Origin: a bacterium | GTDB taxonomy: Bacteria; SAR324; NAC60-12 | DNA: 64,000 nucleotides | Direction: 5' to 3' | Assembly: GCA_965205865.1 (NCBI GenBank) | Contig: CBDBHR010000029.1 | Coordinates: forward strand, 800,001-864,000 | Part shown: positions 1 to 64,000 of the stretch, piece by piece | Numbering within the stretch: the stretch's first letter is position 1 | Layout: each line of letters starts with the position of its first letter | Program-made: the position numbers and the translations under genes | The notes under the pieces: model-generated | Seen by the model: the letters and a program-made list of their open reading frames with translations, nothing else | The model's database searches: none | What the model was told of the DNA's origin: nothing

Positions 1-107
1 AAAAAAGAACTGCAATCCTTTTACAAACAGTTTGCAAAATAAATTGTAGTCCCTTGCTGAATAGTGAGGCTTGGAGAATTTTCCTTATTCGTTTGTTGGC
101 GCACTTC

Positions 108-671
108 ATGATAACCGTTGTAAATCCTCAATCCGTAGGTCTTTCTTCAAAAAGACTGGGACGTGTTACGCGTTGGCTTGAAAATCTGATCAACTCCGAA
201 CGCCTGGCAGGAGCCAGTGTCTTGATCAACCGTCGGGGGAGGGTGGCCTGTTTTGAGAGCTCGGGGATGACTTCGAGTATAGCCGACTATGCTCGCTTTT
301 GTCAGATGCTGATGAACGACGGCGAACTGCAAGGAGAGCGATTACTGGCACGAAAAACCGTGCATTATATGCGGCAAAATCATTTGCCCGACAATCGGGA
401 TATGGCAGCCATGGGGCAACCTTTATGGAGTGAAACAACCTATGAAGGGATTGGCTTTGGTCTCGGTTTCGCAGTCGTGCTGGACCCTGTCAAAGCGCAA
501 ATGATTACTTCCGTAGGAGAACACCATTGGGGTGGGGCAGCCAGCACTTTTTTCTGGCTGGATCCACAAGAGGATTTGTTTGTCGTTTTCTTTTCTCAAC
601 TGATGCCATCTTCGACCTACCCTATTCGACGAGAGCTTCGCACAAGGGTCTATCAGGCACTGCTTGATTGA
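108..671 (+). pseudogene. Beta-lactamase-family (EstB-like) serine hydrolase with a large in-frame internal deletion
   Basis: The N-terminal segment (PQSVGLSSKRL...AGASVLINRRGRV) joins directly to the C-terminal segment (GMTSSIADYARFCQMLMNDGEL...GFGLGFAV...HWGGAASTFFWLDP). There is no SxxK or Yxx catalytic region; 187 aa versus about 400 aa typical for the family. ATG at 108. Confidence 0.75.
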
Positions 672-729
672 GCAATACCACCCTATGAGGAAAGGGAGAA
701 ATACCCCTTCCTATCCTGAATTGCTGCTG

Positions 730-1992
730 TCACTTTCTTGCACTGACATCAAACTCGTAAAGTTCTTTCTTCGAGTTCCGCTTTCGAATGCGTGTGATGC
801 GTGCTTCCCTAAACCCTGCCTCTGTGAGCATGTCGGCAAATAGTCGCTCGACCGGAATGACCGTGTCATAGAACCGTGAATTACCAATGATGTAGTGAAC
901 GGTTCCGTCCATGGTTATGACGTTTGCTATGTCTCTAATGTGGCACCACATGTCTTCGAAGTACTTCGCGAGGTAATTGGACATCAGAACTCCGCTCTTC
1001 CTATCGGCCTCTCGAATCTTGGATAAGATCGCGTCGAAGTAGACCGGATAAAATCCGGACGATGATCGTTGCCACTCCGCAAGCCTGCTCGTCGCGATGC
1101 CCCAGGTACCACCGATCGCTGACCAATCCATATCACCAGCATCTCGTCCGTTCTTCAGATAACCGAGCCAGTACATGTACGGTCTCAATTCTCGAATGTA
1201 GGACATCCTGTTAGGATAGGGCGGCGACGTTATGAGCAAATCGTACTTACCGGAAACTACGCTTGATACGGAACGGGAGTCACCGGAAATTATGCTGGCG
1301 ATACAGCTGGGATTGTCGGCAGCAGAAGTGAGAACCTCCTGTCCCTCTGCACTTGCGATATACGCAAGGTCTGGCTCCAGGTCAAATAATGCCAGCTGGC
1401 GTTCCTTCGAAGCGTCTGCCTTCACATTGTCGTTGAAGGACATTGACTGATGGTTGAATGCAGCGTTAGATAAACCAATTACTATACGACAGAAAACGAC
1501 GAGCAGCAGGTCTCGAGTTGGGTAGTCATGCGGATTGGTATCATCAAAGGCTGCCTTGAACTTGCACAGGAAGTCCAATTCCTCCGGGTGCCACCACCTA
1601 TGGACATTGCGCATCGGAGGTGGGACTACAGACTTGCTGTTTTTACGGCTCGCTAGGGATATCAGGTTGGCGAGCGCACCACTAGCACCACGAATGCAAG
1701 CAGGAGAATAGGTGGCGAGTTTAACGTTTCCGAACCATGCAAGGAAAGGGTTGATCTCTACGCCGGTGGCTCTATCACCGGCGTAGGCGGCGCAAAGAAG
1801 CGTTGTAGCGGTTCCGGAAAATGGATCGAGAACTCGAATCCCCTGATCCGAAGCGGTCAAGATTTCGGAGACAAGCTTCACTGAATACGCCGGCGTGAGA
1901 CGAAGCCAACCGTGCCTCCCATAATGGCGATTGATCTTGAAGGTCAGGTCGGCATTTTGCCGATCCTCTTTGTAAGAGTATGTCTTACTCAT
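730..1992 (-). CDS. Amino-DNA methyltransferase, alpha-class motif order, probably N4-cytosine
   Basis: Motif I VLDPFSGTATT precedes motif IV ITSPPY. The start overlaps the upstream gene's stop (ATGA, 1989-1992). Confidence 0.88.
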   Translation of the reverse strand: MSKTYSYKEDRQNADLTFKINRHYGRHGWLRLTPAYSVKLVSEILTASDQGIRVLDPFSGTATTLLCAAYAGDRATGVEINPFLAWFGNVKLATYSPACIRGASGALANLISLASRKNSKSVVPPPMRNVHRWWHPEELDFLCKFKAAFDDTNPHDYPTRDLLLVVFCRIVIGLSNAAFNHQSMSFNDNVKADASKERQLALFDLEPDLAYIASAEGQEVLTSAADNPSCIASIISGDSRSVSSVVSGKYDLLITSPPYPNRMSYIRELRPYMYWLGYLKNGRDAGDMDWSAIGGTWGIATSRLAEWQRSSSGFYPVYFDAILSKIREADRKSGVLMSNYLAKYFEDMWCHIRDIANVITMDGTVHYIIGNSRFYDTVIPVERLFADMLTEAGFREARITRIRKRNSKKELYEFDVSARK

Positions 1993-2801
1993 GATGGCGT
2001 CAGGAGCGATGTGAGCACGGCCTCGATTTCCCCCTTTAGAGCAGGACTATTGCGCTGGAAAAAACCGGCAAGATCATAACCAACCACATCTTCACAAAAG
2101 CGGTAGAACGATTCGTTGGAGGATGCATTGCCTGTCAATCCCGTGAGGAGCACCCACCTCTCGTTGCGGTAACGTTGGGCAATATCTCCATCTATTTGAA
2201 GTGAGAAGATACCCGCGCAAGGAAGGAGCCCCTTTGCGTAGGCCATTGCCGCATTGGCAATGTCCGCATTTTGTCGCTTGGAGTCCTTACTCTTATACCC
2301 CTGTCGGATCTCGAAGACGATACCATGGAGAGTCTTGGCGACGGTGGAATCAACATCAATCCGGCTTGCGGCGTTGCGCATCCAGGATCGAACACGACGT
2401 CTTCGTGCGGTATCCGCGATACTTGAAATGGGGATACGCGCATCAAGATGGAATTTTCTCGCTTTTCCACCGCTCGCGCTTGGAAGCGTGTAGGACCAAT
2501 TCACTTCTTCATCGTTCAGACCAAGTTGATCTTGCAGGATACGCCGGAAGAGAAACTCGCAGCCTATACCGATTTGCCGGTAGATACTGGTCATTCCCCC
2601 GGCTGCCTTGTGAGCCGCGTACATTAGAGGATTGTCGAGACCAAGCCAATTGTAGAAGGGATCGGCCCTGTATATACGCTGGAACTCGTTTAGTTCGTAT
2701 CCGGCCTTTGAACCATGGCCGAGTTGCGGTTTGTACTTGGCGCAGACCTGGATATAGCTCGTGAGAATGTCAAAATATTCTTTGTCGGTCGATTCGCACA
2801 C
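1989..2801 (-). CDS. Putative Type II restriction endonuclease (PD-(D/E)xK-like)
   Basis: 270 aa, translationally coupled to the MTase. The pattern G.GCE...LDARI...FEIRQGYK resembles an E..D..ExR/K nuclease core. Confidence 0.65.
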   Translation of the reverse strand: MCESTDKEYFDILTSYIQVCAKYKPQLGHGSKAGYELNEFQRIYRADPFYNWLGLDNPLMYAAHKAAGGMTSIYRQIGIGCEFLFRRILQDQLGLNDEEVNWSYTLPSASGGKARKFHLDARIPISSIADTARRRRVRSWMRNAASRIDVDSTVAKTLHGIVFEIRQGYKSKDSKRQNADIANAAMAYAKGLLPCAGIFSLQIDGDIAQRYRNERWVLLTGLTGNASSNESFYRFCEDVVGYDLAGFFQRNSPALKGEIEAVLTSLLTPS

Positions 2802-3098
2802 TCAATGCCTCGTTTTGTCATTCTTGTGCAGCTAACAACAACCCTGATTACTATAAATGAAATAATTGATAGTCCTTATCCTTAAGGTAAGCTCGAATTC
2901 CTCTCTATATCAATCCTGTCAAGGTCCGCATCAATCGGTTCGAAACTCAGGCTCTTGCCAGGTTCAACGTACTTCCTCCCAGATTTTTAAGGTTTGGATG
3001 AGAAAGTATTTTAGGGAAGTTGTATTTATTTTGCAACATGTCTATGGTTCACTATGGCCGTCGGCTGCCCTCACTCCGGCTTTTTTGGAGGATTGTCT

Positions 3099-4184
3099 TT
3101 ATATCCTGCCAATGGGTCTCGACAAACCGGATACTGGTGTTCCCAGCTCTTGGGTGCGCGCATGGTTCACCGCCTGGTTGATGAACGGGTTCGGCTCCGC
3201 CATGTGTTCGAAACTCTCTTGATCCAGGATGAGGTCGGGACGTAGCGTGTTGAGCAGAACAAACAGGTCATGGCTGCCGAGTTGGATAGGGGTTGCGGTC
3301 AGAAAGACCGCGGCTTCCGCATGGTCGCAGAAAAACCGCACCGCCTTGTGCGCGTAGGTATCCTGGTTGCGGATATGATGGGCTTCATCCACGATGACGA
3401 GATCGAAGTGTGGAGGCGGGTCTAAATCCAATAGGCCATTTACGCGCTTTCGCCCGTCCGTGTTTTCTGAACCATGAAGGTGCACCTTGTCGAATAACGA
3501 GTAAGGAAGAATCACTCGCTGATACTGTTCAGGCCAAGTGCCATCCAGGTCCATCTCGTTGATGCAGTATCCCAGGTTTTTTCCATCCAAATGGGTGAAA
3601 CGCTCGTCGAATCGTTTCATCTCGTTGTCCCATTTACGCTCGGTTACCAGGGGGCGAGGACAAATGATGAGGATGGATTTTATGTCCCGCCTGGCCTGTA
3701 ATTCCCGGAGAATTAATCCAGCCTCGATGGTTTTGCCGACGCCGACGCTATCGGCGATCAACAGTCTCGGACGGTCTGAGCGAATGAATTTCAGTACGGG
3801 TCGGAACTGGTAAGGGATGAAGTCGACACGAGCGGCGTTGAGCGAATACAAGGTCGATAGACTGGGATGCCGTATTTGCAGGGCGGTCAGGTAGGCATGA
3901 AATTTATCACGCGACAGATGCTGAAAGTCGTCAGGCAACTCTTCGATCTGCAACTGAGAGGCGTAATACGTCTGAACGTTTCCATCCACAAAAACCCTGA
4001 CACGGGATTCTTGTGATCCCGTCAACAGTCCAACAACCGCTCCCTTCAGGGTAGGATTGGACTTCACGAACACGAGTTGACCAAGTAAAAAATCGGTGTA
4101 AGGCTCCTCAGCTTCCAACATGTGTTCACTTTTTGGGACAGGGTCATTCAAGGGCAGGTGCAAAATAAAACCGGAGCGTACCAC
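3099..4184 (-). pseudogene. SNF2-family helicase, C-terminally truncated (first RecA-like domain only)
   Basis: Contains IPYQ, Walker A ADSVGVGKT, DEAH box and motif III LTATP. The ORF stops about 65 aa after motif III with no HelicC domain. Possible start ATG at 4121. Confidence 0.8.
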
Positions 4185-4434
4185 TAAATATGTTATGCTC
4201 CGCGAATGGATCTTATACCACAGTAGTACGAGTAAATCAAGGGTCTGCTGCCTGCCTCCAAATTTTTTTTACGTATGCAAATTATGTCTAAAGTTACGAT
4301 TCGCCACGACAATGTCCAAATGCTGGCCTGCACTGCAGAGTACAGACGGTAAGATAATGATGCCTTAACGCAAAGGTGGATGAGACCTGCACAAGCCAGC
4401 ATATAGTATATCTGTCTGCCATTAAACGAAATTT

Positions 4435-4647
4435 TCAATACCTACTCAAATAGCTTTTTGGGGGGGAATGGTAGAAAGACCTGTTTTTATAGTCAATAAA
4501 AGGGAGGGAAAATTTTTGCTTGACTGCGATCCCTTTTTTAACTTTTTCAAGATAGAGTTCTTGTAACCTGATAAGGTTGGGTCTTTCTGATTTTATTTTT
4601 TGTGTTCTCTCTTTGACAACTTCTTCTATTTTTTGAGAAATCTCCAT
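4435..4647 (-). CDS. Small basic hypothetical protein (70 aa), partner of the SDH protease
   Basis: Strong RBS (GGGAGG) directly after the protease stop codon, 9 nt gap, same AT-rich composition. Confidence 0.7.
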   Translation of the reverse strand: MEISQKIEEVVKERTQKIKSERPNLIRLQELYLEKVKKGIAVKQKFSLPFIDYKNRSFYHSPPKSYLSRY

Positions 4648-4656
4648 AATTCCTCC

Positions 4657-5517
4657 CTAGAAACTGTGAATAAATACTCTGTAATTTTCACGCGCTATAT
4701 ATTCCACAAGAAAATCATTGCAACTTTTTATTTTAGATCGTAGTTCTTCATTATAGGAATAATCATCAATTTTTAACCGTAATTGATTTAACGTATTAAT
4801 TCCGATCATACGATTATGAGAATGCCATGATTTATTGTCCCCTAAAGCAATAGCGATTTCCTCTGCTCTTGCTTCTTTTTCTTTTAGCGTAACTGCTTTC
4901 CCATTTGATTCATGAATCTCCCAATCATTAAATTTATAATTAACAAGCCATTTCTTAAGGAGAGTTACTGTTAAATTTCTTGCTTGTTCATATCTGCTCA
5001 ACATTGCCAGATCCAGATTTTGAAGAATGAAAAACTCAGCATCTGTTAATTGATTCTTTTGGGATTTTTCTAACATATTTTCTACTTTATCAAGATAACC
5101 CAAAGCAGGGACAAAATCATTTTCTTTACTGTTAAAAACTTGTGGGTCGATTGGACCTAAAGAAGATGAATAATCCATGAAGATTTTGTTTCCTGACATG
5201 CAAAATATTGTCCCCGCTGACATAGCATAATCAGGAACTACAAAATATACTTCTGAATAATGAAAACGGATTATATCGACCAGCTTTTCAACGATTTCAA
5301 CAATACCACCTCCCGTATTGAGGAAAATAGCAATTCTTTTCTGCTTAGTATTTTCGAACTTCAATCGTTCAACAGAATCTTTAAAAATAGTTTCCACTCC
5401 CTGCTGAATCGGTCCATAAAAAAAAATTACATGAGCTTCTAAAATTTGTTCAAGATCTTTTGTCTTATTTTGGAGAATATTTTCTATTTGTTCATCATAA
5501 ACTTGCATACGTTCCAC
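4657..5517 (-). CDS. SDH-family ClpP/crotonase-fold serine protease
   Basis: Motifs LNTGGG, PDYAMSAGT (nucleophile Ser), SSLGPIDPQ and WHSH. Visibly AT-rich. Confidence 0.85.
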   Translation of the reverse strand: MERMQVYDEQIENILQNKTKDLEQILEAHVIFFYGPIQQGVETIFKDSVERLKFENTKQKRIAIFLNTGGGIVEIVEKLVDIIRFHYSEVYFVVPDYAMSAGTIFCMSGNKIFMDYSSSLGPIDPQVFNSKENDFVPALGYLDKVENMLEKSQKNQLTDAEFFILQNLDLAMLSRYEQARNLTVTLLKKWLVNYKFNDWEIHESNGKAVTLKEKEARAEEIAIALGDNKSWHSHNRMIGINTLNQLRLKIDDYSYNEELRSKIKSCNDFLVEYIARENYRVFIHSF

Positions 5518-5558
5518 TTTAAAATGCTTGATTCAAATAAAATACATTGGAGAAAGAA

Positions 5559-5804
5559 TTAACGGAAGGGCGCTGAATACTGCAATCCTCCTTTAGTCCA
5601 AAGCGCATTGAGGCCGCGTTCCAGGCCAATCATGGTATTGGTTCCGAGATCATGCTCGAAGATTTCTCCACAATTGCCAACAGATTTGATGATATTATAC
5701 GCCTGGTCCGCACTCAATCCAAGTTGCTGGCCCTGACTGCCTTCCGTGCCAAGCAAGCGTTTGATTTTCGGGACATTTCCCTCTTGGTTTGGGTGTTGTC
5801 GCAA
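5559..5804 (-). pseudogene. 3' remnant of an AapJ/BztA-type amino-acid ABC substrate-binding protein
   Basis: PKIKRLLG...VGNCGEIFEHDLG...RGLNALWTKGGLQYSAPFR matches the AapJ C-terminus with degenerate substitutions. The N-terminal ~270 aa are absent. Confidence 0.8.
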
Positions 5805-6005
5805 TGACCCGGCGTCCTTAAAGGGCGCTAAATGCGCACCATCAAAGAGGAGAAAGAATTATATACCTTCATACGGAATGTTTGTCTGAATCTTTTGCTG
5901 AAAATTGTCTCAAATGTCCAAAGTCCGGGTCTTATCAACACAAAAAATTGGAAGTCGAATGATTTTCACAAAAAAACATACCGGGCATGGAAGATCGAGT
6001 TGGGG

Positions 6006-7085
6006 TCACACGCCAATCACCTCCAGACTGGGAATGGAAGACTGGATGGGAATGGTGTCGATGTTTTTGGCTTCCAGTTTGGCGAGATCGTAGCGGATTT
6101 TCGAGAGGGGCAATTCCAGGTTGTCGGTTTCCACCTGAATGCCGTATTCCGTAAACGTACTTCCCCGGTTGACCGTCGGTTCGTCTCCATAGAGATTGTT
6201 TTGATCCAGATAAAATTCCACCTGCTTCGTTTTTTGATTGGCAACGTTGAAAAGCAGCAGGACTTTTTTTTCCGCATTGATGGCGCCATAGAGATTCAAG
6301 AGAAACATGCGTAGCAAATCCAACTTTTGAGCATCCGTCTTCACTTGTGGATTGATCCAGACCCCGGCTTCCGATTCCATGACCGTGTCGATGATTTTGA
6401 GACCATAGTTTCGAATCGCGCTGCCGGTCTGGGTGATTTCCAAACCAATATCCGCCCCCTTGTTTTTCAGCTTGGCTTCCGTCTTACCCCAGGTTTCATA
6501 AATCACGATTCCCCTTTTAATCTTAGGCGGCGTTTTGTATTTTTGTACGGAAAATGCGGAAAACGAGTCCAGGAGCTCGAGTTGCTTCAACTCATCCTGC
6601 AACCAGTTGATTGCCAGATATGGCAATTCGGAAACAACCGTGATCCGTTCCTGGCAGGTCGTCACCATCTCGAGGAATTCTTTGATGGAGGTTGCCGGAT
6701 GGGAATCATCGACAATGCCTACCAGTTTCACTTTCCCTCTTTTGAGTGGCAGAACTTTTTCCAGATGGACAGCCGTGTCGTATTCCAACTTCAATTCGAG
6801 CAGGCGTTCTTTGATCCAGTCGTCTCCGCCAATCGCAACGTCGAGTTCGCCGATCGCCAGTTGGGCTCCGAAATCCTGAGGACGGCCATCCCAGCCGTAG
6901 AGGAAAGGGGTCGTGGTGAATTTACTGGGCCCCCCCGTCTCGTAGCCGGAGGTCCGGAATCCGGAATCTTTCAAAAATTGATCGAGATTGCCCCCGCGCT
7001 TGGGATCTGCCAAAGACCCTGCCGGTAATCCTATTCTTAAAGTCTGCTTGGGCATGCGATGATTTTCAGTGGATTGATGATTCAA
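6006..7085 (-). CDS. hisG: ATP phosphoribosyltransferase (long form)
   Basis: LRIGLPAGSL, GELDVAIGGDDW, TWGKTEAK, EITQTGSAIRNYGL; coupled to hisI. Confidence 0.85.
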   Translation of the reverse strand: MNHQSTENHRMPKQTLRIGLPAGSLADPKRGGNLDQFLKDSGFRTSGYETGGPSKFTTTPFLYGWDGRPQDFGAQLAIGELDVAIGGDDWIKERLLELKLEYDTAVHLEKVLPLKRGKVKLVGIVDDSHPATSIKEFLEMVTTCQERITVVSELPYLAINWLQDELKQLELLDSFSAFSVQKYKTPPKIKRGIVIYETWGKTEAKLKNKGADIGLEITQTGSAIRNYGLKIIDTVMESEAGVWINPQVKTDAQKLDLLRMFLLNLYGAINAEKKVLLLFNVANQKTKQVEFYLDQNNLYGDEPTVNRGSTFTEYGIQVETDNLELPLSKIRYDLAKLEAKNIDTIPIQSSIPSLEVIGV

Positions 7086-7522
7086 GTGTTCCCGGTCTTT
7101 GGTTTGGTGTCAGTCTGCCTGTCTCTTCCGGCTCCGCTGACCTCCAGAGATCGATCGTCCCGTATTTTCCGGTAATAGCAGGATTCGTAAGGCATGCCAT
7201 CCACTTTTTTAGCATGACAGGCCCCTTTGCCTTGCGGGGTGACGAGATAGAGCAGAGAATTTTGTTCGCAATTGACGCGCAGTTCCCGAATTTTCAGCGT
7301 GTCTCCGGATGTCATTCCCTTCTTCCACAGTTCCTGACGACTGCGGCTGTAATATGTCGCATAGCGGCTTTTGCAGGTTTCCTCGAACGCTTCTCGATTG
7401 GTAAATGCCACAATCAGCACTTCTCTGGTGTCATAATCCTGAGTGACAACGGGAAGCAAGGCATTGCCATCCTCTCCAAAATCCAACATCAATTCACTGG
7501 CGTATTCTTTGCTCATGGTCAT
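7082..7522 (-). CDS. hisI: Phosphoribosyl-AMP cyclohydrolase
   Basis: LLPVVTQD, YYSRSRQELWKKGMTSG, NCEQNSL, GACH, SCYY. Confidence 0.93.
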   Translation of the reverse strand: MTMSKEYASELMLDFGEDGNALLPVVTQDYDTREVLIVAFTNREAFEETCKSRYATYYSRSRQELWKKGMTSGDTLKIRELRVNCEQNSLLYLVTPQGKGACHAKKVDGMPYESCYYRKIRDDRSLEVSGAGRDRQTDTKPKTGNT

Positions 7523-7750
7523 TTTTTGTGATTGTCGAACTTTTTTGTGATCAGAGCCTGAGGCCGGGGGATGGATTGAATACTAAATGAAAATAACAAT
7601 CTTGCAAGACGGGAGTCCGCAGACGGTTTTTTCGCCGGTCGTAATCTCTCATGAGTTGGTGGTACCCCAGCCCTGGGAGTGGCTTCCGCAATCGTCCACT
7701 GGCCCATCAACGAACAAACCCCGCATCGTCCACTGCCTGCCTGATTTCCT

Positions 7751-9073
7751 TTATTTTTTTGAAATCCGGAAAAATAAAGAAAAGGTGGTCCCTTCTGAAA
7801 GTTTACTGGAAACGACAATGCGTCCTCCATGGGCTTCCATGATTTTCTGGCAGAGATGCAATCCCAACCCATAACCACCCGTCTCTTTGGAACGGGATTT
7901 GTCCACCCGGTAAAAAGGCTCGAAAATATAAGGCAATTCTTGTTGGGGAATCCCTGTTCCAAAATTCTTGATACGAATCATGACTTGGGAATGATCCTGC
8001 TCCAGGCTCACTTCTACGGGTTTCGGGCTTTTGCTCGAGTATTTGAGCGCGTTGTTGAGGATATTTCTGAAGACAATGCTAATCCGTTCAGCATCCAGTT
8101 GCAGAGATGGCGTTGCAGGCATGGGATGCAGATCGATTTTGGCATTGGGGTGATTGAAGCTCTGCGCAGTCTGTTGCAGGAGTTGATCGAGATTCACCTC
8201 CTGCAGGTTCAAATGGCCGTATTCGCTGTCCAAACGAGCGGTTTCCAGGATTTCAGAGACCATCTTTTCCAATTCATCCACGTCGTCCCGGATATCATTT
8301 TTGACCGTACTTTCCGCCAAAAACTCGAGCGCCACTTTGATGCGGGTCAAGGGTGAGCGGAATTCATGACTGACGTCGAGCAATAATTGTTCTTTGCTTT
8401 GCAGCATGTGATCGATGCGCCCCGCCATGGTATTGAAGGCGTTTGACAATCCTCGTAACTCTGCGGATCCTTTTTCGGGAACCCGGTGGCGGAGATTGCC
8501 TTCCCCCACTTGCCGGACTCCTTCCTTGAGCCATCGAATGGGTTTGAGTATCCTGCGAATGGCAAAATACGCCCCGAGGAGAATCAAAACCAGGAAAACC
8601 AAGGCGCCCAGAATCCAATTTTTACGAATTCTGTCGTGTTTTTGTCCCAAATCCACGGTAAAGAGAAAAATGCCCTCTCCCTGCTGCAGGGCAATCAGAT
8701 GGATTCCCTGGTAGTGGGCAAAATTCAAATCGGGAAACTCGCGCCATTGGCGCAAATGGATTTGTTCGATGCGGGGCAGCGAATCCGAAGTAGACCAGGT
8801 CGTCGCAGGACTTTCATAACGGATTTTCAGGGAATATTGCCGGGCGATTTTCTGCGCCTTCTCCAGGTCGGGGGGAGTGCCGAGGTCCTGCACGAGATAA
8901 TTGAGGTATCGAGCCACGTTTTCTTGAAAGGCCTCTTGGTATTGCAGGGTGCCACCATGGAAAGATTGCCAGACGACCACGGTGATGCAGACCCCGGCGA
9001 TAATCAGGATGAGCAGGAGTTTGGTAAAGATGGAGCTGAAAAACCCGCGTAATCCTCTAATCCTTTTCTTCAT
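7751..9073 (-). CDS. HAMP-domain sensor histidine kinase
   Basis: Two TM helices, HAMP, H-box SHEFRSP, N-box NALKY, G2 GYGLGL. Start taken at ATG 9073. Confidence 0.92.
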   Translation of the reverse strand: MKKRIRGLRGFFSSIFTKLLLILIIAGVCITVVVWQSFHGGTLQYQEAFQENVARYLNYLVQDLGTPPDLEKAQKIARQYSLKIRYESPATTWSTSDSLPRIEQIHLRQWREFPDLNFAHYQGIHLIALQQGEGIFLFTVDLGQKHDRIRKNWILGALVFLVLILLGAYFAIRRILKPIRWLKEGVRQVGEGNLRHRVPEKGSAELRGLSNAFNTMAGRIDHMLQSKEQLLLDVSHEFRSPLTRIKVALEFLAESTVKNDIRDDVDELEKMVSEILETARLDSEYGHLNLQEVNLDQLLQQTAQSFNHPNAKIDLHPMPATPSLQLDAERISIVFRNILNNALKYSSKSPKPVEVSLEQDHSQVMIRIKNFGTGIPQQELPYIFEPFYRVDKSRSKETGGYGLGLHLCQKIMEAHGGRIVVSSKLSEGTTFSLFFRISKK

Positions 9074-9758
9074 TTGACGGGATTCCAATGAAGACATATC
9101 CGGCTCCCCAGATTGTTTTGATGAAGGTGGGTTGTTTGGCATCATCCCGGAGTTTCTGGCGCAAACGACTCATGGTGATATCCACGGTGCGGTTGAAATA
9201 ATCGGCTTCGATACCTTTCAATTCATCCAGGATTTGATCGCGATCCAAAACTCTCCCCGGATTTCGCGCTAAAAAAGACAAAGTCGTGAATTCCGTGGTA
9301 GTCAGGTGCAGCGGTTCGTTTCTCAATTTCACGCCGTGTTTTGGTAAATCGATCACCAGTTCCCCGAATTGCAAGAGTTCTTCCCGGGGCGCACGGCTCG
9401 ATCTCCTCAGCACGGTTTGAATACGGGCCACCAGTTCCCGCGGTTCAAAAGGTTTGGGCAGGTAATCATCGGCCCCGATTTCCAAGCCGACGACCCGGTC
9501 CATCACCTCACCACGCGCCGTCAACATGATGATGGGAACCGTATGGGATTTGCGAATGGTTTTACAAGTCTCGAATCCATCCATCTCAGGAAGCATGACG
9601 TCGAGAATGACCAAATCCGGCTTCTCCTTTTCCAGTTGTTTCAACCCTTCTCGAGGATGAGTGGCGGTAATGATTCGAAAGCCGAAATCCTTGAGATAAT
9701 TCTGTAGCAGATTGTTCAGTTTCCCGTCATCATCAATAATGAGAATCAGCGGATTCAT
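9057..9758 (-). CDS. OmpR/PhoB-family response regulator
   Basis: IIDDD, LDVMLP, GADDYLPKPF, winged-helix IKTIWGAGY. Start taken at ATG 9758. Confidence 0.95.
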   Translation of the reverse strand: MNPLILIIDDDGKLNNLLQNYLKDFGFRIITATHPREGLKQLEKEKPDLVILDVMLPEMDGFETCKTIRKSHTVPIIMLTARGEVMDRVVGLEIGADDYLPKPFEPRELVARIQTVLRRSSRAPREELLQFGELVIDLPKHGVKLRNEPLHLTTTEFTTLSFLARNPGRVLDRDQILDELKGIEADYFNRTVDITMSRLRQKLRDDAKQPTFIKTIWGAGYVFIGIPSNEEKD

Positions 9759-9851
9759 AGGCAGGCTCCATCGAGTTCTTCCTCCAAAGGGTGGGACTCC
9801 GCTCCTGATTCGGCAAGATACGGCAATTTCAGTAGGAAAGCTTTTCGCAGG

Positions 9852-9877
9852 TGTAACACTTTGTAACAAATTGTATC
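9852..9877. promoter_or_regulatory. Three tandem half-sites with 10-bp period (TGTAAC/TGTAAC/TGTATC), probable OmpR/CpxR-type binding box
   Basis: Sequence TGTAACACTT TGTAACAAAT TGTATC, about 95 nt upstream of the response regulator. Confidence 0.65.
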
Positions 9878-10040
9878 GGCCTTTTTCCCCTCACTCGTGC
9901 AACGGTTTTCCGGCCCCGTTGCAGACTGGAATGAGACACGGCCGTGGATAGACGAGCGTAGCGGTCGGATCGTCTTTAAAAAAACGTATCACCTTAGAAC
10001 CTGTTTAAAAATTTGCGTAATAGTAAGAGAGTGCAATAAA

Positions 10041-10070
10041 GCCAGTTTGCGTGCGGGGCACGCAACTGGC
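10041..10070 (-). terminator. Probable intrinsic terminator downstream of the porin gene
   Basis: GCCAGTT(T)GCGTGC-GGG-GCACGCAACTGGC stem, followed by TTTATT on the minus strand. Confidence 0.55.
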
Positions 10071-10265
10071 TACTCCATCACGCTGCCTTAAAATAGCAGC
10101 CCGGGAACTGGTAGGGAGGAGAAGAAGAAAGCAGGTGAGCTTGATCGACAAAGAGCCTGATACACGGGAATCCTCCGCATGGTCTGTTGGGGGGCGTCCA
10201 CGCAGAGGGGACCCATGTATTCTCCGCAAGGAGCGAATCAGGCAATCGAAAAATGGCAGCCGGAC

Positions 10266-11258
10266 TTAGAATGCGTAATTGAAACGTACCCGGAATAGCT
10301 TTGCTTCATCTTTTTCGGATTGCGACACGCCGTAACCGACTTTGATATGAGCTCCTTCCACAAGGGGGGCGACGTAAGAAATAAAGGAATCTCGTTGTAT
10401 AACCCCATCGCTGCTATTTTGATGCAGACCCACTCCAAAGGAACCGGCCATCATACTGACGGTCACGTACCCACCCGTCGAATTGGTTACCACATCATTG
10501 TTATCACCGGAAGTGTAGTTGACCCCCAAAGCAATAGCACCCACGTCTCCTGTCATCTTGAGGCCAAACCCGGACTTATTCTTGTCGTTTACGTTTCTAC
10601 CTCTTTCCTGAGCGGATTCGCTGAGAGTTTCATAAACAGCCGTGATGCCGATACCGCCTAACTTGAGATTCAACCAGGGACGAAAACCGATTTGATTGTT
10701 CTTTTTCTCGTCGTCATCATCTACGGTACCATTCTGAATTCTCACCTGGAACTTCAAGGAATCGTTGGGCGTGAAGGTCAGGTTGAATCCACCTACCGCC
10801 GACTTACTGGCCCAATCCGCAGCGTACCTGCCAACTGCATCAACATTCGGTAGCGCGATATCCTGCCCTGCAGTGTAGAGCCCTTCACCACCTTTTCGTC
10901 CCATGGTGATATTCCAGGCGGGACCTCCCACTTTAAAAAAGTAGTCACCTCCACCAACCGTTCCATCTTGCTTGGCTTCAATGGCGCCTTCTCCCCCGAC
11001 GAAGACGTTGGCCATCATGTCGGTAGTGGCTTCAAATTTTAGTTTAGCCCGCCCACCCTGGGAGTTGGCGGTGGATTGGGTACCATCCGAATCTTTTTTT
11101 GTGGTCAAGACGTCGTTGTTGACTTCGACGTCGCCGCTGACAACAAGATTTCCCTTGACCATACCCATCATTTCTGCCGCCAGAACCGCGTTACCGCAGA
11201 ACGTGAGGCCGCAAACAATTGCGAACACATACATAAATGATCGTCTAATTGATTTCAT
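10266..11258 (-). CDS. Outer-membrane beta-barrel porin-like protein
   Basis: Sec signal peptide, alternating amphipathic strands, C-terminal beta-signal RVRFNYAF, RBS AAGGAG. Confidence 0.8.
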   Translation of the reverse strand: MKSIRRSFMYVFAIVCGLTFCGNAVLAAEMMGMVKGNLVVSGDVEVNNDVLTTKKDSDGTQSTANSQGGRAKLKFEATTDMMANVFVGGEGAIEAKQDGTVGGGDYFFKVGGPAWNITMGRKGGEGLYTAGQDIALPNVDAVGRYAADWASKSAVGGFNLTFTPNDSLKFQVRIQNGTVDDDDEKKNNQIGFRPWLNLKLGGIGITAVYETLSESAQERGRNVNDKNKSGFGLKMTGDVGAIALGVNYTSGDNNDVVTNSTGGYVTVSMMAGSFGVGLHQNSSDGVIQRDSFISYVAPLVEGAHIKVGYGVSQSEKDEAKLFRVRFNYAF

Positions 11259-11481
11259 ATCACTCCTTACTTAATAATGAATTCAAATTTACACTCGCCA
11301 CCGCTTGGGGTGGCATTTCAGGTTTGAATGAATTTCAAACCAGATTTCAAACAACCCGGTAAACAACTACCAGATTTGCAGTCAGCATCTCACCTCATCT
11401 CTTCGATTTTCCATAACCGAAATCCATCGAAAACCTCCCTGCCAGACAGTACTGAGAAATTCCGTTGAGACTGTCCTTAGA

Positions 11482-11510
11482 GTTATATAAAGAAATTCAG
11501 GGGATGTCAA
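11482..11510 (-). promoter_or_regulatory. Sigma70-type promoter upstream of the porin gene
   Basis: TTGACA-17 nt-TATAAC on the minus strand. Confidence 0.6.
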
Positions 11511-11697
11511 CATTTTTTCCGTCATTTCAAAAAAAAACACGATTTTATCCATTTTCACGCCAGCTGTACGTTTTTTTCGCAAGAAAACCGTTTTGCGCGA
11601 AATTCATACAGCCAACGCTTATTCCGCTCTCAATCAACAATTCATTCAAATTTCATTCCATTCTACTGCCGTATCAAATAAATATGGATGCTATCCA

Positions 11698-12633
11698 CTA
11701 CGCATCCGCTTCCTTTTCATTTTCGCCGGTGAGCTTGACGAAAATCTCCTCGAGACTCATTTCCATGGTTTCCATAGCAAGCAGCGTCCAGCCTTCGCGG
11801 GCCAGAGCTTCGCTGATTTCGGCCTGGGGTTCCTGGTCCGTGGAAAAGCCGACCAGGTAATAGGGTTCCTGGTAGTCGACGTCGAGCACCGAATCGATGC
11901 GCGCCAGGCGGTCGCAGACTGATTCCACCGGACCCTGCGCTTTCAAACGCAGGCGTTGTTCTCCTTTGAGAATGGAGGAGAGATTTTCGATGCTGTCCTC
12001 TGCCACGATTCTACCCTCGTGAATGATGATGACGCGTTCACAAATCAAGCTCACTTCGGGCAAGATATGGGTAGAGAGCAAGATGGTGCGCCGCTGACCC
12101 AGGGTTTTGATCAACTCCTTGGTCTGAACGACCTGCAGCGGATCGATGCCCACCGTGGGTTCATCGAGAATCAAGACCTCCGGATCATGAATGATCGCCT
12201 GGGCCAGTCCCACTCTCTGGCGAAATCCTTTGGACAATTTACCCGTGATGACGTCAATATACTCTTCAAGGTGGCAGATGTCAACGACTTCGTCGATACG
12301 ACGCTTTGTCGTTTGCCGGTCCAAACCCCGTAATCTGGCCGCGAAACCCAGATAGGCCCGCGTGGTCATATCGCTGTAGAGCGGGATGGTTTCCGGAAGG
12401 TAGCCGATGTGCTGGCGTCCTTTCAAGGAGTTTTGACGCATATTGTGTTCCCCGACCCATACTTCGCCTTCGCTGGGCATGAGATAGCCCGTTATGGCGC
12501 GCATGGTGGTGGTCTTGCCGGCGCCATTGGGACCGAGAAAGCCGACCACTTCCCCTTTGGCGACGTTGAAACTGACGTTATCGACCGCCAGACGTTCACC
12601 ATAGTATTTGGTCATGTTTTCAATGCGGATCAT
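11698..12633 (-). CDS. ABC-2 type (GldA-like) ATP-binding protein
   Basis: GPNGAGKTT, LSKGFRQR, LILDEPT. Start taken at ATG 12633, overlapping the PPIase stop. Confidence 0.92.
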   Translation of the reverse strand: MIRIENMTKYYGERLAVDNVSFNVAKGEVVGFLGPNGAGKTTTMRAITGYLMPSEGEVWVGEHNMRQNSLKGRQHIGYLPETIPLYSDMTTRAYLGFAARLRGLDRQTTKRRIDEVVDICHLEEYIDVITGKLSKGFRQRVGLAQAIIHDPEVLILDEPTVGIDPLQVVQTKELIKTLGQRRTILLSTHILPEVSLICERVIIIHEGRIVAEDSIENLSSILKGEQRLRLKAQGPVESVCDRLARIDSVLDVDYQEPYYLVGFSTDQEPQAEISEALAREGWTLLAMETMEMSLEEIFVKLTGENEKEADA

Positions 12634-13613
12634 TGCTCTTTTTCGTCCTCGGGTTTCATTCTCATCATTTGCCAGCGGGCCCAAGCGTCGGTTTCCGAAT
12701 CCCAACCATTGGTGAAGCCATGAAAAGTGATTTTGTAGAATTGGAATTCCTTGGCTGCCCAATCGTCGACGAGCCGGGCTTTCTGGATTTGCAGCGCTTG
12801 TTCACTCAATTCCCGGGCAGCGGCCTTTTCCCTGACCAGGATGATAGCAAAGAGTTGTTCTTGCAAACGAATCGGTTCGCTGGGCTCGCCCACCTCGATT
12901 GAGAAAGCTCTGTGCGACAACATGGGAGTGAGCGAATTCCGGGGATGCCAGCCGATATCACCCTGATTCTCCCTCGCATCCACGGAGAGATTGACTTCTC
13001 CTGCCAATTCAAAAAAATCCTCGCCTTCATCCAGTCGTTTCCTGACTTCACTGATAGCCTCCATGGACTGTTGGACAATCATATAAATACGAACCTGTTC
13101 CGCCACCGTCGGCGCACGTTGCGCCAGATATTCCGTCAAGCCCCGTCGAAAGACGTTGGTGCGCGCAATTTCGCGGAACTCCTCATCGCTCAGTTGGGAT
13201 TGATTGAGTTGCTGCCGGTACCACTCTTCAAATTCATTTTCTCTGATGGACTCCGCGCCACGTTTGGCCACTTCTCTTAAAAATTGGTCGATTTGCTCGT
13301 CAGTGACTTTGAGATTGTAAGGCGCTTTGGGAGCGCTTTGCCGGATGACTTCTTCGATGGCCAGACGATTGAGCACGGAGGTGGCCCCTCCGAAAGAAAG
13401 ATTCGCTTCCTCAAACTTCATACGTTTGAGGAAATAACCCATTTTCACGCTCGTATCGTTGATCCTCAAGACAACCGTCTCGAATGGTTCGATCTGTTGT
13501 CGGTAGATGGCATAACCTGCAATGGCCCCGATGACAACAACAACGATTACGGCAGCAATCAGGGTTTTCACCAGACTCTGACCCGACTGCTCCTTCTTTT
13601 TATTCTCTCCCAT
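12630..13613 (-). CDS. Membrane-anchored SurA/PrsA-like parvulin PPIase (foldase)
   Basis: Single N-terminal TM, SurA-N-like helical region, parvulin-like GEDFFELA...GDIGW...GEPSEPI. Confidence 0.75.
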   Translation of the reverse strand: MGENKKKEQSGQSLVKTLIAAVIVVVVIGAIAGYAIYRQQIEPFETVVLRINDTSVKMGYFLKRMKFEEANLSFGGATSVLNRLAIEEVIRQSAPKAPYNLKVTDEQIDQFLREVAKRGAESIRENEFEEWYRQQLNQSQLSDEEFREIARTNVFRRGLTEYLAQRAPTVAEQVRIYMIVQQSMEAISEVRKRLDEGEDFFELAGEVNLSVDARENQGDIGWHPRNSLTPMLSHRAFSIEVGEPSEPIRLQEQLFAIILVREKAAARELSEQALQIQKARLVDDWAAKEFQFYKITFHGFTNGWDSETDAWARWQMMRMKPEDEKEQ

Positions 13614-13679
13614 AAAATATGTCTACTAAAATAAACCCCCTTGTTCAGGGGGCTCTATATATTCATTACAACGGACGTG

Positions 13680-14660
13680 TCAGACGCGATGACAGGCAAC
13701 CCAGTGTTCTCTGCCAACTGTTCTCAATTCCTGCTTCACGGTCTTGCATTCCTCGACTGCCATGTGACAGCGGGTATGAAAAGGACAACCACTGGGTGGG
13801 TTGATCGGGCTCGGAACGTCTCCTGTCAACACGATGCGCTCCCGCGTACGGTCCACCTCGGGATCGGGGATGGGAACCGCAGAGAGCAACGAAATCGTGT
13901 AGGGATGTTGGGGGTCCCTGTAAAGCTGCTCGCTGGAGGTGATTTCCACGATCTTGCCCAGATACATGACGGCGACTCGATCACTGATGTGGCGTACCAC
14001 CGACAGGTCGTGCGAGATGAAAAGATAGGTCAGGTTCAACTCCTCGCGCAGCGTCATCAGAAGCTTGATGATCTGCGCCTGGATCGAGACGTCCAACGCG
14101 GAGACCGCTTCGTCACAGACGATGAAGGAAGGTCTGGCAGCGAGCGCGCGCGCAATACCGATGCGTTGTCTTTGACCTCCGCTGAACTCGTGAGGGTAAC
14201 GATCAGCCATACGTGGCTCCAAACCGACCATGTTCAATAAATTGTTGACCTCTTCTCTGTACAGGCGCCCCTTGGCGAGTTTGTGTACGATCAGGGGTTC
14301 ACCGATGATATTGCCGACGGCCATTCGTGGATTGAGGGAGGCGAAAGGATCCTGGAAGATGGGCTGCATGTGGACGCGCATCCTTCTCAGTTCTTCACCT
14401 TTCATCTCGATCAGGTTCCTGCCTTCGAACAATACTTTCCCGGCCGTCACCTCTTGAAGTTTCAAAATGGAGCGTCCGGTGGTGGTCTTACCACAACCAC
14501 TTTCGCCCACCAATCCCAGCGTCTCTCCTCTGCGGATATAGAAGCTGACATCGTCCACAGCTTTCACTTCTCCGGTCTTGCGCTGGAAAATACCGCTGTA
14601 AATCGGGAAATATGTGACCAGATTTTCCACATCGACTAGTTTTTCCTCTTGAACTGCCAA
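13680..14660 (-). CDS. oppF: Oligopeptide ABC transporter ATP-binding protein (OppF-type)
   Basis: GESGCGKTT, FSGGQRQR, C-terminal GCPFHTRC...VACH. Confidence 0.9.
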   Translation of the reverse strand: MAVQEEKLVDVENLVTYFPIYSGIFQRKTGEVKAVDDVSFYIRRGETLGLVGESGCGKTTTGRSILKLQEVTAGKVLFEGRNLIEMKGEELRRMRVHMQPIFQDPFASLNPRMAVGNIIGEPLIVHKLAKGRLYREEVNNLLNMVGLEPRMADRYPHEFSGGQRQRIGIARALAARPSFIVCDEAVSALDVSIQAQIIKLLMTLREELNLTYLFISHDLSVVRHISDRVAVMYLGKIVEITSSEQLYRDPQHPYTISLLSAVPIPDPEVDRTRERIVLTGDVPSPINPPSGCPFHTRCHMAVEECKTVKQELRTVGREHWVACHRV

Positions 14661-14673
14661 TTCGACCTCCTTT

Positions 14674-15684
14674 CTATCGACTCAATTTGGCCGCTTCATA
14701 GAAGCAAGCGCGGTAATGATCTTTGCCCACTTCTTCCAATTCCGGCTTTACTTCACGACACTGATCCATGACATAACTGCAACGTTCCGCAAAGGGACAA
14801 CCTATTGGCAGATTCGCCAGGTTGGGCGGCATCCCATCGATGACCGCAAGCTCTTCGGCTTTGGGCTCATCGAGTCTGGGGACCGAAGCCAGCAACGCGA
14901 TGGTATAGGGGTGCTTGGGATCGGAATAGATGACGTCGGTGGGTCCGGTTTCCACCAGGGAGCCGGCGTACATGACGTTGACGCGGTCCACGTAACGGGC
15001 CACCACTCCCAGGTTGTGAGTGATGATCAACACCGCCATGCCCATCTCTTCACGCAGTTCCGCAATCAGTTCCAGAATCTGGGCCTGCACCGTTACGTCG
15101 AGGGCGGTGGTTGGTTCGTCGGCAATGATCAACTCGGGTCTGCAACTGAGCGCCATAGCGATCATGATGCGCTGTTGCATACCTCCACTGAACTGGTGAG
15201 GATAGTCCATCACCCGTTGTCTCGCATCCGGAATGCCGACCAAATCCAGCAACTTGATACTTTCTTCCAGCGCCGTTCGTTTATTCATCCCCCGGTGAAG
15301 CTCCAACGCTTCGGAAATTTGACGCCGCACCGTCAAGACCGGATTCAGAGACGTCGAGGGCTCCTGAAACACCATGGCGATACGGTCGCCCCGAATTTCC
15401 CGGATGCGATCTTCCGTGACCTGCAACAGGTCCTCGCCCTTGAAGACGATCTCTCCACCTTCGATGATACCTGGCGGATAGGGAATGAGACGCAACACCG
15501 ACATGGCACTGACGCTCTTGCCGCAACCGCTCTCTCCCACCAAGCCCACGCACTCTGCCTTATGAACGTGATAAGAGAGCCCGTCGACTGCCTTGACCAC
15601 TCCTTCATTAGTATAGAAGTGCGTCCTCAACCCTTTGACGTCCAGGATTACTTCCTGTCCGTTTATTTCATTCTTAGCTTCCAT
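14674..15684 (-). CDS. oppD: Oligopeptide ABC transporter ATP-binding protein (OppD-type)
   Basis: GESGCGKS, FSGGMQQR, DEPTTALD, GCPFAERC. Confidence 0.9.
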   Translation of the reverse strand: MEAKNEINGQEVILDVKGLRTHFYTNEGVVKAVDGLSYHVHKAECVGLVGESGCGKSVSAMSVLRLIPYPPGIIEGGEIVFKGEDLLQVTEDRIREIRGDRIAMVFQEPSTSLNPVLTVRRQISEALELHRGMNKRTALEESIKLLDLVGIPDARQRVMDYPHQFSGGMQQRIMIAMALSCRPELIIADEPTTALDVTVQAQILELIAELREEMGMAVLIITHNLGVVARYVDRVNVMYAGSLVETGPTDVIYSDPKHPYTIALLASVPRLDEPKAEELAVIDGMPPNLANLPIGCPFAERCSYVMDQCREVKPELEEVGKDHYRACFYEAAKLSR

Positions 15685-15889
15685 CGTAACACCACAATTT
15701 TGTTTAAGGTCTTATCAATACAACATTTTTTTCGTCGTGTAAACAATTTATCCATCTCCGGCATTCTATTGCTACAGCACCCCGTGTGGCAGTGTCAAGC
15801 AAAAATAATGATTGAATCGAATTTTTTTACGTTACGCTACTTTTTTTAATTTCGCAACCTTTGATTTTTTCTCGAAAAGGGTGAAATCA

Positions 15890-16858
15890 TCAACTGAGCA
15901 CTTCCTTATTGACGACGTAATTGGGATCGAGCTTGCCGTCGAAAGCGTCGACGATGTTTTGAGCCGCGCGAAAATCCATCCGGTACATCGCTTCTTCGGT
16001 CGTACCTGCAATATGCGGTGAAAGGAGAATATTGTCCAGCTCGAACAGTGGCCAGTCCGCAGGGGGAGGTTCGAGGTCAAATGCGTCGAGACCGGCAGCC
16101 GCAATGGTTTTTTCCTTCAAGGCCTGATAGAGGGCTTTCTCCTCCACGATACCGCCCCGTGCCGTGTTGACGACAAAGGCGGTGGATTTCATGGCATCGA
16201 GTTCGGCGCTGCCGACCATCCCTGTGGTTTCTTTTGTTTTGGGGCAGTTTATGGAGAGGAAGTCGACTTGCGGCAGCAAGGCCCGCCAATCCGTGACAGG
16301 CGTAGCGCCCGAGCCGGTAATGACCCGAGGATCGATATAAGGGTCATAAATAAAAATTTCCATCTCCATGGCAACCAGTCTCTTTACCAGGTACCCGCCG
16401 ATACGACCGAAGCCGAGTACGAGAACCTTGCGGCCGGCGAGGTCAAAACAGGGCTCGGCTCTGCGTATGCTCCAATTGCCCTTTCTTATCTCACGGTCGT
16501 AAACGCGACTGCATTTGGCCAGTGCCAGCATCATATAAAGGGCATGCTCCGCCACCGAGACGGAATTCGCAGTGCCCACGACCGCCAGGGGAATGCCTGC
16601 CCGAGTCAATGCCGGGACGTCAACCGAATCGTAGCCGACTCCCAGACGGGCAGCGACTTTCAGGCGCGTGGCCTTTGCCACCATCTGGGCCGTCAAGGGA
16701 GCAAGGCCAAGAAGCACCGCGTCATAATCAACGATTCGGAGAAGAAGGTTTTCCTCCGATGTTTCGGTAAAGAGCTCGTATTCAACGTCGGGGCGAGTGT
16801 CGAAAACCTTCCGAATACCTTCACGGATGCCTGTTTGCACCATCACTCGTTTCGTCAT
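15890..16858 (-). CDS. D-isomer-specific 2-hydroxyacid dehydrogenase (SerA-like, no ACT domain)
   Basis: GVGYDSVD, GFGRIG, NTARG, EPP, SPHIAG. Confidence 0.9.
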   Translation of the reverse strand: MTKRVMVQTGIREGIRKVFDTRPDVEYELFTETSEENLLLRIVDYDAVLLGLAPLTAQMVAKATRLKVAARLGVGYDSVDVPALTRAGIPLAVVGTANSVSVAEHALYMMLALAKCSRVYDREIRKGNWSIRRAEPCFDLAGRKVLVLGFGRIGGYLVKRLVAMEMEIFIYDPYIDPRVITGSGATPVTDWRALLPQVDFLSINCPKTKETTGMVGSAELDAMKSTAFVVNTARGGIVEEKALYQALKEKTIAAAGLDAFDLEPPPADWPLFELDNILLSPHIAGTTEEAMYRMDFRAAQNIVDAFDGKLDPNYVVNKEVLS

Positions 16859-17640
16859 AACCGTGTTATTTTCTTTCTCTGTCGTTCAACTCAACTGTGT
16901 CGGCTCCTGCGAAAATGAGGAGAATTGCGCACAAATTATCTTACTTATTCGCAGTTGTCAATAAAAAATCCTTATTTGTCTCAATTATTCGTAGTTTATC
17001 GTATTTTAAACAGATTTTCTCAAGCAATCGTTCAAGCGGGAATCGAGGTGCCAGCCGCATTGTGAGCGACATGTGTGTATATTTTAGCAGGAAAATTTGC
17101 ATTGCCAGGTTCAATCTCACCCTGGATGCGCGTTGTCCATGTCCCATCCGTTTTCATTTCCGCTTGCGCGCTCAATATCTCTGCTACTTCATCAATATAA
17201 GGATTGATTATCGACGTCATACATTTCGATTGTCAGATCGACTTTGCATAGTTGGTCCTTAATATCCCACTCGACTTGCGCAGCTCGGTCCTCGATTTGC
17301 ATATCGATTCGAGCAATCCGGTCCTCGTAACGGCTGTCGACTCGAGCGATTCGTTCTTCGTAATCTTGAAGCGTAACGCAACCGGTGATAAAAAAAGCCG
17401 CCAATACGATAAAAAAACACTACTGCGATGAAAATTTCTACTTTCCATATCTTGATCAGCTAAAATTAAATAATCCCATGCCAGCTTTTTATAAATCGGC
17501 GCCGAGTTTCCCTCGGCATTCTCTTCTACATATTCGTCTTTTGGATGTCAAGAAATTTTTGACATACACAGCTCATAATGCGTATATAACCGTCTTTCGC
17601 AGGAATGACAAGGTTTCTCCAAGATATGAAGATTCTATAA

Positions 17641-17995
17641 GATGCGGTGACCCTGCTTATTATCGCTGGCCTGCGCGGGACGGGTTGGGCTGTTTCCCCA
17701 AGTTTCCCGAACGGACCTGCCTGTTCCATCTGTTCAACTCCCACCGTTACCTGACAGCCCACTTATTGGCCAAGCCCATTGCGCTTGCAGCGATCGACAA
17801 CTGCAGGATTGAACTGCTTCAACCCGCCGCCATGGGCTGGATCCCCGGCAAATTGGGAAGAAGCGCTTCTCGAACCTGCGTTGGATCATCGGCTGCAAGC
17901 GGCGCCTCATGCTCATCCGGTTCAGGCAGGTCGTCGGCTGGAACTGCGACGCCACGTCGCCGACATTACCTTTCATCCACTGGTGAAGCGGTCGC
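17641..17995 (+). mobile_element. Degraded DDE transposase fragment (IS4/IS982-like) with frameshifts
   Basis: Reading across frames gives YYRW..RD..FPKFPERTCLFHLF...AIDNCRIELLQP / QIGKKRFSNLRWIIGCK...VVGWNC / HVADITFHPLV, resembling a DDE_Tnp_1-type transposase core recognised from memory. Confidence 0.6.
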
Positions 17996-18073
17996 CACAT
18001 ATTGATATGAAACTTTGGAGATGTCAACACTTTTTAAAAAAATATTCGGGACCCTTCAAAAATAGTAAAAAGT

Positions 18074-18181
18074 AGTTGACCGTTTGCCGCCTTCGTTGTC
18101 ATTCCTGCGCAGGCAGGAATCCAGTTGTAGTCACGAAGATGGATCCCCGCATTCGCGAGGATGACAGAGGAACTGTCAACT
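18074..18181. repeat. REP/dRS3-like palindromic element (GTCATTCC..GGAATCCA pair)
   Basis: TGTCATTCCTGCGCAGGCAGGAATCCA (18097-18123) and inverted TGGATCCCCGCATTCGCGAGGATGACA (18140-18166), enclosed by AGTTGAC/GTCAACT. A half copy, TTCGCAGGAATGACA, lies at 17596-17610. Confidence 0.8.
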
Positions 18182-18241
18182 GGAAAATGAAAGAAAGGTA
18201 GGTGGATATCGAGGTATAGTGACGAAACGTTAACCACCATT

Positions 18242-18879
18242 TCAGATACCTAAATTGCCTCTTGGGTTCGTTCGGACCTTAATCAATGCTGGCTCACTTT
18301 CGCCATACACGTTCTTGGATCTGACTTCCAATTCATACTCACATCAGATTTTAAACCAACAAAACCGCATCCGGTTATAGGAGTTTCGAATCCAATGCTC
18401 CACTCGCTGGAACCCGCTTCCCTTATACGAACGACATAAGTTATGGGAGGGGAGCATTTCGCTTCTATGCCATCCCCTTCTATTACACCCTTCAGCCCTT
18501 TCAATGCGATAGAGAAAGTTTTAGTCTTTCCATCCCAAGAAACAGGGGGTTTGGTTTGTTTTTTCATCAACCACTGTTGCTTGCTCATCACCTATTCCTC
18601 CGGACTTATACCCTTGACTTTAACCATAGACCCCGCATCCGGAGAATTGACCGGTAATTCCAGACGACCTTCCAACCAAGCGACACACTCAGTAATGCCA
18701 GTGATTTTTTCGCCAATATGCCGGACGTCTTCGCGTGTCGCGGATTTTTCGACGAGCTCACTAATGCGACTTTCCAGACGTCGTTCCATTTTTGTCAGCA
18801 TCCAATACCCTTAAACGATAAGAATAACGACTTCCGTCAAATTAGTTTCACGTATTAATTCTGTTATAATTGCATTCAT
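18242..18879 (-). pseudogene. Pseudogene of a TM + coiled-coil + fibronectin type III protein
   Basis: One frame from ATG 18879 is broken by TAA (18811-13) and TAG (18592-94), then a frameshift near 18341. The repaired C-terminus GLKSD.EYELEVRSKNVYGESEP is typical FN3. Confidence 0.75.
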
Positions 18880-19231
18880 CTTGTTTGCTATAATCGATCG
18901 CGCGTACGTGTTATGGCGAAAAAACCGACAAAGATCATGGCTACGGCTGGCTAAATACTGTAATTATTTGATTATAAAAGCATTATATTAGCCCTACCGC
19001 GCTAGTCATGCCCAAAGTCAATTTTATTGGTCTACACCGGGCAAAAGGCAAAAAATGATTGCGACCGGTAGTTGCTCAAGCCACCGTTTGAAGTATCAAC
19101 CGTTGGCGCTGGTTGCATAATGAAACTCACCGCCCAGAGGCGCGCAAATGATTTAAAAAAGCGCAGCTAAAAGGAATTTCCCGCCTTCCTGCCGCGTGAG
19201 TTGAGATTATCAATCGGTTTCCCTGGTCATT

Positions 19232-20251
19232 TCAGCGTTTGAGGGTCATTAATACCGGGCAATGGTCGCTCAGTTTTTGCTGATTACGGTCCGCATATTC
19301 CGCATCCTCTTCATATCCCATGCTGATCTTTTTAAATTCCGCGGATATTCCGTTGCGGAGAATCGACTTGTCGACTACCACAAAATCAATGTGTTCATCA
19401 TATCGTTTGGCGTGAGACGGCCAGCATACTTCGTCCTTTCCTTCAGGCCCCTTAACGAATTCCAGACCGCTGGGACTGCCATCATCGAGTTCCTTCCAGA
19501 AGTGCTCCGCTCCGGTGGAATTTGAATCGAGAACATTCATCCTGCGATTGAAGTCGCCTGCGACAATGGTCGCAATTCCCTGCGCAGCCTGCTGTTCAAG
19601 CCAGTTTTCCAGAATCGCATGCTGCGCCACCAAGGTCCTGCAGGCGAAGCGTGAACCGAATTCTTCTTTTGTAACGAGATCTTCGTCCTCTACGGGAAAT
19701 AATGGCCATTGGTGGCAAAACGATTTGAGATGCACCGCAAGCAATTTGACCGGGAGGCCTTCCAACTCGAATTCGACGACCATCGCTGACCGCGTCCTGC
19801 GGTGCTCCGCATTTCCGTTGCGAACGTCGAGGTGCCGAATCGCAAGCGCGTCGAGAGTATAAACCTTGGGAATTTCGGGAAATTTTTCCTTCGAAATAGC
19901 GAATGCGACAAAAATGTCGCGTTGCTCGGGAGGTCGAAATTCCTCGCCCCGCTGGTACTGGTCCGAAACGATCAAATGGTATTTTTCTTCAGGAAAGATC
20001 AAGCGCAGCGCAGTGGGGGAGCCAATTTCCTGCGCGGCCACGATGTCGGCACGCAGACTCCGAGCCACTTGCCGAAGACGCTCGTAATCGCTGGCGTCTC
20101 GTGGGATGGCCCCGTTACGAAGGGGCACCCCGGCCTCATGATGCAGATTCGCGATATTCCAGCTTCCCACTCTCAGCAGTTCTGTTGCGGAGAGAGAGGA
20201 TGGAATCGAAGCGGCAGCTAAAAGGGCAATGCTGAAAGCGAATTTGGGCAT
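19232..20251 (-). CDS. Secreted endonuclease/exonuclease/phosphatase (EEP) family protein
   Basis: Signal peptide, SWNI, AQEI, VHLKS, AGDFN, HIDF, SDHCP. Confidence 0.9.
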   Translation of the reverse strand: MPKFAFSIALLAAASIPSSLSATELLRVGSWNIANLHHEAGVPLRNGAIPRDASDYERLRQVARSLRADIVAAQEIGSPTALRLIFPEEKYHLIVSDQYQRGEEFRPPEQRDIFVAFAISKEKFPEIPKVYTLDALAIRHLDVRNGNAEHRRTRSAMVVEFELEGLPVKLLAVHLKSFCHQWPLFPVEDEDLVTKEEFGSRFACRTLVAQHAILENWLEQQAAQGIATIVAGDFNRRMNVLDSNSTGAEHFWKELDDGSPSGLEFVKGPEGKDEVCWPSHAKRYDEHIDFVVVDKSILRNGISAEFKKISMGYEEDAEYADRNQQKLSDHCPVLMTLKR

Positions 20252-20284
20252 GTCGGATCTCCTGTCGGGTTTTTGAGAACGTGG

Positions 20285-21406
20285 TCAGGGTTGATGGTGA
20301 GGAACGCGGCACAAGTGGTGATGGAGGTGCTGAAGGAAGACCCTGTTGTCCAATGCCAGATAATGAAACTCGCCCCCCATACGCGCAAATGATTTACAAA
20401 AGCGCAGGTAATAGGCAGGATGGTCCTTGGGTGGCTCGCCCCGGCTCCAATTCCAATTGCCGGGTTGAATGTCATTGGCAACGATCAGGTAACGTTCCGG
20501 AGGGCGGTTGTCCCGGAGGGTTACATTCCGGGCCATGGCCATGGCTTTCTCGAAAACCATCGGTGCCATCACGGCCGAGCCGATGCAAAAGAAGATCCCG
20601 CCTTCGAGTTGCGTGAGACGTTGGGCGAACGTCAGAAAATCCTGCAGAGCCGCTTGTCCAATGGCTGCTCCGTTGTTGAGCGGGTGGGCATAAATGATAT
20701 CGGCTCCGATTCCAGGGCACACGCTGAAGGGGATCTGCAAGCGATACGCGGCTTCCTGAATACTGTAGCGCTTATAAGGGTGGCAGACCTCCATCCTGCC
20801 GGGAGCAAGCCGGAACTCTTCCAGCGTCCGGGCCAAACCCGCTTTTGCGGGGAATCGCGCGGAAAAAGACCCCTGCCGTATCTCACGGGTCAGTTCCTGC
20901 CGTAACGTTTCCACGGCAGGGAGCTCCAGTTGGTCCTCATGGATCATTTTCCCGACAGCAGCCCCGTATCCCAGTCCTCGAGAGGCACCCAAAATGAGAG
21001 CGAGATTGATAAAAAATCCGGTTTCCTGCCAAATACCGAATTGGCCTTCCTCGAGGTACCGGCGGACGTCTTCTTCGGTTTTCCCTTGAAAGGCCATTTC
21101 CCAGTCATGGATGGACCCGGCGCCGTTGGTCAGCAGGTGCTGAAGATAGCCGGCCTCCATCAATTCAATGATCAAAGGCGCCAGCCCGTTCTTGAACAGA
21201 TGCGCTCCATAAGCCATAATGATGGGAGCTCCTTTTTTTTTCGACGCTTTCATCTTTTCCGTCAATTGCTCGATGAATTGGGCCTCTTTTGTGGCAAGCG
21301 GAGGGAGTGGGGTTTCCCTGTCGATCATGATGCCGGTATCGGATTTGGATTGCCGAGAAGCCAAAGGTTTGATATTCAGACGACTTCTATCGAATTTTTC
21401 ATGCAT
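20285..21406 (-). CDS. Deoxyhypusine-synthase-fold protein of unknown function (GSU2086-like)
   Basis: GAHLFKNGL, TNGAGSIHDWE, TEEDV, GSAVMAPMVFEKA. Confidence 0.65.
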   Translation of the reverse strand: MHEKFDRSRLNIKPLASRQSKSDTGIMIDRETPLPPLATKEAQFIEQLTEKMKASKKKGAPIIMAYGAHLFKNGLAPLIIELMEAGYLQHLLTNGAGSIHDWEMAFQGKTEEDVRRYLEEGQFGIWQETGFFINLALILGASRGLGYGAAVGKMIHEDQLELPAVETLRQELTREIRQGSFSARFPAKAGLARTLEEFRLAPGRMEVCHPYKRYSIQEAAYRLQIPFSVCPGIGADIIYAHPLNNGAAIGQAALQDFLTFAQRLTQLEGGIFFCIGSAVMAPMVFEKAMAMARNVTLRDNRPPERYLIVANDIQPGNWNWSRGEPPKDHPAYYLRFCKSFARMGGEFHYLALDNRVFLQHLHHHLCRVPHHQP

Positions 21407-21543
21407 ACGAGCAAGCAGACAGGGGAACCTGGAGAATTAATAATCTTCACAAGGAAAAGACTCTGTCGAACAATGACGTGGATGCCTACTGTAGCCCAAG
21501 CAGGGCCAAGTTGAAACGATTTTTCTAATCCGGGAAAAAAATC

Positions 21544-22125
21544 ATGGTGCTTTCCGACGTTGAACTGAAGAAACTGATCGAAGACGGCTATTTACCGACA
21601 GGCTTGCACGTGGGGCCTTCGAGTGTCGATCTCACTTTGTCCGATTCTTTCTGTTGGCCGGATCCCAAGGAAAACAGGATCGTGCTGGGAGAACCCGTTC
21701 ATTACCAGCAGGCGCAATCCGATACTTTCACCCTCGCCGCCAATCGTTTTGTATTGGCAAGCACTGCCGAAATCATTCGGGTGCCGGATGATATGGCGGC
21801 CTACGTGGAGGGACGCTCCAGCATTGGGCGCTTGGGATTGCAAATCCAAAATGCCAGCTTCATCGATGGCGGTTTTTATGGCAAAATCACCCTGGAGTTG
21901 GAAAACCAGTCGTGTTTCCCCATTGAATTGCGGGCGGGGATTCGCATTTGCCAGATCGTGTTCTTCAGAATGACCACGGCGGCTGAAAATCCCTATCGTG
22001 GCAAATACAACGGACAGGATGGCGCCACTCCCAGCCGTTTGGAAGAGGATTTTGAAAGGAAGCCCGATTCCAGCGCCAAAATGAAGAGAGGAAGAGTGGA
22101 TAACTTGCAAAATCGAGAAGAGTGA
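21544..22125 (+). CDS. dcd: dCTP deaminase
   Basis: PSSVDL, EGRSSIGRLG, FIDGGFYGKITLEL, YRGKYNGQ. Confidence 0.95.
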   Translation: MVLSDVELKKLIEDGYLPTGLHVGPSSVDLTLSDSFCWPDPKENRIVLGEPVHYQQAQSDTFTLAANRFVLASTAEIIRVPDDMAAYVEGRSSIGRLGLQIQNASFIDGGFYGKITLELENQSCFPIELRAGIRICQIVFFRMTTAAENPYRGKYNGQDGATPSRLEEDFERKPDSSAKMKRGRVDNLQNREE

Positions 22126-23171
22126 TGAGAGCTCGATTCCGTACTGATCTTCACGTCATCGCCGTCTCCTCCATTTCAATAGAGGAACTCTGGGGAGGTC
22201 GCAATCAATTCCAATTGATCGACGTGCGCACGCCGGATGAATTTGCGGCAGGCACCATTCCCGGCGCGATCAACGCGCCCTTATTATCGCAGGCGGATCA
22301 TCGTCAGATCGGTACGCTCTATCGAGCCTTCGGCCAGGAAAAAGCTCTTGCCGCCGGCTATGATCAACTACGTGAGAAATGGCCGGAATTCCTGGATACT
22401 CTACTAAAAACCCCCACCACTCGTCCGCTAACGATTTTTTGCGCTCGAGGCGGGATGCGCTCACGAATCATTGCTAATATCTTTGCCCTGCTCAACTATC
22501 ACAACCTTGTCTTGGAAGGCGGTTACAAACGTTTCAGAAACTGGAATCTGGCCCGATTGGAGCATCTCACCTTTCCAACCCCCCTTTATGTTCTGGATGG
22601 TTTGACAGGCGTAGGAAAAACCAGAATTCTTCAAAAACTGAAAAACTGCATCGATCTGGAAGAACTGGCGCAGCATCGCAGTTCGGTTTTTGGAGACATT
22701 GGCAAAAAGCCCGTCTCCAGCAAATCATTCGAAGCGCGTTTGTTGGAAGCATGGGATGGTCTGGAGCGGGATGCTCCCCTGTTTCTTGAAGGCGAGAGCC
22801 GTAAGATCGGAAATGTCACCATTCCACGCCTTTTGTTTGAAAAAATGAAATCCGGCAGGCGTATCTTGCTGACGGCTTCCCTTGAAACACGGGTGAAACG
22901 GATCTCCAAAGACTATCTTCCCAAGACTGCGAAGGAACGCCATCAGTTGATCGGCAAAACGATCAGTCTGACTCCTTTGTTGGGAAAAAAAACGGTCACC
23001 GACCTGGTCGCCTGGTTGGAGAAGGAGTGGTATCAGGAATTCTTCAAATTCATGCTGGAAGAGTATTATGACAAAAAATACGCAAACAGCGCGAAGGGCT
23101 ATACCTACCACGCGGTCATTGACGCCGAAGACCTGGAGCTCGCGACAAAGAACGTTATGCGACTATTATGA
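22122..23171 (+). CDS. mnmH: tRNA 2-selenouridine synthase (SelU)
   Basis: Rhodanese DVRTPDEF...CARGGMRS, P-loop GLTGVGKT, DLEELAQHRSSVFG, EGESRKIG. Confidence 0.93.
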   Translation: MMRARFRTDLHVIAVSSISIEELWGGRNQFQLIDVRTPDEFAAGTIPGAINAPLLSQADHRQIGTLYRAFGQEKALAAGYDQLREKWPEFLDTLLKTPTTRPLTIFCARGGMRSRIIANIFALLNYHNLVLEGGYKRFRNWNLARLEHLTFPTPLYVLDGLTGVGKTRILQKLKNCIDLEELAQHRSSVFGDIGKKPVSSKSFEARLLEAWDGLERDAPLFLEGESRKIGNVTIPRLLFEKMKSGRRILLTASLETRVKRISKDYLPKTAKERHQLIGKTISLTPLLGKKTVTDLVAWLEKEWYQEFFKFMLEEYYDKKYANSAKGYTYHAVIDAEDLELATKNVMRLL

Positions 23172-23227
23172 GCCTCGATTCGAGGTCTGCTTGCAGAAGG
23201 AAATTTTCGACTCGGAGATGGTATGAA

Positions 23228-23467
23228 ATGGTATTGGATTATACTTTGATAATTGAAGAAGAAGAGGCGGGGCGCTTCCGTTTTTCTTCGCCGGATCTGG
23301 CAGGGTTTCAAGGCAAGGGATTTTCACTGGAAGACTGCCTGCAACAAGCTCCCATGGCTATCGAGGAGCATTTGGCGCACCTCGAGGCCCTCAACTGTCC
23401 GATTCCCTCCAAATCCTCGGATCCTCAGATCATTTTCCGGGGAGAAACCTGGCAATCCCTTGCTTGA
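23228..23467 (+). CDS. HicB-family antitoxin (partial RNase H fold only)
   Basis: YTLIIE...FSSPDLAG...GFSLEDCL...AIEEHL...PIP; no DNA-binding tail. Confidence 0.7.
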   Translation: MVLDYTLIIEEEEAGRFRFSSPDLAGFQGKGFSLEDCLQQAPMAIEEHLAHLEALNCPIPSKSSDPQIIFRGETWQSLA

Positions 23468-23476
23468 AATTGAAAT

Positions 23477-26400
23477 TCAAATTACCGGAACCGTGGCTTT
23501 CCGGGTTGTTGCGGAAGCGGTACCGGTGGCATGGTAACGTTTTATTTTCTCTTCCGCTTCTTTTCGGGTTTTGCGGATATTTTCCATTTTGATCTCTTCA
23601 TAACCACGAACGTTGTCGGGAAGTGAAGCAATGACAACGGCGTTTTGCAGCGTCTCTCCCGTCAGGCCGGAAAGGAGCTCTCGCACCAGGTTTTCATACC
23701 ATGGAATCAATGCGGCTTCCGCCCTCCGTACGTTTGCGCGGGCAAACGGGTCCCATGGCGTACTACGAAGAACCTTGAAGCAGGCCAGTCCTTTCAAGAA
23801 AGGAAAGACCCAAGGCCCCATGGTCAGCTTATTTTTCAATCCCCACTTGCGCAACATCGGGGGATGGAGGTGGATAGAAACTTTGACTTGGCCTTGATAA
23901 GCATTTTTTGCGTTTTCCACGGCGGGATTCTGAGTCCACAAACGGGCCACTTCATATTCATCTTTATATGCCATCAGTTTGAAGAGCCATTTGGCTACCG
24001 TGGTGGTGAGAAGCACGTCTTCAGACTCGTCTGCCATCGTGGAAACTCGAGTTGTTTCTGACTGGTGGACTTGTTCGATGAAATTCAAGTATCGTTTCGC
24101 ATAGTTTGTATTCTGAAAGAGGATCAAGTCGGAGACGCGAGGATAAAGGACCTCATGCAAAGCGCTATTTCCAGGAAACCGCGCAGCCAGTGATTCCATG
24201 GCAGCTACCTGTTGCGGGTCGAATTTTTTCAATTTCACCAGCGCCGTTTCTTTGCAAGATTCGGGTTTCATCCTATCCTCAAAGAGCACCGCTTTGGCAT
24301 TTTCAGGGTCCGTCGCGTATTTCCTGCCCCAGCGGAATGCATTGATATTTCGCTCCACCGCAACTCCATTGCCTGCTATGGCAGCTTCGATATAAGGAGC
24401 GTCGACAGGAAGCACCCCCTGTTGGTAAGCGACTCCGAGCATGAAAATGTTGTTGGACTGCTCCGTTGCAAAAAGAGTCTCGGAAAACTGGTTGGCGTCT
24501 ACATAATGATTCCGGTCGGCTTTCGTGCGCCGGTTCAATTGATGTCGCAAAAACGAATGTTTGGGAAACGGCGTTCTCGTGTCCGTGATGGTCAAGGCCG
24601 TATCGGTTTGATGCGAGTTGACGATCGCGGCGCTGCGAGCGGCATCGAGACGGTCCAGATTGTCCGGAGAAACGGAGGCAAGAAAATCGAATGCCAGCAG
24701 CAGGTCGGTTTGTCCGGAAGGGATACGAAAAGATGATTCATAAGGCCGGTCACAGATGCTGATATTGGAAGTCACCGCCCCTCCTTTTTGAGCGAGTCCT
24801 GTTTGATCGAGCTGAGCTGCGTATTTTCCTTGCAAGTGGGCGGCTGCCACCAGAATCGCGCTGGCGGTCACTACTCCGGTTCCTCCTATTCCCACCATCA
24901 GGATGCGGTAGGGTGTTTGGCAATCGACCTTTTTTACAGGCGCTGGCAGCGTATCGATTTCTACTTTTTGAAAGTGACTCGGTTTGGTGATGCGATCAGC
25001 GCCTTCCTCCAGTTCCACTGTCATAAAAGACGGGCAATCTCCTTTCAAACAGGAATAATCAAAATTGCAGGAGGACTGGTGGATTTGAGTCTTCCGTCCA
25101 TATTCCGTCTGCGCCGGAATCACGGAAAGACAATTGGATTTCACGCCGCAATCGCCACATCCTTCGCAGACGGCTTCATTGATCAAAACGCGTTTGCGGG
25201 GAATTTCCAGTACGCCGCGTTTCCGATCCCGCCGTTTTTCGGCAGCGCATTGTTGGTCATAAATCAGGACGCTGACGCCTTTGACGTCTTTCATTCCCTC
25301 AACGACGCGGGGATATTGCGCTTTAGGAACGACGTCGATTTTCTTGCTGATTCGTTTTTGGGGGTATTTTTCAGGAAGTTCCGTAACAATAGTGATTTTC
25401 CGCACCCCTTCCCATTCGAGTTTTCGTGCCAAAGACGTCGTATCCAACCCGCCCGAGACTTTTTGACCACCGGTCATTGCCACCGCCGAATTGTAAAGGA
25501 TTTTGAATGTGATATTCACACCGGCATTGATACAGGCTTCAATAGATTTGCTGCCCGAATGAAAATACGTGCCATCCCCGATGTTTTGGAAAAAATGTTC
25601 TTTTCCGGTGAAATGGGAAAGGCCAATCCAGTTGGCCCCTTCTCCTCCCATGTGGGTGATGAACTCGAGCCCCCGTCCCATCCACATGGCCATGGCGTGG
25701 CAGCCTATGCCGGCGCCTCCTATTTCGCCTTCAGGATTGACTGTCGAGGTACTGTGCGGACAGCCACTACAGAAATAAGGAATTCTGGGCATGACTTCTT
25801 CGTAGACGCGGGATTGGATTTCCACCATTCCGGCAGCTCTGGCAGGTAAATCCATGCCGGGAAAGCTATCGGCTAAAAAGCGAGCCAAAACCATCACGAT
25901 TTCACTGACTTTAAGTTCACTCTGCGCATGGAACATGATTTGACCCCGACGATCTTTCTTACCGTAAATGCGGGGAGGATGCGGAAGAGAATACAATTCA
26001 TTGCGTATCAGCATCTCGGTAAATCCTCGTTTTTCCTCAACGAGGACAACCTCTTCCAGACCATCTGCGAATTCCCGCAAACGTTTGGGTTCGACGGGGG
26101 CGATCATACCCATTTTATAAAGTCGGACTCCCATTTTCCGCAATGCCTGATCGTCCAAGCCGAGTGAATATAGAGCGTCCTTCAAGTCGTAATAGCTTTT
26201 TCCGAATGAAACGAATCCCATGCGATCGTTGCCGGATCGTACGGTGATTTTGTCGATTTCATTTTCATAAACATAAGCTTTGGCAGCCTCCGACTTGTCA
26301 TAAAAGATCTGCCTTTCCGACTCCAGGCTGGCGTCCCCCACCAATTTCAGCGTTTGAAGTTTTTGGAAAGGTTTGCCGGCGATTTCAAATGCCGGTACGA

Positions 26401-27064
26401 GTTGCAGGGCTTGTTCCGGATAAACCTCGACAATCGAGCCACTGTCTGCCACGTCGGTGACAATCTTGAGTGCCGTCCACAGTCCCGCGTAACGGGAAAG
26501 CCCGACACCTTTCAAGCCCATTTCAAGAAGTTCCTGCTGATTTCCCGGAAAAAGCACGGGTATACCGAGGTCAAATAAACCGGGAGTGTTATCACTGGGG
26601 ATGGTTGAACTCTTACAGGAGGGATCATCGCCTGCGAGGGTCAGTACGGCTCCGTATTTGCTGGTTCCGGTAAAGTTGCCATGACGAAAGGCATCCCCCG
26701 TGCGGTCCACTCCGGGGCCTTTGCCGAACCACATTCCCAAAACCCCGTCAAAGTCGGCATGCGGGAGAAATTCCAACAGTTGGGTGCCATTGAGGGCGGT
26801 TGCCGCTATATCTTCGTTTACTTCCGCGTGAAAATAAATACGATGTTCTTCCAGCAAGGATGAAACCCGTCCAAAATGCGTATCCATGGTTCCCAAAGGT
26901 GATCCCTGGTATCCGCTCACGTAGGTTCCCAGTTTGATACCGTCTTTCGTGTCTTTGCGAGTTTGGTCGATGGGAATGCGCACCAACGCCTGGATTCCGG
27001 ATAAAATGACATTGCCTTCCAGCACCCTGTAGCGGTCCATGAAATTAAATTCAGAAGGTTTCAT
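23477..27064 (-). CDS. Indolepyruvate:ferredoxin oxidoreductase, fused single-chain type
   Basis: SGYQGSPLG, FCSGCPH, GDGTYFHSG, CEGCGDC, GIGGTGVV, AYKDEYEVARL. Confidence 0.93.
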   Translation of the reverse strand: MKPSEFNFMDRYRVLEGNVILSGIQALVRIPIDQTRKDTKDGIKLGTYVSGYQGSPLGTMDTHFGRVSSLLEEHRIYFHAEVNEDIAATALNGTQLLEFLPHADFDGVLGMWFGKGPGVDRTGDAFRHGNFTGTSKYGAVLTLAGDDPSCKSSTIPSDNTPGLFDLGIPVLFPGNQQELLEMGLKGVGLSRYAGLWTALKIVTDVADSGSIVEVYPEQALQLVPAFEIAGKPFQKLQTLKLVGDASLESERQIFYDKSEAAKAYVYENEIDKITVRSGNDRMGFVSFGKSYYDLKDALYSLGLDDQALRKMGVRLYKMGMIAPVEPKRLREFADGLEEVVLVEEKRGFTEMLIRNELYSLPHPPRIYGKKDRRGQIMFHAQSELKVSEIVMVLARFLADSFPGMDLPARAAGMVEIQSRVYEEVMPRIPYFCSGCPHSTSTVNPEGEIGGAGIGCHAMAMWMGRGLEFITHMGGEGANWIGLSHFTGKEHFFQNIGDGTYFHSGSKSIEACINAGVNITFKILYNSAVAMTGGQKVSGGLDTTSLARKLEWEGVRKITIVTELPEKYPQKRISKKIDVVPKAQYPRVVEGMKDVKGVSVLIYDQQCAAEKRRDRKRGVLEIPRKRVLINEAVCEGCGDCGVKSNCLSVIPAQTEYGRKTQIHQSSCNFDYSCLKGDCPSFMTVELEEGADRITKPSHFQKVEIDTLPAPVKKVDCQTPYRILMVGIGGTGVVTASAILVAAAHLQGKYAAQLDQTGLAQKGGAVTSNISICDRPYESSFRIPSGQTDLLLAFDFLASVSPDNLDRLDAARSAAIVNSHQTDTALTITDTRTPFPKHSFLRHQLNRRTKADRNHYVDANQFSETLFATEQSNNIFMLGVAYQQGVLPVDAPYIEAAIAGNGVAVERNINAFRWGRKYATDPENAKAVLFEDRMKPESCKETALVKLKKFDPQQVAAMESLAARFPGNSALHEVLYPRVSDLILFQNTNYAKRYLNFIEQVHQSETTRVSTMADESEDVLLTTTVAKWLFKLMAYKDEYEVARLWTQNPAVENAKNAYQGQVKVSIHLHPPMLRKWGLKNKLTMGPWVFPFLKGLACFKVLRSTPWDPFARANVRRAEAALIPWYENLVRELLSGLTGETLQNAVVIASLPDNVRGYEEIKMENIRKTRKEAEEKIKRYHATGTASATTRKATVPVI

Positions 27065-27316
27065 TGTCTCTCTCGATTCAAGTGAACACAATCTGTTGAT
27101 TCGCGCTGCGAAACTGTGGTGACCTTTCTGAAAATTGTTTCACGCAAGATGAATAAAGTCAATCACATCTATCAGCGCGTAATCATATTGTTGCGCAGCA
27201 TCACCGGAGGAACGATATGCCAAAATCGACAATCCCGATGATCAAAACGATCCAAAACGTCGCGCGGATGATATAGGCGGCAAAAAAAAATCAAGAAATT
27301 CCTTCGTAAATTTCTC

Positions 27317-27345
27317 TTGACACGCCTATTTACGGAGGCTATGAT
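27317..27345 (+). promoter_or_regulatory. Sigma70-type promoter upstream of tldD
   Basis: TTGACA-17 nt-TATGAT. Confidence 0.65.
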
Positions 27346-27583
27346 CTTCTGTGATTTTTGATTTTCTTATGTGGTCGTGGGGTGACCGCAAACCGATTCG
27401 TATTGCTGCGAAACGTATCAAGAAGCATCCCGACCCAAAGCGATTGAGAGTGTAAGGCAAGAAAATTTTTTAACATTTCCGCAATCCTCCATTTTCCGGT
27501 GAATCGAGGGGATTTTATATATTCAACTTTTACAAAATAATCCTTGTTTGGTTCCGGCTGTGCCGGGTTAGGGAGGAATAAAA

Positions 27584-29080
27584 ATGGAGCACTTGGAAGA
27601 ATTGGCTGCTCACCCAAGCGGAATTGATCTTTTGAAGGAAAACACTCCCTCTCGGGCGGCGAAAGCGGTCTTTGCAGAGCAGATGGGGGTCGATGAAGAT
27701 ATGATGCGAAAAATCCTGAAAGCGGCGATGAGCCTGGGGGGCGATTTTGCGGACCTTTTTTTTGAATACACACTGAGAAATTCGATTATCCTGGAAGAAG
27801 GGATCATCAAAAATTCGTCAAAAGTTGTCATCATGGGAGTGGGCATCCGGGTTCTCAAAGGAGAACAAACGGGTTATGCCTATAGTGAAGATTTGAGTCT
27901 GAAACCCATGCTCCATGCAGCCCGCACGGCCGCTGCCATTGCAACAGGAGGCAAAGTAAAAATCGAAGACGTCGAGCAGTTCAATGAAACGGTTCCTCCT
28001 GACTACTACAGAGTCATAAATACTATCAGCGACTTGGCCATTGCCGAGAAAATCCGCCTGCTCCGGGAAGTAGAAAAAAATTCTCACAACTATGATGAAC
28101 GTATTATCAAAGTCACCGTCACTCTGACGGATTCCATCGAATATATTCAGATTGCAACCTCCGAGGGAAAAATCATACGGGACACCCGTCCTATGTTTCG
28201 CATGAGCGTCCAATGCCTTGCGCAACAGGAAGAGAATATTCAAATTGGATTTTCGGGAGTGGGTGGTCGAGTGGGGATGGATTTCCTGCAGCAAGACAAT
28301 CATGCCCGCATAATAGGGGAAAAAGCGGCCTGGCAAGCCATTTTACTGCTTGGCGCTCAGCAAGCGCCTTCCGGGGAAATGCCGGTCATTTTAGGACCTG
28401 CCCAATCCGGCATCCTCTTGCACGAAGCAGTCGGACATCCCATCGAAGCGGATTTCAATCGCAAGGGGACTTCGGCCTACAGTGGTCGTGTTGGAGAAAA
28501 GGTGGCTTCTGAGTTATGTACGATTTATGATTCCGGCCAAATAGAATACGACCGGGGCGCCTTGAATTTTGACGACGAGGGAAACGAGTCACCTGCCAGT
28601 ACGCTGATTGAAAATGGCATCCTGCGTAGTTATATGCATGACACTATCAGCAGCCGGTATTATCAAGTAGAGGCATCCGGAAATGGACGGCGAGAATCTT
28701 ATGCTCACTACCCCACTCCACGAATGACGACCACGTATCTTGCCAATGGCGAATCGCCGCCGGAAGAAATCATCCGCTCCGTTAAAAAGGGAATTTATTG
28801 CGAATCCTTCAGTGGGGGACAGGTGGACATTTCCAATGGAGATTTCGTTTTTGTGCCCACCGTTGCATACATGGTTGAAGAAGGCAAATGCGCCTATCCC
28901 ATCAAAAATTTCACTTTAATAGGCAATGGACCGGATGCCATGTCCAAGGTCACGATGGTGGGAAACGATTTTGCTTTCAGTGAGGGCATCTGGACTTGTG
29001 GAAAACAAGGTCAGAGCGTACCCGTGGGAGTGGGACTACCCACAGTGCTTGTTTCCCGGTTGACAGTGGGAGGTATCTGA
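27584..29080 (+). CDS. tldD: Metalloprotease TldD
   Basis: LLHEAVGHPIEAD, GNGRRESY, CGKQGQSVPVGVG. Confidence 0.93.
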   Translation: MEHLEELAAHPSGIDLLKENTPSRAAKAVFAEQMGVDEDMMRKILKAAMSLGGDFADLFFEYTLRNSIILEEGIIKNSSKVVIMGVGIRVLKGEQTGYAYSEDLSLKPMLHAARTAAAIATGGKVKIEDVEQFNETVPPDYYRVINTISDLAIAEKIRLLREVEKNSHNYDERIIKVTVTLTDSIEYIQIATSEGKIIRDTRPMFRMSVQCLAQQEENIQIGFSGVGGRVGMDFLQQDNHARIIGEKAAWQAILLLGAQQAPSGEMPVILGPAQSGILLHEAVGHPIEADFNRKGTSAYSGRVGEKVASELCTIYDSGQIEYDRGALNFDDEGNESPASTLIENGILRSYMHDTISSRYYQVEASGNGRRESYAHYPTPRMTTTYLANGESPPEEIIRSVKKGIYCESFSGGQVDISNGDFVFVPTVAYMVEEGKCAYPIKNFTLIGNGPDAMSKVTMVGNDFAFSEGIWTCGKQGQSVPVGVGLPTVLVSRLTVGGI

Positions 29081-29086
29081 AGAGCA

Positions 29087-30046
29087 ATGTCTCTGCCTCA
29101 ACCACTTGCCCACATTCCTGTGCTGAAAAAGGAAATTCTCGCCCACGTCCCTCCCCACTCGAAAAAAATCCTCGATTGTACGGTAGGAGGTGGAGGCCAC
29201 AGTGAAGCCTTGCTAAAGCAGTTCAACCGTGCGCAACTGTTGGCAATTGATCGAGATCCCATTGCTCTGGAGATTGCCAGCTCCCGATTGCTCCCTTACA
29301 AAACCCGCTTTCAACTCCATTATTCTCGATTTTCCGAACTGGCGGAAAAACTTGCTGAACGTTCATGGAAATTCGACTTCATTGTTGCCGATCTGGGAGT
29401 TTCTTCTTTTCAATTGGATCAACCGGAGCGGGGTTTTTCTTTCAGTCATGATGGTCCTCTGGACATGCGGATGGATCCCAAATCCGAAGAGAAAGATGCC
29501 GCACAATGGATTAATCATGCCAGCGAGCAAGAGTTGGTTACGATTTTTCAACGATTTGGAGAAGTGCGATTTGCCCGGAAAATCAGCCGTGGCATTGTCC
29601 AAAAACGAGAAGAAGAAAAATTCTCTTCCACGCGACAGTTGGCGGCCTTTGTCGCTTCTCTCATTCCTCAGCGATTTCACAAAAAGAAAATTCATCCTGC
29701 AACCCAGGTGTTTCAAGCCTTGCGAATTGCAGTCAATGATGAACTCCAAGAAGTGCGGACAATGTTGCAAACCGTATTTCCATATCTCAATGCAAGGGGG
29801 CGCTTGGCATGCATCGCGTTTCATTCGCTGGAAGACCGGCTGATCAAACGGCAATTTCAGCAATGGGGAAACCCATGCCAATGCCCACCGGAGTTGCCAT
29901 ACTGTGTTTGTGGGCTCCTGCCACTGGGGAAAAGGGTGGTGAAACGCCCTATAGTACCCACCACTGAAGAAATCGAAAACAACTCACGAAGCCGGAGTGC
30001 CAAACTGCGGATCTTTGAGCGATTCGGAGAGGATCCGGCAGAATGA
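29087..30046 (+). CDS. rsmH: 16S rRNA m4C1402 methyltransferase
   Basis: HIPVL, DCTVGGGGHS, DLGVSSFQLD, FHSLEDR, SRSAKLR. Confidence 0.97.
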   Translation: MSLPQPLAHIPVLKKEILAHVPPHSKKILDCTVGGGGHSEALLKQFNRAQLLAIDRDPIALEIASSRLLPYKTRFQLHYSRFSELAEKLAERSWKFDFIVADLGVSSFQLDQPERGFSFSHDGPLDMRMDPKSEEKDAAQWINHASEQELVTIFQRFGEVRFARKISRGIVQKREEEKFSSTRQLAAFVASLIPQRFHKKKIHPATQVFQALRIAVNDELQEVRTMLQTVFPYLNARGRLACIAFHSLEDRLIKRQFQQWGNPCQCPPELPYCVCGLLPLGKRVVKRPIVPTTEEIENNSRSRSAKLRIFERFGEDPAE

Positions 30047-30252
30047 GGAGATGTCCCATTCAAAGAGAAAAAGGGGAAAAAGTTGCCCGCTTAAAATAGA
30101 CTCGGCAGGAAACATTCCGGAATTCTGCAGAAGAGGATGAATTTGGATTGCTAAAAATATGTTTTGGATTTATATTGAAATCTGCTTTATCCGCAGTGAC
30201 AAGACTGCCAATCCTTTCCAATGCTTGTTGACCTCTTTCAAGAAGGAACACC

Positions 30253-31707
30253 ATGAAAAATCTAGAAAACAAAAACCTTTTTCGGCAACAGGGATACCTG
30301 AACGGAAAATGGGTGGATGCCGATAACAACGCGGTGATCGAAGTAACGAATCCGGCAACCGGCGAAATCCTGGGAAGCATTCCCAATATGGGACCCGCAG
30401 AAACCCGCAGAGCGATTGAAGCGGCCAACGCGGCATTTCCCGGCTGGCGCGCCTTGACCGCAAAACAGCGGGCCGCTTATATGCGCTGCTGGTACGATTT
30501 GATTCAAGTAAACAAAGACGATCTTGCCTTACTGATGACCCTGGAACAGGGAAAACCACTGACGGAAGCGGCGGGAGAAGTGCAATACGCGGCTGCTTTT
30601 ATCGAATGGTTCGCAGAAGAAGCCAAACGGGCTTATGGGGACATCATTCCCACCCACAAAGCCGATGCGCGAATTGTGGTGACTCGAGAACCGGTGGGGG
30701 TCGTGGCGGCAATCACTCCCTGGAATTTCCCATCGGCAATGATTGCCCGGAAACTGGGACCAGCAATTGCGGTGGGTTGTACAATGGTTTTCAAACCGGC
30801 CAAATACACTCCATATAGCGCCTTTGCCCTGGCCTATCTGGCGGAGCAGGCAGGGATTCCCGAAGGGGTCATCAATGCGGTCACCGGGGAATCGGTACCG
30901 ATTGGTAAAGAACTGACCTCCAACCCCCTGGTACGCAAAGTGACCTTTACGGGATCCACCGGAATTGGAAAAAAGCTGCTGGAACAATCGGCTCGCACCG
31001 TTAAGAAAGTTTCGATGGAATTGGGGGGGAATGCCCCTTTTATCGTCTTTGATGACGCGGATCTGGAAGCCGCTGTGACTGGAGCCGTGGCTGCCAAATA
31101 TCGCAATACCGGACAAACCTGCGTTTGCACCAACCGTTTTTTTGCGCAGTCCGGGATCTATGAAACGTTTGTCGAAAAGCTTTCGGAAAAGGCGCGCAAC
31201 CTGAAAGTAGGTAGTGGCCTCGAAGAAGGAGTGACTCAAGGTCCTCTGATCGATATGGCAGCAGTCGACAAAGTGGAATCTCATATCAAAGATGCCCTGG
31301 CCCAGGGTGCTCGACTAACAGCAGGCGGGGAAAGACACGCGCTGGGAGGTACTTTTTTTCAACCAACGGTGCTGCGCGACGTCACTCCCAGCATGCGAAT
31401 CTGCCGGGAAGAAACGTTTGGCCCTGTTTCCGCCGTCTGCAAATTTGAAAGCGAAGCCGAAGCCATAGCCCTGGCCAATGATACTGAATTTGGTCTGGCG
31501 GCATATTTCTATACCCGGGATCTTGGCCGGGCATGGCGAGTCGGTGAAGCCTTGGAGTATGGAATCGTGGGGATCAATGAAGGGATCATTTCTACGGAGA
31601 CGGCTCCCTTTGGCGGTTTCAAGGAATCCGGAATTGGTCGGGAAGGTTCCAAATACGGTATTGATGATTACACCGAAATCAAATATATGCTGATGGGCGG
31701 TATCTAA
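30253..31707 (+). CDS. gabD: NAD(P)-dependent succinate-semialdehyde dehydrogenase
   Basis: ITPWNFP, FTGST, MELGGNAP, GQTCVC, EETFGP. Confidence 0.92.
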   Translation: MKNLENKNLFRQQGYLNGKWVDADNNAVIEVTNPATGEILGSIPNMGPAETRRAIEAANAAFPGWRALTAKQRAAYMRCWYDLIQVNKDDLALLMTLEQGKPLTEAAGEVQYAAAFIEWFAEEAKRAYGDIIPTHKADARIVVTREPVGVVAAITPWNFPSAMIARKLGPAIAVGCTMVFKPAKYTPYSAFALAYLAEQAGIPEGVINAVTGESVPIGKELTSNPLVRKVTFTGSTGIGKKLLEQSARTVKKVSMELGGNAPFIVFDDADLEAAVTGAVAAKYRNTGQTCVCTNRFFAQSGIYETFVEKLSEKARNLKVGSGLEEGVTQGPLIDMAAVDKVESHIKDALAQGARLTAGGERHALGGTFFQPTVLRDVTPSMRICREETFGPVSAVCKFESEAEAIALANDTEFGLAAYFYTRDLGRAWRVGEALEYGIVGINEGIISTETAPFGGFKESGIGREGSKYGIDDYTEIKYMLMGGI

Positions 31708-31743
31708 CGAGTTTCGCTACTTCTTCGTAAGCAGTCAATGCAA

Positions 31744-31793
31744 TGTCGGCCTTCGTTTTTCCGGATTTTTTAACAGGAACAACGGAGGCGACA
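31744..31793. terminator. Long hairpin between convergent gabD and rplL, possible bidirectional terminator
   Basis: TGTCG(G)CCTTCGTT(T)TTCC pairs with GGAA(C)AACGGAGGCGACA. Confidence 0.55.
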
Positions 31794-31958
31794 CTTTCCA
31801 TTCTGTAACTCGACACTAAAAATTCTTCGTCCCTGTTGAATTGACAGGCATGAATCTCCTCTCAGCTAAAGGGAGGTGGGGGAGAATTTCCACGTCTGAA
31901 AAAATTCGCTCCGGAATGGCGCGTAGTTGTGTCTGGTGTTGAGTTCGACGCTTGATTG

Positions 31959-32348
31959 TCATTGAATTTCAATCGTAGCGCCAGCAGCTTCCAGTTTTTC
32001 TTTGATTTCATCCGCTTCGGCTTTAGGAATTCCTTCCTTTACAGGTTTCGGTGCCGATTCGACGAATTCTTTGGCTTCTTTCAATCCCAGTCCGGTAAGG
32101 GCGCGAACCTCTTTAATGACATTGATCTTTTTTTCTCCAAAAGAGGCGAGGATTACGTTGAATTCATCCCTTGCTTCTTCAACCACTCCCACTGCTTCTC
32201 CTTCTCCGGCAGCAGGGACCGCGACCGTGGTGGCAGCGGCAGCGCTGACTCCGAATTTTTCTTCCAGTTCTTTAACCATCTCCGATAATTCCAGAACGGA
32301 CATACCGGAGATAAAATCAATGACTTGTTCTTTGCTGATTTCAGGCAT
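31959..32348 (-). CDS. rplL: 50S ribosomal protein L7/L12
   Basis: [31 protein letters not shown]. Confidence 0.98.
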
Positions 32349-32360
32349 GGTTTTTCCTTT

Positions 32361-32897
32361 TCATGAAACGTTATTTTTTGCATCCGCTATCGCGGACAAA
32401 GTACGGACAAATTTTGCGGGTATCTCATTGAGCAGGCGAACAAATTGAAAGATGGGGGCATTGAACAGGAAAAGCAGTTTTGCCGCTAGTTCTTCTTTGG
32501 AAGGCAAATTGGCCAGGGTGTTGACCTCCTCTGGCTGAAGCAAGGAGAATTTCCCTTCACTGCGCAACAAACCCATTTTGACCTGCAATGCTTCATTCCT
32601 TTTTGCGAACCCACTGACGACTTTAGCCGGCCCAATCGCGTTTTTGTAACTGAAGACCAGCGCGCGCGTATCCAAAAACTGCTCTTTCATGCCCTCAAAC
32701 GGGGTTCCTTCCAAGGCAATAATTGCCAACGTGTTTTTCACAATGCGCATCTTGGAATCCGTTTGGTTGAGTTCCTTACGCAACTCCACCGCCTTATTGG
32801 CCGACAACCCCTTGGGGTCCACTAATACGGCCGATGCAACACTGCTGAATAACTCTCTCAACTCCGTTACAATAGCTTCTTTGGTTGATTTTTCCAC
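32361..32897 (-). CDS. rplJ: 50S ribosomal protein L10
   Basis: ELRKEL...VKNTLA...LANLPSKEEL; synteny. Confidence 0.96.
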   Translation of the reverse strand: MEKSTKEAIVTELRELFSSVASAVLVDPKGLSANKAVELRKELNQTDSKMRIVKNTLAIIALEGTPFEGMKEQFLDTRALVFSYKNAIGPAKVVSGFAKRNEALQVKMGLLRSEGKFSLLQPEEVNTLANLPSKEELAAKLLFLFNAPIFQFVRLLNEIPAKFVRTLSAIADAKNNVS

Positions 32898-33009
32898 ACT
32901 ACCTCACAAAATAAAGCGAATCCTGCCTTCCGGACAGAATCCGATTATGGTTAAAAACGATTAAAACAGAGACAGGCAAAGAAGAAAGAAAAATCGGCAG
33001 GATATTTCT

Positions 33010-33068
33010 TGTCTCGGCGGGGTGGGATTTTAAGCCTTCAGATCAGAGGGCCCCTGCTGTCTTCGACA
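33010..33068 (-). ncRNA. Ribosomal protein L10 leader (autogenous regulatory RNA), core region
   Basis: GTCGAAGACAGCAGG...TTAA...CCCGCCGAGAC in the rplA-rplJ spacer matches the L10(L12)4 leader pattern. Confidence 0.75.
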
Positions 33069-33172
33069 ATCGCTTTAAAATTGGTACAATTTTGGCCTTT
33101 TCGAAGAAAGGCGCCGTGTTGAATTCAGATTATGCGCTGGTTTTCACTCCTCTCAGAGGGTTGTAATTGGCA

Positions 33173-33865
33173 TTATTGGTTCACAGAAACTTTCAATCCC
33201 GGACCCATGGTCGAACTAATGGAAATGTTTTTGAGATAGATACCTTTTGACGTCGAGGGTTTCAAACGCACCACCGTGTTTACAAAAGTTTTAATATTAT
33301 CCGACAGTTTGTCTGTTGTGAAAGAAGCCTTACCGACTGGAATATGAAGATTTCCCTTTTTATCCACTTTGAACTCCACTTGGCCGGCCTTGATACTCCG
33401 GATAACGTTCGTTAGTTCGAATGTGACGGTTCCCACTTTAGGATTAGGCATCAGGCCTCGTGGTCCCAGGATTCTACCCAATTTACCGACCATGGCCATC
33501 ATATCCGGAGTGGCAACCACGCGATCGAACTCAAACCAGCCTTCCTCTTGGATTTTTTTAACATATTCTTCACCCCCCACATAGTCAGCACCCGCATTGC
33601 GGGCCTCGAGTAGCTTCTCTCCCTTGGCAAATACCAGAACTCGAATCACTTTCCCCAATCCATGAGGTAACGCGCATGTGCCCCGCACCATCTGTTCCGC
33701 TTTTCGAGGATCGACCCCTAATCGAATCGCCACGTCCACGGTTTCATCAAACCTGGTAGTTTTGACTCCTTTGATTAAATCCAGGGCATCTTCCAAAGGG
33801 TATACCTGCATTTTGTCGATTTTTTCCAGGATGGCACTGTTCCGTTTGCTTCTCTTTTTCATCAA
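33173..33865 (-). CDS. rplA: 50S ribosomal protein L1
   Basis: FDETV, LGPRGLMPNPKVGTV, SSTMGPG. Confidence 0.98.
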   Translation of the reverse strand: MMKKRSKRNSAILEKIDKMQVYPLEDALDLIKGVKTTRFDETVDVAIRLGVDPRKAEQMVRGTCALPHGLGKVIRVLVFAKGEKLLEARNAGADYVGGEEYVKKIQEEGWFEFDRVVATPDMMAMVGKLGRILGPRGLMPNPKVGTVTFELTNVIRSIKAGQVEFKVDKKGNLHIPVGKASFTTDKLSDNIKTFVNTVVRLKPSTSKGIYLKNISISSTMGPGLKVSVNQ

Positions 33866-33929
33866 GACCTCACTTATTGAATGACGATAGGATTGTACAC
33901 TTTAACTGATTCGAATGAAATTTTCCACA

Positions 33930-34352
33930 TTATCTTTCAATTTCCACACCCATGTTCCGGGCTGTTCCTGCTACAATTCGTTTGGCGGCATCAATATCAT
34001 AGCAATTCAAATCCGGCATTTTGATTTGGGCGATTTCTTCCAGTTGGTGCTGAGACAAGGTGCCCACTTTGGCCGTATTTGGAGTGGGGGAGCCCTTTTC
34101 AAGCTTGAGCGCTTGCATGATCAAAAACGCGGCAGGAGGTGTTTTCATGATGTAGGTAAAAGAGCGGTCTGAAAAAACCGTAATAACGACCGGAATGATA
34201 GTATCCTGCCCCTGTGTCTGCGCGTTGAAGCTCTTGCAAAACTCCATGATATTGACCCCGTGTTGACCCAGGGCAGGGCCGATGGGAGGAGAGGGATTGG
34301 CCTTGCCCGCAGGCACCTGTAATTTGATGTAACCCATTACTTTTTTTGCCAT
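33930..34352 (-). CDS. rplK: 50S ribosomal protein L11
   Basis: [25 protein letters not shown]. Confidence 0.98.
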
Positions 34353-34382
34353 AACATTCCACCAAGAATTGTTGATAATTTC

Positions 34383-35087
34383 TTAGATACTTTTCACTTT
34401 GTCAAATTCAATTTCAACAGGAGTGGGACGTCCAAAAATACTGACCAACACTTTCAGTTTTCTTTTTTCCCGATTGATTTCATCAATGGTGCCATTGAAA
34501 TTATTAAAAGGCCCTTCAGAAATCATCACTTTTTGTCCCACCACATATTCTTCCTCCAGGACTGCTTGTTGGGCGCCGCTATCAATTTGCTGAACGATTT
34601 TTTCCAGTTCTTTTTCATCGAGAGGCAAGGGATTTTTTTGAGTCCCTCCTACAAATCCCGAAATTCGGGAAGTGTTCATCAGCAAATGCCACAGTTCCGG
34701 TGTCAGTTTGGCCTGAATGAGAATATAGCCTGGAAAATATTTCTGATTGACGGTTTGGTGTTTGCCTCCCTTCGTTTTTGTCACATTTTCGGAAGGGATG
34801 AATATTTGCTGCACCAGGTGTTCCAATTTTTCAATGCGCAGTTTTTCTCGAACCGTCTTTTCAACACGAGATTCATACTGCGCGTAAGCCTGCAGGATGT
34901 ACCACTTGTAATCAGGATCTCTCGCATTGTTTTCAGCAACCGTTCCGTCAGCAGTCGTTTCAGCAGAAGTTTCTTCAGAAACAATATCGGCAAGATTTTT
35001 CCCGGGAACCGATTCATCCGAGATGACTTCTTCAGACAGGTCCGCGCTCTGCTTTAAAGCTTGTTCCGCTGTTTTTTCCTCAGACAT
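34383..35087 (-). CDS. nusG: Transcription factor NusG with an acidic N-terminal extension
   Basis: KWYIL, FPGYIL, KOW GPFNNFNG, IFGRPTPVE. Start taken at ATG 35087. Confidence 0.95.
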   Translation of the reverse strand: MSEEKTAEQALKQSADLSEEVISDESVPGKNLADIVSEETSAETTADGTVAENNARDPDYKWYILQAYAQYESRVEKTVREKLRIEKLEHLVQQIFIPSENVTKTKGGKHQTVNQKYFPGYILIQAKLTPELWHLLMNTSRISGFVGGTQKNPLPLDEKELEKIVQQIDSGAQQAVLEEEYVVGQKVMISEGPFNNFNGTIDEINREKRKLKVLVSIFGRPTPVEIEFDKVKSI

Positions 35088-35095
35088 CGAGTAAC

Positions 35096-35284
35096 TCAAG
35101 TAGAAATAATCAATTGCATTAGCTCAGAGAGACCCAAATCCACGATTCCCAAAAAGAGCGAAATGGTGATGGTCACCCCAAGCACCACGTATGTCGATTT
35201 AATCGTGGCTTCGCGGGTCGGCCATTGGATGCGCTTGAATTCTGAACGAACATCTTCTAAAAATTGCCTTATTCTTTTAAACAT
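35096..35284 (-). CDS. secE: Preprotein translocase subunit SecE
   Basis: EFKRIQWPT plus one TM; ATG 35284 with a GAGGA RBS. Confidence 0.93.
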   Translation of the reverse strand: MFKRIRQFLEDVRSEFKRIQWPTREATIKSTYVVLGVTITISLFLGIVDLGLSELMQLIIST

Positions 35285-35352
35285 ATCCTCTTCTCCGAGC
35301 CAGGTTTCTCCCTTTTTCTGAAAATACCTCGTTTCCGGAAGAGTGGGAGTGA

Positions 35353-35428
35353 TGGCAGGCCAGACAGGAGTCGAACCTGCGACCCTCGGTTTTGGAGACC
35401 GATGCTCTGCCAACTGAGCTACTGGCCT
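35353..35428 (-). tRNA. tRNA-Trp (CCA)
   Basis: Cloverleaf AGGCCAG...CTCCAAA...GTTCGACTC...CTGGCCTGCCA. Confidence 0.96.
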
Positions 35429-35465
35429 ACTTGATTCTATTTAAACAATGCCACCATGCAGAAAG

Positions 35466-35630
35466 CTATTTGGTTTCCTTATGCATCGTGTGGCGACGAT
35501 CCCACTTGCAATACTTCATAATTTCCATACGGCTTTGCTTCAGACTTTTGTTGCGGGAAGTCGTATAATTTTTACGATTGCATTCCTTGCATTCGAGTTG
35601 AATGATATCTCGTTTACTTTTTCCTGCCAT
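35466..35630 (-). CDS. rpmG: 50S ribosomal protein L33 (Zn-ribbon type)
   Basis: LECKECNRKNY...KYCKWDRRHTMHKE. Confidence 0.95.
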   Translation of the reverse strand: MAGKSKRDIIQLECKECNRKNYTTSRNKSLKQSRMEIMKYCKWDRRHTMHKETK

Positions 35631-35645
35631 AATTTCCTCTTCTAC

Positions 35646-35720
35646 TGGAGCCTGGGAGCAGGATTGAACTGCCGACCTCTTCCTTACCAAGGAAGCGCTC
35701 TGCCACTGAGCTACCCAGGC
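35646..35720 (-). tRNA. tRNA-Thr (GGT)
   Basis: GCCTGGG...TTGGTAA...GTTCAATC...CCCAGGCTCCA. Confidence 0.95.
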
Positions 35721-35831
35721 AAATCCGCTCTTTTATGCTGATCAAACAATCGAAACCCACCTCGAGATGACAGGCCTGGGTTGTCTCAGACTTCAACTCC
35801 GTTTAATAGATTTGCTCTTTCGTTATATATG

Positions 35832-35916
35832 TGGTGGGGAGAGAAGGAGTCGAACCTTCGAAGGCTTCGCCGTCAGATTTACAGTCTGATCCCTTTGACC
35901 ACTCGGGAATCTCCCC
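35832..35916 (-). tRNA. tRNA-Tyr (GTA)
   Basis: GGGGAGA...CTGTAAA, long variable arm, TTCGAC, CCA end. Confidence 0.95.
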
Positions 35917-35978
35917 AATACTTTGACTTCAGAAAGGTTTTCTTCTTGGCTGCCAGCCATCGACCTTTCTTTTTTAAC

Positions 35979-36054
35979 TGGAGCTGGCAAAGGGACTTGA
36001 ACCCACAACCTGCTGATTACAAATCAGCTGCTCTACCAATTGAGCTATGCCAGC
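35979..36054 (-). tRNA. tRNA-Thr (TGT)
   Basis: GCTGGCA...TTTGTAA...GTTCAAGTC...TGCCAGCTCCA. Confidence 0.95.
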
Positions 36055-36117
36055 AAAACTGATATTTTTATGTTAAAAATTCGAATTTGTCAAACTTAAA
36101 AAGAAATTCACGAATCT

Positions 36118-37617
36118 TCAAATTTTGAGATGGCCTCCAATGTAAGCCATCAATCCCCGGGCAGAGGTAAAACCAATCGGTTTCCCATCGTCCAGAACCG
36201 GAAGGTGGTGAGTTCCGGCAATCACCATTTGGTTGAAGGCAAAAGCAATGGAATCCTTTTGATCCACGCAAACCGGATTGGCGCGCATCAATTGAGAAAC
36301 GGGGAGGGTTTTCAAGTCCAAACCGCGACCGATGATTTTATCGACAACGTCCTCATCCGTAAAAATCCCAATCAGTTTGCCATCCTCATGTACGTGTACA
36401 CAGCCATAATTTTTTCCCAACATCAACTCAATTGCATGGGCCACACTGTCTGAAGGCGCCACCACCAACGCTTGTGGAGGCTCGAGGACGCTGATGGGTT
36501 CTTCCATGAGATCCTTTTGTCCTCCTTTGGGAATCTCCGGAAAAATATCGATATCCTGCAGCTCCGGATCATCGTCCAAATCCTGACCCACCTTGATTGC
36601 CGAGATTTCCCATACCTGACCGCTATAAAGCAATTGTCGCAAATCGCCGCGGCCTTTTTTCGCCACTTGGTCTTCCACTTTGAAGCTTAGTAAGTCTTCA
36701 TAGGTACCCCGCTCTTTTTGATACAAAATTCCCATGGGAACAGGAAAATCAGGATAATTCAATTGAGATAACAATTCTGCCTCCATAGCATTGCCGACAT
36801 CATGGACAATCAGGTCTTCTTCACTGATCCCATTACCCAAAGTGACTACCTCGGGTTTGAGCTGATCGAGTCGAATTCCCCTGTCTCGATTTTTACCAAA
36901 GACGAGGGGTTGTCCATCTTCAAGCTTCAGCATTCGCTCTTCGCGGACTGCGCGATTACTCATATATTCAAAGGCATTGTCGTTGAATATATTGCAATTT
37001 TGATAAATTTCCACAAACGACGCGCCTTTGTGGGCAGGTACGGCTTTGAGGATACTTTGCAACCCTTTGGGATCAACGTCGAGGCTGCGCGCCACAAAAG
37101 AAGCTCCGGAGGCCAAAGCCAATCGGGTGGGTTCCAAAGGAAAATCAACCGATCCGAAAGGAGTGCTTTTCGTTGTCTTTCCCAATTCGGAGGTGGGTGA
37201 ATATTGTCCTTTTGTCAAACCATAGATACGGTTATTGAAAAGCAAGATATTGACGTCGACATTACGGCGCAAGATATGGATAAGGTGATTGCCCCCAATG
37301 CTCAAACCATCGCCATCGCCGGTTACCACCCAAACAGAGAGATCCGGACGGCTCACTTTCAGCCCTGTCGCAAAAGCCGGCGCTCTTCCGTGGATGGTAT
37401 GAAATCCATAAGTGTTCATATAATAAGGAAAGCGACTGGAACAACCAATCCCGGAAATGAAAACGATTTTTTCTCGAGGTACTCCGATTTCCGGCATCAC
37501 CTTTTGGACATTTGCCAAAATGGAATAATCACCGCATCCCGGACACCAACGTACATTTTGATCAGAAACAAAATCTGCTTTGCTTAATTTTTTCATTTCC
37601 AGTGGTTGCGCACTCAT
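36118..37617 (-). CDS. korB: 2-oxoacid:ferredoxin oxidoreductase beta subunit fused to a C-terminal CBS pair
   Basis: WCPGCGD, GIGCS, GDGD, YGLTKGQ, then an acidic linker and two CBS repeats (GKLIGIFT...HHLPVLDDGKPIG). Confidence 0.93.
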   Translation of the reverse strand: MSAQPLEMKKLSKADFVSDQNVRWCPGCGDYSILANVQKVMPEIGVPREKIVFISGIGCSSRFPYYMNTYGFHTIHGRAPAFATGLKVSRPDLSVWVVTGDGDGLSIGGNHLIHILRRNVDVNILLFNNRIYGLTKGQYSPTSELGKTTKSTPFGSVDFPLEPTRLALASGASFVARSLDVDPKGLQSILKAVPAHKGASFVEIYQNCNIFNDNAFEYMSNRAVREERMLKLEDGQPLVFGKNRDRGIRLDQLKPEVVTLGNGISEEDLIVHDVGNAMEAELLSQLNYPDFPVPMGILYQKERGTYEDLLSFKVEDQVAKKGRGDLRQLLYSGQVWEISAIKVGQDLDDDPELQDIDIFPEIPKGGQKDLMEEPISVLEPPQALVVAPSDSVAHAIELMLGKNYGCVHVHEDGKLIGIFTDEDVVDKIIGRGLDLKTLPVSQLMRANPVCVDQKDSIAFAFNQMVIAGTHHLPVLDDGKPIGFTSARGLMAYIGGHLKI

Positions 37618-37626
37618 AAAGCTTTC

Positions 37627-39474
37627 TCATAATAATTCAAGCATACGGTTTCGTAACTCGGACACCAGGAAGGGTTTTCCTTGCACTTTGTTGAAAGGAA
37701 TCGCATCGATCAAGAACTCGGACCTCAATATTTGACAGAGTTGCCCCAGATTCAACTCAGGGACCAACACTCTTTTATAGTTTTTCAACAAGTCCCCCAA
37801 ATTTCGTTGCAAAGGGTAAAGATAACGCAAATGCGCGGAGGCGACTGCTTTTCCTTCAGCTTGTAACGCCTCCACGGCTGAAATGACGGAGCCATAAGTT
37901 CCGCCCCAGCTCAAAACGAGGAGGTCCCCCTGTTTGGGGCCCCGGACTTGAAGAAGGGGAAGATCCCTGGCAATTCCCTTGATTTTAGCCGCCCGGGTGT
38001 CGACCATTTTTTGGTGATTGAGAGGATCATAGCTCACATTTCCGGTCACGCTATCCTTTTCCAAGCCACCCAACCGGTGTTCAAGTCCTGGTGTTCCGGG
38101 AACAGCCCAGGCACGCGCCAGAGTTTCCGGGTTGCGCAGATAAGGCGTGAAGCCTTCGGGATCGGTATGAAAGGTGGGTTCCAAGTTCGGAAGATCTTCG
38201 ATTTCAGGCAACATCCAGGGCTCCGCGCCGTTTGCCAAGTAGCCATCACTCAATACCATCACTGGGGTCATGTACTTCAAAGCCAGACGATAAGCTTCCA
38301 CCATGATATAGAAACAATCTCCCGGGGTTTGCGGGGCAATCACGACAACCGGACATTCTCCATGTCGACCATTGATAGCCATTAACAGGTCGGCCTGTTC
38401 GGTTTTAGTGGGCATGCCCGTGGAAGGCCCGGCGCGCTGGACGTCTATTACGACCAGCGGCAATTCGGCAGTGACGGCCAGACTGATGCCTTCCCCCTTC
38501 AGTAAGATTCCCGGACCGCTGGAAGTCGTTAAGCCCAAGATTCCACCAAATGCGGCGCCAATGGTCGCGCAAATGGCAGAAATTTCATCCTCGGCTTGAA
38601 AGGTTTTGATGCCAAAATTTTGATATCCGGACAATTCGTGGAGGATATCGGAAGCCGGCGTAATAGGGTATGACGAGAGCAACAAAGGACGTTTAGCTTG
38701 TACAGCGGCTGCCACAGATCCCAGAGCAAGCGCCTGGTTTCCGGTAATCTGACGATACACTCCTGGAGGCAACGTTGCCGGTTTGACCTTGTAATGCTCG
38801 GCAAATTCCATGGTAATGCCATAGTTATAGCCTGCATCGAGGGCCAATTGGTTGGCTTGCCTGATCAAAGGCAGTTTACTGAATTTGCTCTCAATCCATT
38901 TCAGGGTGTGCTCCATAGGGCGATCAAACAACCAGAAGATCATCCCCAAGGCGAACAGATTTTTACACCGCTCCGCCTGACGCTTGGACAATCCTACCTC
39001 CTCCACCGCCTTCAACGTCAAGGAACTCAAAGGGACTCCATAGACTCGATAATCCTTCAAGGAATCTGATTCGAGGGGATTTTCCGCATAGGTGGCTTTT
39101 CTCAAGTCGTTTTCGGAGAAATTGTCGGAATTGACAATCAGGATTCCTCCTTTTTTCAAGTCCCGATGATTGACTCGTAAGGCGGCAGGATTCATGGCAA
39201 CCAGCACATCAACGATATCCCCGATTGTGTAAATATCATGATGAGAGAAGCTTACCTGGAATCCGGAAACTCCTGGCAGGGTTCCGGCAGGCGCACGGAT
39301 TTCTGCAGGAAAATCAGGGAAAGTACTGACATCATTGCCGGCCAGTGCGGAAGTGACAGTGAACTGGTCCCCGGTGAGTTGCATGCCGTCTCCGGAATCT
39401 CCGGCAAAACAGATAGTGATTGTTTCACGCTCCTGACGAACCACCGGAGGGCGGGCAAGCACTGTTTGTTCCAT
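37627..39474 (-). CDS. korA: 2-oxoacid:ferredoxin oxidoreductase alpha subunit (gamma-alpha fusion)
   Basis: [31 protein letters not shown]. Confidence 0.94.
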
Positions 39475-39535
39475 TTTTCAAACCTTTAGTAAACCGGCAT
39501 TATCGTGATGCTAACATGATGGAAAAGCGTTTAGG

Positions 39536-40012
39536 TCAGGCACCATCAGGAGTTGAGCTGACTTGGCGAGGATCCGGAGGCAGATTATAAACGGCTGCCG
39601 GAAAGTAAGCTGCAATATGGCTGATTAAAGCCCGCACTGTTGCCACTCCCACAATTTTTCCTTCTTCATCCACGATAGGCAACGCCCGGCGATTTTCCAT
39701 GCGCAACAAATCAATCGTTTCCCGCAAGGTTGTTGTGAGCATCAATGTTTGGGGATGAGGCGCCATAATGGTTTCGACTGCGTTATTCAAATCAACGTCA
39801 GAGAGAGCCAATTTGAGCATGGTGATATGCTGGTTGAGGATACCCACCGGCTTTCCTCCCTCAACCACTATCGTGGTTTGAATGCCGGAGCCTTCTCTCA
39901 TTTTTTCGATGGTTTGCAAAATGGAAGTGGATATTTCCACAACAACATGAGAGTCCAGTTCTACCTGCCGGAGTTGTTGAGTTTGAAGAATATTTTCAAT
40001 ATCAACTGTCAT
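39536..40012 (-). CDS. Stand-alone CBS-pair protein
   Basis: Two CBS repeats (GKPVGI, RALPIVDEEGKIVGV), with a C-terminal FP..VYNLPP tail. Confidence 0.85.
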   Translation of the reverse strand: MTVDIENILQTQQLRQVELDSHVVVEISTSILQTIEKMREGSGIQTTIVVEGGKPVGILNQHITMLKLALSDVDLNNAVETIMAPHPQTLMLTTTLRETIDLLRMENRRALPIVDEEGKIVGVATVRALISHIAAYFPAAVYNLPPDPRQVSSTPDGA

Positions 40013-40291
40013 AATAAGACGCTAATAGTTAGCCCCGAAAAGAGTGAAGTTTTCTCTGTTTTATCAAGCCATGCGACAAGCTGCTCTTTTCTATGCAGCA
40101 TAGAGTTTCCAATTTTTATACATATATTTATCAAATTTGTCTGCAAAAAAAAATCCATTTGCAAACAACTATTGAGATTGCCAACCTTGGTGAAATCGGA
40201 AATGTCCGGAGAAAAAGCTCGCCAGATCGCCGGACTCTGTCTTGCCCAAGTTTGATTCGCGCCAGTCAATGGTTTCAGGTAGTTACGGTGC

Positions 40292-41248
40292 TCAGCCGAC
40301 TTGACCAATGGGCGGAAATCCGTGTTGCTCCCGATGGTATTGCGAATCGAAGAATTGCGTGCTTTTGAACCATTCGTAACGACCATCGGAGGCTTCCTTG
40401 CTGACACTTTTCAGCAAATTCTTGTGCTCCGCTTCCAAGATGGACGAAAAGGCGTGAGCAATTTCTATATCTTGTTTCAAATTTTCCAGCGATTCGATGC
40501 CGCAGACAAGGGTGCTGATGGGCAAGGATAGGGCAAAACCCCGGCACTGTTTAGCAGTCAGTCCAAGTTCAGTGATTGGTTGTCCGCGTCCTCCCAGACT
40601 TTTCATGCCAATCACCCCAATATTTCGGCGTTTCAGTTCCGGTAGGGTTTCGTTTTGAAAACTGCGGTAATGGGCGTCAAAAATGTTGATGGGCAACTGA
40701 CAGGTATCCCAGTCAAAGTTTTTTGCGAGCATTTTCTTCATGATGTGCGGACTCTTGTGCCCGGTAAAACCGATGAAACGTATCTTTCCGGCCTGTCGTG
40801 CCGCCAGTGCCACTTCAAGAGCTCCATCGGCTTGGAAAATCCACTCAGGATCGTTGTCGTAGTTGATCTCGTGAAATTGCCAGACATCGATGACGTCGGT
40901 TTGCAGCCGACGCAGACTGTCGCGCAATTGCGCCTCGGCCGTTTGCCGGTCGCGCCCACAGACTTTGGTCATCAGCGTAACTTGGTCGCGACGGCCTTTC
41001 AGTGCCAATCCCATTCTGCGTTCAGATTCACCTTGATGGTATTCCCACGCATTGTCCATGAACGTCACACCCGCTTCGATTGCGCTATGTATCAATTGAA
41101 CTGATGCTTTTTCATCGAGATGAGGACGGATATAGTGCGCGCCACCAAAACCGATAATTGAGACCCTCAACCCAGTCTTTCCTAACTCACGGACTGGCAT
41201 TCCAGCCGCATTTCGTTCCATTTCTTGCGTCATTGATTTGCTCTCCAC
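40292..41248 (-). CDS. Aldo/keto reductase
   Basis: LGKTG, DNAWEY, SLRRLQTD, GKIRFIGFTGH. Confidence 0.92.
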   Translation of the reverse strand: MESKSMTQEMERNAAGMPVRELGKTGLRVSIIGFGGAHYIRPHLDEKASVQLIHSAIEAGVTFMDNAWEYHQGESERRMGLALKGRRDQVTLMTKVCGRDRQTAEAQLRDSLRRLQTDVIDVWQFHEINYDNDPEWIFQADGALEVALAARQAGKIRFIGFTGHKSPHIMKKMLAKNFDWDTCQLPINIFDAHYRSFQNETLPELKRRNIGVIGMKSLGGRGQPITELGLTAKQCRGFALSLPISTLVCGIESLENLKQDIEIAHAFSSILEAEHKNLLKSVSKEASDGRYEWFKSTQFFDSQYHREQHGFPPIGQVG

Positions 41249-41304
41249 TGTTTTTATTATGAATTTAATTAACGGTTATATTTTTTTCTGCAACTACCAG
41301 CATT

Positions 41305-41901
41305 TCAAAACAGCTGACGGCCTGAAAATGCTTCAATCAACGTCACATCATCCACATATTCCAAATCACCCCCCGCCGGGATTCCCCGCGCCAATCGAGT
41401 GATCTTTACAGCTTTTTGCCCAAAAGCTTGCTGTAGAAACAGAGAAGTTGCTTCTCCTTTGACCGTAGGGTGGGTCGCTAAGATCAATTCCTGTACGTCC
41501 CCGCTTTGCAGACGGTGTTTCAATTCCGAAATTTTGAGCTGCTCCGGTCCTATGCCATCCAAAGGAGAAATTGTCCCCATGAGAACATGATACAATCCGT
41601 AATAAACACCGCTTTTTTCGATGGGGAAAACATTGTTTGGTTGCTCGACTACGCAAATAATACTGCGGTTGCGAGTTTCATCCCGGCAAATAGGACAGGG
41701 ATCGGATTCGGTAAAGGAAAAACAAATCGAGCAATGGCGTATGCGCCGCTTGACGTCCATAATGGCTTCCGCCAAATTTTTAACTTCATCTTCCGAGTAT
41801 TGTAATATACCGAATACCAGTCGTAGCGCAGTTTTTCGGCCAATGCTGGGAAGTTTGGACAGTTCTTGCATGAGACGATCCAGGGATTCCGGGATTTGCA
41901 T
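41305..41901 (-). CDS. recR: Recombination mediator RecR
   Basis: LPSIGRKTA, C4 zinc finger, Toprim ICVVE. Confidence 0.97.
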   Translation of the reverse strand: MQIPESLDRLMQELSKLPSIGRKTALRLVFGILQYSEDEVKNLAEAIMDVKRRIRHCSICFSFTESDPCPICRDETRNRSIICVVEQPNNVFPIEKSGVYYGLYHVLMGTISPLDGIGPEQLKISELKHRLQSGDVQELILATHPTVKGEATSLFLQQAFGQKAVKITRLARGIPAGGDLEYVDDVTLIEAFSGRQLF

Positions 41902-41913
41902 AGTTGTGTTTCA

Positions 41914-42423
41914 TTATTTCTGTTTTGTTTGAGGAAAATGTTTATCAGCCTGTCGGACATTCGTGATCAAGATACCGGTTGGTTGCGCCTTAACGAATTC
42001 AATCCCATTTTCCAGAGGGTCCCATTCGTCCAAATAGGGAGTTACCTTTTCTTTGGCTATCAATTCCAAACGGTGCTGGAATTCCCTCTCATTGGCCTTG
42101 ATTTGTTCCAACAACTGCTCATTCCCCAGCCACTTGCGGATAATTTTGTTTTTGATATCCGATATTTTTCCGGACACTTTTTCCAAGATTGCCAGGTTAC
42201 GCTGGGAGATGGTATATTCGGCACGCGCGTCAATGGCCACTTCCACCTCTTCTACAAGCGTACCACATTTATGAATCCTGCCCCCTGGCATCTGCAATTC
42301 GGTGTATTCGGTAGCTTGACAAGTGGGGCAATGCATCCACACAATTATTGCGGGAATGGGTGCTGATTTGTCAGCGATTTCTTTTTTTTGCCGCCATTGT
42401 TTGAGATCAATCACCTTGTTCAT
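41914..42423 (-). CDS. Hypothetical protein with a CxxC...HxC putative zinc ribbon and a coiled coil
   Basis: HCPTC...HKCG, GGAG RBS, 12 nt upstream of recR. Confidence 0.7.
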   Translation of the reverse strand: MNKVIDLKQWRQKKEIADKSAPIPAIIVWMHCPTCQATEYTELQMPGGRIHKCGTLVEEVEVAIDARAEYTISQRNLAILEKVSGKISDIKNKIIRKWLGNEQLLEQIKANEREFQHRLELIAKEKVTPYLDEWDPLENGIEFVKAQPTGILITNVRQADKHFPQTKQK

Positions 42424-42606
42424 GCCTGCTCCCGTTGAAATAGATATGTTTCTATTATAAAGTAATCGCCCGAAAATGCCAAATCAGTAATGACTCGAAT
42501 TTGCGTTCAACTTGGGTTTTTTCTGGCTTGTCTGAATGGGCAAGAGACAAGGACTCTTTTCGCGTCCAATTATTAAAGACGTTATTTGCATTCTTAAACA
42601 AGAACA

Positions 42607-43563
42607 ATGAAACAGAATTTTTCGAAATTCCTCCCTCTTTTGATTTTGGGATTGATCTTTTTCTGGATTCCCACTCTTGCCATTGCGGAAGACCGGCAAA
42701 TCGCAGGGCAGCCTTGGTGGATCTGGCCCATCTTGCTCTTTGGGCTGACGTTTTTTATCGGAGTTGGTGGAGTAATGGCAGGAATTGGTGGGGGAGTCTT
42801 GTTCGTACCGTTTGTCAGCGGATTTTTCCCCTTTCACATTGATTTTGTGAGAGGAGCCGGATTGATGATTGCATTGGGCAGCTCCCTGGCTGCGGCTCCC
42901 AATTTGCTCAAAACAAACGTTGCCAGTCTCAAACTAGCTCTGCCTGCGGCATTGATTGCCTCCGGTTTTTCCATCATCGGCGCTCTCAGCGGCCTGTGGT
43001 TATCGCAGATCAATCCGGCATATATACAGATCAGTCTGGGAATTTTGATTTTCCTCATTGTTTTGCTCATGCTTTTTTCCAGTAATACGCTCTATCCGGA
43101 GGTCAAATCGGGAAATATTCTCACTGAAGCCCTGGGACTGAATGGTGTTTTTTATGAACCAACCCTGAATCGTCAAGTATCATGGAGCGTGCATCGAACA
43201 GCCAAGGGGTTAATGGCTTTCAGCCTGAGTGGCTTTCTGTCAGGTATGTTTGGATTAGGTGCAGGTTGGGCCAATGTTCCGATATTCAACCTGATCATGG
43301 GGGCTCCCTTAAAAATTTCAGTAGCCACCAGCAGCTTTGCCCTTTCCATCACCGACACCACGGCAATTTGGATTTACTTCAACCAAGGAGCGATTCTCCC
43401 CATTATCGTTATTCCCTCTCTGGCGGGTGTCATGATTGGTGGCAAAATCGGAGGACATTTGCTGCCCAAAGTCAATCCCACTCTGACACGAAAATTTGTG
43501 ATTGGCGTCTTAGCGCTGGCCGCCTTTTGCTCTTTGCTGAAAGGGATTTGGATTGTGATTTAA
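42607..43563 (+). CDS. TauE/SafE-family sulfite/sulfur-compound exporter
   Basis: Repeated GIGGGVLFVP and GLGAGWANVP motifs, ATS motif, many TMs. Confidence 0.9.
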   Translation: MKQNFSKFLPLLILGLIFFWIPTLAIAEDRQIAGQPWWIWPILLFGLTFFIGVGGVMAGIGGGVLFVPFVSGFFPFHIDFVRGAGLMIALGSSLAAAPNLLKTNVASLKLALPAALIASGFSIIGALSGLWLSQINPAYIQISLGILIFLIVLLMLFSSNTLYPEVKSGNILTEALGLNGVFYEPTLNRQVSWSVHRTAKGLMAFSLSGFLSGMFGLGAGWANVPIFNLIMGAPLKISVATSSFALSITDTTAIWIYFNQGAILPIIVIPSLAGVMIGGKIGGHLLPKVNPTLTRKFVIGVLALAAFCSLLKGIWIVI

Positions 43564-43615
43564 AACTTTATATTTGAAGATATGGTCTGATAATGTTATT
43601 ATAAATGGAAATCGT

Positions 43616-44029
43616 ATGAAATTGAAATATGAGAACCTGGAAATTCAACGTCGCTATGCGGAAGTGTTGAGACGGGTCTGTAATTTAGGTCTGGTCTTCC
43701 TTTTTCTCACCTTTGCGCTCTATGTACTCGGCATTGTCAAACCCCTGATACCCTTGGAATCAATGCCTCAGTATTGGAACCTGCCTCTGCAAGAATTCTT
43801 GCTGCAAACCGGCGCCCCCAGAGGTTGGGAATGGATCGAGCATATCGGAAAGGCCGATTATCTCACCTTCATCGGACTGATCATTCTTGCAGGCGTGACT
43901 GGAGTTTGTTACCTCTTATTACTGTTCTTTTTTGTTAAAACAAGGAAGCTATTGTATATTGTTTTGGTTAGTACGGAGTTTTTATTGATTGCTTTTGCTG
44001 CCTCCAACCTTTTCGAATTGGGACATTGA
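43616..44029 (+). CDS. DUF1634-like membrane partner of TauE
   Basis: Three TMs, P.GW.W...DYL.F.G pattern, located directly after TauE. Confidence 0.7.
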   Translation: MKLKYENLEIQRRYAEVLRRVCNLGLVFLFLTFALYVLGIVKPLIPLESMPQYWNLPLQEFLLQTGAPRGWEWIEHIGKADYLTFIGLIILAGVTGVCYLLLLFFFVKTRKLLYIVLVSTEFLLIAFAASNLFELGH

Positions 44030-44050
44030 TCAGCAAAATCCGGAGCCGTC

Positions 44051-45223
44051 ATGAGTGATGTAACCAGCATGAAAACCGCATTCAGAGAAGGGTATACGAC
44101 TTTATTTGGTCGGCAATGGCCCTATTGGGTGGCAGGTATTTTGCTTGGAGGGATCAATGTATTCATGTTTGCTTACGCACGTCCCTGGAGTTCGGCGGAT
44201 GGCATCAGAAATTGGGGAGATTGGTTTTATAAGACAATCGGAGCATCTGATCAAATCATCATCGATCCCCATCTTTACTCCACCTCCGTGCTCAACTTTG
44301 GTTTGATTGTCGGAAGCATGGCTGCTGCTTTGTTTGCCAGGCAGTTTGCTGTGCGGATCGCTCCTTTTCGTGAGCTTCTCAAAGGGTTAGTCGGAGGAAC
44401 TTTGATGGGAATTGGCTCCAGCCTTGCCTTTGGTTGCAACATCGGGGGATTTTTCAGCGCCACCAGCGCCTTGTCTCTATCAGGACCCACCATGATGCTG
44501 GGATTGCTCATGGGGGCGGTTATCGGACTAAAATTGCTCATTTGGGAAGTTGAATTCCTACCTGCTTCTACTGCCTCTCCTTCACGGCCTGCCTCTACAA
44601 AGCAGAGGCAGAGACAACCGGCAATAGCGGTCGTTCTTCTTCTTCTGGCCACGATCATAGTCTTCCTGTACGATGGCTTCGAGTATCAAGAGCGGGCAGG
44701 GTTGCTGTTTTTTGGTTTGCTGATCGGCATTGTTATGCAACGTTCCCAATTTTGTTTTGTACGCGCTTTTCGCGAGCCTTTTATGACAGGACAGGGTGAT
44801 GCTACCAAAGCAGTCGCCTTAGCTATCATCATAAGCGTCAGTGGTTTTAGTATTTTAAAATGGACAGATCTACGAGAATGGGATACAATGGTATCTTCCG
44901 GATTCTGGATTGGTAGTCTGATCGGAGGAATCGTTTTCGGAATCGGCATGTCCTTTGCGGGAGGGTGCGGTTCAAGCTGCATTTGGAGAGCAGGGGAAGG
45001 CCATGTGAAGTTGTGGCTGGCTCTGTTGACTTTTTCGTTGGTCGGCTCTTATTTCAGAGGATGGCTTGACGAGAGCGGCTGGCTGATGAAATTAGGAACC
45101 CAGGTATTTCTGCCTGACGTCATGGGTTGGAAACTGGCATATCTTACCATCATCGCCATCATGCTGCTTTGGTACTTGGTAGCAAGTTGGAATGAAATCA
45201 AGGGGAAACTGATCATTTCTTGA
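44051..45223 (+). CDS. YeeE/YedE (TsuA/SoxT-like) thiosulfate/sulfur transporter
   Basis: Conserved Cys motifs FGCNIG, RSQFCF and GGCGSSC; duplicated membrane halves. Confidence 0.9.
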   Translation: MSDVTSMKTAFREGYTTLFGRQWPYWVAGILLGGINVFMFAYARPWSSADGIRNWGDWFYKTIGASDQIIIDPHLYSTSVLNFGLIVGSMAAALFARQFAVRIAPFRELLKGLVGGTLMGIGSSLAFGCNIGGFFSATSALSLSGPTMMLGLLMGAVIGLKLLIWEVEFLPASTASPSRPASTKQRQRQPAIAVVLLLLATIIVFLYDGFEYQERAGLLFFGLLIGIVMQRSQFCFVRAFREPFMTGQGDATKAVALAIIISVSGFSILKWTDLREWDTMVSSGFWIGSLIGGIVFGIGMSFAGGCGSSCIWRAGEGHVKLWLALLTFSLVGSYFRGWLDESGWLMKLGTQVFLPDVMGWKLAYLTIIAIMLLWYLVASWNEIKGKLIIS

Positions 45224-45354
45224 GTCATGTCTTTGCTGTCTCTCTTTTGATCAGTAGAATTATTAAATGAAGCAGTTCTGGAACAAGTTGATCTGAGTCA
45301 ATCTCAAAAAGGGTGAATGTCGCTCTTGTCTTTCATCACTGGGAAAGGGAAAAT

Positions 45355-46674
45355 ATGAAAAAAAAATTCAGTCTATATTCAATCTTTTTAATCGTGCTCT
45401 TATGCTTTGCCGCAAACAGCGCGATGGCCGGTAAAAAATTTGGCGCTCCTACCGAAGGAATGACAAGTGCCGAGTATCAGAATTTGGTTTTCCTCGATCC
45501 TCAAAATACGGTCCGCATGGACTGGGATGCGGTGCGTAACCTGTCGGGGTATTTTTTCATAGACAATCAGGGAGAACCCACGGTTTCCGTCGTGGATTAC
45601 TTCCAAGAAAAAACGATCAAAAAAATCGATATGGGAGAGAATGGGAACCATCATATTTTTGTGATTCCAGGAGCTCGATACGTCTACTCTTCCCAGCGTT
45701 ATGAAAAAGATGTAATCTGGGTCATTGATCTGTTGACACTGGAGGTGGCCAAAAAAATCCATTTGAGCCGAGGTGGCAAACAAGTGATTGCCCCTCTGCA
45801 CATTGGCTTTGCTTACACCCAAGCGCTGGCTGTTACGGGAAATATTCTCGATAAAGAACATGGATATTTGACTTTCATAAACACTGCCACCCACGAAACA
45901 GATAGCATTGTGGAATTGACGTGCCATGGCGCTCGTGATGCCATGTTCACTCTGGACGATTCCAAAGTTTTTACGAGTTGTCAACAAGAGCCGAAAGGAA
46001 TGGCAGTTGTCGACGTTCAGAAAAGAAAACAGATCAAAATAGTACCTCTCAAGGGCAGTAGAACCGGAGCCATGACACCTGATGGTCAATATTATATCGT
46101 CGGAGCCTCCGGAGCATTTCATATTTTTGATACCGGTACCACTGAGTTGGTCAGATCTATCGAAGTGCCGGGCGGGGCTGGAAATGTGACCTGTCTCAAA
46201 GATAGTTCCAAATGCTATGGCGGTTTGAGAAAAGCAAAGGCTGTGGCAGTGTTGGATATGAAGAAGCTGGAGTTGATCAAAACAATCGAGACCGGTCCTG
46301 ATGCCAACAGGCTTTATTTAAACCCCGCCAATCCTCGTTATGGAATTTTTGCCAATGAAGGTGGTAAGTCCGATTTCGTCACTGTCATTGACACGGTGGC
46401 CGATGTTGCGATGAAAAACATCTACACAGGTCTGGGACCGCACAACGTAGCGTTCAATCCTGCAGGAACCCATGCGATTGTTTCCACCAAAAAAGAGCCG
46501 GTGGCCACCCTGATAGATACGTCATCAGCCAATCCTATGGATTGGGAGACTCTCACCACTGATATCGATTCAGGTATCCAAAACAATGGGGTCCGCTGGG
46601 TTCCCCATCCGGATGAGTTGAAACAATTGTTGGGAATGGTGGTGACGAAGGAACTTATCCTGGCGAGTAAATAA
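45355..46674 (+). CDS. Secreted YVTN/YncE-like beta-propeller protein
   Basis: Sec signal peptide; repeated V.VID....K.I..G blades. Confidence 0.85.
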   Translation: MKKKFSLYSIFLIVLLCFAANSAMAGKKFGAPTEGMTSAEYQNLVFLDPQNTVRMDWDAVRNLSGYFFIDNQGEPTVSVVDYFQEKTIKKIDMGENGNHHIFVIPGARYVYSSQRYEKDVIWVIDLLTLEVAKKIHLSRGGKQVIAPLHIGFAYTQALAVTGNILDKEHGYLTFINTATHETDSIVELTCHGARDAMFTLDDSKVFTSCQQEPKGMAVVDVQKRKQIKIVPLKGSRTGAMTPDGQYYIVGASGAFHIFDTGTTELVRSIEVPGGAGNVTCLKDSSKCYGGLRKAKAVAVLDMKKLELIKTIETGPDANRLYLNPANPRYGIFANEGGKSDFVTVIDTVADVAMKNIYTGLGPHNVAFNPAGTHAIVSTKKEPVATLIDTSSANPMDWETLTTDIDSGIQNNGVRWVPHPDELKQLLGMVVTKELILASK

Positions 46675-46690
46675 AAGTTTGTCTCCTTGC

Positions 46691-46728
46691 CCCCTCTTCT
46701 CCCGGAAACAGGGCGGGGAGGGGTTTTT
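46691..46728 (+). terminator. Intrinsic terminator-like hairpin between the propeller and soxY-like genes
   Basis: CCCCTCTTCTCCC-GGAAACA-GGGCGGGGAGGGG followed by TTTTT. Confidence 0.55.
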
Positions 46729-46768
46729 CACAAGTTCCTATTCAATCATGCAGTACGGAGGAAGAACG

Positions 46769-47248
46769 ATGAAATCAGAAAATGTCATCACAAGAAGAAA
46801 ATTCTTGCAGTACGCGGCCATTGGAGGAATGGCAGTCCCGGTATTTTCCAACTTGGTAATGCCCAATGCGGTACAAGGGGCTGTGACTCGTGAAATTTTC
46901 CGTTTCCCTCGAGATCTGAAGAATCTGACTGATGCGCAGCGCATGCATCTTCCCAAGGTCACTATGCCTCCCGTCGTTGAAGATGGCAGTCAGGCGCCGA
47001 TTGTGGTGGAAATGGATCATCCGATGGACCCGGACCACTATATCAGGAGTATCCAAATAGTCAGTTTTAATGATCCTGTCGTGAATAAGGGGCAGTTTTA
47101 CTTCACTCCCGCCAATGGTGAAGTTTACCTGGGCACCCAAATTCGCTTGGATGGTGGTGAGAGTACCGTATGGGTCATTGCCGAGTGTAACCAGGACGGT
47201 CTGTTTGCAATCAGTAGATCCGTCAAGGTGGCTGCCGGGGGATGCTAG
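46769..47248 (+). CDS. soxY: Tat-exported SoxY-like sulfur carrier with desulfoferrodoxin/SOR-type motifs (divergent)
   Basis: Tat motif TRRKFLQ, P.VVEDG...P, C-terminal VKVAAGGC; also HLP, HPM...HYI and CNQDG. GGAGG RBS. Confidence 0.75.
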   Translation: MKSENVITRRKFLQYAAIGGMAVPVFSNLVMPNAVQGAVTREIFRFPRDLKNLTDAQRMHLPKVTMPPVVEDGSQAPIVVEMDHPMDPDHYIRSIQIVSFNDPVVNKGQFYFTPANGEVYLGTQIRLDGGESTVWVIAECNQDGLFAISRSVKVAAGGC

Positions 47249-48885
47249 TGATGTGGAGAAGAATTGCCTCGATACTGGTCAAGATAACCAACCTTTTGAT
47301 CCTGTTCCTTTTCACATTCACGGGAAACTCTCCGCAAGCCTCCGAGATTGAGGGTTCCCACCCGATCGATCAGAAAAAAACGTGGGAGGAAATTCGGATT
47401 ATCTCGACCAATGATATCCACTATTACTTACACCCACTCTACTATCGATATATCGATGAAGTTCGACCTTGGGGAGCTCAATCCAGGGACGGGAATTATA
47501 TTGCAAAAGCAAGACTCGAGGGGAAAATTGGGGGGATGGCCCATGTGGCCACGGTGATCGAGAGGCTTCGCGGCGAAAAACCTGGAAAATCACTGGTTGT
47601 GGATGCCGGAGATACCTGGCATGGCTCTGCATTTTCGCTCGTGGACCGGGGTGAATCGATGGTCAGGATCTTGAATACTATCGGCTATGACGTGATGGCG
47701 CTCGGCAATTGGGATTTTTACTATGAGGAAGAGCAGTTTCTGAATTTAGTGGAACAAGCCCGATTCCCGGTACTGGCTTACAATCTCGTTGACAAAGAAT
47801 GGGAAGAGCCGGTCCTGGAGCAATTTACAATCAAGCAGGTAGGAAAACTGAAAGTCGCGATCGTGGGGATGACCTATCCCTGGACTGCCCTTACATCTGC
47901 AATTACAGGTGCTGCTCGATCGTACAAATTCGGAATCAGGGAAAATGAAGCTCAACTCTTGATCCGGCAAATCAGGGAGGAAGAAGATCCGGATCTCGTG
48001 ATATTTGTCTCTCATGGCGGCTATGGTCTGGATCAAAAGTTTGCGAAACGAGTGGATGGTATTGATGTTATAGTTAGCAGTCATACGCATGATGAAATTT
48101 TTCAACCCCTTGTCTGGAACGATACGATAATTTATCAAGCAGGCGCTCATGGAAAATATGTGGCCAAACTGGATCTCTGGGTCAAAGACAAGAAAGTGGT
48201 CGACTTCGATTATCAGTTGATCAAGATCAATAAAAAACGCATCCCAGCCCATCCTGAAGTCGCTCAAATCATTGAGGAAGCCTACCGTCCCCACAAAAAA
48301 AAACTGGAAGAGATCGTTGGAATATCCAAAAGCATGCTTTACCGGCGAGATTTTTGGCAAAGTACGCTGGGAAATCTGATCACCACCGCATTGCAGGATT
48401 CTGCCAAAACCGATATCGCTTTTTTCCCTGCCTGGAGGTTCGGCGCCACGCTGCTTCCGGGTAAAATCACTGTCGGAGACGTTTACAATATGGTACCCAC
48501 CCATGGACGGATCATCACTTATTCCATGCAGGGAGAGCAAATCAAAATGCTGCTGGAAAATATTCTGGGAAGTTTCACGGATGCGGATCCTTATGCTCGC
48601 GTGGGAGGGGATATGATCCGCTTTTCAGGTCTCAAAATCCGCTACGATTTGAACAGGAGAGTGAGAGATCGCATTGTTTCGCTGCGGATCGGAGACCAAC
48701 CTGTTGATTTAAATAAGTCCTACAGCATTGCATCCGTGCATACCCGTTTTCAAAACAATCCCCTCTTCGGGGCAACGAATATCAAAGATACCGGCAAAAT
48801 ATTTGTTGAGGAACTTATCCAATACATCCGAGAACACTCACCCCTCGTCTCTGAACTCGATGATAGGATAATGCCAGTTCAATGA
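47242..48885 (+). CDS. soxB: SoxB-like thiohydrolase (5'-nucleotidase/metallophosphoesterase family), divergent
   Basis: NDIH, DAGD.WHG, GNWDF, SHGG, SHTHD, plus SoxB-type GKIGG, LYRR, WRFG and GGDMIR segments; lies between SoxY-like and SoxZ-like genes. Confidence 0.75.
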   Translation: MLVMWRRIASILVKITNLLILFLFTFTGNSPQASEIEGSHPIDQKKTWEEIRIISTNDIHYYLHPLYYRYIDEVRPWGAQSRDGNYIAKARLEGKIGGMAHVATVIERLRGEKPGKSLVVDAGDTWHGSAFSLVDRGESMVRILNTIGYDVMALGNWDFYYEEEQFLNLVEQARFPVLAYNLVDKEWEEPVLEQFTIKQVGKLKVAIVGMTYPWTALTSAITGAARSYKFGIRENEAQLLIRQIREEEDPDLVIFVSHGGYGLDQKFAKRVDGIDVIVSSHTHDEIFQPLVWNDTIIYQAGAHGKYVAKLDLWVKDKKVVDFDYQLIKINKKRIPAHPEVAQIIEEAYRPHKKKLEEIVGISKSMLYRRDFWQSTLGNLITTALQDSAKTDIAFFPAWRFGATLLPGKITVGDVYNMVPTHGRIITYSMQGEQIKMLLENILGSFTDADPYARVGGDMIRFSGLKIRYDLNRRVRDRIVSLRIGDQPVDLNKSYSIASVHTRFQNNPLFGATNIKDTGKIFVEELIQYIREHSPLVSELDDRIMPVQ

Positions 48886-48933
48886 GCTAAAACAGTTTGC
48901 ATTAAAATATGGACCGTATCGAAAAAGGAAACC

Positions 48934-49284
48934 ATGGCTGAAAAAATCGCCCCCCCCCGCCTCCGTTTGCCGAGACGGATCAAGAAAGATCAAGTATTCA
49001 AAGTGAAGGTTAAATTCGACCACCCTTCGTTCACCGGGTTAGGACGGGTGGATGAGAAAACCCTGCCTCGTTTCAATCGGGCGGTACCAACTTCGTTCAT
49101 CCGCACAATGCTGGTTTACTATGGAGATGAGTTGGTCAACCGTTTCGCCATGAGTTCCGCGATTGCTGACTTTCCCCTCTTTACCTTCAAATTAAAAGCA
49201 ACCAAGGAAGCACCCGTCAAGGTGGTTTTTATCAACAATCATGGAGAACGTTGGGAAGTCTCCAAAGATGTAAAGCCCCGTTAA
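48934..49284 (+). CDS. soxZ: SoxZ-like carrier partner (no signal peptide)
   Basis: VKVKFDHP..TG...SAIADFPLFTFK...NNHG; size typical of SoxZ. Confidence 0.75.
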   Translation: MAEKIAPPRLRLPRRIKKDQVFKVKVKFDHPSFTGLGRVDEKTLPRFNRAVPTSFIRTMLVYYGDELVNRFAMSSAIADFPLFTFKLKATKEAPVKVVFINNHGERWEVSKDVKPR

Positions 49285-49330
49285 ATGAATATTTTATTTT
49301 TCAAAATAAAACGAGAATTGAGGGTCATTC

Positions 49331-50041
49331 ATGAATAATAGATTTACCACCTTGCTCCTCTTTTCCTTCATGGCAGGTTTGATTTTGAATACAATTGCTC
49401 AGCATTCAGTGGCCAATGCCGAGAAAGCTCAATTTGAAATCGAGGGATTGATTTCTCCTGTCAGTCCAAAAGCTCTGACCAAAGGGCTGCTGGACAAGCT
49501 GAGGGTGAAGGTGACTGACCTGAATTTGAAAAACACGCCGAGTGGTTGGCCAGTATTGACCGTCGAATTTGATGCCGCTACTGTCAGCAAAGAAGCAATT
49601 GAATCCGCCATTGCCTCAATCGAAGATCCGGCAGGTCACCATTTTCAAGTGCGCAAAGGACCTCCACGGGTGGAAGCCCCTTTGCTCAAGGAAGAAATGG
49701 ACGCCATAGCTGTCATCCCCGCATCTGTTCCTCAGATCCCATCTCTGGAAAATCCCATTCCACGCACCAGTGAATCGGAGGCACTCGGCCAAACGCTGTA
49801 TCGAAGAAACTGTGCCAAATGCCACGGCTTGGATGGAGGGGGACAAGGCCCCAGTGCGCATGGATTCCTCAGCAATCCCCGAAAACTTTATGTCTGGTTC
49901 AATACCGACTCCTCGACGGATGGTTATTTGTTTTGGTATATAACCCAAGGGCGCAACGACATGCCTCCCTGGGGACTGGTGCTCTCGGAAGAGGAGCGCT
50001 GGCATCTGGTCAACTACGTCAAATCCATGAAACAACCTTAG
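49331..50041 (+). CDS. Periplasmic monoheme cytochrome c with an N-terminal Cys-less HMA-like domain
   Basis: Signal peptide, FEIEGLISPVS, CAKCH, distal Met in NDMPPW. Confidence 0.85.
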   Translation: MNNRFTTLLLFSFMAGLILNTIAQHSVANAEKAQFEIEGLISPVSPKALTKGLLDKLRVKVTDLNLKNTPSGWPVLTVEFDAATVSKEAIESAIASIEDPAGHHFQVRKGPPRVEAPLLKEEMDAIAVIPASVPQIPSLENPIPRTSESEALGQTLYRRNCAKCHGLDGGGQGPSAHGFLSNPRKLYVWFNTDSSTDGYLFWYITQGRNDMPPWGLVLSEEERWHLVNYVKSMKQP

Positions 50042-50090
50042 CTTCCAAGGAGGGTCTGGCTCAACAAACTAAACCTCAACGAGTTTTTAG

Positions 50091-50513
50091 ATGGAGATCG
50101 CTCGGGATATCGTGACCCAATCTTTTCACGATATGAAATTTGAAGAACTCCTTGAAGATTTGGTCAAAGAAATCGAGTTGCGTAATTATCGCATCACTCG
50201 TGTTTATAACATTGACAATATCAAAGAGCGTAAAGAATTACTGCAAGATTTCCAGGTGGAATTCGAGCATTACAAGATCGTGGAATTTTGCAATTTGACC
50301 AAATGCGCAACTTTGATTTCTTCCCATCTTTTAGTAGGCGTTTTCATGCCGCTGAAATTCGTTGTCTATCAGGAAGTCACGCAAAGCCAAGTGGAGGTTG
50401 CGTTTTTAAAACCAACTGCCTTTGCCAAGATTTTTGACTCTGCCTCTCTCACTGAGATAGCCGCAGTGTTGGAGAAAGATATGCGCTATGTACTGGAAGA
50501 AATCGATTTTTAA
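50091..50513 (+). CDS. DUF302 domain protein
   Basis: YKIVEFCN...GVFMPLK.VVY...LKP. Confidence 0.8.
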   Translation: MEIARDIVTQSFHDMKFEELLEDLVKEIELRNYRITRVYNIDNIKERKELLQDFQVEFEHYKIVEFCNLTKCATLISSHLLVGVFMPLKFVVYQEVTQSQVEVAFLKPTAFAKIFDSASLTEIAAVLEKDMRYVLEEIDF

Positions 50514-51075
50514 AATACATCTGCTGACGGGGCTTGTTTTCCTGATGATGGGGGCTTTTTGTTATACCATGGCTCAGGATTCAAAACCAAAACCCGGGGG
50601 CGATTTCACCCTGCAATCGCTACGCGGCCCCGTGTCGCTCCATGATTTTCAAGGCAAAGTGGTTTTGCTGTTTTTTGGATACACGAGTTGTCCTTCAATG
50701 TGTCCGCTTTCCCTATCGACCATGGAAAGTACTTTCTCCAAAATGCCACCGGAGACCTTGCAGAAAATACAAGCCCTTTTTATCAGCTTGGATCCGGAAG
50801 AGGACACTTTGACGAAGTTGAAACAATACACAGAATTTTTTCATCCAAATATTCTTGGTGTGACCGACCAGCCAGAAAGTATCGCTCGGGTTGCGCAACA
50901 ATATGGGGTGGTTTATGAGAGAGAATTATTGAGCCATTCAGCCCTGGGATATATCATCAATCACACAGCTGATATCTTCCTGGTCGATCCTCAAGGAAAA
51001 TTACAAGAATCGGTGGCCCATGATTCTCCCCCTCAACTGCTTCGCGAGTCTATCCATCGACTTCTTTCCCGATAA
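50488..51075 (+). CDS. SCO-family copper chaperone
   Basis: FFGYTSCPSMCP (CxxxC), SLDPEED, YIINH. Confidence 0.93.
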   Translation: MYWKKSIFKIHLLTGLVFLMMGAFCYTMAQDSKPKPGGDFTLQSLRGPVSLHDFQGKVVLLFFGYTSCPSMCPLSLSTMESTFSKMPPETLQKIQALFISLDPEEDTLTKLKQYTEFFHPNILGVTDQPESIARVAQQYGVVYERELLSHSALGYIINHTADIFLVDPQGKLQESVAHDSPPQLLRESIHRLLSR

Positions 51076-51119
51076 AGAGCCCGGACGGACTTTTAACCTT
51101 TCATTTTCAATTTCAGACT

Positions 51120-52697
51120 ATGGCTCTGTTGCGAACCTGCTTATTTTTTCCGGCAATCTGGATTGCCTTGATCATCTCTGCCCACGCTTTCGAACATGAG
51201 CATTCTCCCGTTCAATTTTTGGAATACCACCCCACCATCATTGACAATCAAAAATTCCGGAAAAAACCTTTTTATCTGCTCTTCTCAGCGCAATGGTGTC
51301 ATTGGTGTAAGATCTTTGCCAACAAGACATTGATGGATCCCAACGTACACGCCTTTCTCAATGAGAATTTTGTCAATATCTTCATTGATGCCGATATCCA
51401 CCCGACCGTTTTTAAAAAATTCAAGGCAACAGGCTGGCCCTACACAGTTTTTTTGAATCCCGATACTAGTGTTCACTATCAGTACGCGGGTACCGTTTAT
51501 CCCAAAGATTTCGTTAAAGTACTGTATGAAGTCAAGCAAAATGTAGACGAAGGACGGACGATCCCCGGGTTTGAAACGATTGCTTATGAATATGATCCTC
51601 CCAAAGAATTGGAAAAGGAAAGAATGCAGTCGTTCCAGGAATTGTTTCAGCAAACGATTTTGGAGAATTTTGACCTGAGCGAAGGAGGGATCGGCAAAAA
51701 AGAAAAAGCCATTTTTCCCGGAACCCTTCTCTATCTGTTGGACACGGCCAATGCGGAAGACCGGGCTGAGGTCATCGAGTCGATCCACCTGACTTTGAAG
51801 AAAGCAATCCTGCGCATCTATGATCCCATTGAAGGAGGATTTTTCCGCTATGCGGAGAAACGGGAGTGGCAAATCCCACATTATGAAAAAATGGCGGATT
51901 TGAATGCGGGAAATATTTTGCTTCTTTACAAAATGGCGCGCGAGACTAAAGATGCCGAATTGAAGAAAATCGCAGACCAAACGCTGAAATATCTGGTCAC
52001 GACTCTCTTTGATTCAAAGACCGGTATCTTTTTGAGCTTCCAAGAAGCCGACACGCATTACTATTTCTTTGATGCCAAGCAACGAAAAACCATGCAAGCT
52101 CCCTTCGTGATTCAAAAGGTCTTTGTCAACCGTGTGGCTCCTACGCTCGACTATCTGATCGATGTCCTTGAATATTCTGATGGATTTGCTCTTGAACATA
52201 AAATAAAACAATCTCTTGATTTGCTGGCATCGATGATCCGGCAAAATGATCGACTCTCCCACTATTACTCGGTGACCCGGAACAAATGGATGGGTGAAAG
52301 CCGGCTGGCGAATTATGCGTACTTGGCATATTTATTCCAGAAAGCCGCCACTCGTTTTGAAAATCCCCATTTTGAGGAAACGGCATTGATAGTTTTGCAA
52401 TCAACCAAGAACCAGTTTTTTGACCGAGACCTGCGTATTTTTGCTGATAGTCTTTCCCTGCATTGGGGAGATATTGAATATCACATGGAAATGAACGGTT
52501 TCCTGGCGCAAATGCTCTTGCATACCAAAAAAGTGAGCAACAGCAGAGCGGCTGAAGGGCTGCTGACCTATTTTCTCGCCATGGATGAATATCTCGAAGA
52601 ACAAGCCTGGGATGCTCGTGAATGGGAATTTCTGGAACGCTATGTTCCTTATCTGAAAGCGCTCGGACTGCGCAATGAAAAAGCAAAAAACCGATGA
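51120..52697 (+). CDS. Secreted thioredoxin (DUF255) + alpha/alpha-barrel protein (YyaL/SPATA20-like)
   Basis: Signal peptide, WCHWC, GWP.TVFL, GGFFRY...W.IPHYEKM. Confidence 0.8.
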   Translation: MALLRTCLFFPAIWIALIISAHAFEHEHSPVQFLEYHPTIIDNQKFRKKPFYLLFSAQWCHWCKIFANKTLMDPNVHAFLNENFVNIFIDADIHPTVFKKFKATGWPYTVFLNPDTSVHYQYAGTVYPKDFVKVLYEVKQNVDEGRTIPGFETIAYEYDPPKELEKERMQSFQELFQQTILENFDLSEGGIGKKEKAIFPGTLLYLLDTANAEDRAEVIESIHLTLKKAILRIYDPIEGGFFRYAEKREWQIPHYEKMADLNAGNILLLYKMARETKDAELKKIADQTLKYLVTTLFDSKTGIFLSFQEADTHYYFFDAKQRKTMQAPFVIQKVFVNRVAPTLDYLIDVLEYSDGFALEHKIKQSLDLLASMIRQNDRLSHYYSVTRNKWMGESRLANYAYLAYLFQKAATRFENPHFEETALIVLQSTKNQFFDRDLRIFADSLSLHWGDIEYHMEMNGFLAQMLLHTKKVSNSRAAEGLLTYFLAMDEYLEEQAWDAREWEFLERYVPYLKALGLRNEKAKNR

Positions 52698-52766
52698 TTG
52701 TAAAGGTTTCCCTCTCCCGGATCAAAAATAATCAAAAGGCGATATTGCAAAGAGAAAAAATATATT

Positions 52767-52795
52767 TTGACATTTGGGTTTTCATTAATTAGAGT
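52767..52795 (+). promoter_or_regulatory. Sigma70-type promoter for the Mo-hydroxylase operon
   Basis: TTGACA-17 nt-TAGAGT. Confidence 0.55.
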
Positions 52796-52990
52796 ACCTG
52801 ATTGAAAACCTTATCAGACTGTATTCAACTACGATCGAAGGTTTTTTAGTCGCAAAGATTTAGCGATTTGCTGCGTTCTTTTTGTCCTGCTCCCGGATTC
52901 TCAGTCTCGATGCTCATTGTCGAGGGCAATAAGTTGGGTAGCGATCTGTAAAAATCTTCGTTTCAAGAGACATCATTTTAGGAGAAATGA

Positions 52991-53845
52991 ATGAAATATG
53001 TAGCACCAAAATCAGTCGAGGAGGCACTTGCTCTACTTGGTACGGAACCAGACTATTGTGTGTTCGCCGGAGCAACTGATATTGTCCCACAGATGCGAGC
53101 GGGACGACCCGAACCGAAACTGATGGTTAATCTGAAGAGCATCCCGGACTTGATTGGTATGGAATGCGAAAATGGCGCATGGACCGTAGGGGCCGCTACG
53201 CCAGTGGCCTCTATCCATGGAAGCGCGGACTTTCAGGCGGATTTCCCGGGGATTGCTGAATCCAGTGGACTGATCGGTTCCGATCAGATCCAAAACAGGG
53301 CTAGTTGGGGAGGTAATGTTTGCAATGCGTCTCCGGGAGCAGACACCGTACCGGCTTTAATCGTCAATGACGCGCAAGCCGTGATTGCAACCAATGGAGG
53401 CACTCGCGCGATACCCGTGTCCGAGGTGGCCACTGGCCCGGGGCAGACGTCGCTGGCATCAGGTGAGTTTGTCGTCGAATTTAAAATTGAACGCCCGTCT
53501 CCGCGCACCTCTGATGCCTATGAGCGGTTTATTCCCCGCACGGAGATGGATATCGCAGTCGTTGATGCGGCAGCGAGGATTACGCTGGATGAGAATGATC
53601 ATTGCAAAGAGGCAACAATCGCTGTTGGTGCGGCAGCCCCCACTATCGTTCGAGTACCAGCGGCTGAGGATGCGCTGCGGGGTCAGCCTATCAACGATCA
53701 GACATTGGCCGCCGTCGGTGCCGCCGCCAGTGCCGCATGTAGCCCAATCAATGATAAACGAGGTACCATTGAATATCGTACTCAGGTCGCTGGGGTTCTA
53801 GCGAAACGGGTTGTCAAATTAGCAGCGGAACGTGCACGCAAATGA
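52991..53845 (+). CDS. Xanthine-dehydrogenase-family FAD subunit (CoxM-like)
   Basis: AGATD, QIQNRASWGGNVCNASP, D.RG..EYR. Confidence 0.92.
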   Translation: MKYVAPKSVEEALALLGTEPDYCVFAGATDIVPQMRAGRPEPKLMVNLKSIPDLIGMECENGAWTVGAATPVASIHGSADFQADFPGIAESSGLIGSDQIQNRASWGGNVCNASPGADTVPALIVNDAQAVIATNGGTRAIPVSEVATGPGQTSLASGEFVVEFKIERPSPRTSDAYERFIPRTEMDIAVVDAAARITLDENDHCKEATIAVGAAAPTIVRVPAAEDALRGQPINDQTLAAVGAAASAACSPINDKRGTIEYRTQVAGVLAKRVVKLAAERARK

Positions 53846-53855
53846 GGAGAATAGT

Positions 53856-54332
53856 ATGAATCGAACACATGTAGTATGTAATATTAATGGCGACGAGGTC
53901 GAGTTTCTTTGTGATGACGATGAATCATTGCTCGATGCGTTGCGCGACGAAGTTGGACTAACAGGGGCAAAGGAAGGCTGCGGTACCGGAGACTGTGGCG
54001 CTTGTTCAATAATTTTCGATGGCCTCTTGATTTGTTCATGCCTGGCATTTGCTCCCGAAGCAAATGGCGCGCACATTGAAACAGTCGAAGGAATGGCCGA
54101 CGGGGAGACGCTCCATCCCTTGCAAACAGCTTTTCTCGAAGGAGCCGCTCTGCAATGTGGGGTTTGTACTCCGGGATTTCTCGTTGCTGCCAAAGCATTG
54201 CTCGAGCGCAATTCCGATCCCACGGAAACCGAAATTCGTTATGCCCTGGCTGGCAATCTTTGCCGTTGTACCGGATATGACAAAATCGTGCGCTCGGTGA
54301 TTGATGCCGCCGCACAAATGAATAACGCATAA
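53856..54332 (+). CDS. Xanthine-dehydrogenase-family 2x[2Fe-2S] subunit (CoxS-like)
   Basis: GCGTGDCGAC, QCGVCTPG, NLCRCTGY. Confidence 0.95.
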   Translation: MNRTHVVCNINGDEVEFLCDDDESLLDALRDEVGLTGAKEGCGTGDCGACSIIFDGLLICSCLAFAPEANGAHIETVEGMADGETLHPLQTAFLEGAALQCGVCTPGFLVAAKALLERNSDPTETEIRYALAGNLCRCTGYDKIVRSVIDAAAQMNNA

Positions 54333-54349
54333 AGGAAAGGGGAAATATT

Positions 54350-56602
54350 ATGACAATTGCTAATGAAACTTCTGAAACCAAAACCCCCTATAAATGGATC
54401 GGAACCCGACCCGTACGACACGATGGGTTGGAAAAAGTGACCGGTCGTGCCCGCTTTGCCGCGGATATGATCATGCCCAGGATGATCCATGGTCACGTCT
54501 TACGCTCCCCTCATGCCCATGCGCGTATTCTTTCCATCGATACGACGGAAGCGGAAGCCATGGCCGGAGTGAGAGCCATCGTCACAGGCAAGGATTTTCC
54601 GGATCCGAATCCCTCGGACAACGTTTCACGCAATTTGATGGCACGCGACAAGGTGCGCTATGAAGGGCAGGTAGTGGCCGCCGTGGCTGCCAATACTCGT
54701 CGTCAGGCCAAAGCGGCTGCCGAGAAGATCGCGATTGAATACGAAGTACTGGGTCATGTAATAACCGTCGATGAAGCCATGGCCGATGACGCGCCTTTGC
54801 TCCACGAAAACTTGATAACCAAGGGTGTCGACCCGGTTCCCACCAAACCCTCTAACATTGCCAACCGGTCTCACTACGAGCGTGGTGACCTCGAAGCTGG
54901 TTTTGCAGAGGCAGACGTGGTGTATGAGCACGAGTTTACCACCAAGGTTGTTCATCAAGGCTATATTGAACCACACGCCGCCGTTGCCGATACCGGCACA
55001 GACGGTCGCTCGACCATTTGGTGCTCCTCTCAGGGACATTTTCGGGTCCGTTCCCAGACCGCGAAAATGTTAGGTTGGGAAACTTCCCAAATCAAAGTGA
55101 TCCCGGCCGAGATTGGAGGAGGATTTGGTGGCAAAACCACCATATATCTCGAACCACTGGCAGTGAGGCTCTCTGAGCTTGCGAAGCGGCCGGTAAAAAT
55201 CGTCATGAGTCGTGATGAAGTCTTTCGAGCAACCGGACCCACCCCCGGTACGCGGGTTAAGGTCAAACTTGGAGCTCGTAAGGACGGCACGCTTGTGGCG
55301 GGTAAAGCCTGGCTCGCATATGAGAGTGGGGCCTTCCCTGGAATTTGGGGAATGCTGGGCGCCTGGTGTGTCTTTGCGCCTTACAAAATCCCCAACTTTA
55401 AAATCGAAGCCTTTGAGGTAGTGGTCAATAAACCCGTCAATGTCGCCTATCGAGCTCCGTCAGCGCCTATGGCTGCCTTTGCTACGGAGACCGTTCTTGA
55501 CCAGATCGCTTGCGAGATAAAAATGGATCCAATCGATTTGCGATTGCTCAATGCGGCGGAGGAAGGCCATCAGAGGCCGGAAGGGCCGATATACGGACCG
55601 ATAGGGCTCAAGGCAACCTTGGAAGCCATTCGCGACCATCCCCATTACAAAGCGCCGTTGGCTCCCAATCAAGGACGTGGGGTCGCGACCGGGTTTTGGT
55701 TCAACATCGCGGAATCTTCAAGCGCGACGGTTAATCTTACCGAAAATGGCACTGCAGTCGTGGTCACCGGTAGTCCGGATATTGGCGGCAGTCGCGCTTC
55801 AATGGCACTCTTTGCCGCCGAAGAGCTCGGCATCGACGTCAAACTGATTCAACCCGTCGTGGGCGATACCGAATCCGTTGGCTTCACTGATGTTACCGAG
55901 GGAAGTCGCGCCACTTTCGCCACAGGATGGGCGGTAGTGGAAGCCTGTCGTAAACTCGTTGTTCAACTGCGGGAACGAGCGGCTATCATGTGGGACTGCA
56001 ATGTCGATGAGGTTGAATGGATCGATGGCAGTGCCTACCATACTGGCAAAAATGAGCCACCGCTCTCACTGGCAGAGATCACTGGCGCAGCGAAACAGAC
56101 CGGAGGTCCGCTCACGGCAACGGGTTCTCTCGAGGCCAAAGGCCAAGGTCCGGCCTTTTCCTCTCATATCTGTGACCTTGAAGTCGATCCTGAAACAGGA
56201 AGGGTCACCATTGTGAGATACACCACGGCTCAGGATGCCGGCACGGCCATTCATCCCAGTTATGTGGAAGGACAAATGCAAGGAGGAGTGGCGCAGGCCA
56301 TTGGCTGGGCGCTCAATGAGGAATATATCCATGACGACAAAGGAGTTATGGAAAACCCGAGTTTTCTGGATTATCGTATTCCTGTTGCTTCGGATCTTCC
56401 CATGATCGAAACGATCATTGTCGAAGTACCCAATCCCAATCATCCTTATGGGGTGCGAGGAGTTGGTGAGGTGGGCATTGTGCCTCCTATTCCTGCGATT
56501 GCAAACGCCATCTCTGATGCGGTTGGAGTACGTTTGCGCGATCTTCCCATGTCTCCGGTCGCGCTTCTCGATGCATTGAACAAACACAACGGCGCTGGCT
56601 GA
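54350..56602 (+). CDS. Xanthine-dehydrogenase-family molybdopterin subunit (not form I CODH)
   Basis: RSPHAHA, GGGFGGK, AYRAP, EGQMQGG, RGVGE. Confidence 0.93.
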   Translation: MTIANETSETKTPYKWIGTRPVRHDGLEKVTGRARFAADMIMPRMIHGHVLRSPHAHARILSIDTTEAEAMAGVRAIVTGKDFPDPNPSDNVSRNLMARDKVRYEGQVVAAVAANTRRQAKAAAEKIAIEYEVLGHVITVDEAMADDAPLLHENLITKGVDPVPTKPSNIANRSHYERGDLEAGFAEADVVYEHEFTTKVVHQGYIEPHAAVADTGTDGRSTIWCSSQGHFRVRSQTAKMLGWETSQIKVIPAEIGGGFGGKTTIYLEPLAVRLSELAKRPVKIVMSRDEVFRATGPTPGTRVKVKLGARKDGTLVAGKAWLAYESGAFPGIWGMLGAWCVFAPYKIPNFKIEAFEVVVNKPVNVAYRAPSAPMAAFATETVLDQIACEIKMDPIDLRLLNAAEEGHQRPEGPIYGPIGLKATLEAIRDHPHYKAPLAPNQGRGVATGFWFNIAESSSATVNLTENGTAVVVTGSPDIGGSRASMALFAAEELGIDVKLIQPVVGDTESVGFTDVTEGSRATFATGWAVVEACRKLVVQLRERAAIMWDCNVDEVEWIDGSAYHTGKNEPPLSLAEITGAAKQTGGPLTATGSLEAKGQGPAFSSHICDLEVDPETGRVTIVRYTTAQDAGTAIHPSYVEGQMQGGVAQAIGWALNEEYIHDDKGVMENPSFLDYRIPVASDLPMIETIIVEVPNPNHPYGVRGVGEVGIVPPIPAIANAISDAVGVRLRDLPMSPVALLDALNKHNGAG

Positions 56603-56847
56603 TGGTTCGAGTCATTCTTGCATCAAATCTGCAAAGCTTCACCGATGGGGTTGAAGTAGTCGAAGTGCAAGCCTCTTCGGTGAAGTCACTTGTAAAAGAA
56701 CTCGACCGGCGCTACCCTGGTATCGCCAATGCGCTCAAATCCGGCTTTGCTGTCGCCATCAACGGCGAAGTCGTCGCCCACCCCACCTATGAACGGATCC
56801 CTGAAGGTGCGGAAGTTCACGTCCTTTCTGCAATCCAGGGGGGGTAG
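56602..56847 (+). CDS. MoaD/ThiS ubiquitin-like sulfur carrier
   Basis: Beta-grasp pattern AVAINGE and C-terminal IQGG. Confidence 0.88.
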   Translation: MVRVILASNLQSFTDGVEVVEVQASSVKSLVKELDRRYPGIANALKSGFAVAINGEVVAHPTYERIPEGAEVHVLSAIQGG

Positions 56848-56865
56848 TTTCGCGGGGGTCTGTTT

Positions 56866-57294
56866 TTATCCTGAAAGGTTGCCCCAACTGGCAACCTTCA
56901 ACATTCTGATCGCAATGACAGGAAGATCATTCAACACCATGGCTTCATATTGCGGATATCGCTGTTTCAGTAATTCCTGAGCATGGTCATGTTCAACACC
57001 ATTCTCGAGGATTTCTGCGCGACCCTGCAACATTACCCATCCCAATTGTGACCAGTCGGTATCGTCATAGTGGTCAGCAACAAGAGCGACTTGTGGATTT
57101 TCCCGGATATTGCGAATTCTCTTCAGTATACGGTTTGTATTTTGCTTTGGTTTTTTATCTACGGTGATGTAAGCCGTGTTTCCATGCAGCGTAAAACAAA
57201 CGGGTACAACATGTGGCTGGCATTGGAAATTTGCGGTGGCCAAGCGGGCCACTCGCCGGGTTTCTAAAAATTGGGATTCCTTTTCTGTGAGCAT
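56866..57294 (-). CDS. PPOX-class (putative F420/FMN-dependent) oxidoreductase
   Basis: RVARLAT..PHVVPVCF..VDKKPK..KR.RNI..NP..DHY..DWSQLGWV. Confidence 0.85.
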   Translation of the reverse strand: MLTEKESQFLETRRVARLATANFQCQPHVVPVCFTLHGNTAYITVDKKPKQNTNRILKRIRNIRENPQVALVADHYDDTDWSQLGWVMLQGRAEILENGVEHDHAQELLKQRYPQYEAMVLNDLPVIAIRMLKVASWGNLSG

Positions 57295-57468
57295 GGAATG
57301 ATGCCAATGATTGTAGAAAAGACTTGGGACGGTTTTTAAAAGAATTATTCGACCATAAACGAAATTCAAGAAAAATTGAAGAAATGATGGTGGATTGTTT
57401 CAATTGCTTGTGAGAAAAAATGTTTTTCAGGCTGCTTACGAATCATCCAAACCTCGAAAGGAGAAGAG

Positions 57469-57942
57469 ATGTTAAATGCTTTTATGACTGGATTGCTCCA
57501 GATAGTTGTTTATTTCAGTATTGGATTGATTGCCCTCATGCTGGGGCGGAAATTCTTTGATTGGATCACTTCCTATGATTTGACCCATGAGACCTCGGAA
57601 AAGGACAATCGCGCGGTTTCCTGCGCGGAAGCCGGATTTTATATTGGGATCGCCATTATTATCCACGCTTCAGTGGCAGGAGAAGTCAATTATGCTTTGT
57701 TTCCATTTTTAGAGGGAGAGACCCCGAGTATCTGGGCAATTCTGGCTGCTGAACTGATCACAACGGTGCTTTATTTTTTAGCAGGGATCATCTGTCTGGG
57801 ATTGGGACGCAAGGGGCTGCACAAAATCATTCCCTACGATATGGACAAAGAAATGGTGGAAGACCGTAATGTCGGTGTGGGATTACTGGAAGCAGGCTTT
57901 TACGTGTCTTCCGCAATTATCATACATGGCATTCTCATTTGA
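57469..57942 (+). CDS. DUF350-family membrane protein
   Basis: Two internal repeats I.(P/S)YD...E...N.AV...AG.Y. Confidence 0.8.
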   Translation: MLNAFMTGLLQIVVYFSIGLIALMLGRKFFDWITSYDLTHETSEKDNRAVSCAEAGFYIGIAIIIHASVAGEVNYALFPFLEGETPSIWAILAAELITTVLYFLAGIICLGLGRKGLHKIIPYDMDKEMVEDRNVGVGLLEAGFYVSSAIIIHGILI

Positions 57943-57961
57943 TGGAAAAGAGGAAACGCAT

Positions 57962-58201
57962 TCAGTTCTTTTGAATGAAAAAGACATGCGCGTTTCCTTC
58001 CACCTCCGTTTTGAGAATTGAATTCCCGGTACGAGTACTCCAGGTTCTCATGTCACTGATGAAGCCCGGATCCGTCGAAGCCATTTTCAGCACTTGTCCG
58101 GGGGATAACTTGGACAACGCCTTTTTTGTTTGCAGCGCGGGCATCGGACAAGTGAGATTTCGGCAATCCAAATACTGATCAAAGTTCATATCTTGCCGCA
58201 T
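57962..58201 (-). CDS. tusA: TusA-family sulfurtransferase
   Basis: LDCRNLTCPMP...TDPG..SD. Confidence 0.92.
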   Translation of the reverse strand: MRQDMNFDQYLDCRNLTCPMPALQTKKALSKLSPGQVLKMASTDPGFISDMRTWSTRTGNSILKTEVEGNAHVFFIQKN

Positions 58202-58250
58202 TGACTTTTCTCCTTGCCAAATGGCATTTTACGTTGCTGATTGTTTTTTT

Positions 58251-58970
58251 TCAAAGATCGGTATGTAGCCCGCATTCTGTTTTTTCACACTGATTCCACC
58301 GGTCCTCTCTTCCATTGATTCCCACACCCTTTGTGCAGGGAACACATCCCAGGCTTTGATCTTTTCCTGAAATATGGAGAGGATGGACAGGGATTCGCTT
58401 TTTTTTCATATAAGTAAAAACTTCGTCGGAAGTCCAATCCAGGAAGGGATGGAGTTTATATATTTCCTTTTTTGTCAAGATGGCACGCGCAAAGCTGCTT
58501 CTCTGATGGGTCTGACTTTTGCGCACCGCGGAAATCCACGCCCGAACGCCATACTGGTTGATATAGTCTTCCAGTGGTTGAACTTTATTCATGGCACAGC
58601 ACAAATCGGGATTGGACAAGTACAATCTCCCATGTTTTTTTAAAAAATCCTCTTTTGTGAGTTTTGGCAATGCTTCCACGAAATCCAGTTTCCTATAATT
58701 TGCTTTCAAGGTCTCGAAGTAATCCAGGGTTTCCTGAAACAAGAAACCGGTGTTGACAAAAACGACGCGGATGGGCAATTCGAGTTCGGACAAAAAATGA
58801 ACCAGCACTCCTGAGCTGATACCGCAGGAGGTCGTAGCGATTAATTTGTCACCGAAAATATCATAGGCTTCCCGAATGAGCCGCGCCGTATCCAGGTGAT
58901 TGAGTTTGCGCAATACAGCCTGTATTTGCGTAAAGTGCTCGCCAATCGGCATTTGATTCGACATGTTCAT
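58251..58970 (-). CDS. cysH: APS/PAPS reductase (4Fe-4S type)
   Basis: NTGFLFQET, DLCC, SLGCVPCT, KTECGLH. Confidence 0.92.
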   Translation of the reverse strand: MNMSNQMPIGEHFTQIQAVLRKLNHLDTARLIREAYDIFGDKLIATTSCGISSGVLVHFLSELELPIRVVFVNTGFLFQETLDYFETLKANYRKLDFVEALPKLTKEDFLKKHGRLYLSNPDLCCAMNKVQPLEDYINQYGVRAWISAVRKSQTHQRSSFARAILTKKEIYKLHPFLDWTSDEVFTYMKKKRIPVHPLHISGKDQSLGCVPCTKGVGINGREDRWNQCEKTECGLHTDL

Positions 58971-58986
58971 GACTTCCATTTTGGCT

Positions 58987-61140
58987 TCAGGCAGCAACAT
59001 CATTGGCGCTTTGGGCAATCCGGCTATAGACCACATGCGCTTCCTCGACAAACAGGATCGCCTGTTCAATGGTATAGCGGATATTGGTTTCATCCAGCGA
59101 TGCAAAATCTTCGTCCAGAGTTTTTAAATAGTAGGCAGCCGGTTTGGCAAAGAAGATGGACGTTTCCACAAAGTGGCTCTTGAAGGCATCGGCGGTCACA
59201 TAATCTCCGAATTCTTCGTAGCCCTGAGTGAGTAGCAATGCTATTGAGGCTTTTTCCATCGAGGACTTTGCCAGCTGATAAGCTTCCCGGGACCGGCTTT
59301 CTTCCAGCATAATAGCCGCCTGCGCGTTATTTCGGTCGCATTCTTCCAATAAAAATTCAGTACGGGGCAGCAATACCCCGGCGCATTCACCTTTTTCCGT
59401 ACTCAACTTGAATGCGGTTTCCTCTCCCACATCCGTGAAAAAATCGGGATTGTCTTCATAAGTGGGTAAGGTCATCAAATCGGCTAATTCCTCTTTGACT
59501 TTCTTTTTACCAACCCGTTCCACAAACTGAGAGAAACTTTCATCTACCTCTCCGAAGTTCTCATAAAAACGGTTCACCCGCTCAATGGCTTCCGGAATGC
59601 GGTGTGGGGATATTTTCCCGACAGCCAAGCCATACGATTGCGCGTTGCCGGAAGTGGTGCCTCCCAGAAGCATCTGAAATACGGGTGCAATCCGGCCTTC
59701 CTTGGATTGGGCCGAACCAAAGAAACCGAGATCGGCAATGTGGTGCTGTCCACAGGAATTGGGGCAACCACTGACTTTGATCTTCATTCCTGTTTTTTCA
59801 CCCAGTTCGTACAATTCATTCTGAAATTGCTCGTGAAGCATGGTTGCAAGCCCCCTGGACGCGGTGATTCCCAGTTTGCAGGAATCGGTGCCCGGGCAGG
59901 CGGTGACATCACTGAGGGTGTTGCCGTAGCCATGCAACCCCAACTGTTTGAGGTCTTCATATAGAAACGGCAACTCTGCATTCGAAACCCAGCGAAACAC
60001 GATGTTTTGTTCCGCACTCAAGCGGATCGTGTCTTTAATATACTGGTGGGAAATCTCCACCAATCGGCGTAATTGATCGCCGGTGACATCGCCCAAAAGA
60101 CAAAATATATGCGCGATGGAATATCCTTCCTGCTGTTGGGCTTCCACATTGTGTTGGAACCATTTTTTGAATTCGTCGCTCTGTGCTTCCAGATCCAGGG
60201 AAGACGGGGGTTTATAGGGAGATTCACTGTAACTCGAGTACTTGGAGAAAATGCTGGCTCCCACTTTTTTACGGCCGATTTTGCTCCGTTCTTCTTCGAT
60301 CATCTCACGCACCGGATCAATTCCGAGTTTATCCACTACAAATTTAAATCGTGCTCGATTGCGGTTGCGACGCTCCCCATGGCGAGTAAAAACCCGGGCA
60401 ATGGCCTGAGCCACGGAAAAAAGCTCTTCCCGTGGAATAAATTCATACAATTGCCGGGCTTTTCGAGGGACAGCCCCCAAACCACCTCCGATGAGCAATT
60501 CAAATCCTGCCACCGGTTTTCCTTCAATTTGTCGTACTTGCGCAATGGCTCCGATGTCGTGCATGTGGGCCAGTCCACACATCTCATCGGCGCAGCCGGA
60601 GTATGAAATTTTGAATTTCCGACCGAAATCCTGAGCTTCGGGATGCTTCAATAAAAATTCAGACATGGCAAGAGCATCCGGGGTGGTATCAAACACGGCG
60701 GACGCGCAAACTCCACTTTTGGTGCATGCGCAAACATTGCGGACCACGTTTCCGCACGCTTCCAAGGTCGTAATTCCCACTTGGGCCAGCCGTCTCAGTA
60801 ATTCTGGCGTATCCCGGATGTTGACGTTATGATACTGGATATCCTGGCGAGTCGTGACATGCGAAACCCCATCCGCCAGTTCGTCAGACAAATCGGCCAT
60901 GGTTTTCAACTGCTCAGTGGAGACCATGCCCAGAGGCAGTTTGATGCGTATCATCTGTTGATTTGGTTGGCGCTGTCCATAAACACCATGGCGCAGACGA
61001 AATTCCGTGAAAATCGCTTCCGGAACTTCTCCATTCAGCCAACGGTTGAGTTCGGTTTCGTAGAGCTCCAAATACTTGGACAGATCTACTTCGTTAATAA
61101 TGTGCTGCCAACTCTCTTGGGTGTGTTCAATTGCTGTCAT
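58987..61140 (-). CDS. sir: Siroheme sulfite/nitrite reductase with a C-terminal helical extension
   Basis: GVYGQRQ, TTRQDIQ, ACPGTDSC, SGCPNSCG. Start taken at ATG 61140. Confidence 0.88.
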   Translation of the reverse strand: MTAIEHTQESWQHIINEVDLSKYLELYETELNRWLNGEVPEAIFTEFRLRHGVYGQRQPNQQMIRIKLPLGMVSTEQLKTMADLSDELADGVSHVTTRQDIQYHNVNIRDTPELLRRLAQVGITTLEACGNVVRNVCACTKSGVCASAVFDTTPDALAMSEFLLKHPEAQDFGRKFKISYSGCADEMCGLAHMHDIGAIAQVRQIEGKPVAGFELLIGGGLGAVPRKARQLYEFIPREELFSVAQAIARVFTRHGERRNRNRARFKFVVDKLGIDPVREMIEEERSKIGRKKVGASIFSKYSSYSESPYKPPSSLDLEAQSDEFKKWFQHNVEAQQQEGYSIAHIFCLLGDVTGDQLRRLVEISHQYIKDTIRLSAEQNIVFRWVSNAELPFLYEDLKQLGLHGYGNTLSDVTACPGTDSCKLGITASRGLATMLHEQFQNELYELGEKTGMKIKVSGCPNSCGQHHIADLGFFGSAQSKEGRIAPVFQMLLGGTTSGNAQSYGLAVGKISPHRIPEAIERVNRFYENFGEVDESFSQFVERVGKKKVKEELADLMTLPTYEDNPDFFTDVGEETAFKLSTEKGECAGVLLPRTEFLLEECDRNNAQAAIMLEESRSREAYQLAKSSMEKASIALLLTQGYEEFGDYVTADAFKSHFVETSIFFAKPAAYYLKTLDEDFASLDETNIRYTIEQAILFVEEAHVVYSRIAQSANDVAA

Positions 61141-61199
61141 GTTTACCTTTTGAAAAATTCCTTTCTCCCAGACCTCTCCAGTTGTGGGAGCTTTTATAA

Positions 61200-61655
61200 T
61201 TAAATATAATAAATGAAACCCTGGTTGTTCCGAGAACTCACTTTGGCTTCCCGTCTCAGAATATCCTGCATACTGATAGTGTCTAAAACCCTGGCTATTG
61301 CTTCCTGAACTTCGGCCCATACTCCAAAAAAATGAAGGCGACCTTCTCCCACGGATTGCAAATGAGTCAGGGGATCCGAATGTTCCGGAGAGAACCAGCG
61401 TTTATCAACCAAGCGAATGATATCCCCCAAAAAAATTTCATCCGGTGGCTTTGCCAGAGCATAACCCCCACTTGGCCCTTTTCTGCTTTCCACATATCCT
61501 GCTTTTTTCAACTGTAACATGATTTGTTCGAGATACTTGTTCGGGATATCTTGAGCTTTGGAAAGATCCGAGACCCGTACCAGTTTGTTGTTGTAATAAT
61601 GCGATAGCTCCAAAACTGCGCGCAGCGCATAATTACATCGGGTTGAGCGCTTCAT
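61200..61655 (-). CDS. Rrf2-family regulator lacking the three-Cys Fe-S motif (CymR-like)
   Basis: STRCNYALRA, YLEQI, SRKGPSGGY; first gene of the sir-cysH-tusA unit. Confidence 0.9.
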   Translation of the reverse strand: MKRSTRCNYALRAVLELSHYYNNKLVRVSDLSKAQDIPNKYLEQIMLQLKKAGYVESRKGPSGGYALAKPPDEIFLGDIIRLVDKRWFSPEHSDPLTHLQSVGEGRLHFFGVWAEVQEAIARVLDTISMQDILRREAKVSSRNNQGFIYYI

Positions 61656-61670
61656 ATGCACTCCTTCATT

Positions 61671-61850
61671 ATCTGAGTAAATTAATATGAAATTTAAACG
61701 AATAAGTCAAGATTTATTTTTTTATTTTTTAATATAAATTATATCAGTGTCTTATAGATTTATAATAACATACTAAAAAAATAGGAAATTCTAATTTATC
61801 TCTTGAAAACACCTCATCTTAGCTATAAACATACTAAAAAACTAGGAAAT
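61671..61850. promoter_or_regulatory. Three 23-bp Rrf2/CymR-like operator boxes
   Basis: AACATACTAAAAAAATAGGAAAT (61767-89), AACATACTAAAAAACTAGGAAAT (61828-50), and degenerate ATCTGAGTAAATTAATATGAAAT (61671-93). Confidence 0.7.
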
Positions 61851-61969
61851 AATGAGAGTGCCAGTCAAGAAATTCAGACAAAATTCATCCTTTGGCAGGA
61901 GGGATTGTGGCAGGATTTGAGTAGAGCGCATAAGAAACTCTGCCGTGAGACGCCCTGTTCATTAGCGAC

Positions 61970-63466
61970 TCAGGGTTGAAACGAAAAGCAAACATTGCGT
62001 GCTTGTTCCAATTGATTCCTCGCTTGTTGCAGGAACCGGGAATGCTCTGTGAGGGAATTGGAAAGCGCTTCGATTTGGGTTGGTAAGGATTCCGGATTGG
62101 GAGCGCCCTGGTGTTGCCGTTGTTTGAGAAGGGAGGAAGGATCATTCAGGGAATCGACCGTTTCCGGAGAAATTTCCCCAAGGCAACCAGATTCCCGCAT
62201 AGCATGCTGTAAAGCGGGGTGCGTGATACGGCCGGCTTCCTGGGAATATTTAACGGCCAACGCTAAAACATGGTAACACTCCCGGAACGGCATATCGAGG
62301 GTACGTGCCAGATAATCAGCCACATCAACGGCATTGACAAACCCTTCCTGACAATACTGGCGCATCACCTCTTCATGTACCGTTAAACCCTCGAAAACAC
62401 TTTTGAGGATCAAAGGGGCTGGCTCACATTCACGAATGACGTCCATCACCAGGTATTTGGTTAGCTGCGTATCCCGATTGAAGCCGCTCAAGCTTCCCTT
62501 TTGAATGCCCAACAGGCTCATCAGGATTCCGTGGCTCAACGATGCTTTGGCTTTAATCACTTCTGCAAAATCAGGATTTTTTTTCTGGGGCATGATGGAA
62601 GATCCCGTGACCATGCTCTCTTCAATTTCTATCATTCCTATATAGGGTGAACTGAGGAAAATCAAATCCTGGGCTATAGTACTCAGATGATTCATCAACA
62701 CGGCATAGGTTTGCGTCAGTTGCGCTTCATTTTCCCAACGAGAGACAATGCAGTCCAAGGTATTGGTGTCGACACAATCGAACCCCAGCAGATCCGAGGT
62801 CCGTTGACGGTTGATCTGCCATGAAGTGCCGAAAGACGCTGCAGCTCCCAACGGATTTCGGTTGATCAATTGGTAGGTAAAACCAACCCGCTCCAAGTCC
62901 CGACAGATCCCCTGGACATAAGAACACACCCAATGCCCCCAGCTGGTCACCATTCCAGGCTGATAATGAGTGAATCCGGGCATGGCGGTTTGGACATGCT
63001 TTTTCGCGTGAGCGAGCAAGGCTGTGGAAAACGTGGTCGAATTCGCTCCCAATTGTAAGCATGCCTCACGCATGTAAAGCCGCATGTCACAGACGATTTG
63101 ATCGTTGCGACTCCGCCCTGTATGCAGGGTTCCCCCAACCGCAAGCCCATATTTTTCCGTCAGGTACGATTCGATATTGAGATGCGCATCCTCTTTTTGA
63201 GGATCCAATGCGAATTGACCGGCCTCTATCATTTCCTCCAACTCAGCAAGCCCTTGCAGAATCAGGGAGAGGGTCTGCGAAGTCATGATTTTTTGTTCAT
63301 AGAGCATGATCGCGTGGGCGCGATTGGTCCAAAGATCATAAGGCAGCAACACGTCATCGGCCATTGGTAAGGATTGCACGTCCCGTCCTGCGCAAAAAAG
63401 GACATTTTGTTCGGCAGGGTTCCGCTTCAGATGGCTGCTCCAAATCTGTTGTTTGTTTCCGGTCAT
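61970..63466 (-). CDS. argH: Argininosuccinate lyase
   Basis: HTGRSRNDQ, MPGFTHYQ, GSSIMPQKKNPD. Confidence 0.95.
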   Translation of the reverse strand: MTGNKQQIWSSHLKRNPAEQNVLFCAGRDVQSLPMADDVLLPYDLWTNRAHAIMLYEQKIMTSQTLSLILQGLAELEEMIEAGQFALDPQKEDAHLNIESYLTEKYGLAVGGTLHTGRSRNDQIVCDMRLYMREACLQLGANSTTFSTALLAHAKKHVQTAMPGFTHYQPGMVTSWGHWVCSYVQGICRDLERVGFTYQLINRNPLGAAASFGTSWQINRQRTSDLLGFDCVDTNTLDCIVSRWENEAQLTQTYAVLMNHLSTIAQDLIFLSSPYIGMIEIEESMVTGSSIMPQKKNPDFAEVIKAKASLSHGILMSLLGIQKGSLSGFNRDTQLTKYLVMDVIRECEPAPLILKSVFEGLTVHEEVMRQYCQEGFVNAVDVADYLARTLDMPFRECYHVLALAVKYSQEAGRITHPALQHAMRESGCLGEISPETVDSLNDPSSLLKQRQHQGAPNPESLPTQIEALSNSLTEHSRFLQQARNQLEQARNVCFSFQP

Positions 63467-63694
63467 GTTGTCCCGTGGGAAAGGAAACGCTTCCGCGAAG
63501 GGATCGTCAAACGCGTGATGGATTGGTCTCCGTTTTGCATTTGTTCATATAATTGCTGCAATCAGCCTACACCAAAATCAGAAAAAAAACAGATTTTCCA
63601 CAGAGAAAGTCCAGTGACAGGGACTCGTTTCTCATCCTCCAAATTTCTCGAATTTAAAAATCACGATGGAGGTTCAGGAAACAAGAAGGGTAAC

Positions 63695-63994
63695 GTGAAA
63701 AGCATCACACCGGACAATCATCGCCAAAGTTTCTCTGAAAAGGACGGGAAGTTCAGGACGGAAAATAGAAAACCGGATGACAACTCGGCATTCCAGCAGA
63801 CTTTGCAATCGAGCATTGAACGGATGAATGACATTTCAGAGCGAGCGGATGCGGCTTTACAATCTCTTCCCGGTACCAATCAAGACGAATTTGAATCCAT
63901 CATCGAGCAGGCCTGTTCCATCCACCGCAGGATGATGCAGGTACAGTACAATTTAGCAACCCTGTATCAAAAAATGAAAGTCAACAAAAAATAG
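63695..63994 (+). CDS. FliE-like small helical protein
   Basis: F.QTLQSSIERMN...ADA...MMQVQYNL..LYQKM resembles FliE; GTG start after a purine-rich RBS. Confidence 0.5.
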   Translation: MKSITPDNHRQSFSEKDGKFRTENRKPDDNSAFQQTLQSSIERMNDISERADAALQSLPGTNQDEFESIIEQACSIHRRMMQVQYNLATLYQKMKVNKK

Positions 63995-64000
63995 GGAACG

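What the first reader, a model, noticed from the sequence alone, without database searches (positions are those of the whole stretch)
42607..52697. Non-canonical Sox-like sulfur system lacking SoxAX/SoxCD, with a beta-propeller, SCO and cytochrome c instead
Seen: 11 co-oriented genes (TauE, DUF1634, YeeE, secreted beta-propeller, Tat SoxY-like, SoxB-like, SoxZ-like, HMA-like/cyt c, DUF302, SCO, secreted thioredoxin-barrel). soxY and soxZ are split by soxB, only one CxxCH protein is present, and no SoxA or Mo-SoxC is in the cluster. Known: the canonical Sox cycle needs SoxAX to load thiosulfate on SoxY; SCO serves copper enzymes; sulfur-metabolising beta-propellers exist (copper thiocyanate dehydrogenase, tetrathionate hydrolase). 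Inference: a distinct periplasmic carrier-based pathway in which a probably copper-dependent propeller plus cyt c loads or oxidises the carrier, the SoxB-like enzyme hydrolyses the bound substrate, and YeeE/TauE move sulfur species across the membrane.
Basis: partly seen in the sequence, partly recalled or inferred. Interest (0 to 1): 0.9.

Follow-up and report, generated by a model that had tools for sequence, protein, structure and literature searches.

The report
Sox-like sulfur module with metal-binding carrier
A conserved gene cluster of uncultured marine bacteria encodes a variant sulfur-oxidation system whose sulfur-carrier protein also keeps the iron-binding site of a superoxide reductase and is predicted to dock onto an unstudied propeller protein, which may explain how these microbes handle sulfur without the usual loading enzyme.

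Summary
Eleven co-oriented genes lie at 42607-52697. Nine of them (YeeE, propeller, SoxY', SoxB', SoxZ', cytochrome c, DUF302, SCO, DUF255-thioredoxin) keep the same order in 19 of 40 related loci from SAR324, Gammaproteobacteria and Binatia. The other loci lack only DUF302 or are cut by contig ends.

This genome (92% complete) has no SoxA, SoxX, SoxC, DsrA or AprA. SoxB', SoxY' and SoxZ' all score below the NCBIfam cut-offs for canonical Sox proteins. SoxB' forms its own clade outside canonical SoxB.

- SoxY' is a SoxY/superoxide-reductase hybrid. It has a Tat signal, conserved SOR-type His4Cys ligands and an invariant C-terminal ...AAGGC, where canonical SoxY ends in GGCGG.
- The propeller has eight blades, so it is not like NosZ or thiocyanate dehydrogenase. 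It has a conserved His/Arg pocket and is predicted to bind SoxY'Z' (ipSAE 0.80, best control 0.01).
- A divergent propeller subfamily is again next to a SoxY/SOR hybrid.

Best reading: this is a periplasmic, carrier-based sulfur-oxidation front end. The propeller and cytochrome c replace SoxAX, SoxB' hydrolyses the adduct, and YeeE imports sulfane sulfur. Copper dependence and substrate are untested. I rate it a new variant of a known kind.

The parts
42607..43563 (+). TauE/SafE-family anion (sulfite) exporter. It is an accessory gene, not part of the conserved core.
   Evidence: Pfam PF01925, 108 bits. Among the 40 related loci it is found only in L006, the 91%-identical relative.
43574..44029 (+). 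Small membrane protein of unknown family.
   Evidence: No Pfam family even at E<=10. A homologue is present only in L006.
44051..45223 (+). YeeE/YedE/SoxT-type sulfur transporter
   Evidence: Pfam Sulf_transp, 181 bits. Three cysteines (C129, C235, C306) are invariant in 37 orthologues. It lies directly upstream of the propeller in 39 of the 40 loci; L013 starts inside the propeller region, so its upstream side is cut.
45355..46674 (+). Secreted eight-bladed beta-propeller; candidate catalytic partner of the carrier
   Evidence: AF2 model: pLDDT 85.9. Best VIA matches are eight-bladed: NirF 6tv2 (Z 32.2), cd1 NirS, NirN, AztD. Identity is 67-73% across phyla. Invariant residues include H99, H100, H149, R194, D195, N277, N318, R319, H363, N364 and Q409-N411. 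Predicted to bind SoxY'Z'.
46769..47248 (+). SoxY': Tat-exported SoxY/superoxide-reductase hybrid carrier ending in ...VAAGGC
   Evidence: Pfam SoxY 65 bits and Desulfoferrodoxin 31 bits, both over their cut-offs; Tat signal. SOR ligands align. H60, H84 and C140 (precursor numbering) are invariant and H90 is present in at least 90% of rows. The fifth ligand is His in 29 of 31 rows and Asp in the window and L007. The GGC C-terminus is present in 31 of 31. The model's best Foldseek hits are SORs.
47242..48885 (+). SoxB': divergent SoxB-type dinuclear metallohydrolase
   Evidence: TIGR04486: 406 bits against a cut-off of 550. T. thermophilus SoxB 2wdc: E 3e-60, against 8e-26 for the best nucleotidase. 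All metallophosphoesterase motifs are conserved in 31 orthologues. It forms its own clade (SH-aLRT 99) outside canonical SoxB. It is the only SoxB-type gene in 17 of 17 cluster-bearing genomes.
48934..49284 (+). SoxZ': partner of SoxY', with no signal peptide of its own
   Evidence: Pfam SoxZ 50 bits; TIGR04490 45.5 bits against a cut-off of 76. Mean column identity is 81% over 31 orthologues. It contributes to the predicted interface with the propeller.
49331..50041 (+). Secreted monohaem cytochrome c with an unassigned N-terminal domain of about 110 residues; probable electron acceptor
   Evidence: Pfam Cytochrome_CBB3, 60 bits. It holds the single CAKCH motif. CxxCH and MPPWG are conserved in 28 orthologues. 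The N-terminal domain has no Pfam match.
50091..50513 (+). DUF302 protein with no signal peptide and a conserved CNLxxC motif
   Evidence: Pfam DUF302, 39 bits. Conservation is shown. It is absent from 4 otherwise complete clusters (L015, L017, L039, L040). DUF302 genes are known to sit in soxCD-less sox clusters (PMC5037610, passages read).
50488..51075 (+). SCO1/SenC-type copper chaperone or thiol-disulfide oxidoreductase
   Evidence: Pfam SCO1-SenC, 129 bits. CxxxCP and His are conserved in 26 orthologues.
51120..52697 (+). Secreted DUF255 (DsbH-type) thioredoxin fused to a helical domain
   Evidence: Pfam Thioredox_DsbH, 64 bits. PDB 7tkv, E 1e-17. WCxWC is conserved in 23 orthologues.

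Best explanation
The cluster encodes a self-contained periplasmic front end for dissimilatory oxidation of inorganic sulfur. It is built around an atypical carrier.

Proposed steps:
1. SoxY'Z' is exported by Tat, with SoxZ' hitch-hiking on SoxY'. It carries the substrate on the thiol of its very last residue, the Cys of ...AAGGC.
2. The eight-bladed propeller docks on the arm end of SoxY'Z'. Its His/Arg/Asn-lined central pocket binds a sulfur oxyanion, thiosulfate or, where TauE is present, exported sulfite. The propeller then couples the oxyanion oxidatively to the carrier cysteine. This is the job SoxAX does in canonical systems. The electrons go to the dedicated cytochrome c.
3. SoxB' hydrolyses the terminal sulfonate to sulfate.
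4. The sulfane sulfur left on the carrier passes through the YeeE/SoxT-like channel into the cytoplasm, to TusA/DsrE and the reverse Dsr pathway in most hosts.
5. SCO and the DUF255 thioredoxin mature the system or keep it reduced. This could mean copper delivery or thiol-disulfide maintenance, as SoxS/SoxW do in canonical systems.
6. The SOR-type metal site lies at the pole of SoxY' opposite the arm. It is a conserved redox or structural centre whose role is open.

Shown by computation: gene content, conservation, absence of SoxAX and SoxCD, conservation of the metal ligands, and the predicted docking.

Inferred: the substrate, the direction of transport, the metal identities, and that the propeller is the loader rather than an oxidiser of bound sulfur.
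For: Conservation and genome content:
- The nine-gene order is conserved in 19 of 40 loci across three phyla. In 4 more it is conserved without DUF302. The rest are cut by contig ends.
- The own genome has no SoxA, SoxX, SoxC, DsrA or AprA.
- Among 17 other cluster-bearing genomes, SoxA is over the cut-off in 5, and SoxC in 2.
- SoxB' is the sole SoxB-type gene in 17 of 17. This includes the 5 genomes with canonical soxXYZA, so it must act as a thiosulfohydrolase-type enzyme there.
- SoxB' keeps all the dinuclear-metal motifs and is closest to solved SoxB.

Carrier and propeller:
- The SoxY' C-terminal Cys is invariant in 31 of 31 rows.
- The propeller is predicted to bind SoxY'Z': ipSAE 0.80, best of 3 controls 0.01. 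That mark was reached by 116 of 157 solved complexes and 2 of 215 mismatched pairs. The runs agree in at least 93% of contacts and the partner pLDDT is at least 91. The counts hold only roughly here, because my own alignments and three chains were used.
- The contacts fall on the propeller's D-A and B-C loops next to the pocket residues H363 and Q409, and on the invariant PPVVEDG loop of SoxY'.
- A divergent subfamily (propeller about 32% identical, SoxY' 45% identical) shows the same gene pairing.

Link to cytoplasmic sulfur oxidation:
- YeeE keeps its three channel cysteines. SoxT/YeeE proteins are proposed to import SoxYZ-bound sulfane sulfur (PMC11582611, passages read).
- DsrA is over the cut-off in 14 of 17 genomes.
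- TusA/DsrEFH, TusA/DsrE2 or a PDO-rhodanese gene flank the cluster in L010, L007 and L027.

Expression:
- Contigs 97-98% identical to the window, from RNA libraries of two studies, cover YeeE through the thioredoxin gene. One contig of 3.5 kb bridges YeeE, the propeller, SoxY' and SoxB'.
Against: - No redox cofactor can be assigned to the propeller. It has four invariant His but no recognised Cu, haem or PQQ signature, and it scores only 61.6 of 700 bits against L-NosZ.
- The carrier's C-terminal arm residues are not among the confident contacts of the complex model, so insertion of the arm into the pocket is not shown.
- The own genome and its closest relative lack Dsr and Apr. The proposed cytoplasmic sink is therefore not identified in the very genome of the window.
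- In 5 of 17 genomes canonical SoxAX coexists with the cluster, so the module need not replace SoxAX everywhere.
- The window's own SoxY' has Asp where the fifth SOR ligand (His) would be.
- RNA-library contigs can contain DNA and do not prove a single transcript.
- All carriers of the cluster are uncultured, so no physiology is available.
Confidence: 0.55

Rival explanations
1. The propeller is not an enzyme but a periplasmic metallochaperone or maturation factor. It would act like the eight-bladed AztD (zinc) or NirF/NirN (haem d1) and load the metal into SoxY'. The chemistry, oxidative self-loading of the arm cysteine with electrons passed to cytochrome c, would then be done by the SOR-type Fe(His)4Cys centre of SoxY' itself.
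For: The best structural neighbours are cofactor-handling propellers: NirF Z 32.2, NirN Z 30.5, AztD Z 28.3. The central pocket is His-rich. The propeller is predicted to bind SoxY'Z' directly. A second chaperone-type gene (SCO) lies in the cluster. The SoxY' metal ligands are conserved.
Against: The confident contacts on SoxY' (residues 28-32, 35, 38, 40, 42 and 87 of the mature protein) do not include the ligand residues H23, H47, H53, C103 or 106. By SOR topology, which I recalled and did not measure on coordinates, those contacts lie at the opposite pole from the metal site. Identity of 67-73% across phyla, with two invariant Arg and several Asn/Gln in the pocket, looks more like a substrate site. 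The AztD family match is only E 0.002, 16.9 of 400 bits.
Confidence: 0.15
2. The module does not load substrate. It processes sulfane sulfur already on a carrier. The propeller would either oxidise the carrier persulfide to the S-sulfonate (a molybdenum-free replacement for SoxCD) or strip it off for transfer to YeeE. Loading would occur by SoxAX where present, or non-enzymatically from sulfide or polysulfide.
For: Canonical soxXYZA lies 1-2 kb from the cluster in G008, and similarly in G002, G010 and G011 by coordinates. These genomes have no other SoxB. SoxC is over the cut-off in only 2 of 17 genomes. The gene order YeeE-propeller-SoxY' fits a transfer role.
Against: 12 of 17 cluster-bearing genomes, and the own genome, have no SoxA. 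Yet they keep SoxB', which needs a sulfonate-bearing adduct. 14 of 17 have rDsr, which makes periplasmic six-electron oxidation of the sulfane redundant.
Confidence: 0.15
3. The cluster is not about sulfur energy metabolism. It would be a periplasmic defence against superoxide or peroxide, or a system for another chalcogen such as selenium. In this reading it is built from an SOR-like protein, a cytochrome c electron donor, a thioredoxin and a peroxiredoxin-fold SCO protein.
For: SoxY' passes the Pfam cut-off for Desulfoferrodoxin and its model is closest to SORs. The best NCBIfam hit of YeeE is the selenium protein YedE/FdhT (131 bits, cut-off 350). SCO and the thioredoxin have AhpC/TSA and DsbD-like similarities.
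Against: The SoxY-type arm, SoxZ' and SoxB' are invariant. SoxB' is the only SoxB in genomes with canonical soxXYZA. Neighbouring genes are TusA, DsrEFH, dsrAB, PDO-rhodanese and Calvin-cycle genes.
Confidence: 0.07

Closest known systems
Truncated Sox system (SoxXA-SoxYZ-SoxB without SoxCD) feeding cytoplasmic rDsr or sHdr through SoxT/YeeE. Examples are Allochromatium and Hyphomicrobium denitrificans (PMC11582611, passages read).
   Same: A SoxY/SoxZ-type carrier pair exported by Tat, a SoxB-type hydrolase, a YeeE/SoxT transporter gene in the cluster, no SoxCD, rDsr in most host genomes, and a periplasmic thioredoxin (compare SoxS/SoxW).
   Different: No SoxAX in the cluster or in 12 of 17 host genomes. 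The carrier ends in GGC rather than GGCGG and carries SOR-type metal ligands. SoxB', SoxY' and SoxZ' all fall below the NCBIfam equivalog cut-offs, and SoxB' is a separate clade. A propeller, a monohaem cytochrome with an extra domain, SCO and a DUF255 thioredoxin are conserved members.
Superoxide reductase / neelaredoxin (Desulfoferrodoxin ferrous-iron domain, PF01880). Examples are Ignicoccus hospitalis 4bk8 and Thermotoga maritima 2amu.
   Same: The fold (Foldseek E 7e-6, TM 0.71). The positions of the four His and one Cys ligands align: KHxP, HPxxxxH, CNxHG.
   Different: SoxY' is periplasmic (Tat signal), pairs with a SoxZ-like subunit and has a SoxY-type C-terminal cysteine arm. It sits in a sulfur-oxidation cluster. 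The fifth ligand is Asp in the window's copy.
Copper propeller enzymes of sulfur and nitrogen chemistry: thiocyanate dehydrogenase and NosZ, including lactonase-type clade III NosZ (NF052460).
   Same: A secreted beta-propeller with a His-lined central pocket. A cytochrome c and an SCO-type gene lie nearby. The weak best NCBIfam hit is L-NosZ.
   Different: Eight blades rather than seven, going by the structural neighbours. Only four invariant His. 61.6 of 700 bits against L-NosZ. E 0.14-0.47 to TcDH and NosZ chains. No cupredoxin domain.
The trio associated with quinoprotein dehydrogenases: YVTN propeller (TIGR03866), fused SoxYZ-like carrier (TIGR04557) and cytochrome c550 PedF (TIGR04494).
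   Same: The same three protein types occur together. Each window protein hits these models weakly: 60.7, 48.4/38.1 and 32.7 bits.
   Different: All scores are far below the cut-offs (287, 140, 122). There is no PQQ dehydrogenase here. The carrier is split and a SoxB' is present. The function of that trio is itself unknown (recalled).

Membership tests
Canonical Sox (Kelly-Friedrich) system | SoxY carrier with a C-terminal GGCGG arm (TIGR04488 equivalog) | tested here: not met
   59.7 bits against a cut-off of 125. The C-terminus is ...VAAGGC-stop in 31 of 31 orthologues. Pfam SoxY domain membership is met: 65 bits against 28.4.
Canonical Sox (Kelly-Friedrich) system | SoxB thiosulfohydrolase (TIGR04486 equivalog, canonical clade) | tested here: not met
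   406 bits against a cut-off of 550, aligned only from model position 103. Canonical gammaproteobacterial SoxB scores 680-907 bits. SoxB' is a separate clade (SH-aLRT 99) in a quick ML tree of 53 rows. The dinuclear-metal motifs are retained. Activity is not testable here.
Canonical Sox (Kelly-Friedrich) system | SoxAX cytochrome complex that loads thiosulfate onto SoxY | tested here: not met
   No match to TIGR04484 or TIGR04485 in the own genome, which is 91.9% complete. SoxA is over the cut-off in 5 of 17 other cluster-bearing genomes.
Canonical Sox (Kelly-Friedrich) system | SoxCD sulfane dehydrogenase | tested here: not met
   The best own-genome hit to TIGR04555 is 25.7 bits against a cut-off of 420. 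It is over the cut-off in 2 of 17 other genomes.
Superoxide reductase (PF01880 / neelaredoxin) | Fe(His)4(Cys) ligand set in an Ig-like fold | tested here: met
   Pfam: 31.2 bits against a cut-off of 22.2. The ligands align to 4brj and 2amu. Three of the five ligand positions are invariant, H53 (mature numbering) is conserved in at least 90% of rows, and the fifth is His in 29 of 31 rows, with Asp in the window and L007. SORs are the top five Foldseek hits. Metal binding itself is not testable here.
Superoxide reductase (PF01880 / neelaredoxin) | Cytoplasmic enzyme that reduces superoxide | tested here: not met
   The protein has a Tat signal, a SoxZ partner and a SoxY arm. Location is inferred from the sequence. 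Activity is not testable.
Thiocyanate dehydrogenase / NosZ copper propellers | Seven-bladed propeller with a multi-His copper cluster | tested here: not met
   L-NosZ: 61.6 bits against a cut-off of 700. TcDH and NosZ chains: E 0.14-0.47. The best VIA matches are eight-bladed proteins. Only four invariant His. Copper content is not testable.
YeeE/YedE/SoxT transporters | Sulf_transp domain with three conserved channel cysteines | tested here: met
   PF04143: 181 bits. C129, C235 and C306 are invariant in 37 orthologues. It is below the TsuA and YedE equivalog cut-offs.
SCO1/SenC | Thioredoxin fold with CxxxC plus a distal His | tested here: met
   PF02630: 129 bits. C68, C72, P73 and a His are conserved in 26 orthologues.

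The most novel reading that the evidence does not exclude
SoxY' is a new kind of redox-active sulfur carrier, an evolutionary intermediate between superoxide reductases and SoxY. Its Fe(His)4Cys centre, a non-haem analogue of the thiolate-ligated haem of SoxA, would work together with the docked propeller. Together they would perform the oxidative S-S bond formation that loads thiosulfate or sulfite onto the carrier's own C-terminal cysteine. SoxAX would then be dispensable. This would explain the 'incomplete SoxYZ-B only' sulfur oxidation reported for SAR324 and for related mesopelagic and sponge-associated bacteria.
Probability: 0.2. Interest if true: 0.9.

Novelty: new variant of a known kind. 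Interest (0 to 1): 0.76.

Why it matters
KEGG-style annotation labels SoxB', SoxY' and SoxZ' as ordinary soxB/Y/Z, as the JGI names show. NCBI instead calls SoxB' a 5'-nucleotidase. Surveys therefore score these organisms either as having an 'incomplete Sox system' or as having none. A SAR324 pangenome paper notes that SoxYZ and SoxB are the only Sox parts found below 200 m (PMC8364033, passages read).

The cluster occurs in 12 of 88 genomes of the window's phylum. It also occurs in Arenicellales, Poriferihabitaceae, Thiotrichales and Binatia MAGs. It is present in RNA libraries from two studies.

If the module is a SoxAX-independent loader, it supplies a missing step in marine thiosulfate or sulfite oxidation, and it changes how sox marker genes should be counted. 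A carrier protein with its own SOR-type metal site would also be new protein chemistry. It is directly testable with four recombinant proteins.

Tried and rejected
- The L-NosZ or TcDH-like copper propeller idea is rejected as membership: 61.6 of 700 bits, E>=0.14, eight-bladed neighbours.
- Foldseek and VIA on the propeller gave only generic propeller folds, which assign no function.
- The protein Atlas did not hold the window's propeller. With the stored homologue P0096 it returned only generic YncE, cd1 and NirF clusters.
- The 50%-representative search shows the propeller family is tight: one full-length representative plus fragments. The next relatives are at 26-34% identity.
- I tried to get the genomic context of those relatives. 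The metagenome scan with P0130 gave one informative short contig (L048) and one weak hit. A search of 401 Pseudomonadota genomes found only the centre genome's own cluster. The full gene set of the divergent subfamily therefore stays unknown.
- Pfam at E<=10 found nothing for gene 2 or for the cytochrome's N-terminal domain.
- The partial ORF upstream of L048's SoxY' did not match the DUF255 protein significantly (E 0.2).
- Promoter and terminator consensus scans gave no more sites than shuffled sequence: 16 against 16.1, and 13 against 12.9.
- Other SoxB-like paralogues (338-368 bits) in 7 Gammaproteobacteria are not next to a propeller or a SoxY'.
- The carrier arm (mature residues 117-122) was not among the confident contacts of the complex model.
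- Some bins of the cluster had no cover in some RNA runs. I draw no conclusion from that.
- Literature: ten searches. Two of them were on related topics (lactonase-type NosZ, SoxT/YeeE); the other eight looked for this cluster or its parts. No paper describes this cluster or a SoxY with SOR ligands.
- One search was mis-specified (min_terms 1) and returned only eukaryotic SOX papers.
- Supplements were not consulted.

Full report
**1. What is there.**
Between 42607 and 52697 lie eleven co-oriented + strand ORFs. They are separated by 10-131 nt or overlap. Upstream, on the other strand, are RecR and housekeeping genes.

Pfam and NCBIfam identify nine of the eleven proteins:
- TauE.
- A YeeE/Sulf_transp transporter.
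- A YVTN/cd1-type beta-propeller.
- A Tat-signal SoxY-like protein.
- A SoxB-like metallophosphoesterase.
- A SoxZ-like protein.
- A monohaem cytochrome c. It holds the only CxxCH of the cluster.
- DUF302.
- SCO1/SenC.
- A DUF255 thioredoxin with a helical C-terminal domain, like PDB 7tkv.

Gene 2 is not DUF1634 by Pfam. The N-terminal domain of the cytochrome is not HMA by Pfam.

**2. It is not a canonical Sox system.**
All three Sox-like proteins fall below the NCBIfam equivalog cut-offs:

| Protein | Score (bits) | Cut-off (bits) |
|---|---|---|
| SoxB' | 406 | 550 |
| SoxY' | 59.7 | 125 |
| SoxZ' | 45.5 | 76 |

The genome is 91.9% complete and 4.74 Mb. It has no SoxA, SoxX or SoxC, and also no DsrA or AprA. 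Each cluster gene is single-copy.

In 300 genomes of the class of G008, canonical SoxB scores 680-907 bits. A separate group scores 338-400 bits and aligns only from model position ~103.

I built a quick maximum-likelihood tree of 53 rows. It held 24 of the best canonical SoxB, all from that one class. It also held the window plus 18 of the 30 cluster loci, 7 other paralogues and 3 own-genome nucleotidase-like genes. The careful search did not finish. The tree puts the cluster's SoxB' in its own clade (SH-aLRT 99). That clade is apart from canonical SoxB (100) and from the other paralogues. The branching among the three groups is unresolved.

SoxB' keeps every metallophosphoesterase motif. Among solved proteins it is closest to SoxB: E 3e-60, against 8e-26 for a nucleotidase.

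**3. The cluster is conserved and mobile.**
The propeller has hundreds of relatives at 67-73% identity. A scan of one genome per species found 40 loci. They come from SAR324, Gammaproteobacteria (Arenicellales, Poriferihabitaceae, Thiotrichales) and Binatia.

- In 19 loci all nine genes, YeeE through DUF255-thioredoxin, are present in the window's order.
- In 4 loci (L015, L017, L039, L040) only DUF302 is missing.
- The other 17 loci are cut by contig ends, but every gene that fits is in the same order.
- TauE and gene 2 occur only in the window and its 91%-identical relative L006.

Within the window's phylum the propeller is found in 12 of 88 genomes, all in one family. In the SoxB' tree the SAR324 rows are not monophyletic. 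Both points fit horizontal spread.

**4. Relation to canonical Sox and Dsr.**
I searched 17 other cluster-bearing genomes.

| Gene | Genomes over the cut-off |
|---|---|
| SoxA | 5 of 17 |
| Canonical SoxY | the same 5 of 17 |
| Canonical SoxB | 0 of 17 |
| SoxC | 2 of 17 |
| DsrA | 14 of 17 |

The cluster's SoxB' is the only SoxB-type gene in every one of the 17 genomes. In G008 a canonical soxXYZA operon lies convergent, just beyond an rpe gene downstream of the cluster. By coordinates the same holds in G002, G010 and G011. SoxB' therefore very probably works as a SoxB-type hydrolase. The module can stand alone (12 of 17 genomes, and the own genome) or sit beside SoxAX.

DsrA is fragmented in one genome and absent from G001 and G015.

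Neighbouring genes elsewhere also point to sulfur oxidation:
- L010: TusA-DsrEFH.
- L007: TusA and DsrE2. By coordinates, dsrA also lies in the upstream flank.
- L027: PDO-rhodanese and a YeeE-half protein.
- Several loci: Calvin-cycle genes (PRK, rpe).

**5. The carrier is a SoxY/SOR hybrid.**
SoxY' passes the Pfam cut-offs of both SoxY (65 bits) and Desulfoferrodoxin (31.2 against 22.2). All 120 listed relatives do the same, except for one that lacks the second hit.

HMMER aligns SoxY' to solved superoxide reductases with every iron ligand matched:
- mHLPK matches KHxPK.
- HPMDPDHYI matches HPxxxxHxI.
- ECNQ(H/D)G matches YCNLHG.

T. thermophilus SoxY has none of these residues in the same alignment.

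In 31 orthologues, three ligand positions are invariant. These are mature H23, H47 and C103, which are precursor H60, H84 and C140. H53 is conserved in at least 90% of rows. The fifth ligand is His in 29 rows and Asp in the window and L007.

The C-terminus is ...VAAGGC-stop in 31 of 31 rows. The reactive cysteine is therefore the last residue, unlike the GGCGG of canonical SoxY.

An AF2 model (pLDDT 73) finds SORs as its five best Foldseek hits (E 7e-6, TM 0.71). SoxY comes only at rank 8 (E 3.6e-4, TM 0.53).

By SOR topology, which I recalled and did not measure, the metal site and the C-terminal arm lie at opposite poles of the sandwich.

My searches found no paper linking SoxY with SOR or desulfoferrodoxin.

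**6. The propeller.**
The AF2 model (pLDDT 85.9) is closest to eight-bladed propellers: NirF (Z 32.2, rmsd 3.1, 333 residues aligned), cd1 NirS, NirN and AztD. A shared fold does not show a shared function.

The residues at the start of each innermost strand are invariant: H99/H100, H149, R194/D195, N277, N318/R319, H363/N364 and Q409-N411. From the repeat pattern I infer that they line the mouth of the central channel.

Relatives at 26-32% identity (P0130, P0133, P0138) keep HH, H149, RD, HN and GNNGVRW. They do not keep the four cysteines, so the cysteines are probably structural disulfides.

**7. Link between propeller and carrier.**
A three-chain prediction was run with SoxY', SoxZ' and the propeller, each given as a 31-row alignment from the same genomes.
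- It gave ipSAE 0.80 (0.79, 0.82, 0.80). The best of three controls was 0.01.
- This mark was reached by 116 of 157 solved complexes and by 2 of 215 mismatched pairs.
- The runs agree in at least 93% of contacts, and the partner pLDDT is at least 91.
- The calibration holds only roughly here.

The model supports binding but does not show it.

Contacts involve the invariant PPVVEDG loop of SoxY' and two strands of SoxZ'. On the propeller they involve loops next to the pocket: NQG72-73, GL359-360 just before H363, KEP380-382, TTD401-403 and GIQ407-409. The arm itself is not among the confident contacts.

There is independent evidence too. A metagenome contig (L048) carries a divergent propeller that is 61% identical to P0130. 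Directly upstream is another Tat-signal SoxY/SOR hybrid. It is 45% identical to the window's SoxY', has the same ligands and ends in VTVGGC. The pairing therefore predates the tight family.

**8. The other parts.**
- **YeeE** keeps three invariant cysteines. YeeE-like SoxT proteins have been proposed to import SoxYZ-bound sulfane sulfur into the cytoplasm for oxidation (PMC11582611, passages read).
- **DUF302** has no room for a signal peptide and keeps a CNLxxC motif. DUF302 genes are known, without explanation, inside soxCD-less sox clusters of Acidithiobacillia and others (PMC5037610, passages read).
- **SCO** keeps CxxxC and His.
- **The DUF255 protein** keeps WCxWC.

**9. Expression.**
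Assembled contigs from RNA libraries of two studies are 97-98% identical to the window and cover YeeE through the thioredoxin gene. One contig of 3481 nt bridges YeeE, the propeller, SoxY' and SoxB'. Another of 1399 nt bridges SoxZ', the cytochrome and DUF302. Such contigs may contain DNA and do not prove a single transcript.

**10. Mechanism I commit to.**
I read this as a periplasmic carrier cycle with these steps:
- The propeller, with the cytochrome c as acceptor, couples thiosulfate or sulfite oxidatively to the terminal cysteine of SoxY'Z'.
- SoxB' releases sulfate.
- YeeE takes the remaining sulfane sulfur inward.
- SCO and the thioredoxin mature or re-reduce the components.

The general reading, a carrier-based sulfur-oxidation module with the propeller as a carrier-docking partner, I put at about 0.55. 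The specific 'loader' role I put at about 0.35.

The rivals are in the rival list:
- The propeller as a metallochaperone for a self-loading SoxY'.
- A SoxCD-like or transfer role.
- A non-sulfur function.

Against my reading:
- The propeller has no identifiable redox cofactor.
- Insertion of the arm is not shown.
- The window's own genome lacks Dsr and Apr, so its cytoplasmic sink is unknown. A TusA gene lies 5 kb downstream, beside a PAPS-reductase-like gene and a fused sulfite-reductase gene.

**11. Novelty.**
The parts belong to known superfamilies and the logic is Sox-like, so I rate it a new variant of a known kind. Three things make it new:
- A carrier with an SOR-type metal site and a C-terminal cysteine.
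- A conserved propeller partner.
- Independence from SoxAX.

I found no description of it in eight literature searches aimed at the cluster or its parts (one search was mis-specified). Two further searches were on related topics. A SAR324 paper records only that SoxYZ and SoxB occur without the rest (PMC8364033, passages read).

Noticed in passing
window 57962-61320 (- strand): A TusA homologue (37-44% identical to the TusA genes that flank the cluster in L007 and L010) sits next to a PAPS-reductase-domain gene and a 777-aa fused NIR_SIR sulfite-reductase-type gene. In a genome without DsrA or AprA this could be the cytoplasmic sulfur route, or plain assimilation.
   Followed up: partly
window 52991-56847 (+ strand): A CoxM/CoxS/CoxL-type FAD/2Fe-2S/molybdopterin hydroxylase operon, followed by a ThiS-family gene, lies directly downstream of the cluster. 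The same operon follows the cluster in L006.
   Followed up: no
L048 350-2228: A second, divergent subfamily pairs a SoxY/SOR hybrid (ends VTVGGC) with a propeller, but in the reverse gene order (carrier first). The contig is too short to show the rest of its cluster.
   Followed up: partly
L079 9582-13090; L080 6524-10516: Other SoxB-like paralogues (233-252 bits to SoxB') in Gammaproteobacteria that also have canonical SoxB lie next to DUF255-type thioredoxin genes (95-98 bits to the window's). This suggests a recurring SoxB-like/DUF255 pair outside this cluster.
   Followed up: no
L027 15846-17444; G737:C2:581151-582401; G006:C1:553591-554803: Possible decay in some hosts. The DUF255 gene of L027 is split into three ORFs. 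The propeller of G737 has an in-frame TAA. DsrA of G006 is in four frame-shifted pieces.
   Followed up: no
L019 15049-16437: About 1.4 kb is inserted between DUF302 and SCO in one gammaproteobacterial cluster. Its content was not examined.
   Followed up: no
window 4001-6000: A low-GC stretch (0.379, against about 0.48 for the window as a whole).
   Followed up: no
window 45251: RNA-library contigs of three runs of one study lack one base in the YeeE-propeller intergenic region relative to the window. This is a strain difference or an assembly difference.
   Followed up: no

Follow-up and report, generated by a model that had tools for sequence, protein, structure and literature searches.

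A SoxY-type sulfur carrier with a superoxide reductase-type ligand set, encoded in a gene cassette of SAR324 and other bacteria

The window, that is, the whole stretch of 64,000 nucleotides analyzed here, comes from a SAR324 genome (G000) that is 91.9% complete. Its forward strand carries a cassette whose genes encode, in this order, a YeeE-type transporter, a beta-propeller protein, a sulfur carrier, a SoxB-like enzyme, SoxZ, a cytochrome c, a DUF302 protein, an SCO1 protein and a thioredoxin-like protein. The YeeE/YedE-type sulfur transporter (44051 to 45223; PF04143, E value of 4e-53) is followed by a secreted eight-bladed beta-propeller (45313 to 46674), which modeling, conservation and complex prediction point to as a candidate arm-loading enzyme, and by the carrier (46769 to 47248; 159 amino acids), a SoxY-type protein with a putative metal site derived from superoxide reductases (SORs). 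The SoxB-like thiosulfohydrolase (47242 to 48885) scored 406 bits against TIGR04486, below the cut-off of 550; its best PDB match was SoxB (E value of 3e-60), and it retains the Trp of SHWE and the Arg of AVRW. The SoxZ-like partner (48934 to 49284) exceeds the PF08770 cut-off, lacks a signal peptide, and occurs as a fusion with the carrier in more distant homologues.

The remaining cassette genes encode a cytochrome c with a single heme and an additional N-terminal domain (49331 to 50041; PF13442), whose CxxCH motif and Met211 are invariant in 24 of 24 sequences; a DUF302 protein (50091 to 50513), with two Cys residues kept in 21 of 22; an SCO1/SenC copper-chaperone family protein (50488 to 51075; PF02630, E value of 1e-37), the sole SCO match of the genome, with CxxxC and His159 in 21 of 21; and a thioredoxin-like CxxC/DUF255 protein (51120 to 52697), with C60 and C63 also in 21 of 21. 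A TauE/SafE exporter and a small membrane protein (42607 to 44029, forward strand) lie upstream of the cassette in just two of 35 loci, this one and L001. Contigs from RNA libraries (X17 and X19) span cassette genes, although contigs cannot show transcription.

Several further features of the window were recorded. Its SoxZ has HPSFTG where the canonical SoxZ of locus L032 has HPMETG; His30 is invariant in 25 of 25 sequences, and the protein gives a weak Desulfoferrodox score. The N-terminal domain of the cytochrome (49331 to 49660) is conserved and shows a weak match to the copper-binding model TIGR00003, without the Cys pair. A molybdenum hydroxylase cluster, CoxMSL-like by reading, occupies positions 52991 to 56847, and a second copy of the hydroxylase large subunit, 76% identical, lies on contig C27. 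On the reverse strand, positions 36118 to 37617 encode a 2-oxoacid:ferredoxin oxidoreductase beta-like subunit with an apparent C-terminal fusion to a CBS-like pair, adjoined by a separate CBS protein (names read from the sequence).

All the motifs that a preliminary description had listed for the carrier were recovered in the 159-residue open reading frame. The Tat signal peptide (residues 1 to ∼37; 46769 to 46879; inferred cleavage site) contains TRRKFL and scored 20.5 bits against TIGR01409 (cut-off, 16.7), and RRxFL is present in 114 to 116 of 120 aligned homologues. His60, in RMHLP (46946 to 46948), aligns with the first His of solved SORs. Alignment likewise placed His84 and His90 in the HPxxxxH loop (HPMDPDHYI; 47018 to 47038) and Cys140-x-x-Asp143 in AECNQDG (47186 to 47197), where the family has CxxH. 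The C-terminal arm, VKVAAGGC (47222 to 47245), ends in Cys159, the last residue, and matches the arm of the SoxY 4uwq_B in the alignment. We infer that the carrier is exported by the Tat pathway, with Cys159 as the putative sulfur-bearing residue.

Profile comparison bore out the assignment to both the SoxY and the Desulfoferrodox families. The protein exceeded the gathering cut-off of Pfam SoxY (PF13501; 65.7 versus 28.4 bits) and, over that same stretch, that of Desulfoferrodox (PF01880; 31.8 versus 22.2 bits), each of which finds this gene alone in the genome. It stayed below the strict models of both families, namely, TIGR04488 for SoxY (60.5 versus 125 bits), its terminus being GGC without GGCGG, and TIGR00332 for SOR (17.1 versus 61.9 bits). 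Among solved structures, the best phmmer match was the SoxY 4uwq_B (E value of 2e-6), with SORs next, and H60, H84, H90, C140 and D143 corresponded one to one to the H, H, H, C and H of the SORs 4brj, 4bk8 and 4brv. The available text of the SORGOdb paper gives centre II as four His and one Cys and includes a Tat-exported class, TAT-SOR (PMC3116461). The window protein has three His, the Cys and Asp143 instead; as for SoxY, it has the Tat signal and a soxZ gene 1.7 kb downstream. At the level of sequence, the presence of a SOR-type ligand set on a SoxY-type sulfur carrier is confirmed.

The ligand set was then compared across 120 aligned near homologues, a set that includes the window protein and excludes its 99% identical twin, P0002. 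His60 is kept in 119 of them, His84 and Cys140 in all 120, and His90 in 113 (the rest having Asp or Asn), while at position 143 there are 117 His and 3 Asp; the GGC terminus is present in 119. Conservation to this degree makes a chance resemblance untenable. All five SOR ligands (four His plus Cys) occur together in 109 of the 120, the others being four Asp90, three Asn90 and three Asp143 variants and one truncated sequence. Mean conservation reaches 98% in the ligand columns versus 80% in the core. A Glu three positions before His60 (position 57) is found in 106 of 120, and the GxW following CxxH is kept too. Of 150 distant representatives, 31 also have the complete set, many of the remaining rows being fragments or ordinary SoxYs; it is found in SoxY-SoxZ fusion proteins as well. 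Since the full set extends over near and distant homologues, fusions included, a complete SOR site is the rule in this family. Thus, the expectation that CxxD would alternate with CxxH among homologues was realized (3 Asp versus 117 His), and the proposed site of three His, Cys and Asp holds for the window protein but not for the family, in which it occurs rarely and locally (3 of 120).

Two observations were made at the edges of this family. P0222, a Tat protein of 396 amino acids, has three tandem SOR-like repeats with His, HxM and CxxH ligands and lacks a GGC arm. Among the SoxY-like representatives P0175 to P0271, many metal-free SoxYs retain a loop of the form xPMxxxxYV, in some cases together with the His of HPM, and a few of them give a Desulfoferrodox score; this loop is a relic of its SOR counterpart.

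Asp143 is a genuine lineage-specific swap. Its codon, GAC (47195 to 47197), is unchanged in contigs from runs X3 and X7, which belong to two different studies, and the 99% identical database protein has it as well, ruling out a sequencing or assembly error. The closest relatives, at 88 to 89% identity, carry His143. In a tree of 118 rows, all 10 ligand variants fall within one clade of 23 rows (SH 87) and are explained by three changes in total, two of them at position 143. Repeated independent selection for Asp is accordingly a weak proposal, with so few changes.

The window protein departs from the family norm at Q57, D143 and F146 together, which could be decay. The site might then be functional in the family and decaying or dead in the window lineage, on the way to a metal-free SoxY through E57Q, H143D and W146F. 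The confinement of the variants to one clade, the occurrence of Q57 in 8 of the 10 variants versus 4 of 108 other rows, and the distant protein P0130, which has lost two His, are in keeping with such a course. However, within the near family the replacements are Asp or Asn only and never affect both positions, H60, H84 and C140 stay, and His143 in the closest relatives requires that Asp was gained twice or else reverted; we regard decay as improbable. The tree is compatible with decay and also with retuning, in which a carboxylate is lost at 57 and one is gained at 90 or 143, the events being too few to separate them. In either case, natural variants of the SOR site with three His, Cys and Asp are available for comparison.

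The relationship between the two families was approached through columns scored against SOR and SoxY sets. The SOR-like columns of the carrier family are residues 44 to 67, the ligands and residues 140 to 146, and the family is SoxY-like elsewhere; the stretch ahead of His60 corresponds to that of Tat-exported SORs (hhalign probability, 98.4). A quick tree of 73 rows and 100 columns, with ligand and arm columns removed, the root not fixed and the SoxY rows partly picked by similarity to the carrier family, separated SORs (SH 99) from metal-free SoxYs (SH 98) and placed the carrier family between them. That tree nests SoxY within the family, but monophyly of the family is not rejected (p-AU of 0.575, with the constrained tree 3.1 lnL higher), and for this reason only the position between the two is claimed. 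The carrier had been described as a SOR/SoxY chimera. Both signatures are indeed on one protein, but a spliced or crossover chimera is ruled out, as the SOR-like residues are interspersed in a single domain on a SoxY scaffold. These data offer sequence-level evidence for kinship of SoxY and superoxide reductase.

The cassette order is repeated in 34 genome loci from SAR324, Gammaproteobacteria, Binatia and others (by title). Counts for single genes are lower bounds among 35 loci, window included, because contig ends and shadow open reading frames cause misses: at least 30 loci contain the propeller, 29 SoxB, 28 YeeE, 25 the cytochrome, 24 the thioredoxin-like protein, 23 SoxZ, and 22 each DUF302 and SCO1. 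Two divergent, reordered cassettes keep the core without SCO1, and the core persists at 34% propeller identity. A second type of context is seen at L045:158-4852, where a carrier-SoxZ fusion protein that has every His and Cys ligand is preceded by DsbA and SCO1 genes and followed by a multicopper oxidase. A metagenome scan with one fused protein returned four loci, one of them useful.

As the preliminary description had it, SoxAX is missing: the genome gave no SoxA or SoxX match. Searches of it gave no SoxC, DsrA, AprA, DsrC, DsrE2 or LipS match either, so that no known sulfane sink came to light, a point against the explanation favored below. SoxA exceeds the cut-off in 7 of 34 carriers of the cassette, each with its own canonical soxY beside soxA (within 10 kb of the cassette in 5 of the 7), and 27 of 34 are without SoxA. 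DsrA is found in 24 of 34 carriers, 17 of these without SoxA, and dsr genes lie directly upstream of the cassette in L002, L016, L026 and L028. In a survey of 88 genomes of the phylum, the 15 with the propeller were also the 15 with the best carrier matches, and none had SoxA; the zero overlap with the 9 SoxA genomes is not significant, as ∼1.5 would be expected and kin are not independent.

Some neighboring genes concern sulfur metabolism. In L118 (positions 1274 to 6201), LipS2-, LipS1-, lipoate-ligase- and GcvH-like genes and a DsrE gene adjoin a reordered cassette, which suggests a link with lipoate-dependent sulfur oxidation. In the window, on the reverse strand at 57965 to 61661, 5 to 9 kb past the cassette, a TusA-like gene (tblastn, 37%) adjoins CysH-like, sulfite-reductase-like and Rrf2-like open reading frames (read from the sequence, with one weak DsrA-model match), and this group is a possible assimilatory sink for imported sulfur. 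An sHdr set upstream of L019, suspected from CCG matches, was dropped, as the reading frames, judged by eye, looked ETF-like.

The coexistence of the cassette with soxA and a separate, canonical soxY in 7 of 34 carriers leaves room for the cassette acting on a substrate of its own instead of standing in for Sox. Accordingly, the cassette might capture sulfur from polythionate, polysulfide or organosulfur compounds, or serve assimilation, with the SOR-type site perhaps passing metal to the propeller. Such a role would suit a genome without rDsr and with the TusA group downstream, a hydrolase under the SoxB cut-off, and the fused form in L045, with its redox neighbors and no SoxB seen on a 5-kb contig. 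But the frequent presence of DsrA, mostly without SoxA, and a hydrolase whose best solved relative is SoxB argue against it, and we hold this possibility to be quite improbable.

The position of the site was examined in a structural model of the carrier. In this model, of pLDDT 67 only, H60 precedes the first strand, H84 and H90 are in the loop joining strands 75-82 and 92-99, and C140 and D143 are in the hairpin preceding the 12-residue last strand, 144-155; these loop positions fit a SOR site. Foldseek searches with the model returned SORs at ranks 1 to 4 (E values of 6e-6 to 9e-6), followed by SoxY, and the top VIA row was 6gq8 (Z of 9.4, rmsd of 3.0, 98 aligned), on a par with SoxZ and Ig domains. 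By the Ig topology, the ligand-bearing loops would be at one end, and the C terminus would exit at the other. Strand 144-155 would span ∼36 to 40 Å, while a four-residue arm would reach at most ∼15 to 20 Å by our estimate. The putative metal site probably lies, then, at the end opposite the Cys159 arm, and not near it as had been proposed.

The propeller model is of high quality (pLDDT, 92.5), with eight blades according to its best structural matches (NirF/cd1 types, Z of 30 to 33). H113, H114, H163, H377, R208 and D209 do not vary in relatives down to 34% identity. Searches against solved structures found no close relative; the protein scored 61.6 bits against L-NosZ (cut-off, 700), and entries named thiocyanate dehydrogenase (TcDH) gave E values of 0.07 or worse. 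Identity as TcDH or NosZ is not established by these weak profile matches, given four invariant His and eight-bladed best folds. The invariant His recall the His135-His136-His206 pattern of TcDH, as given in the portion of that paper available (PMC6504805).

A complex of propeller, carrier, SoxZ and Fe(II) was predicted with a score of 0.81, versus 0.00 for the best of three controls, and replacing the carrier abolished the score; the mark used was reached by 116 of 157 solved pairs and 2 of 215 mismatched pairs, custom alignments and a riding ligand placing the present runs outside that calibration. The runs share at least 87% of contacts, with a partner pLDDT of at least 91. The predicted carrier contacts are T65 to V69, D72, Q75, P77, V79 and Q124, with no metal ligand among them, and those of the propeller are sequence neighbors of its invariant His and Asn residues; arm residues 155 to 159 are not among the confident contacts. 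The contact face would be the arm end of SoxYZ, set against the His-lined face of the propeller. The prediction supports binding of the propeller to SoxYZ but does not show it.

These models bear on the proposal that the carrier is its own redox partner, which would help explain the missing SoxAX. The metal center would oxidize the arm of its own chain, or that of a neighbor across an oligomer, making SoxAX unnecessary; the absence of SoxA and SoxX and the SOR-type one-electron center on the carrier chain invite this idea. However, the C140/D143 hairpin and the 12-residue strand that carries the arm away make intrachain oxidation of Cys159 implausible, the estimated arm reach falls far short of the ligands, coupling takes two electrons, and a dedicated, conserved propeller is predicted to dock at the arm end instead. 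Self-oxidation is thus very improbable, and the propeller is, according to the models, a better candidate for the missing step.

What the distal site does is a separate matter. It could hold a structural or regulatory Fe or Zn inherited from a SOR-like ancestor and transfer no electrons, with roles in folding, Tat quality control or redox gating, the carrier and the propeller otherwise acting as proposed below. Its location outside the predicted propeller interface, the metal-free SoxYs that work on the same fold, many with the relic loop, and the His-to-Asp/Asn swaps tolerated in 10 of 120 homologues would all agree with that. But the Glu before His60 and the GxW after CxxH have been kept, for which a purely structural site has no obvious use; in SORs, these residues serve an open redox site. 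A purely structural or regulatory metal therefore seems unlikely, if by no means far-fetched.

The explanation that accounts best for the observations together, with a chance that we put slightly short of even, is a SoxAX-independent cassette in which the propeller loads the arm and the distal site is a separate one-electron center. The carrier would be exported through Tat and take SoxZ, which has no signal peptide, along with it. Thiosulfate or a related anion would be loaded oxidatively onto Cys159 by the propeller, which may be a copper enzyme supplied by SCO1, and the electrons would pass to the cassette cytochrome c. In the Sox system, according to the available text of two sources, the coupling of thiosulfate to the arm is the work of SoxAX, and SoxB then cleaves off the sulfonate (PMC5336275 and PMC13500833); by analogy with SoxAX, the propeller is the protein that most likely would do the coupling. 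The two divergent carriers G050 and G035 (84 and 88% complete) gave no SCO1 match, which weakens the case for copper. The SoxB-like enzyme would then remove sulfate, and the leftover sulfane sulfur would be taken in by YeeE for rDsr or some other sink in the cytoplasm. The SOR-derived site would bind one metal, most likely iron, and, without oxidizing its own arm, would exchange electrons with cytochrome c, either buffering electrons or reducing periplasmic superoxide. In the window lineage, it would have been retuned to three His, Cys and Asp.

Literature searches, mainly of open papers, returned nothing linking SoxY to a SOR site, although an earlier remark on the likeness of the two folds is possible, and, in main texts, no description of the cassette; the word metal does not occur in the available part of a study of SoxY diversity (PMC11237559). 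According to the accessible text of Boeuf et al., deep SAR324 possess no more of Sox than SoxYZ and SoxB, an "incomplete Sox" (PMC8364033). Surveys of incomplete Sox are silent on how the carrier is loaded, and the cassette offers a candidate enzyme, the propeller, next to a carrier with a predicted spectroscopically visible center. A broader reading, which we consider possible but rather doubtful, is that the family is a surviving SOR-SoxY intermediate with a working iron center and the cassette a second, SoxAX-independent entry for thiosulfate, loaded by the propeller. If true, it would explain SoxYZ and SoxB standing alone in deep-water SAR324.

Compared with known systems, the carrier shares with SoxY (PF13501, TIGR04488; 2ox5, 2oxg, 4uwq and 2nnc) the Tat signal, the Ig-like fold, the GGC arm, scaffold residues (68 to 83 and 108 to 139) and SoxZ and SoxB-like partners, but it keeps the SOR ligand set, and its arm is AAGGC rather than TIGGCGG. 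With SOR centre II of the Tat-exported class, it has in common the His residues, the HPxxxxH loop, the CxxH spacing, Tat export, the best Foldseek matches and the lead-in DPxNxTxLE[KR]xH; it differs from SORs in a scaffold that groups with SoxY (SH 99), in the sulfur arm, in its sulfur-cassette context and, in the window copy, in the Asp that replaces the fourth His and the Gln that replaces Glu. Unlike the Sox system, the cassette has soxB between soxY and soxZ and no SoxAX. Truncated Sox (SoxXA-YZ-B) with rDsr or sHdr, as presented in the available text (PMC13500833), has the carrier, the sulfate-releasing hydrolase, the absence of SoxCD and the dsr link in common with it, whereas the cassette lacks SoxAX and has the propeller, cytochrome c, SCO1, DUF302, the thioredoxin-like protein and YeeE as fixed members. 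Finally, the cassette propeller resembles those of thiocyanate dehydrogenase and N2O reductase in its periplasmic site, its adjacent His-His pair, a further His and its cytochrome c partner, but it has eight blades according to its best structural matches, only four invariant His and weak sequence similarity, while those copper propellers are seven-bladed.
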